Shown here: piece by piece, positions 1 to 32,000 of the stretch
Layout: every line of letters begins with the position of its first letter
Position numbering within the stretch: the stretch's first letter is position 1
Made by a program: the position numbers and the translations under genes
Origin: Candidatus Omnitrophota bacterium
GTDB lineage: Bacteria > Omnitrophota > Gorgyraeia > 2-01-FULL-45-10
Reading direction: 5' to 3'
Assembly (NCBI GenBank): GCA_023818895.1
Contig: JAMWCX010000002.1
Span: forward strand, 240,001 to 272,000
Length of the DNA stretch: 32,000 nucleotides
Notes under the pieces: model-generated
Seen by the model: only the letters and a program-made list of their open reading frames with translations
Database searches by the model: none
What the model was told of the DNA's origin: nothing

Positions 1-339
1 AATGTCCTTCTGCGAGGCAACCTTCACCTCTGCGGGCAAGACAGAGCCCAGTATAAGAATTGGTGCTGTGATGCCGTGGTCTCTTAAGCGCAGGGCTTCG
101 TCCGTTGTCGCCACGCCGAGGTAATCGACGCCCGCCCTTTCAAGGACCGAGGAGACTTCGACGGTACCGTGACCGTAAGCGTTGGCCTTGACAACGGCCA
201 TGACGTACACGTCTTTTCCGACCAGCCTTTTCACCTGGCGGTAGTTATACTCTATAGCCCGCAGGTCTATTTCAGCCCATGTGGGACGGTGGTGAGTGTG
301 AATGACCCCATCCCTGGTCCTCACTGATATTTCGCGCAC
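1..339 (-). CDS. alr: alanine racemase, N-terminal portion (gene runs off the window start)
   Basis: Not in the ORF track because it is truncated. My translation of the minus strand from GTG at 339 reads VREISVRTRDGVIHTHHRPTWAEIDLRAIEYNYRQVKRLVGKDVYVMAVVKANAYGHGTVEV... RPTWAEIDL and the PLP-lysine motif VVKANAYGHG are hallmark Alr N-terminal motifs. The exact start codon is uncertain. Confidence 0.8.
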   Translation of the reverse strand, partial: MREISVRTRDGVIHTHHRPTWAEIDLRAIEYNYRQVKRLVGKDVYVMAVVKANAYGHGTVEVSSVLERAGVDYLGVATTDEALRLRDHGITAPILILGSVLPAEVKVASQKDI

Positions 340-340
340 C

Positions 341-1009
341 TTACTTCCCTGTGATATCACATTCCCTCGAATATAAATATAACGGCTCTAGGTTCTCTAC
401 CTTGACGAATCTTTTTTTTCTAAACCGCTCAAGCCCTAACCTTCCAACGACTTCGGGTTTAGGATGCCAGGAGGAAACAGGCACTATCGAACACGGCAAT
501 TTCGATGCGGCGCGCTCAGCAAAGTCACCGATAAACTTTACATCTTTATATTTTTTAAGGCCCTCGAGGAGTTCCTTAAGCGGCAGTAGCAGATATCTGG
601 AAAGCCTTTTTACTCTCTTGCCGTCCGAACAGTATATGCAGGCGTATACCTTGTCTTTACGCGCATCCAATACGATACATATTATACCATGTATTCCCAC
701 GCTGGCAGCTGCTATCACGTCCATAGTCGGCACTGCCACTACCCTCTTTTTCATAGCAAAGGCAAGTCCCTTGACCGTAGCGACTCCTATCCTAAGACCA
801 GTGAAGGAGCCTGGACCTACGCTTACGGCAAAACCACCAATATCGAAGATTTTAAGCCGCGCCTTCTTTAGGGCAGAGTCTATCGCAGGCATAAGTAAAC
901 TGGAATGGCTTCGCGGCGCTTTTCTATGGATGCGAGAGGCTACCCTCTCACCGTCCATTACGGCAACGCTAAGATAATCGGTCGAAGTATCTATAGCTAA
1001 CATCTTCAT
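341..1009 (-). CDS. tsaB: tRNA t6A biosynthesis protein TsaB (YeaZ family)
   Basis: 222 aa. MKMLAIDTSTDYLSVAV N-terminus and GPGSFTGLRIG motif are typical of TsaB. ATGA overlap with tsaE. Confidence 0.85.
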   Translation of the reverse strand: MKMLAIDTSTDYLSVAVMDGERVASRIHRKAPRSHSSLLMPAIDSALKKARLKIFDIGGFAVSVGPGSFTGLRIGVATVKGLAFAMKKRVVAVPTMDVIAAASVGIHGIICIVLDARKDKVYACIYCSDGKRVKRLSRYLLLPLKELLEGLKKYKDVKFIGDFAERAASKLPCSIVPVSSWHPKPEVVGRLGLERFRKKRFVKVENLEPLYLYSRECDITGK

Positions 1010-1419
1010 CGTTTCTTGATCTCTATCTTTCTCTTGTTCTCTCCCACCACACTTAATCTAACTTCTATATATTTTGCCGGCAACAGCTCTCTTATCTTAT
1101 CTGCCCATTCTATCACCGTAACGCCGTCGCTGTAAAAGTACTCTTCGTAGCTTTCCGCGTCCAGGACGCTCGTCTTGTCGGGGCGGTAAAGGTCAAAATG
1201 GTAGAGCGGAAGCCTCCCTATGTATTCCTTTATGATGACAAAAGTCGGGCTATTCACATAACGCGGGTTCTTAACCCCTAGCCCCTTGGCTATACCTTTT
1301 GTAAAGACCGTCTTACCGGAGCCGAGATCGCCTATAAGAGCTACCACATCGCCTTTTTTAAGAGTGCGCGCAAGGGCAGCTCCCGCCTCGATTGTGTCTT
1401 TCACGCTTTTTGATATCAT
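1006..1419 (-). CDS. tsaE: tRNA t6A biosynthesis ATPase TsaE (YjeE family)
   Basis: 137 aa. P-loop GDLGSGKTVFTKG, SPTF motif, family-typical length, adjacent to tsaB. Confidence 0.85.
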   Translation of the reverse strand: MISKSVKDTIEAGAALARTLKKGDVVALIGDLGSGKTVFTKGIAKGLGVKNPRYVNSPTFVIIKEYIGRLPLYHFDLYRPDKTSVLDAESYEEYFYSDGVTVIEWADKIRELLPAKYIEVRLSVVGENKRKIEIKKR

Positions 1420-2334
1420 CTAAAAATGCAGATATCCTTTTTTATCCAACTTTTTGATACGGCCGCTTCTTGTGATAAGCGTGTAACCGTACTTTTCCGG
1501 CATAATCTCTCCGATCAGTGTCAGAGGCGTCCTCATGAGCCCGGCGGAGGCGAGCGCAAATAGGCGCCTGGCCTCTGAAGGCCTCATCGTAAATAGAAGC
1601 TCGAAATCCTCGCCGTCTGAAATGGCTCTTTCGAATGAGCTGGCATCGCGCGAAACAGGTATAAGGTCCTGGCTTATCCTGGCGCCGACGCCGCTTGCCT
1701 GCAGGACACGCCAAAGATCAATCGCGAGCCCGTCACTTATGTCTATCATCGAGCTTATCTTAAATTTTTTAACAAGCGTCCTGGCCTCCGCCACTCTTGG
1801 CAAAAACCTCAGGTGTTTGAACTTATGCGCACCGCCTATAGTGCCGGTCACCATGATAAGATCGCCTGGCCTGGCGCCGTTTCTTGTCACAAGATTTTTT
1901 CTTTCGACTTCGCCTATCAACGAAACATCCATGACAAGCCTCTTCGAGCGACAGGTATCGCCGCCGACAAGGTTGACGCCGAACTTCGAAGCAAGCGCCC
2001 TAATACCTTCATAAAGACCCTGCGCGAATGATACTGGAAGCTCCGGATCTATGGCTGCCGAGACTACGGCGTATCTCGGCAGGCCGCCCATTGCGGCTAT
2101 ATCGCTTATATTGCGGCCGAGCGCTTTCCACCCTATCTGGAAAGGCGTAGCCTCTTTTCGCCTGAAATGGACGCCCTCAATGAGCATATCGCAGGTGTAA
2201 AGAAGATATTTTTCGGAAGTCCATTTTATTACGGCAGCGTCGTCGCCGACGCCCCTGACTACGGACCTGTCAAGACAAATCCCTCTGGAGATTCTCTCGA
2301 TAAGTCCTGTCTCACCGATATCTTTTATCTTCAT
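1420..2334 (-). CDS. thiL: thiamine-monophosphate kinase
   Basis: 304 aa. N-terminal GETGLIERI...GDDAAV, PurM/AIR-synthase-like GGDT motif, ThiL-like length. Confidence 0.85.
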   Translation of the reverse strand: MKIKDIGETGLIERISRGICLDRSVVRGVGDDAAVIKWTSEKYLLYTCDMLIEGVHFRRKEATPFQIGWKALGRNISDIAAMGGLPRYAVVSAAIDPELPVSFAQGLYEGIRALASKFGVNLVGGDTCRSKRLVMDVSLIGEVERKNLVTRNGARPGDLIMVTGTIGGAHKFKHLRFLPRVAEARTLVKKFKISSMIDISDGLAIDLWRVLQASGVGARISQDLIPVSRDASSFERAISDGEDFELLFTMRPSEARRLFALASAGLMRTPLTLIGEIMPEKYGYTLITRSGRIKKLDKKGYLHF

Positions 2335-3371
2335 GGCCTTTTAAGCCTTGCGAGGCTCTTCTGGTAAGGTTTACGAAAAATGCCTTTTTCCGTGACTATC
2401 GCCGTTATGAGGCTGTTCGGCGTAACGTCAAAGGCGGGGTTATATACTTTCACTTCGGCCGGCGCGACATGAGAACCCATTATGGTCCTTACTTCGTTGG
2501 CATCGCGCTCCTCTATAGGGATATCGCATCCTGTTCTTATATTAAAATCGAACGTCGAGACGGGTGCGACAACATAGAACGGTATCTTATGGTATTTAGC
2601 TAAAACCGCCACATTGTAGGTGCCTATCTTGTTGGCCGCATCACCGTTTGCGGCGATTCTGTCGGCGCCGACAAACACTTTATCTATTTTACCTTTCGCC
2701 ATCAGGCTTGCCGCCATGTTGTCGCAGATGAGCGTCACATCGATTCCCTCATGCATCAGCTCCCATGCGGTCAGACGCGCTCCCTGCAGGAGCGGCCGCG
2801 TCTCGTCAGCATAAACCTTGATATGTTTCCCCTGCCGCTTGGACTCGAAGAAAACGCCTAAAGCCGTGCCGTAGTCCGCTGTGGCAAGACCTCCGGCGTT
2901 GCAGTGAGTCAGTATGGTATCGCCGTTTTTCACAAGACTTGCGCCGTATCGCGCCATCGCCCTGCAACTTTTCTTATCTTCGTCGAGGATCCTGAGCGCC
3001 TCTTTAAGAAGGATCTTCTTTATAGTGGCAACCGGCTTGAAACTGTTGGATTCCGCAAGGCATTCCATCCTCGAAAGAGCCCAGAAAAGATTCACCGCCG
3101 TCGGCCTTGACGAGGCGAGATATTTTATTTCTTTGCGCAGTTCTGCGAGGAATTTCTCGAAAGTATCCGCTTTCGAATTATTCGCGGCAAGCGCCACGCC
3201 GAGAGCCCCGGCTATCCCTATTGCCGGCGCACCGCGTATCTCGAGGCGTTTTATAGCCTTCCAAAGCCGGGGGACGCTCGCGCAGTCGATGAACTTCACC
3301 TTTCGCGGCAAAAGCGTCTGGTCGATGTATCTTATCTTGCCGTTCTTCCATGTTATAGTCTCTACAGGCAT
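2331..3371 (-). CDS. mtnA: S-methyl-5-thioribose-1-phosphate isomerase (eIF-2B-like family)
   Basis: 346 aa. W.NG.I.YIDQTLLP N-terminus and GADRIAANGDAANKIGTY motif are characteristic of the MtnA/eIF-2B family. ATGA overlap with thiL. Confidence 0.8.
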   Translation of the reverse strand: MPVETITWKNGKIRYIDQTLLPRKVKFIDCASVPRLWKAIKRLEIRGAPAIGIAGALGVALAANNSKADTFEKFLAELRKEIKYLASSRPTAVNLFWALSRMECLAESNSFKPVATIKKILLKEALRILDEDKKSCRAMARYGASLVKNGDTILTHCNAGGLATADYGTALGVFFESKRQGKHIKVYADETRPLLQGARLTAWELMHEGIDVTLICDNMAASLMAKGKIDKVFVGADRIAANGDAANKIGTYNVAVLAKYHKIPFYVVAPVSTFDFNIRTGCDIPIEERDANEVRTIMGSHVAPAEVKVYNPAFDVTPNSLITAIVTEKGIFRKPYQKSLARLKRP

Positions 3372-3374
3372 TCC

Positions 3375-4478
3375 TTACCCCCACACCATTTTGGTCAAAA
3401 TATTGCGCCTGATCGAAATCGCCCGGTACGGACAGACCTCCTGGCAGCACAGGCACCTGACGCACTTTTTATAATCTATCCTGCAATGGTTTCGCTCGAC
3501 AGTGATAGCATCAACAGGGCAGGTCTCACCGCATAGGCCGCACCTTTCGCAAAGGTCTTCATTTATCCACGGCTTAAATCGTATGAACGAAGCGAGCGCG
3601 TTCACGACCGCCCTCGGTATAACCTTAAGAGGCGTTGTCTGGGGAAGCCTAAAATCTTTCGAGATAAATTCATCTATCGCCTCCCCCGCTATCTCTATGC
3701 GCGCAAGGTCCGCTTCACCCAGACCCGCCTCATAGGCGGCCTTGGTCAGGAGGATGTCGAGAGGATTTAGTCCTACGATCTTAGCCACACAGGCGTCGAT
3801 AGCGACGGCGTCCGGGCTTGCCATTACAAGCTTCATCGACTTAGGATCGCCGGCAGCCGGCCCGTCTCCATCCATTGCCACGATACCATCCAGAACTGTC
3901 AGGTGCGGTTTTGCTATCGAAAAAACCTTCGCCAGTATCTTGACTAAGTCCTCCTCTCTCGGCGCCCTCGAATGGGTCTCGGCCTTGTAAAGGCCGGTGA
4001 CCGTTCCAAACATGTTCTTTATCCCAGCCGTAAGCACAGTTATGGAATGGGTTTTGAGTTTCGGCAACGATATGATCCGGTCGCAGTCGAAAACATAATT
4101 AGTTATCGGTATGCCCTCAATAAATCGCGAAGATGTGAACTTGACCAGCCCTATTCCTTCCTCTTTGGCTACACGCCTTATGCCGGACTTCTCGAATATC
4201 GCCTCTATATTCTTGCCATAGCCTCCTGGTGCGTCGCCTATAACAGGTTCACCGCCGGCGATCTTCACAAGTCTCGCTACGACGCGCACCACTTCCGGAT
4301 GGGTATCTACAGCATCTTCTGGCGGCCGCTCTGAGAGAAGATTCGGCTTTAAAAGCACCTTCATCCCCTGTTTTACGAAACTTCCGATTCCACCGACAAG
4401 ATCGACGGCCCTCTTGACGGACTCGTAAACGGCGTCAGGATCGTAAGAAGCACATCTGATAAGAGAAACTCTGGCCAT
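3375..4478 (-). CDS. DUF362 domain protein with C-terminal 2x[4Fe-4S] ferredoxin motifs
   Basis: 367 aa. DUF362-like N-terminus (MARVSLIRCASYD...). Two CxxCxxCxxxCP motifs (CERCGLCGETCP, CVRCLCCQEVCP). Confidence 0.75.
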   Translation of the reverse strand: MARVSLIRCASYDPDAVYESVKRAVDLVGGIGSFVKQGMKVLLKPNLLSERPPEDAVDTHPEVVRVVARLVKIAGGEPVIGDAPGGYGKNIEAIFEKSGIRRVAKEEGIGLVKFTSSRFIEGIPITNYVFDCDRIISLPKLKTHSITVLTAGIKNMFGTVTGLYKAETHSRAPREEDLVKILAKVFSIAKPHLTVLDGIVAMDGDGPAAGDPKSMKLVMASPDAVAIDACVAKIVGLNPLDILLTKAAYEAGLGEADLARIEIAGEAIDEFISKDFRLPQTTPLKVIPRAVVNALASFIRFKPWINEDLCERCGLCGETCPVDAITVERNHCRIDYKKCVRCLCCQEVCPYRAISIRRNILTKMVWG

Positions 4479-4480
4479 TA

Positions 4481-5524
4481 CTAATACACTCCCATCTGCT
4501 TGACCAGAAATACCATCCCAACCATGCTCAAGTTGTGTATCATATGTACTGTTATGGAGGATACCAGAGTCCCTGTCTTCTCATACAAATACGCTAGAAG
4601 CATGCCGAGAGCCAGTATCGGAAAGAATCCGACCGCATGGGCGTGAAGGGCAGCAAAGGTAGCGGCGCTTATCAAAGTGGCTCCGAAGATGCCGATATAC
4701 TTCTTGACGGCGTTGTACATGAAGCCCCTGAAGAAAAGCTCCTCTACCACCGGCCCGGCGATAGCCGCGAACAGGCTCGTGTAGACAAGGAAGGGGGCGC
4801 TTTCTTCTTTCAAGAAAAGCTCCACCACTGCCTGTTTTTCCGGAACATACTTTAAGAGATTTGAAATAAAAGCTATGACGACAAGAAGCCCCACCAGTAC
4901 CGGTATTATCGCTATATAGCCGACCAAGCCGTAAAAGACATTCCTTGAGAAATTCTTCAACGAAAGCCCCAGTGAAGATATCTTCTCCTTGTATTGCCCT
5001 ACAGTAAAATAAAATATGAAAAATACAGCAAGTATATCAAGTATTGAAGAGTTGAGTATCATCCTAAAATTATCATCTTTTAAGAGAGGGAATATTCTCG
5101 ATAGAGAAGCTTCTATTATAAGAATAATATAACCGAAGAACAGGAATAATATAACAACCCTGCAGACATCCCATAAACCCCACCGTATCATGCGAGGCCT
5201 AAAGGTGCTTATCTCAAGTCTATTTCCTACCAACTTTGAAAAAATGAGCATCGCATCCACCACAAGACCCAGGCATATCAGGAGAAGAAAAAGAAGCGAG
5301 ACCATTCCTACTATAATCGCAAGATCCCTATTGGTGTCCAGAATTTCCCGAACCTCCTGTTCTTTGACAAATAACTCCTGCCTTTGCCGTTCCGATTTTT
5401 CGGCATTGGCGGAGCGTGCCCTGTCTTCGCCCGGCATCATTACCACGGCAGTCATGAGAAGAACGAATATCAAAAGAAGTATATACATTCGCTCCTGTCT
5501 CAAGAACCCTAAAAATCTTCTCAT
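4481..5524 (-). CDS. CPBP-family intramembrane glutamic endopeptidase (CAAX protease-like)
   Basis: Multi-pass hydrophobic protein with CPBP motifs EELFFRG, FAALHAH and HMIHN. The ORF-track start at 5587 would overlap the upstream gene by 67 nt. The ATG at 5524 gives an ATGA overlap with the tatD stop, so I moved the start there. Confidence 0.75.
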   Translation of the reverse strand: MRRFLGFLRQERMYILLLIFVLLMTAVVMMPGEDRARSANAEKSERQRQELFVKEQEVREILDTNRDLAIIVGMVSLLFLLLICLGLVVDAMLIFSKLVGNRLEISTFRPRMIRWGLWDVCRVVILFLFFGYIILIIEASLSRIFPLLKDDNFRMILNSSILDILAVFFIFYFTVGQYKEKISSLGLSLKNFSRNVFYGLVGYIAIIPVLVGLLVVIAFISNLLKYVPEKQAVVELFLKEESAPFLVYTSLFAAIAGPVVEELFFRGFMYNAVKKYIGIFGATLISAATFAALHAHAVGFFPILALGMLLAYLYEKTGTLVSSITVHMIHNLSMVGMVFLVKQMGVY

Positions 5525-6888
5525 CCGACTACTCCTAAAAATCTCGGTCTGAATTTCGCGCCAAGAGATTTCGCTATCTCTTCGCACTTTTTCATGTCAA
5601 CTCCCGCCAGGTCAAGGCATGTAACTTCCACCTCCATGCCTGTGGCAACGCAATCCTTTATGAAGCTCTTGATCGCTTCATAGGCTCCGGCAAGCTGGGG
5701 CTTACAATACCTATCATACAGTTCTTTTGTATCGGCATTGAGGCTTACCGACACTCTGTCGATCAGGCCGCAAAGCTCTTTAGCGATCTTCCGGGAATTT
5801 ATAAGGTCGCCATGGCCGTTAGTTACCATCCTAACCTTGACATTCATTTTCTTCAGTTCAGACGAGACCGCCTTTACGACATCCAGCCGTAAGGTCGGCT
5901 CGCCGTAACCACAGAAGACTATCTCCTTATAACGCTTTGGATCTCCGACTGCCTTAACAAGTTCGTCGGCCGAAGGCTCCCTCTCAAGTTTGAGGTTATG
6001 GCCTTTTACAAAATCTGTCTTAGCGCGTATACAAAAGTCACAAGCGTTGGTGCAACGGTTCGTGATATTAAGGTAGAGCGAATCACGTATTCTATAGGCA
6101 ATCGTAGGCGCCTCGCCGACGCCCAGTTTAAAGAGCCTGTTGGCATTATGGGTTGTTATCCTCTCGACGTCGTTCTTGGAAAGGCCGAGGAGGCTGCTCC
6201 ATTCCTCTACCAGATAAGAAAGATGCGCAGGTTCGTTACGCTGCCCCCGCACGGCTTGCGGCGCCAGGTATGGCGCGTCGGTCTCGAGGAGCAGCCTTTC
6301 GACGGGCATCGCCTTGGCGACCTCTCTTAAGGCGCCGGCGTTTTTGAAGGTCAGGTTGCAGGTGAATGATACGTACAGTCCGACGTCGAGGCATCTTTTG
6401 AGGAAATCCGCATCCCCGGAAAAACAATGCATGACGCCACGTGCCTCTTTAGGCCATTCTTCTTTCAACACCGCGAGGATCTCCTCCTCGGCTTGTCTAC
6501 CGTGCAAGACTAAAGGTAGATTCAGGTCACGGGCAAGGCGTATGAATTTCTTAAACACAGCAATCTGCGCCTCTTTAGGAGATAGGTTCCGATAATAATC
6601 GAGACCCACCTCGCCTATAGCCACGATCTTTCTTTCTTCTTTGCCAAGCGACCTGAGTTCAGCTATGACTTCGTCCGTCACGGTCTCGGCATGGTGAGGG
6701 TGGACACCGAGCGTGGCATATACCTGCGGATATCTTTTGGCAAGCTCAACCGAACGGCGAGTGCCTTCGACGGAACTTCCGATATTTACTATCTTTTCTA
6801 CGCCTGCCTTAAACGCCCTATCCAAAACGACATCCCGATCTTCGTCAAATTCATGAAAATCAAGATGACAATGGGTATCTATCATCAT
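5521..6888 (-). CDS. TatD-family metal-dependent hydrolase fused to a TatD-associated radical SAM domain
   Basis: 455 aa. Residues 1-256 (nt 6121-6888) carry TatD motifs: MIDTHCHLD, GEVGLDY, HCFSG, ETDAPYL. Residues 262-455 (nt 5524-6105) carry the radical SAM motif CTNACDFC (CxxxCxxC, nt 6031-6054) and GYGEPTL. Confidence 0.8.
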   Translation of the reverse strand: MMIDTHCHLDFHEFDEDRDVVLDRAFKAGVEKIVNIGSSVEGTRRSVELAKRYPQVYATLGVHPHHAETVTDEVIAELRSLGKEERKIVAIGEVGLDYYRNLSPKEAQIAVFKKFIRLARDLNLPLVLHGRQAEEEILAVLKEEWPKEARGVMHCFSGDADFLKRCLDVGLYVSFTCNLTFKNAGALREVAKAMPVERLLLETDAPYLAPQAVRGQRNEPAHLSYLVEEWSSLLGLSKNDVERITTHNANRLFKLGVGEAPTIAYRIRDSLYLNITNRCTNACDFCIRAKTDFVKGHNLKLEREPSADELVKAVGDPKRYKEIVFCGYGEPTLRLDVVKAVSSELKKMNVKVRMVTNGHGDLINSRKIAKELCGLIDRVSVSLNADTKELYDRYCKPQLAGAYEAIKSFIKDCVATGMEVEVTCLDLAGVDMKKCEEIAKSLGAKFRPRFLGVVG

Positions 6889-6898
6889 AATAACGATA

Positions 6899-6927
6899 AT
6901 TATATTCTATAAAGGCTTCAAATGCAA
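6899..6927 (-). promoter_or_regulatory. candidate sigma70-type promoter of the tatD-led operon
   Basis: Minus strand reads TTGCAT (6927-6922), 17 nt, TATAAT (6904-6899). The ATG at 6888 lies only 10 nt past the -10 and has no Shine-Dalgarno. Confidence 0.4.
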
Positions 6928-6940
6928 GGCTGTAAGGCCA

Positions 6941-6981
6941 ACAAAAAGAGGTCATGCCCCCTTTTTAGGGATTGACCTCTT
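6941..6981 (-). terminator. rho-independent terminator after the 238-aa gene
   Basis: Minus strand reads AAGAGGUCA[AUCCCUAAAAAGGGGGCA]UGACCUCUU followed by UUUGUU. Nine-bp outer stem with inner CCCU/GGGG pairing. About 30 nt past the stop at 7014. Confidence 0.6.
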
Positions 6982-7013
6982 ATCACGCCAAGCATTATTT
7001 TAGACACAACGCC

Positions 7014-7730
7014 TCACGCCGCCTGCGCATCGGCCTGAATGGTAGCCGATCTTACCTCCTTTAATATTTCGCCGTTTGGATTATATATGACCACCGAAAC
7101 AAGGCCTCCTGTTTCGGGATCGGAGTCGTCATACCAATACGCCGAAGCGTAGCATTTCTTATAATGGATTTTTTCCGTCCCAGGATAATAGACGTATTCG
7201 TATGCCACAGCCCCTTCCATATCCGGCCAAGCCCTCACCGCCTTATTGACCCTCCCGCAAAAAGAGCTTCCTGGCCCCCAATAATCCCCTGCGATGTCGC
7301 TATCAGTCAGCACCTCATCATCCATATAATGGTAATAGACATTGCCTTCCGTGTCAGGCACAGCCAGTCTCATACTCTGACGGTGGTTTGTCTCATCATT
7401 ATAAAATGTAAAGATAGCGGCGAATCTGGCCCAATCGGTATCCTTAAAATACACCACGCTTTTGAACCGGCCGGCTACCGGGTCGTAATAGGAATATGTG
7501 TATGAGGTGCCGAGCGAAAAATTTATTGATTTATCCGGCCGCGGTGGCGCCACATCCATAAAATGCACATAATCGAGAGGGGTCCCACAGGCATCTATTA
7601 TTAATTGCGACTGGATATTACCGTTGGGATAACGAGTGTAGCAGATATTTGTGCCGGCAATAACGGAATCCTTTATCCTTAAGCCAACCTTATTGGTAAG
7701 TCGCGCAAATATTCCGAATACCGGTTTCAT
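7014..7730 (-). CDS. hypothetical Tyr/Asp/Trp-rich protein with YD-repeat-like segments
   Basis: 238 aa, AGGA about 9 nt upstream of the ATG, own terminator. No signal peptide evident. Segments YSYYDPVAGRFKSVVYF and YWYDDSDPETGGLVSVVIYNPNGEI resemble the YD/RHS repeat pattern (YxYDxxGR[LIF]). Function unknown. Confidence 0.6.
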   Translation of the reverse strand: MKPVFGIFARLTNKVGLRIKDSVIAGTNICYTRYPNGNIQSQLIIDACGTPLDYVHFMDVAPPRPDKSINFSLGTSYTYSYYDPVAGRFKSVVYFKDTDWARFAAIFTFYNDETNHRQSMRLAVPDTEGNVYYHYMDDEVLTDSDIAGDYWGPGSSFCGRVNKAVRAWPDMEGAVAYEYVYYPGTEKIHYKKCYASAYWYDDSDPETGGLVSVVIYNPNGEILKEVRSATIQADAQAA

Positions 7731-7772
7731 GGCGGAATTCCTACAGTTTTAAAATCTATTAACTTACGCCTG

Positions 7773-7817
7773 AAAAAAATTGCCCGGTCACCGTTTTTTT
7801 TGCTTTCGGTAACCAGG
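7773..7817 (-). terminator. intrinsic terminator acting as the expression platform of the upstream aptamer
   Basis: Minus strand: CCUGGUUACCG (7817-7807), 13-nt A-rich loop, CGGUGACCGGG (7793-7783). That is 11 bp including 2 G-U pairs, followed by CAAUUUUUUU (7782-7773). The 5' arm is the conserved 3' block of the aptamer, so the two folds exclude each other. Confidence 0.6.
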
Positions 7818-7920
7818 CTGTCTGAAGAATCAGATCCTTGGCTTTGCTACGGCCTTTCTTTCAGGCCGCAATCCCTTTTGGGATGTCCCCATCTCGCGAT
7901 GGGTTTGCCTTTTTCGAAGC
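7802..7920 (-). promoter_or_regulatory. candidate c-di-GMP-I (GEMM-I)-like riboswitch aptamer with a 37-nt insertion
   Basis: Minus-strand RNA: GCUUCGAAAAAGGCAAACCCAUCGCGAGAUGGGGAC[AUCCCAAAAGGGAUUGCGGCCUGAAAGAAAGGCCGUA]GCAAAGCCAAGGAUCUGAUUCUUCAGACAGCCUGGUUACCGAAAGC. Three blocks match, in order, the conserved cores of the V. cholerae Vc2 aptamer as I recall it: GGCAAAC plus a 6-bp hairpin with a GNRA loop plus GAC; GCAAAGCC; AGCnnGGUUACCGA. A P1 pairing GCUUCG/CGAAAGC and a P3 hairpin are possible. A TATATAAT -10-like element lies at 7931-7924 just upstream. Confidence 0.5.
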
Positions 7921-7983
7921 TCGATTATATAATCCAGAAAATTTAGAAAACTCTTCAAACTTTTTTATGGATTAACAATTCAG

Positions 7984-8017
7984 AAAATAATAGGGGCGGA
8001 CATTACCATACCGCCCC
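7984..8017 (-). terminator. rho-independent terminator of the giant gene
   Basis: Minus strand: GGGGCGG (8017-8011), 11-nt loop, CCGCCCC (7999-7993), then UAUUAUUUUCUG. Forty nt past the stop at 8057. Confidence 0.7.
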
Positions 8018-8056
8018 TTATGATTACCTTATCTTTAGCCTGAGATGCTGTGGTCC

Positions 8057-11000
8057 TTAAGCGGATATCAGAGCCTGAGATATACTTTCATATTCTTTCC
8101 TCGCGTCATACGCCTCTATCGGCCTGTAAGAAAGTATACCTTTTATAAGCTTGAGCACATCATCGTTTATAATAGCGTTTATGTAATCTTCAGCCGCTAT
8201 GCCGTCATAAAGATTAAAATGAGATTTGAGATAGAAGCTTAGAACCCTATATATAGGCGAATCCTGCGGCGTATCCTTATCGATGCGCCGCGCAAGAAGC
8301 ATCATGGCATAGGTATCAAGCTGGAACTGTTCGCGATAACTATCCTTCTCCGCTTTTGCGCTGAGAAGATCCTGCGTGCTGGTCCTTATGAACCTGACGC
8401 CGGCCTGCGTAAGCTTCCTGAGGTGGTATTCCGAGAGCTCAAACGGCACCAGGGCTATGGATCTACCCTCTTTGCCGGCGGCCTTGGCGAGGACATTATC
8501 CACAAAGTGGTCGAAAGTCTGCCCGCTTACGCTGTCGAGGTCGAACCTGTCGCCGTACCTGTTCCTGTGCTCTTCGAGCTCACCGTTTCTGTAAAATTCC
8601 GATGCGATGAGGAGGGTGTAGCGCTCCTGCGGGTGTGTAGGGATCATCAATCCGGCCTCTCTGGCAAGGGTAGCCATATGGGTCATTTCGTCTTCACTAT
8701 TTAATATCTTGGCTTCCCCTATATGAGAAACTATCATGCGCTCCGTCAACAATCTTTCGATATCACGGCGAATAAACAAAGGCAACTGAATATACGCGTC
8801 AGATTTCAAATATATATCGCCCTTATCGTTCAATTCTTCTATCGCCTCCACAAAAGCGTTGATCCTTTGCCTACTTCTTGCGTATTCAGGGCTTGTGCTG
8901 GGCGCTAATTCAATAACATTATACATACTCTGCAATAAAAGAGAGACGTTTTCAAATTCTCCTTTAGAATACATATCTAATATCATCGCTTTTGTTCCAT
9001 TAAACACCTCATCGTGCGAAATATTGCCGCTTATCATCTCGCCGCGCGCCGACGCGCTGGTGTTATCGAGTTCGTCGCTATGCTCACCGCGTGTCGTTGA
9101 GGCAACGACACTGCCTTTGCCCGATGCAGGCAACATCGAGTATTCTTCAGGGTTGAATAATTCAAGGTTAACGACTGGTTTTTCATATCGTTTGGCTCGC
9201 AGGGCAATATCCTTCGCCCTCTGCCTCCCCAATGCCGACAATTTAAATTGTTTCTCATTCCTCGGCCCTGCCTCGACAATCTGTTCCAGAACCCTCTGTT
9301 TTAACAGAGAATTTTGAGATTGGAACAGGTCGCGTTCGGCTGTTCTAACGATAGAACTCCAGTTAGGAGCGGGAGCCTCAAATCCGAGATCCTTGTAATG
9401 CTGTCTGTATATTTCGGCAATTTTAGGCGCTGAAATTATATCGCCCGGCTTTAAATATAGCGCTATGAGTTTCAGTGTATCCTCCGGGCTCTTGCCCGGC
9501 CGCGCAATAAAACGTCCTTTATCATCCATTCTGGGAGATTCGCCAAACAAGTGATCTACAAGTTCTTCATATTGTTGGCGCTTTGCAAACAATATCTCCC
9601 GTCCGATCTTTGGATCAACCTTAAACACAACCCTTCCCGAAGCGAGCTCTAGGACCAGAATCCCGTCTTTTACCAACGCCATAAGGTCTTTTCTGGCGGT
9701 TGAGGGGGGAATGATGGATTCGAAATTAAGTTCGGGATGCGAAGCCACCACTCTCTTATATTCTGTCTTGTACTTATTGATATCGAACGACCCTTTCTGC
9801 AAAATCTCAGAAAGCGCTATGACCATCATGGCATCTTCGGGGCTCTTCCCGGACCGCTTGCCAAATGTGCCGTCATCATTTCGCGGTTGAGGCCTTGGCC
9901 GACCAAGCGCCGAGTAGGCCTTTTCGACTTCTTTCTTCGACTCCTCCACTGACTCATCGAGGATTTCCATCATCCTGGTTTGTATTAAAATATGGGCTTT
10001 GGTAAGGGCAAGCATGGTCTTTCCATCTCGCGCCGACAACGCAAGTTCCCTACTATTACGAAGATTCGACAAAGCCTGGCTTAGGATTTCATAGTTCGAG
10101 ATTTCGTTCATCAGAGATTCAAGCTCATCCAAACTCTTTTTTCCTTTTACTATATCATCTAAAAGCGCTGCTATACCGGAGAGCATAGCCTCTTTACGGC
10201 TGACACCTCCCGAGACAGCCTCGAATACCCATTTGCCATTTTTCTTAACAAGAAATCCGCCTCGTCTTGCATCATCAAGTATTAGATATCTCTCATCTGA
10301 ATATTTGATAACCTTGAATTGTTTTGTAAAACTATATACATAATGCTCGCTATGAACGGCTCCATCGGCATTAGCATATAGCATCAATATCTCATCCTTC
10401 TGCTTGCCGTTCATCTCAAGTCCGCTTTCCTCAACCATCTGATGCATAGCCGCTCTGGTTTTGTCGCCTTCACCAATCATCTCTACCTCGCGAGAGGAGG
10501 CGATTTTATGACCATCTTTAAGCCTGGCGTAAAGTATGCTGCCGCCAATATATTGCTGCACTATCGAATTGGCTGGAATGTCGTCCGTTGCCTCTACGGC
10601 CTCAAGACCGGCAAGAGTCCATTCGAGTCTCTCTATCGTCCTAAGAGCCTCTCTATCGCCGTCTTTGCCCGCCATCTCAAGGGCCCTATCTATCAGTTCC
10701 TGTGCGTAATATTTTATCAAAGGAAGCTCGTAAGCAAGATAACCGTTAAAGGTAATATCGGCTTTCGGCCAATTGGGGTAAACCATCTCTATCTGCCGTT
10801 TTCGCTCCCCTTGCCAGGTCCTTATGACATCCAATGCGTCTCTTCCTTCCGTATAATAATAGGTAAGTATATGCCTTAGAAGTCTCAAGTCTAGCGATGT
10901 GAGCGGCCAGTTGCCACTAAGCTTCATGCTAGGCGCGGTATTGACAAATATGCTAAACCTAATTTTTTCCGGTATTGCTTTTAATATGGAATCGCTCAAT

Positions 11001-13498
11001 GCGTAATTACCTTCGGCTATGACTATATCGTCTTTAGCCAGCTGTATCGTCTTTTCTACTCTTTTACCTTTAACATAGTCGAAAGTTGTTATCGGCTTAC
11101 CCTCACGCAGCGCTTCGATTTCTTTCAGCGTAAGCCTGTCGAAATCTATACGTACCGCCCTTCTGCCATATTCTTTTAGACGATCAACGATATTCATACT
11201 GAGGCCTATCTTTCCGCTCGTCACAGGCCCTGTAACAATAACGAAACTATTGCCTTTTTCAGGAAGCTTTGAGATTATTTTTTTAACTATGTTATCGATC
11301 TCTTTAGACTTTTCGCTCTCTACATATTTTATAAGATCCGGAAATTTCCCGTCTCTTATGAGCTGATTCAGCTCCTCGACGGTTTCCGGCACAAATAGGG
11401 TATTACCATAACCTTTATATGGCTTCCCATCGTCTTTAAATATTGCTGCTAACCTCGCATTCCTAGCCAGCTCTGCGTGTACCATCCTTATCACAGCTAT
11501 TACACCTGCCGCCTTTCGCAAAGTAACTTCATATCGTTGCGCGGTTTCAAGAACGGCTATCGTTGCGGCTCTCATCCTTTCCTCAAGCATCTTATCCACC
11601 GCCGTAAGCGTCCACTGCTCCTCCTCGAGGTTCTGCAACCACTCGAAATAAGAAACGGCTACGCCGCCGGCGTTGGCCAGTATATCGGGAACGACCAATA
11701 TGCCTTTTGCCTCAAGAATTTTATCGGCTTCCGGCGTTGTTGGGCCGTTTGCCGCCTCAACTATAAGTTTGGCGCGTATTTTCTTCGCAACCTCAGCGGT
11801 TACGGTGCTTTCTCGCGCTGCCGGAATCAGGATATCACAGCTGGTAGACCAAAATTCTTCCGCGGTAATAGAAGACGCGCCGCTAAAATTGGAGAATGTA
11901 TTACCCTTATTTCTTGTTTTGTAATCACCTTTGAGCGCGTTGGCAAAAAGGTGCTTATCAAGAGCTTTTATATCTATACCATTGTCGTTAAAGATAATCT
12001 CATCGGTTTTATTTAGCGCGTCGTATTCTTTAATTGCCACAATCTTAGCACCGGCTTCATAAAATATCCTCGCTGCCCAACCGCCCACATTGCCGTATCC
12101 TTCTATAAGTACCTTCTTACCTCTCACATCAGGCCCTATGCCAAGCTTGATTCCGACGGCCTTCAAAACCGTCACTGTTGTGAAGAAAACACCTTGCCCT
12201 GTCGCCTTTTCCCTCCCTAGCGAACCGCCTTTCCCAACGGGTTTTCCAGTTACGACCGCCGCGGCCATAGGATCTTTTGTATTTATCGCGTATTCATCAC
12301 GCATCCAGTCCATGAGCATTCCGTCGGTACCCATATCCGGGGCAGGAACATCAACGAGCGGCCCTATCACGGCCTCTGCCTTATTAGGGGCGAGCTTATC
12401 TGTATAAGCCCTCATTAAACGTTCTTTTTCAGATTCCGAAAGACTCTTCGGATCACATATGATTCCCCCTTTTCCGCCACCATAAGGTATGCCCACAACG
12501 GCACATTTCAAAGTCATCCACTTTGAAAGGGCCCGCACCTCAGTCTCGCTTACTGCAGGATCCCACCTTATCCCACCTTTGGCTGGGCCACGTGCGTCGT
12601 TATCAAGAGAGCGATATCCTTTGAAGAGCTTGATGCTACCATCGTCCATCTTGACCGGCAGGTCAACCCTTGTCAAAAGCTGTGTATGTAAAAAGCCGGT
12701 GAAACCGACACTCGGCATGCCATGTAAGAATATTGGGTCGAGATCTATCGTATCCGCTATATCGCACATCTGCTGCCTGGCGATATCGAGCGGATCGGGG
12801 GTTGCTTTTTGACTTTGGCTTGCCTGATGCACCAAACTGGCTGGAATAGTGGATAGTTTGTCATGGTCCTCACGCGCCACACCACCTGAAACCATCATCA
12901 TCTTCCAGTTGCCGTTTTCGTAAGCAAGGTATCCGCCTATCTTGTCCCGATCGAGAACAAGATACTTATCTTTAGATATCTTTTTTACTGTGTAAGAATA
13001 GGCTTCGGCAATAATATCCTCTCTTTTCTGGTTCGTGAGTTTCGCATACATAGTTAAGATGTCTATCTTCTCCTGCGTGTATACCTGTATGGGGAATCCA
13101 CCTTCGGCATCTTTGAGAGGGGAATACACCGCGTAATATGTCCTGGGCAGCTCATTGCCGCTCTGCCTTATTCGGAACCTGACAGCTATCAGTCCGCTGG
13201 GAAGAACTTCGCGTTCCCTGAAAAATGGCTGCACACCATCCGGATTCATTGTCCCCCTTTCTCTGACAAGAATGTCGCCGGAGAGCGCTGATGGGCCGAA
13301 TTTTTTCAGAATCTCCTCAAGAAATATCTTTATCCTGCCCATATCTTGATTCTGAATTCCGGTTATGTCGTCTATCTGCGAAGGTACAGCAAGTTTGTCC
13401 AAAGCGGATTTTTGGCAAAACGCTGGTTCTAGCAAAATACTGTTCAATATGAAAAAGGATGCTGTAACTGCAGTAATGGTCTTTTTGAATATTTTCAT
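8057..13498 (-). CDS. giant multidomain protein (signal peptide, repeat A, glutamate dehydrogenase domain, uridine-kinase-like domain, repeat A', coiled linker, 2x repeat B, unknown C-terminal domain); no established name
   Basis: Uninterrupted 1813-codon ORF. AGGAGA sits 7 nt upstream of the ATG. It has its own terminator. Conserved enzyme motifs are in frame throughout (see the domain features). Confidence 0.85.
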   Translation of the reverse strand: MKIFKKTITAVTASFFILNSILLEPAFCQKSALDKLAVPSQIDDITGIQNQDMGRIKIFLEEILKKFGPSALSGDILVRERGTMNPDGVQPFFREREVLPSGLIAVRFRIRQSGNELPRTYYAVYSPLKDAEGGFPIQVYTQEKIDILTMYAKLTNQKREDIIAEAYSYTVKKISKDKYLVLDRDKIGGYLAYENGNWKMMMVSGGVAREDHDKLSTIPASLVHQASQSQKATPDPLDIARQQMCDIADTIDLDPIFLHGMPSVGFTGFLHTQLLTRVDLPVKMDDGSIKLFKGYRSLDNDARGPAKGGIRWDPAVSETEVRALSKWMTLKCAVVGIPYGGGKGGIICDPKSLSESEKERLMRAYTDKLAPNKAEAVIGPLVDVPAPDMGTDGMLMDWMRDEYAINTKDPMAAAVVTGKPVGKGGSLGREKATGQGVFFTTVTVLKAVGIKLGIGPDVRGKKVLIEGYGNVGGWAARIFYEAGAKIVAIKEYDALNKTDEIIFNDNGIDIKALDKHLFANALKGDYKTRNKGNTFSNFSGASSITAEEFWSTSCDILIPAARESTVTAEVAKKIRAKLIVEAANGPTTPEADKILEAKGILVVPDILANAGGVAVSYFEWLQNLEEEQWTLTAVDKMLEERMRAATIAVLETAQRYEVTLRKAAGVIAVIRMVHAELARNARLAAIFKDDGKPYKGYGNTLFVPETVEELNQLIRDGKFPDLIKYVESEKSKEIDNIVKKIISKLPEKGNSFVIVTGPVTSGKIGLSMNIVDRLKEYGRRAVRIDFDRLTLKEIEALREGKPITTFDYVKGKRVEKTIQLAKDDIVIAEGNYALSDSILKAIPEKIRFSIFVNTAPSMKLSGNWPLTSLDLRLLRHILTYYYTEGRDALDVIRTWQGERKRQIEMVYPNWPKADITFNGYLAYELPLIKYYAQELIDRALEMAGKDGDREALRTIERLEWTLAGLEAVEATDDIPANSIVQQYIGGSILYARLKDGHKIASSREVEMIGEGDKTRAAMHQMVEESGLEMNGKQKDEILMLYANADGAVHSEHYVYSFTKQFKVIKYSDERYLILDDARRGGFLVKKNGKWVFEAVSGGVSRKEAMLSGIAALLDDIVKGKKSLDELESLMNEISNYEILSQALSNLRNSRELALSARDGKTMLALTKAHILIQTRMMEILDESVEESKKEVEKAYSALGRPRPQPRNDDGTFGKRSGKSPEDAMMVIALSEILQKGSFDINKYKTEYKRVVASHPELNFESIIPPSTARKDLMALVKDGILVLELASGRVVFKVDPKIGREILFAKRQQYEELVDHLFGESPRMDDKGRFIARPGKSPEDTLKLIALYLKPGDIISAPKIAEIYRQHYKDLGFEAPAPNWSSIVRTAERDLFQSQNSLLKQRVLEQIVEAGPRNEKQFKLSALGRQRAKDIALRAKRYEKPVVNLELFNPEEYSMLPASGKGSVVASTTRGEHSDELDNTSASARGEMISGNISHDEVFNGTKAMILDMYSKGEFENVSLLLQSMYNVIELAPSTSPEYARSRQRINAFVEAIEELNDKGDIYLKSDAYIQLPLFIRRDIERLLTERMIVSHIGEAKILNSEDEMTHMATLAREAGLMIPTHPQERYTLLIASEFYRNGELEEHRNRYGDRFDLDSVSGQTFDHFVDNVLAKAAGKEGRSIALVPFELSEYHLRKLTQAGVRFIRTSTQDLLSAKAEKDSYREQFQLDTYAMMLLARRIDKDTPQDSPIYRVLSFYLKSHFNLYDGIAAEDYINAIINDDVLKLIKGILSYRPIEAYDARKEYESISQALISA
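9179..9547 (-). repeat. internal protein repeat B, copy 2 (residues ~1318-1440)
   Basis: RMDDKGRFIARPGKSPEDTLKLIAL...VRTAERDLFQ...LEQIVEAGPRNEKQFKL. Shares DD.G.F..R.GKSPED....IAL and a later TA..DL segment with copy 1. Confidence 0.6.
9569..9901 (-). repeat. internal protein repeat B, copy 1 (residues ~1200-1310)
   Basis: RNDDGTFGKRSGKSPEDAMMVIAL...STARKDLMALVKDGILVLELASGRVVFKV. GKSPED codons verified at 9833-9850. Confidence 0.6.
10184..10408 (-). repeat. internal protein repeat A, copy 2 (residues ~1031-1105)
   Basis: ILMLYANA...YSFTKQFKVIKYSDERYLILDDARRGGFLVKKNGKWVFEAVSGGVSRKE aligns with copy 1. Shared pattern: Y.(V/I)LD....GG(Y/F)L...NG.W....VSGGV.R. Confidence 0.7.
10529..11266 (-). 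other. uridine-kinase-like (long Udk/nucleoside-kinase family) domain, residues ~745-990
   Basis: FVIVTGPVTSGKIG (Walker A-like), FDYVKGKR, DIVIAEGNYAL, LRLLRHILTYYYTEGRDA..VIRTW, PKADITFNGYLAYELPLIKYYA and IPANSIVQQYIGGS. These follow the order I recall for the ~550-aa clostridial Udk-like kinases (GPSSSGKTT ... FDF.TGKR ... IIEG ... LLRR.VRD ... ADVMFNSAL.YEL ... IP.NSILREFIGGS). Confidence 0.65.
11459..12715 (-). other. Glu/Leu/Phe/Val dehydrogenase (glutamate dehydrogenase-type) domain, residues ~262-680
   Basis: Motifs PAKGGIRW, GIPYGGGKGGI (catalytic Lys; AAA codon verified at 12470-12472), PAPDMGT, TGKPVGKGGSLGRE.ATG.GV, Rossmann GYGNVGG, ILIPAA, EAANGPTTPEA, PDILANAGGV.VSYFEW.QN. Confidence 0.85.
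12854..13078 (-). repeat. internal protein repeat A, copy 1 (residues ~141-215)
   Basis: ILTMYAKL...YSYTVKKISKDKYLVLDRDKIGGYLAYENGNWKMMMVSGGVARED aligns with copy 2. Confidence 0.7.
13415..13498 (-). other. predicted N-terminal signal peptide or membrane anchor of the giant protein
   Basis: Residues 1-28 MKIFKKTITAVTASFFILNSILLEPAFC: a basic n-region, an uncharged hydrophobic core, then a small-residue region. Confidence 0.6.
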
Positions 13499-13531
13499 AC
13501 AATTTCTCCTATAGTTTATCTATATTGTTTA

Positions 13532-14509
13532 TTACATCGGGTGTGCTTCAACCGGCCTGAGAGTATGATATCCGCCTTTATCCTCTTTCTCCAGTATGGC
13601 CGCATCCTCTTCTATACGATGATACGGCATTATACCTTTATAGCCTTTCAGTCTTTTCCATTCTTCATCCGAATAAACGACTACGGAAAAGCCCTCGTCT
13701 TTTTTCCCATTGATCGAAAATAAGGCGTGATAATACCGCTTTTCATTTGAGTCTTCGGCTCTGCATAACACCCGAAAGCCACACGAGGTAAGTTCCAATT
13801 TATCGAACATGAAAGTTATGGAAACTCTCCCCCCTAAATCGAATCTCTTATCTTTCAATATGGTAATGAAGGTGCCTATATTGAGTGGCATCTTTGTCCT
13901 GGCAAAGGAGGCAAGTTGCTCATGCATGACTACCTTAATTATGCCCATATCCTTATATTCGGCGCCTAAAATATTGCCATGAAGTAAAGAGGCTGACAAA
14001 TTATTCGCCGCAATGTTTATCGAGTATCCTCTTTCTACCGCTTGACCAAGATCGCCGTTATCGGACATGTAAATTATCTTCTCCCAGTCGGGAAATTGCT
14101 GGTTGATTGTTTCAATCAGTGTCCGGCCTTTTGTCTTTATCATTTCCCGGTTAGATATGTAGCTATAGGTTGTTCCATACTTAAATACGCATATTGCGTG
14201 CATCATACCTATCTGCCTAAATCGGATAACTATAACATCGCTTTTTATGCCAAGGTGTTTAAGGATATAATGGCTTAAGAGAGCCAGGTCTTCGCAATCC
14301 CCTTTTCTCGTTCGAATAGTTTCTTCAATGCTTTGTCTCGAGTCTGGAAATTTAAACTCATACGAAAACTCACTCTGCAACCAGGCCACAAGATCTTCCG
14401 GAGATTTTATCGTACTTGGAATTGCTACGTTACTATAAGACAGACAGTTTCCCGGCGAGAAAAGGACGCACGCTATAACAAGGATTATTAATAAACTATT
14501 CTTAGTCAT
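13532..14509 (-). CDS. secreted transglutaminase-like / BTLCP (LapG-like) cysteine peptidase
   Basis: Start moved to the ATG at 14509: AGGAG lies 11 nt upstream, the N-terminus MTKNSLLIILVIACVLFSPGNC is signal-peptide-like, and the ORF-track extension contains a promoter and a terminator. Motif W...F.Y......SIEETIRTRKGDCEDLALLSHYILKHLGI, then MMHAICVF, then ISN about 16 residues later. That gives Cys (TGC at 14294-14296), His and Asn in the spacing of the transglutaminase-like catalytic triad. Only 33 nt separate it from the giant gene. Confidence 0.7.
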   Translation of the reverse strand: MTKNSLLIILVIACVLFSPGNCLSYSNVAIPSTIKSPEDLVAWLQSEFSYEFKFPDSRQSIEETIRTRKGDCEDLALLSHYILKHLGIKSDVIVIRFRQIGMMHAICVFKYGTTYSYISNREMIKTKGRTLIETINQQFPDWEKIIYMSDNGDLGQAVERGYSINIAANNLSASLLHGNILGAEYKDMGIIKVVMHEQLASFARTKMPLNIGTFITILKDKRFDLGGRVSITFMFDKLELTSCGFRVLCRAEDSNEKRYYHALFSINGKKDEGFSVVVYSDEEWKRLKGYKGIMPYHRIEEDAAILEKEDKGGYHTLRPVEAHPM

Positions 14510-14555
14510 CGATTCTATCGCTCCTAAAGAATGTTTATATAAACGTTTATTTTCG

Positions 14556-14585
14556 AAAAAAAATGCCTGGCAATTTATGCCAGGC
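14556..14585 (-). terminator. strong rho-independent terminator (downstream of metG, upstream of the peptidase gene)
   Basis: Minus strand: GCCUGGCA UAAAU UGCCAGGC A UUUUUUUU. Perfect 8-bp GC-rich stem, 5-nt loop, U8 tract. Confidence 0.8.
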
Positions 14586-14656
14586 TTATCACCATCTATC
14601 ATTTTAATTTTATAACGCATCTGTCTTTTTGTTTTGCTAATTTGTATTGTATAGAA

Positions 14657-14684
14657 AGTATAACACACGATAATCTGTTGTCAA
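14657..14684 (-). promoter_or_regulatory. candidate near-consensus sigma70-type promoter
   Basis: Minus strand: TTGACA (14684-14679), 16 nt, TGT-TATACT (extended -10; hexamer 14662-14657). Predicted start near 14650, about 65 nt upstream of the terminator hairpin. Confidence 0.45.
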
Positions 14685-14725
14685 GTATTTATATCTAACT
14701 TTTTTATTATTTAACTACTAGGAAT

Positions 14726-16273
14726 TTAGATGCGAGGGAAAAGCGGTGAGGACTTCCTAATTTTTTGGAAAGGCTTGAGATCTCCCCATTTTTTAATCAC
14801 TGAATAGGCCGTTTCCTGCGGCGATAGCTCCATTCCAAGCTGGAACCATATCTTTTGGGATGTCTGTGGCATAAACGGATAGATCGCCATTCCGGTGATT
14901 CTTAATACTTCAAGCAACGTATATATGACAGTAGCCAGCTCTCCTTTCTTATCCTCTTTGGCAAGCGCCCATGGCTTAGACTCTTCGATCAATTTGTTCG
15001 CCATGCCAATGGCTTCCCAGATAGCGGCGAGCGCGCCAACAAAATCAAATTCCGGCAAGCGTTTCTCCATCTCTCCACCAATCGCCAGCGCCTTTTTCTT
15101 CAACCCTTCGATCTCCTGAGTCCGCAGTACTGACTCCCGAGCATCTGGCACTTCTGCCCCAAAATACTTCTCCACCATCGTAAGCGTCCTGCTAAGGAGA
15201 TTTCCTAGGTCGTTAGCCAGGTCGCTATTGTATCTGGCAATAAGCGCCTCTTCGCTGAAAGCCCCGTCCATACCGAACTGCACCTCTTTAAGAAGAAAAT
15301 ACCTGTATGGGTCAACACCGAAACGGCTGATTATATCCGCCGGATCGACTATATTACCTTTGGACTTGGACATCTTCTCGCCTTTAATAATCCACCACCC
15401 ATGCGCAAATATAGTCTTTGGCGGTTCTATCTCAAGCGCCTGCAGCATGATAGGCCAATAGACCGCGTGGTGACGAAGTATATCCTTGCCTATGACATGG
15501 ACATCTGCAGGCCAGTGCCTCTTGAAGCGCTCCATATCGTGTGGATAACCAACCCCTGAGATATAATTGATAAGCGCGTCAAACCAGACATAAGTGACAT
15601 ACTCTTTATCGAACGGCACCTCTATACCCCAGCCCATCCTGCTCTTCGGCCTTGATATGCATAGATCCAGAAGCTCCTCCTTAAGAAATCCCAGGACCTC
15701 ATTTCGACGGAAATAGGGCTTTATGAAATCTGGGTGGCTGTTGATATGGTTGATGAGCCACTGTTGGTATTCGGATATCTTTAAAAAATAATTCGACTCA
15801 TTTAGTCTCTCGATGGGACGCTTGCAGTCTGGACAGATGCCTTCTGGGGCCTGATTTTCCGACCAGAATGTTTCGCAAGGAGTGCAAAACCAGCCCTTAT
15901 ATATTTTTTTATAGATTTTCCCGCCCTTGTGGAGCCTATCAAGGACCGCCTGGACCGTTTTTATATGGTAGTCGTCCGTTGTTCTTATAAAATAATCGTA
16001 CTCGATTCCGAGGGCTTTCCACAGGCCCTGAAAGACCGGCACAATGCCATCCACGAATTTCTTCTCCTCCCCTTCTTTGAATCCAGCTTTGATTGTGGCC
16101 TCCTCAATCTTTTCGCCGTGTTCATCGGTGCCAGTCATGAAGAAGACATCGGAGCGAGTCTGCCTCAGGAATCGCGCTACCGTATCGCAGGCGATCTGCG
16201 TGTAGGAATGGCCTATATGGGGTTTTGAGTTTACGTAATATAAAGGAGTTGTTAGGTAGTAAGATTTGGACAT
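14726..16273 (-). CDS. metG: methionine--tRNA ligase
   Basis: 515 aa. YYVNSKPHIGH (HIGH), KMSKSKGN (KMSKS), zinc knuckle CPDCKRP. Confidence 0.95.
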   Translation of the reverse strand: MSKSYYLTTPLYYVNSKPHIGHSYTQIACDTVARFLRQTRSDVFFMTGTDEHGEKIEEATIKAGFKEGEEKKFVDGIVPVFQGLWKALGIEYDYFIRTTDDYHIKTVQAVLDRLHKGGKIYKKIYKGWFCTPCETFWSENQAPEGICPDCKRPIERLNESNYFLKISEYQQWLINHINSHPDFIKPYFRRNEVLGFLKEELLDLCISRPKSRMGWGIEVPFDKEYVTYVWFDALINYISGVGYPHDMERFKRHWPADVHVIGKDILRHHAVYWPIMLQALEIEPPKTIFAHGWWIIKGEKMSKSKGNIVDPADIISRFGVDPYRYFLLKEVQFGMDGAFSEEALIARYNSDLANDLGNLLSRTLTMVEKYFGAEVPDARESVLRTQEIEGLKKKALAIGGEMEKRLPEFDFVGALAAIWEAIGMANKLIEESKPWALAKEDKKGELATVIYTLLEVLRITGMAIYPFMPQTSQKIWFQLGMELSPQETAYSVIKKWGDLKPFQKIRKSSPLFPRI

Positions 16274-16275
16274 AA

Positions 16276-17058
16276 TTATTTATACGGAATCTCTACCTGA
16301 GTTCCGTCCTCAAGTTCAACCATCACTGCTCGCTTTATGGCGTTAACGCTTACCACTTTACCGGCGCCTTTAGGGGTCTTCACGGTCTCGCCCTCGCGAG
16401 GTAAACCTTTCATAAGATTCTTATATGTCCCGTATTCATAGCCAAGACAACACATTAGTCTTCCGCATAAGCCGGATATCTTGGTGGGATTGAGCGGCAG
16501 GTTCTGCTCTTTTGCCATCTTGATAGTAACGGGCTCGAAATCCTTCAAATAGGTAGCGCAGCAGAGCGCGCGCCCACAAGGGCCAAGCCCTCCCAACATC
16601 TTCGCCTCGTCACGCACACCTATCTGTTTGAGCTCTATCCTTGTCTTAAAGGCGCTTGCGAGGTCCTTCACTAGGTCCCTGAAGTCGACCCGCCCCTCCG
16701 CTGTGAAATAGAATATTATCTTTGAACGATCGAAGGAGAATTCCGCGTCGATGAGCTTCATGGAAAGCTTTCGCTCCTGTATCTTTCTGGAGCAGGTATC
16801 CATAACTTCTTTTATCTTTTTCCTATTTTTATCTATCTGGTGCATATCCCACGGGTTGGCCTTGCGTATAACTTTCTTCAGCGGCTCTTCTATGTCGGAA
16901 TCCAGGATCGCTTCTTTCTCGGTTATAACCTGCCCATAATCAAGGCCCCGATCGGCTTCGACTATCACATAGTCTCCGACCTTGAATTTCATACCGCTGG
17001 TGGAAAAATAAGTTATCTTACCAGCTTCCCGCAGTCTTACTTGAATGACCTCGTACAT
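16276..17058 (-). CDS. ricT: PSP1-domain regulatory iron-sulfur protein RicT (YaaT)
   Basis: 260 aa. PSP1 C-terminal motifs (GPCGRALCC, GLCGRLMCCL). Conserved position after holB. Confidence 0.85.
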   Translation of the reverse strand: MYEVIQVRLREAGKITYFSTSGMKFKVGDYVIVEADRGLDYGQVITEKEAILDSDIEEPLKKVIRKANPWDMHQIDKNRKKIKEVMDTCSRKIQERKLSMKLIDAEFSFDRSKIIFYFTAEGRVDFRDLVKDLASAFKTRIELKQIGVRDEAKMLGGLGPCGRALCCATYLKDFEPVTIKMAKEQNLPLNPTKISGLCGRLMCCLGYEYGTYKNLMKGLPREGETVKTPKGAGKVVSVNAIKRAVMVELEDGTQVEIPYK

Positions 17059-17066
17059 AGACCTCC

Positions 17067-18023
17067 TTATATCATCGCTCCTAAAACCGCCATGGCAAGC
17101 TTTGGGTTTGCATTCTGCTCAAGAAAGGTGGCGGTAGATATTATCTGTTTTATCGCGCCGTCTAGTTTTTCGAAACTGATCTTCTTCGATTCCGCCTTGA
17201 TAGTATCTTTGCGGTCAATATTGACCGTTTCGCTCTCTGAAAAAATACCAACCTTATACCTTAAAATATCAAAATACCATGTAAGCATTATATTTAAATA
17301 CCATTTAAAATCCTCTCTGGATGTCCTGTCAAAATCCCAGTTGAAAAAAGCCTTATTAACAATGGCATCGATAAACAATCGGCGTTTCTCGAAAAATTTA
17401 TCGTCCTGGTACATCAGAGCCTCTTCAATGCCGCCAGAAGAAAGACACGCTAAGACATGTGCTCTTGTATTATCTATGCCGTAGTGATTAACAAGCACAT
17501 CTTTTACAGTTTCAACGGCGAGCGCGAAAAACTTAACCACTTGGCTACGCGACACGATAGTCGGAAGCAGCCCCCAAAGCCGCTCTGTGATAAGTATGAG
17601 GACCGAATCGGTCGGCGGCTCTTCAAGGGTTTTAAGAATGGCGTTGGCGGCCTCTTCGGTCAGGCTATTGGCCCCGTCGATCAGGTAGACTTTCTTCCTG
17701 GCCTCATACGGCTTAAGGGCTATATCCCTTATGAGGGTCCTTATATCATCTATCTTTATGGAATAGCTGTCTGCCTTGACTTTGAGCACCGAGACATCGG
17801 GGTGGGATGAGGCGTCAATCTTTTTGCAGGATGCACACGAGTCGCATGGCACCGCTGACAACGAAAGGCAGTTCAGAGCCTTGGCAAAATTCACGGCAGC
17901 CAGCTTCCTGCCGACACTTTTGGGGCCGTAAAATATGTATGCGTGCGATATTCTCCTGTTCGCGATGGAATTTTCCAGGAACGATACCGCCCTACTTTGC
18001 CCTTTTATATCTTTGAATGACAT
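17067..18023 (-). CDS. holB: DNA polymerase III subunit delta prime
   Basis: 318 aa. HAYIFYGPKSVGRK, zinc module C..C..C..C, TLEEPP and SR.Q motifs. Confidence 0.85.
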   Translation of the reverse strand: MSFKDIKGQSRAVSFLENSIANRRISHAYIFYGPKSVGRKLAAVNFAKALNCLSLSAVPCDSCASCKKIDASSHPDVSVLKVKADSYSIKIDDIRTLIRDIALKPYEARKKVYLIDGANSLTEEAANAILKTLEEPPTDSVLILITERLWGLLPTIVSRSQVVKFFALAVETVKDVLVNHYGIDNTRAHVLACLSSGGIEEALMYQDDKFFEKRRLFIDAIVNKAFFNWDFDRTSREDFKWYLNIMLTWYFDILRYKVGIFSESETVNIDRKDTIKAESKKISFEKLDGAIKQIISTATFLEQNANPKLAMAVLGAMI

Positions 18024-18645
18024 CCTCGACTTCCCGCCTCACCATACGTTGGGTCTCTGATATGGATGCGGCCACTTTTATTACCTTAATACGCTGCGGC
18101 TCCGCGGCCGCCAGTTTCAAATAGCCGGACCTCACTCTCCTGTGATAAGTAAGGGTCTTCTCTTCCATCCTGTCGATGCCTTTTTGCCTTGCGCGCCTTA
18201 GACCTGTTACTGGATCTATATCGAGCAGGATGGTCAGATTAGGCTTAAGAGATTCCGTGGCTATCTTATCAAGCGCCTTGATCACCGCAAGTGAAACACC
18301 GCCCCCATAGCCCTGATAACTGAACGTCGCGTCGCTGAAGCGGTCACATACGACAATCTTACCTTTTGAGAGAGCTGGTGTTATCACTTCTTTGACTATC
18401 TGAGAGCGCGCCGCCTCGAAAAGGAAAAGTTCCGCAAGGTCTGATATCGCAACGCCATCCGAATGCAGAAGCACGCCACGGATGCGTTCGCCGAGTTTGG
18501 TGCCGCCCGGTTCTCGTGTATGCACACAATCATAACCTAATCCACGCAAATATCCGCAGATCAGCCGCGAGTGGGTACTCTTGCCGCAACCCTCTGGACC
18601 TTCAAATGTGATGAATAGCCCTTTCTTCAGGCCTTTTTTCGCCAT
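17992..18645 (-). CDS. tmk: thymidylate kinase
   Basis: 217 aa. FITFEGPEGCGKSTH P-loop, DRF motif. Overlaps holB (32 nt) and cysS (19 nt). Confidence 0.9.
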   Translation of the reverse strand: MAKKGLKKGLFITFEGPEGCGKSTHSRLICGYLRGLGYDCVHTREPGGTKLGERIRGVLLHSDGVAISDLAELFLFEAARSQIVKEVITPALSKGKIVVCDRFSDATFSYQGYGGGVSLAVIKALDKIATESLKPNLTILLDIDPVTGLRRARQKGIDRMEEKTLTYHRRVRSGYLKLAAAEPQRIKVIKVAASISETQRMVRREVEDVIQRYKRAK

Positions 18646-20069
18646 ATTGTCCCGTCTCTGGTGTCCTCGAGCACCACGCTGTATTCTTCGAGAAGTTTTT
18701 TCCTTATCTCGTCTGCCATTCTGAAATCCTTTTTGCGGCGCGCCTGGTCTCTTTTCTCTATAAGATCGAGGACCTTTTTTTGGTCCACATCCTGCCTTAT
18801 CACATTATTCGACAAGTCTAAGCCGAACACCTTGCCTAGCTCGATGATGGCGTCTTTTATTCTCACAAGGTCAGCTGATTCTTCCTCGGAAAAATGTTCC
18901 TTGCCCTGTATAAGCTTATTGGCGTACGTCACCATATCGAACAAAGCGGCAAGCGCAAGCGGTGTGTTGAAATCATCATCCATCGCCTCTTCAAACCTGT
19001 TCTTGAATTCTTTCGCCCGGTCGCCACCGATAGCAAACCGGCGGCCTTGCGCAATACGATCTATCTTGTCAAACAATATGCCGAATCTTTCCTTCTGCGC
19101 CTTCATCTCCGCCATCTTCTCTTCCGTGTAATCCACTGGATGCCTATAATGCGTGTTCAAAAAGAGTAGTTTGAGGTAATCCGCATCCTTATATCTTTTT
19201 AGAAAATCCTTTATCGATATGAAATTGCCCAGCGACTTAGCCATCTTCTCGCCGTTTATGGTAAGCAGGCCGTTGTGCATCCAGTAGCGGGCAAATCTTT
19301 TACCGGCGCCTTGCGACTGAGCCACTTCATTCTCATGATGAGGAAAGATAAGATCTATGCCGCCACCGTGTATATCGAACTCGTCTCCCAGGATATCTGA
19401 GCTCATGACGGAGCATTCAATATGCCAGCCGGGCCTCCCGTTTCCCCATGGACTCTCCCAATACGGCTCGCCATCCTTGGCTGATTTCCACAGAGCAAAG
19501 TCAAGAGGATCTTTTTTATTCTCACCCGGCGCAATACGCGCCCCTGATTCCATCTTCGCGATATCTTGATTTGAGAGCTTGCCGTAATCTTTAGCTTTCT
19601 TTATGTCAAAATAAACATCGCCATCCGAAGCATACGCGCAACCTCGCTGAATAAGGAGCTCAATGAACTTTATCATCTTTGGTATATACTCGGTCGCCTT
19701 GGGTTCTTTATCAGGATTTTCTATTCCAAGAGATGCCATATCCTCATGATAGGCATCTAGGTACCTCTTGGACACCTGCCTTGTTATCGCCACCAAGTCA
19801 GCAGCCGACGTCTGGTTGGGGCGGCTAGCTATTTCCTTCGCCTTATTTATTATCTTATCGTCAACATCGGTAACGTTGCGGACAAATGTAATATTATAAC
19901 CTTTATATGAGAGGTATCGTCGTACAACGTCAAATACGTAGGCGCTCCTCGCATGGCCTATATGCGGCTCGTCATAGACTGTCGGACCACAAACATACAT
20001 GCCGATCTTACCCTCTATGACCGGTGTGAACTCTTCCTTCTTTCTTGTCAGGGAATTATATATCTTCAT
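18627..20069 (-). CDS. cysS: cysteine--tRNA ligase
   Basis: 480 aa. CGPTVYDEPHIGHARS (HIGH), KMAKSLGN (KMSKS), WHIECS. Confidence 0.95.
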   Translation of the reverse strand: MKIYNSLTRKKEEFTPVIEGKIGMYVCGPTVYDEPHIGHARSAYVFDVVRRYLSYKGYNITFVRNVTDVDDKIINKAKEIASRPNQTSAADLVAITRQVSKRYLDAYHEDMASLGIENPDKEPKATEYIPKMIKFIELLIQRGCAYASDGDVYFDIKKAKDYGKLSNQDIAKMESGARIAPGENKKDPLDFALWKSAKDGEPYWESPWGNGRPGWHIECSVMSSDILGDEFDIHGGGIDLIFPHHENEVAQSQGAGKRFARYWMHNGLLTINGEKMAKSLGNFISIKDFLKRYKDADYLKLLFLNTHYRHPVDYTEEKMAEMKAQKERFGILFDKIDRIAQGRRFAIGGDRAKEFKNRFEEAMDDDFNTPLALAALFDMVTYANKLIQGKEHFSEEESADLVRIKDAIIELGKVFGLDLSNNVIRQDVDQKKVLDLIEKRDQARRKKDFRMADEIRKKLLEEYSVVLEDTRDGTIWRKKA

Positions 20070-20164
20070 GGTTATTTCGGATTGAAAATCTGGAGTTTAC
20101 TGCGATAAAGGATCTGCTTTTTACTTCTTAAATAAAGACTCCTGAGCGCCGCCTATTGGCTTAC

Positions 20165-20842
20165 TCATTTTTCCAGTTTTTCAACTCTTCTGCGTAATTC
20201 CTCTATCTCCTGTAGTATGGGGTCGAGCACATGAATATGGTCCAGGCTTATGTCTATCTTCTTGCCATCTTGTTTGGTGATACGGCCCGGTACACCCACG
20301 ACCGTGGAATTCGGCGGTACATCCTTTATGACGACAGCATTAGCGCCTATATAAGAATTATCGCCTATAGTAATGTTGCCGAGAACCTTCGCCCCTGTTC
20401 CAACCACCACGTTATTGCCGATGGTGGGATGTCTTTTCCCTTTTTGTATTCCGGTGCCGCCTAACGTCACGCCTTGATAAAGCAGGACATCGTCTCCTAT
20501 TATCGTCGTCTCGCCTATCACTACCCCCATGCCATGATCGATGAAAAACCTTTTACCTATCTGCGCGCCGGGGTGTATCTCTATGCCTGTCAGGAAGCGG
20601 GCCAATTGCGATATCCATCTTGGGAAAAAGGGTACGCCCAATTTCTTAAGTGCGTGCGCTATCCTGTAAAAGATGATTGCGTGAAGACCCGAATATGTGA
20701 GTAGAACTTCGAGAAAATTCACGGCGGCTGGATCGCGGTCAAACACAGCCTGTATCTCCTTTCTGAAGAGAATGGCTATTACAGTCCAAAAAATTACAAA
20801 AAGGGCTAAAAATATTAGGATCGCGTTTACACAAGCGCTCAT
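20165..20842 (-). CDS. cysE: serine O-acetyltransferase (short form) with an extra hydrophobic N-terminal segment
   Basis: 225 aa. [51 protein letters not shown] and hexapeptide repeats. GAGGTGA lies 4 nt upstream of the ATG at 20842. Confidence 0.85.
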
Positions 20843-20846
20843 CGTA

Positions 20847-21323
20847 TCACCTCTTTTCTTCGAGACTGACTACCGCGTATGCTGCTATCGCCTCTCCCTT
20901 GCCGAGAGAACCGACACCCTCGTTCGTGGTAGCCTTTATATTCACCTTGTCTTTCGAGATATCGAGAATGGCGGCCACCGCCTCAACCATCTTATCCCTA
21001 AAAGGATATATCTTGGGCTCTTCGGCAAGTATAATGGTATCGACATTAGTCACGGCAAATTTCTTCGCGGCCGCTAGGGCGGCTACTTTCTTAAGAATTT
21101 CTTTTGAGTCGATATCCTTATAGGCAGGGTCGTCGTTCGGAAAATGCTGACCTATATCACCAAGGGACAGCCCACCAAGAATAGCATCGGATATGGCGTG
21201 CAAAACGACATCGCCGTCTGAATAACCCAGAAGGCCCTTAAAAAACGGTATCTCAACGCCTGCCAGAATCAGCTTCCTTTCCTCCACAAGCCTGTGAATA
21301 TCATATCCTATGCCTGTTCTCAT
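20847..21323 (-). CDS. ispF: 2-C-methyl-D-erythritol 2,4-cyclodiphosphate synthase
   Basis: [12 protein letters not shown]... is the canonical IspF N-terminus. The ORF track begins one codon earlier at GTG 21326, and I prefer ATG 21323. Confidence 0.9.
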
Positions 21324-21379
21324 CACGCACCTTCCTTCGTTATGCCGAAGTCCTTATATCGATCTGTGTCAAAAAATAC

Positions 21380-22090
21380 CTATCGCTTCTTTTGCCGGAT
21401 AAAAAGACGCTGGTTTCGCATCAGCGCTTCCGCTATTTTAATATCCTCTGGAGTGGTTATCTTTATGTTGGCGTAGGAGCCTTTTAGTATCTTCACCCTG
21501 CCACCCATCGCCTCCAGAAGGCTCGAATCATCAGTAATATTTCCCTTTTTACTCGCATATGCCTTTATTATAAGGTTCCTGCGAAAAGTCTGGGGAGTCT
21601 GAGCCCTGAAGATCCGCCTTCTGTCAAGGGTCTTTTTTACAAACATTCTTTTATCGACAATCTTAACGGTATCGTTCTCTGGCACCGCTACAACGCAACC
21701 GCCAAACCTTCTGGCCAGTCGTATAGAGTCCTCAACCGTTTTCTTATCGACGAAAGGTCTCGCCCCGTCGTGAACTAATACCGTATCAAATTCTTCTCCA
21801 ACACTCCGAAGGCAGTTGGCAACTGATTTATACCTGGTCTTGCCGCCGACCACGATAGCGGCGATCTTTTTCAGTCTATACCTACTTACCAAGGCGCAAA
21901 AATCTTTAACGCGCCGCTTTTCGGAGGCGATTATGATGGCCTTTATGGATGGACAGTCGCCGAGCGTCTTGAGAGAATGCGCAACAAGTGGCCTTCCATC
22001 AAGCTTTACGAATGGTTTGGCTGTCTTGAGCCCAAGCCTTCTGCCGCAACCGGCGGCCGCCACTATAGCAACCGTAGCGCTCTCTTTCAT
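21380..22090 (-). CDS. ispD: 2-C-methyl-D-erythritol 4-phosphate cytidylyltransferase
   Basis: 236 aa. AIVAAAGCGRRLG and VLVHDGARPF motifs. Confidence 0.9.
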   Translation of the reverse strand: MKESATVAIVAAAGCGRRLGLKTAKPFVKLDGRPLVAHSLKTLGDCPSIKAIIIASEKRRVKDFCALVSRYRLKKIAAIVVGGKTRYKSVANCLRSVGEEFDTVLVHDGARPFVDKKTVEDSIRLARRFGGCVVAVPENDTVKIVDKRMFVKKTLDRRRIFRAQTPQTFRRNLIIKAYASKKGNITDDSSLLEAMGGRVKILKGSYANIKITTPEDIKIAEALMRNQRLFIRQKKR

Positions 22091-22118
22091 AATGCCTTTT
22101 CTCGCGAAAGCGCAGGCA

Positions 22119-23141
22119 TTATTTCCCCTTCCAGGTGCCTCTCGGCTGGTCTTCCAACCTTGCGAATATCATCCTGCCGGCTGACGTCTGAAGAACGCTG
22201 GTAACGACGACCTTTACCGTCTGGCCTATCATCTGCTTTGAATTATCAACCACTACCATCGTGCCATCATCAAGATACGCCACACCCTGATTATACTCCT
22301 TCCCTTCCTTGGTAATCCTGACCTCCATCGACTCTCCGGGAAGAACCACTGGTCGTAGCGCGTTGGCAAGTTCATTTATGTTAAGCACGGATATTCCCTG
22401 CAGTTCCGCAATCTTATTGAGATTAAAGTCGTTGGTGAATATCTTAGCGCCAAGCAGTTTGGCAAGCTTCACAAGCTTGGCGTCAACTTCTTTTATCTCC
22501 GGAAAATCTTCTTCCTGTATGCGCACGTCAAATTCCGTGGATTTTTGGATCTTGTTCAGAATGTCAAGCCCCCGCCTGCCGCGGTTACGCTTAAGCACGT
22601 CCTGCGAATCCGCTATCTGCTGAAGCTCTTTCAGTACGAAACGTGGTATCACAAGTCTTCCTTCGATAAAGCGTGTTTGAAGGATGTCCGCGATTCTACC
22701 GTCTATTATCACGCTCGTATCGAGAAGTATTATATCGTCCTTCTTGTCCTGCCTTACGAACTTGACATAAGGGATAATCAAGTTGAATTCGTCCTTGCCG
22801 CGCATGGCTATTATCATGCCCAGATAGCAGAACACAAGTATCAGTATTATCTGAAAAGACGCGAAGAGCTCTAGTGACATAGGAATCAACCTGAGCACAC
22901 TTGTAATTATCCATGCCATGAAGAACCCGAATATGAGACCAAAAACAGCGGCCGAGAGGTTTCTTATCGAAAACCTTCTCATCCCAATCTCGAGCATTAT
23001 TATAAGAATCGCCCCGACAAATCCTGTCCCCGCGCCGGTGTAACCCCAAAGGACCGAAAAACCTCCCAAAAGCGATCCGACATAATAGCCAACGATAGTG
23101 CTTAAAAAAATGAAAAAGAACCTTAGGAATAATATCGTCAT
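22119..23141 (-). CDS. membrane-anchored PIN/TRAM domain protein (YacL-like)
   Basis: 340 aa. Four N-terminal hydrophobic helices, a PIN-like core (ILLDTSVIIDGRI) and a C-terminal TRAM-like beta domain. Occupies the same position before ispD as B. subtilis yacL. Confidence 0.8.
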   Translation of the reverse strand: MTILFLRFFFIFLSTIVGYYVGSLLGGFSVLWGYTGAGTGFVGAILIIMLEIGMRRFSIRNLSAAVFGLIFGFFMAWIITSVLRLIPMSLELFASFQIILILVFCYLGMIIAMRGKDEFNLIIPYVKFVRQDKKDDIILLDTSVIIDGRIADILQTRFIEGRLVIPRFVLKELQQIADSQDVLKRNRGRRGLDILNKIQKSTEFDVRIQEEDFPEIKEVDAKLVKLAKLLGAKIFTNDFNLNKIAELQGISVLNINELANALRPVVLPGESMEVRITKEGKEYNQGVAYLDDGTMVVVDNSKQMIGQTVKVVVTSVLQTSAGRMIFARLEDQPRGTWKGK

Positions 23142-23210
23142 GATCTATCTCCCGTTATATTGCCTTGAAAAAATTATAGGATATATGTCTCCTAAAAAAG
23201 GACCTAATGA

Positions 23211-23888
23211 CTATTCCCCCCGCGGTTTGCTCAGTAGCTTCCAGGGATGCCTCTTAAGATCCTCGCTGAAGTCTTTGAAATTCGCCCCTGTTGATTTCAG
23301 ATTCAAAGTAAAATCTTTTATATTTGCCATTATATCCTCGATGTCGGTATAAAGTTTGTCTTTGGTAAGCAATTTACCTATTGTGCCTTCGCCGCTCTTC
23401 AGCCTATCAACTATCACAGTGGCGGAATTGGACAAGTTAACAAGGTTCTCTGTAAGCTTCTCCATCACCACAGGATCCTTGCCCGCAACGATATCACCGT
23501 TTTTAAGAAGAGGCTTGCCCGGTGTCCCGGGATATATCTCGAGATATTTCTCGCCCAAGAGGCCTAATGTATTTATTGTGATTTCCGCGTCCTCTTCTAT
23601 CTTCGCATCCTCCTGTATCCAGGCCTCTACTTCCGCGTGCGACTTCTTATCCTTTTCGCTATAAACTATCTTGACACTTTGCACATTACCAACGCCGACG
23701 CCGGAAAGACGCACCGGCGCGGAGGGGCCTATGCCACTGGCAAAGTTAAAGTTGACTTTTATGTGATAACCTCTTTTGGAAATATTTATATCCCCTATCG
23801 AAAATACTATTATAAAGAGTATCGCCACACCGATAAGTATGAACATCCCCACTTTCACTTCGAATGCTTTAACGCTTTCCATAATCAC
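23211..23888 (-). CDS. mlaD: MCE/MlaD-family lipid-binding protein
   Basis: 225 aa. One N-terminal TM helix followed by an MCE-like domain (G.....PV...GV.VG.V..V). Follows mlaE and mlaF. Confidence 0.75.
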   Translation of the reverse strand: MIMESVKAFEVKVGMFILIGVAILFIIVFSIGDINISKRGYHIKVNFNFASGIGPSAPVRLSGVGVGNVQSVKIVYSEKDKKSHAEVEAWIQEDAKIEEDAEITINTLGLLGEKYLEIYPGTPGKPLLKNGDIVAGKDPVVMEKLTENLVNLSNSATVIVDRLKSGEGTIGKLLTKDKLYTDIEDIMANIKDFTLNLKSTGANFKDFSEDLKRHPWKLLSKPRGE

Positions 23889-23910
23889 CCCTATTTTAAA
23901 TATCCTGTTA

Positions 23911-24678
23911 TTATATCAAATGCTCAAAATCTATGCCCTCTGTTATAGGGCCCCTGCTCGCGCCAGTGATGAACTGACGCACCACAGGATCCTTGGTATT
24001 CTTTATCTCTTCGGGAGTCCCCTCGGCTATTATCTTACCATTATATAACATCGCTATCCTGTCAGCTATCTTATAGGCGCTTGTCATATCATGGGTAACG
24101 GCTATAGAAGTCACTTTTAGTTTATTATGCAGCTCTATTATAAGATCGTTTATCGAATCCCCCATTATCGGGTCAACGCCCGTCGTCGGTTCGTCATACA
24201 ACATTATCTGCGGACGAAGGGCTATCGCCCTGGCAAGACCAACCCTTTTTCTCATGCCACCTGAAAGCTCGGCCGGCTTCTTATACTCTATTCCTTTTAG
24301 ACCGACTAAAGCAAGACATTCCTTTACCCTCTTTTTTATCGCCTCTTCGTCAGCATTCGTATGCTCTATCATGCCAAAGGCTACATTCTCAAGCACATTC
24401 AGCGAGTCGAAAAGAGCCGCCCCTTGAAAAAGCATGCCAAACCTCATCCTGATAGAGTTCAATTCCTTCTCATCCATTTTCGTTATATCCTTACCATCTA
24501 TCAAGATCTTTCCGGAGTCTGGCTTAAGAAGACCTATTATGTGTTTCAATAGAACGCTTTTGCCACAACCAGACCGGCCTATGATAACGGTCGTCTCTCC
24601 GGTATTTATGGTCAAATTCGTTCCGGCAAGCACCTGATGGCCGTTGAATGACTTATAAACGTCTTTTATCTCTATCAT
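23911..24678 (-). CDS. mlaF: ABC transporter ATP-binding protein MlaF-like
   Basis: Walker A GRSGCGKS, signature LSGGMRKR, Walker B MLYDEPT. I moved the start to ATG 24678 (MIEIKDVYKSF), which forms an ATGA overlap with the mlaE stop. The ORF-track start at 24714 would overlap mlaE by 40 nt. Confidence 0.85.
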   Translation of the reverse strand: MIEIKDVYKSFNGHQVLAGTNLTINTGETTVIIGRSGCGKSVLLKHIIGLLKPDSGKILIDGKDITKMDEKELNSIRMRFGMLFQGAALFDSLNVLENVAFGMIEHTNADEEAIKKRVKECLALVGLKGIEYKKPAELSGGMRKRVGLARAIALRPQIMLYDEPTTGVDPIMGDSINDLIIELHNKLKVTSIAVTHDMTSAYKIADRIAMLYNGKIIAEGTPEEIKNTKDPVVRQFITGASRGPITEGIDFEHLI

Positions 24679-25478
24679 CTTCCTATGAAATAGAAAAGCG
24701 CCGTAAACAAGCAATCCGATGCTATTATCAATATAAAACTTATAACAACACTGGCTGTCGTGGAGCGGCCAACGCCTTCGGCGCCACCTTCTGTGGTCAT
24801 TCCTTCATAACATGAGACTATGCAAACTATGATAGCAAAGAAAAAACTCTTTATAAGGCCGGTATATAGGTCCTTGAGCTTGAGAGGGTCCCAGGTATTC
24901 TTTAGGTAAACGGCATGGGATATGTTCAGCTTGTAAACACCTATTAGGTATCCTCCAATTATACCTATGAAATCGGCATATACGGTAAGCAACGGCACCA
25001 TAACTATAAGAGCCAAAAAACGTGGAACAACCAGGTATTTTACGGGATTGGTGGCAAGAGTCTCAAGCGCATCTATCTGTTCGGTGACCTTCATGGTCCC
25101 AATTTCCGCCGTTATAGAAGCGCCTACCCTGCCCGCTACTATTAGAGCGGTAAGAACCGGACCTAGCTCTCTAAGCATTGAAAAGGCTACTAGCGACGCT
25201 ATGTACATCTCGGCGGCAAACCGCTGCATCTGGTAGGCGCTCTGCAAAGCAAGCACCATACCGGTAAACATGCTTATCATCGTGACTATCGGAAGGCTGT
25301 CTACGCCTATCTTGGACATTTGTTCAAAGATTTGACGCCGCCTCATGGGTGGTATAGGTATCCAAAACAGGGTCTGCCCCATAAGTATCGATAATCCGCC
25401 GGAGTATCTTACTATCTCCATGGCACGGTGGCCAACAAGGGAAGCGAGTCTTACGATTTTCAATATAGTCGTCTTCAT
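24675..25478 (-). CDS. mlaE: ABC transporter permease MlaE-like
   Basis: 267 aa multi-pass protein with MlaE-type motifs (RELGPVLTALIVAGRVGA..TAEIGTMKVTEQIDAL). Confidence 0.85.
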   Translation of the reverse strand: MKTTILKIVRLASLVGHRAMEIVRYSGGLSILMGQTLFWIPIPPMRRRQIFEQMSKIGVDSLPIVTMISMFTGMVLALQSAYQMQRFAAEMYIASLVAFSMLRELGPVLTALIVAGRVGASITAEIGTMKVTEQIDALETLATNPVKYLVVPRFLALIVMVPLLTVYADFIGIIGGYLIGVYKLNISHAVYLKNTWDPLKLKDLYTGLIKSFFFAIIVCIVSCYEGMTTEGGAEGVGRSTTASVVISFILIIASDCLFTALFYFIGR

Positions 25479-25480
25479 CC

Positions 25481-26935
25481 TCAGAACCTGTCCTTGTGCT
25501 CGAAACCGAAGAAACCGTCATCCTGCCCGATTCTTAATTTGAGGCTGTCGGTCGGCTGCAACTTGTATTCCAGCCTAACCTCATCGGAATCCCTTAAGCT
25601 CTCGTCTATCTTGCTATCATCGAATATTCTTTTGTATTCAATGTCGATATTTCCGTATACGTTCTTCTTCATACTTACCTTCCGACCGTCATGCACCCTC
25701 ATCGAGCTCCAATCATCCCAGCTAATAGCGCCGTCATCGGTAACAAGTTTTATGTTGTCGAATAAGCTGGCCTTGCCGGCGCGCCTCATGTCTATCTCGC
25801 CTGCCAGCGCAAAATAGCCGCTTTTTCTCATCACATGGGAATCCTCTATCTTTAGGAAAGGGAGATCTCCCTTAATGGTCGCGCTCAAGTTTTCAAAATC
25901 AAGGGGACCTATTGTGCCGTTCCGTATCTCAAAATCCGATGCTACTTTCATATTATGCAACAGGCCCTTAAGAGAGAACTTGCCGTTCAAAGTTCCGGTA
26001 ATGATGGAGGAGGCCTCCTTGGCTTCAATGGTCCCAATTAGCCAATTAAGGCTAAGGTTGTTTGCCAGTATCGTAAGATCGATTGCCACCGTATTCTTAA
26101 GACCGACCCTGCCATATATCCTGAAAAAATCTCCAAGACTCAGACTGTGAAGTTGTAGAGCACCATTTGAAACTGAGTATTTGGCCTTAAGGCCTGCTAC
26201 TTGTTTATAGTTTATTACTAACCTTCTGGTCTCAAGTTCACCATTAAGGCCTATTATGCAGCCGTCAGACGATTTAACAAAGTTGTTCTTGAGCACAACA
26301 TCGCAAACAACATCGAACCCGTAAAGCTTTAGATGGTAGGCCTTGATATTTACTGTTAAAATACCATCATCGGATATGTCCGCTACCAGCCTCAATAATC
26401 CCATATCAGGCCTTTCCGGCCTTATCTCCATATCAAATATATCGCCTTTGACGGTACCTTTAAAATCAACCCTCGACTTTCCAAAGAAGATAAGCCAGCC
26501 GCTTATGCTCGAATCAGTCAGATCTCCTTCGAGGGCCGTAAAGCCTTTGATACTGCCGTTACACATAGAGAAATTGGCGTAGATCGGCGAGTCCTTCTCC
26601 AAAAACACCGGCGCCATGGCAGATGGCCTCAATACCTCCCATAGATGATATTTAGTCTTTATGCTATTTATCTCCAAGGATTGCAAAAATACTGAACTTT
26701 TAGCCTGTTTTACCTTTATTCCATTTAAGGAGATAGGGTTTACGATGCCACCTTCGATGCTGCCAATAAAAAGTTTGACCTTCCCCCCAAACATCTCCTC
26801 CACCCTCGCCTCCGCGAGTCTCTTCAGTTCCGGAACAAGCGCCTCTATTCTAGTCTCCACCAGAAGGATTATGCAAAGCACAAGGAGAACTATCAATATC
26901 GCCTTAAATCTACGCCGCGTGCGTATGTGCCTCAT
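25481..26935 (-). CDS. membrane-anchored beta-rich protein, TamB/AsmA-like (tentative)
   Basis: 484 aa. Basic N-terminus plus one TM helix (RRRFKAILIVLLVLCIILLV), then repetitive beta-strand-like sequence. The C-terminus ...VRLEYKLQPTDSLKLRIGQDDGFFGFEHKDRF is reminiscent of TamB/DUF490 ends. The stop lies 2 nt before the mlaE start. Confidence 0.45.
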   Translation of the reverse strand: MRHIRTRRRFKAILIVLLVLCIILLVETRIEALVPELKRLAEARVEEMFGGKVKLFIGSIEGGIVNPISLNGIKVKQAKSSVFLQSLEINSIKTKYHLWEVLRPSAMAPVFLEKDSPIYANFSMCNGSIKGFTALEGDLTDSSISGWLIFFGKSRVDFKGTVKGDIFDMEIRPERPDMGLLRLVADISDDGILTVNIKAYHLKLYGFDVVCDVVLKNNFVKSSDGCIIGLNGELETRRLVINYKQVAGLKAKYSVSNGALQLHSLSLGDFFRIYGRVGLKNTVAIDLTILANNLSLNWLIGTIEAKEASSIITGTLNGKFSLKGLLHNMKVASDFEIRNGTIGPLDFENLSATIKGDLPFLKIEDSHVMRKSGYFALAGEIDMRRAGKASLFDNIKLVTDDGAISWDDWSSMRVHDGRKVSMKKNVYGNIDIEYKRIFDDSKIDESLRDSDEVRLEYKLQPTDSLKLRIGQDDGFFGFEHKDRF

Positions 26936-26983
26936 CCCTTAAATCCTATGCCATGCATCTCATCATCAAATCACAAAAGGCCT

Positions 26984-27015
26984 CAACGCTGTAAAAAAGA
27001 GGGCCTCTTAAGCTG
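26984..27015 (-). terminator. possible weak terminator after clpC
   Basis: Minus strand: GGCC(C)UC, 14-nt loop, GAGGCC, then UUUUG. The stem is short and bulged. Confidence 0.3.
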
Positions 27016-27043
27016 CTCGATATAAGATATGTTTATTTAATGG

Positions 27044-29500
27044 TTACTTCGATTTTGCCGTCTGGTTGTCGGATGCTGTGGTGAACTCCAAATGGTCCAC
27101 CTTGGCAGTCACCTTTACCTTGCCGCCCTTTTTAAAAGACCCCTTGATTATCTCTTCGGCAAGAGGGTCTTCCAGGAAGCGCTGTATGGTCCTTTTGAGT
27201 GGTCGCGCCCCGAACTGCTTATCGAAACCTCTCTCTATAAGGAAGTCTTTTGCTTCTTTGGTAAGCTCTATCTTTATATCCTGCTCTTTGAGCCTGGCCT
27301 CGACATCACCTATCTCTAGCTCGACTATCTTCTCGAGATCTTCTTTTGTAAGGGACCTGAATACGATTATATCGTCGACTCTGTTTAGAAATTCTGGCTT
27401 GAAAACGCGTTTAACCTCGTCGAGAAGGCGTTCCTTCATGCTCTGATAGGTCACCTCCTCGGCCTGGGATTTGAATCCTATGGATCCTTGCTTTCTCAGC
27501 ATTTCGGCGCCTATATTGGACGTCATTATTATTATCGTGTTCTTAAAATCAACTTTTCTGCCGAAAGAATCCGTAAGACGCCCCTCCTCAAGCATTTGTA
27601 AAAGAAGGTTAAAAACATCGGGGTGCGCCTTTTCTATCTCATCGAGAAGTACGACCGAATAGGGGCGCCTTCTAACCTTCTCTGTAAGTTGGCCGCCCTC
27701 TTCATAACCAACATATCCCGGTGGAGCACCGACGAGCCTGGATACATTAAACTTCTCCATGTATTCCGACATATCTATCTGTATGATCGCGTCTTCGTCT
27801 CCGAACATGAACTCGGCAAGAGCCCTTCCGACAAGCGTCTTCCCCACGCCCGTTGGCCCCAGGAATATAAAGGAGCCGATGGGCCTTCTCGGATCCTTTA
27901 TTCCGGCTCGCGATCTCCTAACCGCGTGTGCTATCGCTGATATAGCCTCATCCTGGCCTATGACGCGCTTATGGAGGGCTTCCTCCATCTTAAGAAACTT
28001 ATCCTGTTCCTTTTCCTCAAGTTTAACTATAGGTATACCGGTCCATTTCGAAACTATCGTCGCGATATCATCCGCGGTGACCTTGGGTTCAAATTTGCCT
28101 TTGGACTCTTTCCACTCTCTCTTTGTCTTATTCAACTCGTCCTTAAGCTTACGCTCTTCGTCTCTAAACTTAGCTGCCTTCTCGAAATCCTGGTTCTTCA
28201 CGGCGGCTTCTTTCTCCTGGCGCACAACCGCTATCCTCTCTTCGATATGCTTGACATCCGGAGGCGCTGTCATCACGGAAAGGCGCGACCTTGCGCCCGC
28301 CTCATCTATCAGGTCTATGGCTTTATCCGGCAGGTAGCGACCCGTTATGTAACGGTCCGAAAGCTTTGCGGCCGCCTCAAGAGCTTCATCGGTGAACTTT
28401 ACGCGATGATGCGCCTCGTATTTGTCGCGAAGGCCTTTGAGGATCTCTATGGTCTCCTCCACAGTCGGCGGTTCAACCATTATGGTCTGGAAACGCCGCT
28501 CAAGTGCGGCGTCCTTTTCTATATGTTTGCGATATTCATCGAGGGTGGTTGCCCCGATACACTGGATTTCACCGCGTGAAAGAGCCGGTTTCAATATGTT
28601 GGAGGCGTCTATCGCCCCTTCGGCGCCACCGGCGCCAACCAGCGTATGCAATTCATCGATGAAGATTATTATATCTTCGGATCTCTTTATCTCATCCATT
28701 ACCGCCTTGATCCTCTCCTCAAACTGCCCCCTGTACTTTGTGCCCGCCACCATGAGCGCGAGGTCCAGGATGATTATCCTCTGATCCTTCAGCACCTCAG
28801 GCACCTCTCCGGCCACAATCTTCTCAGCAAGCCCTTCGACGATAGCCGTTTTGCCAACACCCGCTTCTCCTAAAAGCACAGGATTATTCTTCGTCCGTCG
28901 TGAAAGTATCTGTATAACACGCTCGATCTCATTCTTCCTGCCTATGACAGGATCGAGCTTGTTTTCTCGTGCTAGCTTCGTAAGGTCCCTTCCGAATGCA
29001 TCTAGCGCCGGTGTCTTTGCCTGCGAAACCTTTTGCCCCATTTCATATCCCGGCACTTCGGAGCCGAGCAAGTTCATGACCTCTTCTCTTACTTTCTCAA
29101 GTTCCAGGCCTAGATTCATAAGAACCTGCGACGCCACACCTTCGCCCTCCCTTATAAGACCGAGCAAAAGATGTTCCGTTCCTATATAATTGTGGCCAAG
29201 AGAACGCGCCTCATCTATAGCCAGCTCTATAACCTTCTTTGCTTTAGGAGTGAAAGGGAGGTCTCCTGATACAACCGTGCTGGGGCCAGGCTGGACTAGT
29301 TTTTCAACCTCAAGCCTTATCTTGTCAGGACTTAAGCCGAAGCTCGCCAGGACGGCTGCGGCAACGCCTTCCCCTTCCCTCACAAGCCCCAAGAGTATGT
29401 GCTCAGTACCTATGTAATCATGGTTGAATCTCTTGGCCTCCTCTTTGGCAAGAAGTATAACCTTGCGAGCGCGTTCGGTAAAACGGTTGAACATCGGCAT
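27044..29500 (-). CDS. clpC: ATP-dependent Clp protease ATP-binding subunit ClpC
   Basis: 818 aa. Duplicated Clp_N repeat (GTEHILLGL / GTEHLLLGL), two AAA+ modules ([16 protein letters not shown]), a UVR-like linker ([11 protein letters not shown]). Confidence 0.95.
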
Positions 29501-29538
29501 TGCGTCAATTCCTCCCTATTTCATTAAGGCCTTAAAGC

Positions 29539-30585
29539 CTATTTTAATTTTTCTCTGATCAGGTCCGCTCTTTTCACGTCACGTTCGTTCGACGTGAGAA
29601 CCTTGCCCTCCAGCTTCTGAAGATGGGCAGGCTGCGTCAATATGAAAAGCTCGTTCACCATAGTCTTATCTAGATTCTTCACTATACCAAGGTCAACGCC
29701 GAGGCGTATAGCGGAAAGCAGCGTTATCGTCTCGGCGCTGGAAATTATATGGGCGCTTTTAAGCGTGCCATACGCCCTTGAGACTCTGTCGACTAGCGCT
29801 TCTTTGTTTTTGGAAAGCACGTTCTTCCGCGTCATCTCTTCCCGAAGAACCGCCTGGCTTATTATCCTCTCTATATTGTCTATCATATCGTCTTCCGTCA
29901 TGCCCATGGAAGCCTGGTTCGAGACCTGGAAAATGTTCCCCGTCGCCTCTGTCCCCTCTCCATAGAGCCCCCGTATATTCAGGCCCAGTTTTGCGATTGC
30001 CTGAAGCACCTTGCCTATTTGTCCAGTAAACACAAGCGCCGGCATATGTATCATTATCGAACCTCGCAAGCCAGTGCCGGCGTTTGTCGGGCACGCCGTC
30101 ATATAACCCCATTTAGGTGAATAAGCATAAGGCAATCTTTTTGAAATTTCTGTGTCTATCTCATCGATTATCCGCCAGCATTCCCGAAGGTTCATACCTG
30201 ACTGAAGGACTTGTATTCTCAGGTGGTCCTCCTCGTTTATCATTATACTCACTATCTCTTTCGGATCTACGATCAGGCCTTTGAATTCCACATCTTTGGC
30301 ATGTTCAGGACTCATAAGATGTCTCTCAACAAGAAATAGTCGATCCACTTCGCTTAAGTCCTTTATCCTGAAAAATGTTGCGTCTTTAAGAAAGTTGGTG
30401 GCCATCACTGCCTGGCTGACCTGTGCAAGTATATCTTCAAGCTGGCGCTTGTTCGCCCAATTTGAAAAAGGCACCTTATCGATGTTTCTCGCAAGCCGTG
30501 TGCGCGAAGACATCACTATATCGGAATTAGGTCCTGTTCCCTTAAGCCATTCGCTGTCCTGCTTTAGAAAATCATCTATGGTCAT
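29539..30585 (-). CDS. mcsB: protein arginine kinase McsB
   Basis: 348 aa. ATP:guanido phosphotransferase motif CPTNAGTGLRGS. ATGA overlap with mcsA. Confidence 0.9.
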   Translation of the reverse strand: MTIDDFLKQDSEWLKGTGPNSDIVMSSRTRLARNIDKVPFSNWANKRQLEDILAQVSQAVMATNFLKDATFFRIKDLSEVDRLFLVERHLMSPEHAKDVEFKGLIVDPKEIVSIMINEEDHLRIQVLQSGMNLRECWRIIDEIDTEISKRLPYAYSPKWGYMTACPTNAGTGLRGSIMIHMPALVFTGQIGKVLQAIAKLGLNIRGLYGEGTEATGNIFQVSNQASMGMTEDDMIDNIERIISQAVLREEMTRKNVLSKNKEALVDRVSRAYGTLKSAHIISSAETITLLSAIRLGVDLGIVKNLDKTMVNELFILTQPAHLQKLEGKVLTSNERDVKRADLIREKLK

Positions 30586-31094
30586 CCTTTGGCCTTCCCA
30601 CTCTTACCTTTTCCCTCGAGTTCTCTTATCTTGTCTCTGAGTCTGGCTGCTTCTTCAAATTCTTCCGATTGAATCGCCTTTTCCAGCTGCATCTTAAGAG
30701 TCTGGAGCGTCTGTGTGTCCTTGATAGTTTTACCCGCACTTATAGGCACCTTGCCGACATGACGGTTTGCGCCGTGTATCCTTTTGAGCAATGGCTCAAG
30801 GTATTTACGGAAAGCTTCATAACATTCGCTGCAGCCAAGACGACCCATCTTTTTGAAATCATCGTATGTGAAGCCACAAGAGGGGCATTTAGCTGTCGTT
30901 ACAAGTTCCGGCTCGACGCCCGTGCCGAGATCAGTAAGGCCTGCCAGTAAGTCGCTCAATCCGAAGTGCTCCTCCATCTCGGCCCCTTTCTCCTTCGCGC
31001 AAGATTCACAGATGTGAAGCTTTGTTACCTTATCATTGATAATTTCCGTAAGATGGACCGTCGCTTCATTCTTCCCACAGATATCGCATAGCAT
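30582..31094 (-). CDS. mcsA: McsA (UvrB/UvrC-motif protein, activator of McsB)
   Basis: 170 aa. N-terminal CxxC pairs (CDIC...CESC; CPSC...CSEC) and C-terminal UVR motif EEFEEAARLRDKIRELE. Confidence 0.85.
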   Translation of the reverse strand: MLCDICGKNEATVHLTEIINDKVTKLHICESCAKEKGAEMEEHFGLSDLLAGLTDLGTGVEPELVTTAKCPSCGFTYDDFKKMGRLGCSECYEAFRKYLEPLLKRIHGANRHVGKVPISAGKTIKDTQTLQTLKMQLEKAIQSEEFEEAARLRDKIRELEGKGKSGKAKG

Positions 31095-31106
31095 TTTTGT
31101 AGGATT

Positions 31107-31121
31107 TCCCTCTTAAGTTAA
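31107..31121. promoter_or_regulatory. perfect 15-bp palindrome CTCTTAAGTTAAGAG overlapping the mcsA ribosome-binding region
   Basis: 7-1-7 inverted repeat. On the minus strand it runs into AAGAGGGAAA about 10 nt upstream of the mcsA ATG. Confidence 0.3.
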
Positions 31122-31175
31122 GAGCAGCGAGAAAAAATATTCGATTTCCTAACTATTCCCTATTAACCAACAACG

Positions 31176-32000
31176 CTAATACCTCACTCCATCAGTAGCG
31201 GTGAGCTTCTTAAATTCATTTCGCAGCTTTAGCGTAATCGCGCCGGGCTCGCCGGCACCTATCTTCCGGCCGTCAATAGCTACCACTGGTATGATTTCGG
31301 CCGCCGTACCTGTTAAGAATACTTCATCGGCCGCATAGACGTCCTCCATTCTCAGCATCTTCTCTTTAAACGGAATGCCATTACGCCTCGCTATGCCTAT
31401 CACCGCATCGCGAGTAATTCCCTCAAGCGCTCCAACATCTGGTGGGGGCGTCAAAAGCTCTCCGTCTTTCACTATAAAAATATTATCACCTGTGCACTCC
31501 GCAACGTAATCGTCATTTGTAAGCATGATCGCTTCTTCAGCGCCGGATTCTATCGCGTCTATCTTCGCAAGGATATTGTTAAGGTAATTAAGGGACTTGA
31601 TTCTTGGATCAAGCGCTTGCGGCAGGTTTCTTTTCGTAGTTGCTGTAACTATCGCCAGACCCTTTTCGTAGAATTCCTTGGGATATAGGGCTATCTTATC
31701 TGTTATGATAAATATTGTGGGTCTCTTGCACTTCCGCGGATCGAGCCCCAGATCTCCGACCCCCCTTGTCACTACAAGCCTTATATAGGCATCGGTTAAC
31801 CTATTGGCCTTAAGCGTCATTATTACCGCTTCCATCATCTCCATCTTAGTCAGCGGTATCTTAAGCTGAATGGCATCAGCCGATTTGTAAAGCCTGTCTA
31901 TGTGTTCCTTCAACCTAAAAACAAGGCTGTCATATGTCCGTATCCCTTCGAATACGCCGTCACCGTATAAAAGACCGTGGTCAAAAACAGACACAGCCGC
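31176..32000 (-). CDS. ilvE: branched-chain-amino-acid aminotransferase (class IV), N-terminus beyond the window end
   Basis: ...[23 protein letters not shown]..., [16 protein letters not shown] and the E.TG.N.F motif. The M at 31994 in the ORF track is an internal GTG (Val), and the frame stays open to nt 32000. Confidence 0.8.

What the first reader, a model, noticed from the sequence alone, without database searches (positions are those of the whole stretch)
8057..13498. 1813-aa signal-peptide protein embedding an apparently intact glutamate dehydrogenase core plus a Udk-like kinase module
Seen: one uninterrupted ORF with a good RBS and its own terminator. Residues 1-28 look like a signal peptide or anchor. 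Residues ~262-680 carry the full ELFV-dehydrogenase motif set (KGGIR, GGGKGG catalytic Lys, GYGNVGG Rossmann, ANAGGV). Residues ~745-990 follow the motif order of the long uridine-kinase-like nucleoside kinases. The remaining ~900 residues are two kinds of internal repeat plus an unassignable C-terminal domain. Known: GDHs of this motif type are usually stand-alone cytoplasmic hexamers of ~420-450 aa. The known giant NAD-GDHs (~1600 aa class) have a different layout and no kinase module. Inference: I do not recognise this combination as a described architecture. If the GDH core still hexamerises, the product would be a megadalton exported or envelope-tethered assembly. Candidate roles are enzymatic (glutamate and nucleoside handling outside the cytoplasm) or a scaffold built from co-opted enzyme folds.
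Basis: partly seen in the sequence, partly recalled or inferred. Interest (0 to 1): 0.8.

Follow-up and report, generated by a model that had tools for sequence, protein, structure and literature searches.

The report
Glutamate dehydrogenase fused to degenerate kinase
This is a real 1813-residue gene of an uncultured Omnitrophota bacterium in which an intact glutamate dehydrogenase is permanently joined to a crippled uridine-kinase-like domain, a two-part unit that recurs in at least 40 other, often giant, proteins and has not been described before.

Summary
There is one uninterrupted 1813-aa ORF (8057-13498, minus strand) with an AGGAG ribosome-binding site and a hairpin terminator. It has a Sec-like leader, a full ELFV glutamate dehydrogenase (GDH), a uridine-kinase-family module, two kinds of internal repeat and orphan terminal domains.

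The interpretation needs three corrections.
1. The architecture is not a one-off. GDH followed directly by this kinase-like module forms a cassette in at least 40 protein clusters (454-7823 aa). Labelled members are mostly Candidatus Omnitrophota. Minimal versions of about 800 aa exist, one in a Verrucomicrobiae MAG.
2. The kinase module is degenerate. Against stand-alone relatives it lacks the Mg-binding Thr after GK, a roughly 27-29-aa nucleoside-binding segment and half of the lid. It keeps the P-loop Lys, one Asp, one Glu and two Arg. It is therefore unlikely to be a uridine kinase and more likely binds a nucleotide or phosphate.
3. The GDH is almost certainly catalytic. All ten catalytic and binding positions checked are invariant in 34 of 34 diverged members.

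Export is unresolved: the leader predicts it, but the cofactor-dependent cargo argues against it. No paper describing the cassette was found. I rate it a new variant of known kinds, of moderate to high interest.

The parts
13506..13510 (-). Ribosome-binding site AGGAG, 7-nt spacer before the ATG at 13498
   Evidence: Read directly from the sequence.
13415..13498 (-). Residues 1-28: Sec-type leader or signal anchor (MKIFKK, then TITAVTASFFILNSILL, then EPAFC|Q)
   Evidence: Translation. Its hydropathy is below a 19-residue TM threshold. Similar leaders occur in nearly all full-length family members. No signal-peptide predictor was available.
13079..13396 (-). Residues ~35-140: orphan N-domain, starting at the 'DKLAVPS' motif (a long helix plus a 4-stranded antiparallel sheet in the model)
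   Evidence: Shared with P0005, P0006, P0012, P0014 and with the upstream ORF. Alignment A3. AF2 core pLDDT is 76-86. No Pfam hit. No Foldseek PDB match.
12866..13075 (-). Residues 142-211: repeat type 1, copy a (4-stranded beta meander ending in ...SGGV.RED)
   Evidence: Self-comparison E 1.5e-11 against residues 1032-1103. The model shows strands at fragment residues 141-174.
11444..12790 (-). Residues ~237-685: complete small-type (Thermus/archaeal-like) glutamate dehydrogenase, with K307, K331, K343, D388, S616 and Rossmann motif G467-x-G469-x-x-G472
   Evidence: Pfam. NCBIfam GdhA_Arch scores 387 bits, below its equivalog cut-off of 750. PDB 3aoe_A E 7e-98. The catalytic columns are invariant in 34/34 family members.
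10484..11431 (-). Residues 690-1005: degenerate uridine-kinase/PRK-family P-loop module (GPVTSGKIG; IDFD then a deletion; AEGNYAL; NTAPSMKL; PLTSLDLRLLRHILTY)
   Evidence: Homologous to ~546-aa PF00485 proteins. Motif loss is quantified. It scores below the Pfam and TIGR cut-offs.
10190..10405 (-). Residues 1032-1103: repeat type 1, copy b
9545..9886 (-). Residues ~1205-1318: repeat type 2, copy a (~115 aa, GKSPED motif)
   Evidence: One copy is also present in P0005. No Pfam hit and no PDB-sequence hit.
9179..9535 (-). Residues ~1322-1440: repeat type 2, copy b
8726..9016 (-). Residues ~1495-1591: helical bundle preceding the C-terminal domain
   Evidence: AF2 model, helices with pLDDT about 73-88.
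8060..8701 (-). Residues ~1600-1813: orphan alpha/beta C-terminal domain ending ...SYRPIEAYDARKEYESISQALISA-COOH
   Evidence: Shared with P0005, P0006 and P0014 (51% identity). AF2 shows 4 parallel strands with helices, mean pLDDT 72. Best Foldseek PDB hit has E 0.04 and TM ~0.2. Terminal Ala is a family trait.
7982..8018 (-). Intrinsic-terminator-like hairpin (8-bp GC-rich stem, 11-nt loop) plus a T-rich tail
13532..14668 (-). Upstream co-oriented ORF, 33-bp spacer: leader, then a transglutaminase-like core, then a copy of the same N-domain (its residues 214-348, window 13625-14029)
   Evidence: Pfam Transglut_core 4e-6. N-domain match to P0012 at E 3e-17. NCBI calls a 224-aa version of this gene.

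Best explanation
The ORF is one genuine gene on an Omnitrophota chromosome. It belongs to an undescribed family built around a two-domain cassette: a catalytically intact small-type glutamate dehydrogenase followed, after a constant short linker, by a domain derived from the long uridine-kinase-like P-loop kinases.

Shown:
- The cassette recurs in at least 40 protein clusters at 50% identity, from ~800-aa minimal proteins to 7823-aa giants.
- The GDH active-site and glutamate-specificity residues never vary.
- The kinase-derived domain has lost the Mg-binding Thr, the nucleoside-binding segment and half of the lid. It keeps the P-loop Lys, the Asp aligned with the kinase catalytic base, a Glu and two lid Arg.

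Inferred:
- The GDH oxidises glutamate or aminates 2-oxoglutarate with NAD(P).
- The degenerate kinase domain no longer phosphorylates nucleosides. It binds a nucleotide or phosphate ligand and acts as a built-in allosteric or structural partner of the GDH, comparable in logic to purine-nucleotide control of other GDHs.
- The lineage-specific parts (leader, N-domain, two repeat types, C-terminal domain with an Ala terminus) are swappable targeting or assembly modules. They attach the enzyme to the cell envelope or to partner proteins, such as the adjacent transglutaminase-like protein that carries the same N-domain.

Open: whether the body ends up outside the cytoplasmic membrane. I put this at about 50:50.
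For: Gene reality: ORF, RBS and terminator. The identical protein is on two contigs.

Cassette recurrence: Exhaustive phmmer with the kinase module gave 26 hits at E<=1e-30, and most of the top ~45 are long proteins. Local mapping shows a GDH immediately upstream in about 40 of them. Minimal complete forms exist: P0041 (800 aa, no leader, 81.7-kb Verrucomicrobiae contig), P0054 (839 aa, leader plus cassette) and P0040 (852 aa).

GDH intact: The query is about 50% identical to Thermus GDH over the full length. K307, G308, G309, R311, K331, K343, D388, N584, N609 and S616 are invariant in 34/34 members, against a mean column majority of 0.57.

Kinase degenerate:
- Residue after GK is S/T in 2/37 fused modules against 99/103 unfused.
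- The D[DN][YF][YFH] motif is present in 1/40 against 109/127.
- Walker-A-to-EG spacing is 61 against 90 residues.
- Lid R876, R879 and D880 are lost (3/37, 0/37 and 0/37, against 39/40 each).
- K763 (36/37), D787 (34 D plus 3 E), E829 (30/37), R872 (35/37) and R875 (32/37) are kept.
- The query module scores 30 bits against udk, versus 61-108 bits for stand-alone relatives.

Modularity: The N-domain and C-domain occur without a GDH in P0014, and the N-domain occurs in the upstream ORF. The syntenic locus L011 has the same flanks (metG 65% and TatD-rSAM 64% identical). Its central gene shares only the leader and N-domain (38%) and a distant GDH (34%).
Against: - No biochemical or expression data exist.
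- The regulatory role of the kinase-derived domain is inference only. The retained Lys, Asp, Glu and Arg residues could equally support a changed catalytic activity.
- Hexamer formation was not tested.
- The N-domain and C-domain models are of modest confidence (pLDDT 62 and 72) and have no structural neighbours, so 'targeting/assembly' is a guess from their distribution.
- Localisation evidence conflicts. The leader is canonical and conserved, yet the periplasm is not expected to supply NAD(P) or nucleotides.
- Gene neighbourhoods of other family members are unrelated, so no pathway context supports any particular role.
Confidence: 0.6

Rival explanations
1. One reading: a Sec-exported or envelope-tethered assembly in which both a GDH and a working nucleoside kinase act outside the cytoplasm, handling glutamate and nucleosides (for example from lysed prey or a host).
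For: The tripartite leader is conserved across the family, with small residues at -3/-1. The upstream neighbour has a similar leader. Published surveys find that 94% of long Omnitrophota proteins carry a signal peptide or TM helices, and that metabolic enzyme domains are predicted outside. The downstream gene sits behind a c-di-GMP riboswitch. From my own knowledge, such riboswitches often control surface or secreted proteins.
Against: The kinase motifs are degenerate. From general knowledge, the periplasm of diderm bacteria is not known to hold NAD(P) or ATP, yet the GDH cofactor and catalytic sites are invariant. Leaderless minimal cassettes exist. The positional counterpart P0012 has a GerE DNA-binding domain behind the same type of leader. 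The topology-parity test was inconsistent.
Confidence: 0.12
2. The kinase-derived domain is still an enzyme with a new substrate. It would use the retained Lys, Asp, Glu and Arg residues to phosphorylate something other than a nucleoside, making the cassette a bifunctional enzyme.
For: The P-loop Lys, the Asp aligned with the nucleoside-kinase catalytic base, the Walker-B-like Glu and two lid Arg are conserved in 30-36 of 37 fused modules. New family-specific conserved motifs (NTAPS, PLTS) replace the ancestral ones.
Against: The Ser/Thr that ligates Mg2+ in P-loop kinases is missing in 35 of 37. The whole acceptor-binding segment is deleted. No conserved operon partner suggests a substrate.
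Confidence: 0.15
3. Pure scaffold: the GDH fold is retained only as a hexamerisation hub that multimerises long modular proteins, with no catalytic role.
For: In most leader-bearing members, including several multi-thousand-residue proteins, the cassette follows the N-terminal leader with no intervening membrane segment. The accessory modules vary freely around it.
Against: Ten catalytic, substrate-binding and cofactor-binding positions are invariant in 34/34 members at 30-60% overall identity. Minimal cassette-only proteins exist that have nothing to scaffold.
Confidence: 0.1
4. Assembly or annotation artefact: separate gdh and udk-like genes joined by a mis-assembly or a sequencing frameshift.
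For: The source is a metagenome-assembled genome, and I could not map reads.
Against: The identical protein is on two contigs. The same GDH-to-kinase junction is seen in about 40 clusters from many samples and sources. No stop or frame break occurs over 5.4 kb. The flanks are syntenic with L011.
Confidence: 0.02

Closest known systems
Small hexameric NAD(P)-glutamate dehydrogenases of the Thermus/archaeal type (Pfam PF02812 + PF00208; e.g. PDB 3aoe, 1euz, 1gtm)
   Same: Residues ~237-685 align over the full enzyme (E 7e-98, ~50% identity). All catalytic and glutamate-specificity residues and the Rossmann motif are kept.
   Different: Here the GDH is embedded in an 1813-aa protein with a leader and six further modules. 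It scores 387 bits against NCBIfam GdhA_Arch, whose equivalog cut-off is 750. It also has a ~17-residue insertion in the cofactor domain. The oligomeric state is unknown.
Long uridine-kinase-family proteins of ~546 aa (PF00485 core with a ThrRS-like or ATP-cone N-terminus; P0017-P0029, P0067 onward)
   Same: 25-30% identity over 75-98% of the module, including the helical lead-in and the C-terminal ...IP.NS..REFIGGS-like end.
   Different: The fused module lacks the GK-T-T Mg site, the DDYY segment with the ~27-29 residues after it, and the RRIVRD lid half. It has its own conserved NTAPS and PLTS motifs, and it always follows a GDH.
Large bacterial NAD-GDHs of ~1600 aa (L_180 class, Pfam PF05088 Bac_GDH_CD)
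   Same: A GDH catalytic core flanked by large non-catalytic regions, which from my own knowledge are thought to be regulatory.
   Different: The catalytic-domain subfamily differs (PF05088 scores only 15 bits, cut-off 22.8). That class has no kinase-derived domain and no leader. Its flanking domains are not homologous to those here as far as Pfam can tell.
Long and giant modular multi-enzyme proteins of Omnitrophota ('Archaeovorins'; bioRxiv 10.1101/2023.11.21.568195 and 10.64898/2026.06.07.730766)
   Same: Same phylum. Both have an N-terminal signal peptide or anchor, a mosaic of cytoplasm-type enzyme domains, and the same unresolved localisation paradox. Cassette-bearing relatives reach 7823 aa and include a protein named as HEAT-repeat-containing and one with a phosphomannomutase domain.
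   Different: The query is far below those papers' size classes (>=30,000 aa for Archaeovorins). Neither paper mentions GDH, ELFV or uridine-kinase domains in its main text. The cassette also exists as an ~800-aa protein outside Omnitrophota.

Membership tests
ELFV small-type glutamate dehydrogenase | Both Pfam domains (PF02812, PF00208) score above their gathering thresholds | tested here: met
   156.6 and 218.6 bits against cut-offs of 25.3 and 23.4.
ELFV small-type glutamate dehydrogenase | Catalytic Lys in GGGKGG, catalytic Asp in PAPD, and carboxylate-binding Lys residues (C. symbiosum K125, D165, K89, K113 by motif position; numbering from my own knowledge) | tested here: met
   K343, D388, K307 and K331 are present and align with Thermus GDH. 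They are invariant in 34/34 family members.
ELFV small-type glutamate dehydrogenase | Glutamate-specificity pair (K89 and S380 equivalents) rather than the Leu/Phe-dehydrogenase residues | tested here: met
   K307 and S616 are present and invariant.
ELFV small-type glutamate dehydrogenase | Stand-alone ~420-450-aa subunit forming a hexamer | tested here: not met
   Length and stand-alone status are not met: the GDH is embedded in 1813 aa. Hexamer formation could not be tested with these tools.
ELFV small-type glutamate dehydrogenase | Reaches an NCBIfam equivalog cut-off (GdhA_Arch 750, GdhB_Halo 620) | tested here: not met
   387 and 365 bits.
Uridine kinase / PRK family (PF00485, TIGR00235) | Profile score above the curated cut-off | tested here: not met
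   PF00485 scores 18.7 against 22; TIGR00235 scores 30.7 against 220.
Uridine kinase / PRK family (PF00485, TIGR00235) | Walker A GxxxxGK[ST] with the Mg-ligating Ser/Thr | tested here: not met
   The query has GPVTSGK-I. S/T occurs in 2/37 fused modules against 99/103 unfused.
Uridine kinase / PRK family (PF00485, TIGR00235) | Nucleoside-binding D-x-[YF]-Y segment and the loop that follows it | tested here: not met
   The Asp is kept (D787), but the aromatic pair and about 27-29 residues are deleted.
Uridine kinase / PRK family (PF00485, TIGR00235) | Complete lid motif R..RR..RD | tested here: not met
   R872 and R875 are kept. The R876, R879 and D880 equivalents are lost.
Uridine kinase / PRK family (PF00485, TIGR00235) | Detectable homology to family members over the whole domain | tested here: met
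   E 1.8e-24 to 1e-8 against PF00485 proteins, 75-98% coverage. The exhaustive search found 615 hits at E<=1e-10.
Large NAD-GDH, L_180 class (PF05088) | Bac_GDH_CD catalytic domain above threshold | tested here: not met
   15 bits against 22.8, with no stretch passing.
Sec signal peptide (SPase I type) | Positively charged n-region, hydrophobic h-region of about 7-17 residues, and a c-region with small residues at -3/-1 | tested here: inconclusive
   The features are present by eye (MKIFKK / T7-L23 / A-F-C|Q) and recur in homologs. No SignalP or DeepTMHMM was available. There is no twin-Arg motif and no lipobox.
Omnitrophota giant proteins ('Archaeovorins') | Size >=30,000 aa with glycosyltransferase, methyltransferase, peptidase and NUDIX content (definition in 10.1101/2023.11.21.568195) | tested here: not met
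   The query is 1813 aa and Pfam finds only ELFV domains. The resemblance is in phylum, leader and mosaic design only.

The most novel reading that the evidence does not exclude
The GDH plus degenerate-kinase cassette is a nucleotide-gated, hexamerising hub. It works outside the cytoplasm, assembling Sec-exported modular and giant multi-enzyme proteins into envelope-bound megacomplexes in Omnitrophota. These would run on glutamate, NAD(P) and nucleotides released from an attached host or lysed prey. The conserved Ala-terminated C-terminal element would be a second sorting or docking signal.
Probability: 0.1. Interest if true: 0.85.

Novelty: new variant of a known kind. Interest (0 to 1): 0.6.

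Why it matters
**A new GDH architecture.** GDH sits at the junction of carbon and nitrogen metabolism, and its known regulatory add-ons (the animal antenna, the large L_115 and L_180 flanks) are classic case studies. An obligate fusion to a kinase-derived, probably nucleotide-binding domain would be a further class of GDH architecture, conserved over deep divergence. The minimal form of about 800 aa (P0041, P0054) should be easy to express and test.

**A handle on long Omnitrophota proteins.** The cassette is the first conserved, recognisable unit I am aware of near the N-terminus of many long modular Omnitrophota proteins. Its invariant NAD(P) site sharpens the open question raised in the giant-protein preprints: are these signal-peptide-bearing enzyme mosaics really outside the cell? 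A single topology experiment on this leader would bear on that whole class.

**Domain shuffling.** The syntenic locus with swapped cargo shows that these proteins evolve by cassette exchange at a fixed chromosomal site.

Tried and rejected
- **Third word-indexed homology search.** I queried a concatenation of the N-region and C-region, and nothing scored although P0014 should have. I regard this as lost to the candidate cap, not as evidence of absence.
- **Homology between C-terminal domain types.** hhalign between four groups gave probabilities of at most 5%, so I make no such claim.
- **Structure searches.** Foldseek against the PDB found no significant neighbour for the C-region (best E 0.04, TM ~0.2) or the N-domain (best E 0.1).
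- **Repeat type 2 as a winged helix-turn-helix.** This was my impression, but there is no Pfam hit and no PDB-sequence profile hit. It remains untested.
- **Downstream 238-aa ORF resembling an internal part of P0005.** BLAST found nothing, so I rejected the idea.
- **The ~380-aa gene upstream of P0006 as a counterpart of the upstream ORF here.** No similarity.
- **Conserved gene neighbourhood.** None was found around P0003, P0005, P0006, P0014, P0040, P0041 or P0054. Only P0012 is syntenic.
- **Topology-parity test.** Done with a crude hydropathy predictor, it gave mixed parity even among close relatives and is inconclusive.
- **Tat or lipoprotein signal.** The query leader has no twin-arginine motif and no lipobox.
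- **Large NAD-GDH class.** Rejected on the PF05088 score.
- **Literature searches.** Searches for a GDH/uridine-kinase fusion found nothing relevant. One search on GDH size classes was defeated by term normalisation.
Full report
**1. The observation**

The window is a stretch of bacterial chromosome in which every sizeable ORF lies on the minus strand. The neighbours are housekeeping genes: tsaB/tsaE, thiL-like, mtnA-like, metG, holB, tmk, cysS, cysE, ispD/ispF and mla. GC skew is negative throughout.

The ORF 8057..13498 (minus strand) is uninterrupted and encodes 1813 residues. AGGAG sits 7 nt before the ATG. About 40 nt after the stop there is an 8-bp GC-rich hairpin with an 11-nt loop and a T-rich tail. 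The simple scanner missed it because of the loop length.

The identical protein is deposited as 'hypothetical protein NC938_04650 [Candidatus Omnitrophica bacterium]'. It occurs on two contigs, 10.3 kb and 442.8 kb.

**2. Anatomy**

- **GDH.** Pfam finds only the two ELFV dehydrogenase domains, at residues 276-404 and 424-678. NCBIfam's archaeal and haloarchaeal GDH models cover 237-679 but score below their equivalog cut-offs. Residues 276-679 align end to end with solved hexameric GDHs. The best is Thermus thermophilus 3aoe at E 7e-98, with every motif in register.
- **Kinase-like module.** Residues 690-1005 are sub-threshold against PRK/udk profiles. They match stand-alone PF00485 proteins of ~546 aa at 25-30% identity over most of their length.
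- **Repeats.** Self-comparison confirms two repeat kinds: 142-211 against 1032-1103 (E 1.5e-11), and ~1207-1281 against 1325-1404 (E 1.8e-6).
- **Unassigned regions.** No Pfam family matches 1-262, 985-1200, 1200-1460 or 1460-1813 even at E<=5.
- **C-terminal model.** An AlphaFold model of residues 1480-1813 (mean pLDDT 72) shows a helical bundle followed by a four-stranded alpha/beta unit and helices.
- **N-terminal model.** A model of residues 29-262 (mean pLDDT 62, core 76-86) shows a long helix, a four-stranded antiparallel sheet, a helix, and repeat 1 as a beta meander.
- **Structural neighbours.** Neither model has a significant neighbour in the PDB.

**3. The kinase-like module is degenerate**

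The stand-alone relatives carry GPSSSGKTT, DDYY followed by a ~27-residue acceptor-binding segment, IEGIHAL, and DLRLLRRIVRD..RG. The query instead has GPVTSGKIG, IDFD followed by a deletion, AEGNYAL, and DLRLLRHILTYYYTEGR.

Across all fetched sequences the contrast is systematic:

| Feature | GDH-fused modules | Unfused kinases |
|---|---|---|
| S/T after GK | 2/37 | 99/103 |
| D[DN][YF][YFH] motif | 1/40 | 109/127 |
| Walker-A-to-EG spacing (median) | 61 | 90 |
| Lid R876 / R879 / D880 equivalents | 3/37, 0/37, 0/37 | 39/40 each |

Some residues are retained in the fused set:
- P-loop Lys: 36/37.
- D787, which aligns with the first Asp of DDYY: 34 Asp plus 3 Glu. From my own knowledge of UCK2, this is the catalytic-base position.
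- E829: 30/37.
- R872: 35/37, and R875: 32/37.

New family-specific motifs (NTAPS, PLTS) are also conserved. I therefore read the module as no longer a nucleoside kinase, but probably still able to bind a phosphate or nucleotide. An altered catalytic activity cannot be excluded.

**4. It is a family, and the unit is a cassette**

An exhaustive phmmer search with residues 690-1010 against 1.84 billion cluster representatives gave 1281 hits at E<=1e-3 and 26 at E<=1e-30. Most of the top ~45 are long proteins, up to 7823 aa. The ~550-aa kinases dominate below about 1e-25.

Mapping query segments onto the fetched sequences shows a GDH ending 7-20 residues before the kinase-like module in about 40 of them. 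The GDH catalytic, substrate and cofactor positions K307, G308, G309, R311, K331, K343, D388, N584, N609 and S616 are invariant in 34/34 members with complete GDH regions. The average column majority is only 0.57. That pattern is what an active enzyme shows, not a fold kept merely for assembly.

Minimal versions exist as complete genes on long contigs:
- P0041: 800 aa, no leader, Verrucomicrobiae MAG, 81.7-kb contig.
- P0054: 839 aa, leader plus cassette, 73-kb contig.
- P0040: 852 aa, no leader.

Where a source names the organism, the larger members are all Candidatus Omnitrophota/Omnitrophica. A pattern scan of species-representative genomes found five loci. Three are Omnitrophota, including Ca. 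Tantalella remota with a 3128-aa ORF, and two are labelled 'uncultured Planctomycetia'. One partial member is labelled Deltaproteobacteria.

**5. Modularity and the local context**

- **N-domain and C-domain.** The N-domain (residues ~35-140) is shared with P0005, P0006, P0012 and P0014. The C-terminal domain is shared with P0005, P0006 and P0014 (51% identity). P0014 has both but no GDH.
- **Upstream ORF.** The gene 33 bp upstream (13532-14668) is co-oriented. It has its own hydrophobic leader, a transglutaminase-like core and, at its residues 214-348, a copy of the same N-domain (E 3e-17 to P0012).
- **Synteny.** The P0012 locus (L011) is syntenic with the window: metG (65% identical), the central gene, a TatD-radical-SAM fusion (64%), then an Rce1-like gene.
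- **What differs at that locus.** P0012 shares only the leader and N-domain (38%) and a much more distant GDH (34%). It has no kinase module, it has a GerE HTH domain (E 3.7e-18), and its C-terminus is different. L011 also lacks the transglutaminase-like ORF, the 238-aa ORF and the riboswitch.
- **Cassette exchange.** The query's cassette is 56-60% identical to those of P0002-P0004, which sit in proteins with other flanking domains. So the locus has been remodelled by cassette exchange.
- **Other neighbourhoods.** Those of other family members are unrelated to one another.

**6. Localisation is unresolved**

For export:
- The leader has a K-rich n-region, a 17-residue h-region below my TM threshold, and A-x-C|Q at the c-region.
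- Comparable leaders, many with ...WA|N/A/Q or ...A-x-G|Q sites, head nearly all full-length members.
- Published surveys of long Omnitrophota proteins report signal peptides or TM helices in 94%. They also note metabolic enzyme domains predicted outside, while doubting some of those predictions.

Against export:
- The cargo needs NAD(P), and its site is invariant.
- Leaderless cassettes exist.
- P0012 places a DNA-binding GerE domain behind almost the same leader.
- Counting hydrophobic segments before the GDH gives only the leader, or none above threshold, in 23 of 29 members but an even number in six. Close relatives differ: P0048 has 1, P0052 has 2 and P0058 has 3.

I put export of the body at about one half.

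**7. Comparison with what is known**

- The GDH part is a member of the small-type ELFV GDHs by domain and active site, but not by size or stand-alone status.
- The kinase part is a homolog but not a functional member of the uridine kinase family. Three defining motifs were tested and not met.
- The protein is not an L_180 large GDH.
- It resembles the modular long proteins of Omnitrophota in design but is far smaller than the defined 'Archaeovorins'. Neither preprint mentions GDH or uridine-kinase domains.
- Full-text searches found no description of a GDH/uridine-kinase-like fusion.

**8. Verdict**

The finding is real and better than a curiosity. It points to an undescribed, conserved GDH plus degenerate-kinase cassette that is widespread in Omnitrophota and present in at least one other PVC lineage.

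The mechanism I favour is an active GDH with a built-in nucleotide-binding partner domain, carried by swappable targeting or assembly modules. It rests on conservation patterns only and needs the simple biochemical and topology tests listed under next steps.

Noticed in passing
window 7805-7919 (minus strand): A c-di-GMP-I riboswitch (RF01051, 37.9 bits against gathering 35, full-length model). It lies in the 326-bp spacer between the big ORF's terminator and the downstream 238-aa ORF (7014-7730). That ORF is Tyr/Asp-rich and has no Pfam or NCBIfam hit. It is therefore probably under c-di-GMP control.
   Followed up: partly
window 13532-14668 (minus strand): The upstream ORF combines a hydrophobic leader, a transglutaminase-like core (GDCEDLA... 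motif) and a copy of the big protein's N-domain (its residues 214-348). It could be a partner or a processing/cross-linking enzyme for the GDH protein. NCBI annotates a shorter 224-aa version.
   Followed up: partly
L011 1-9426 compared with window 3375-16273: A syntenic locus in a related metagenome has orthologous flanks at 64-65% identity. Its central gene (P0012) has a different domain set: leader plus N-domain, GerE HTH, a distant GDH with KGGIS instead of KGGIR, no kinase module and a different C-terminus. It also lacks the transglutaminase-like ORF, the 238-aa ORF and the riboswitch.
   Followed up: yes
window 8060-8140 (C-terminus of the ORF) and the C-termini of P0002-P0066: 22 of 41 cassette proteins end in alanine (background 8.8%, P about 3e-13; 2 of 130 control proteins). 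Often this follows an 'hhFhLP...D...Y......h..A' element, in C-terminal domains that profile comparison could not link. It may be a C-terminal sorting, docking or degradation signal.
   Followed up: partly
L012 6001-8403; L013 6001-8520; L014 4106-6664: Minimal GDH plus degenerate-kinase proteins of 800-852 aa occur as complete genes. One is in a Verrucomicrobiae MAG without a leader, and one has a leader. Their gene neighbourhoods are unrelated to each other.
   Followed up: partly
window 5521-6888 (minus strand): A single 455-aa protein fuses a complete TatD-type hydrolase domain to a radical-SAM domain. The fusion is conserved at 64% identity in L011. I did not look into whether it is a described family.
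   Followed up: no
P0011, P0015, P0007/P0008 (hits): Other unusual GDH fusions turned up. One is a phosphoglycerate kinase-GDH protein in a Brocadiia MAG. One is a GDH joined to S41 tail-specific-protease domains. Trichinella proteins carry two tandem GDH cores.
   Followed up: no
P0010, P0048, P0052, P0053, P0057, P0058 N-terminal regions: Several giant cassette proteins share another conserved N-terminal domain after the leader (…I/VHIQTAHGHYEAQ… or …INIQDCHSSLSAQYSI…). By eye it resembles TraB/PrgY-like proteins. This was not tested.
   Followed up: no
window 1-32000: All 30 or so plausible genes are on the minus strand and GC skew is negative in every 1-kb bin, consistent with a single replichore arm. 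There are no tRNA genes.
   Followed up: no
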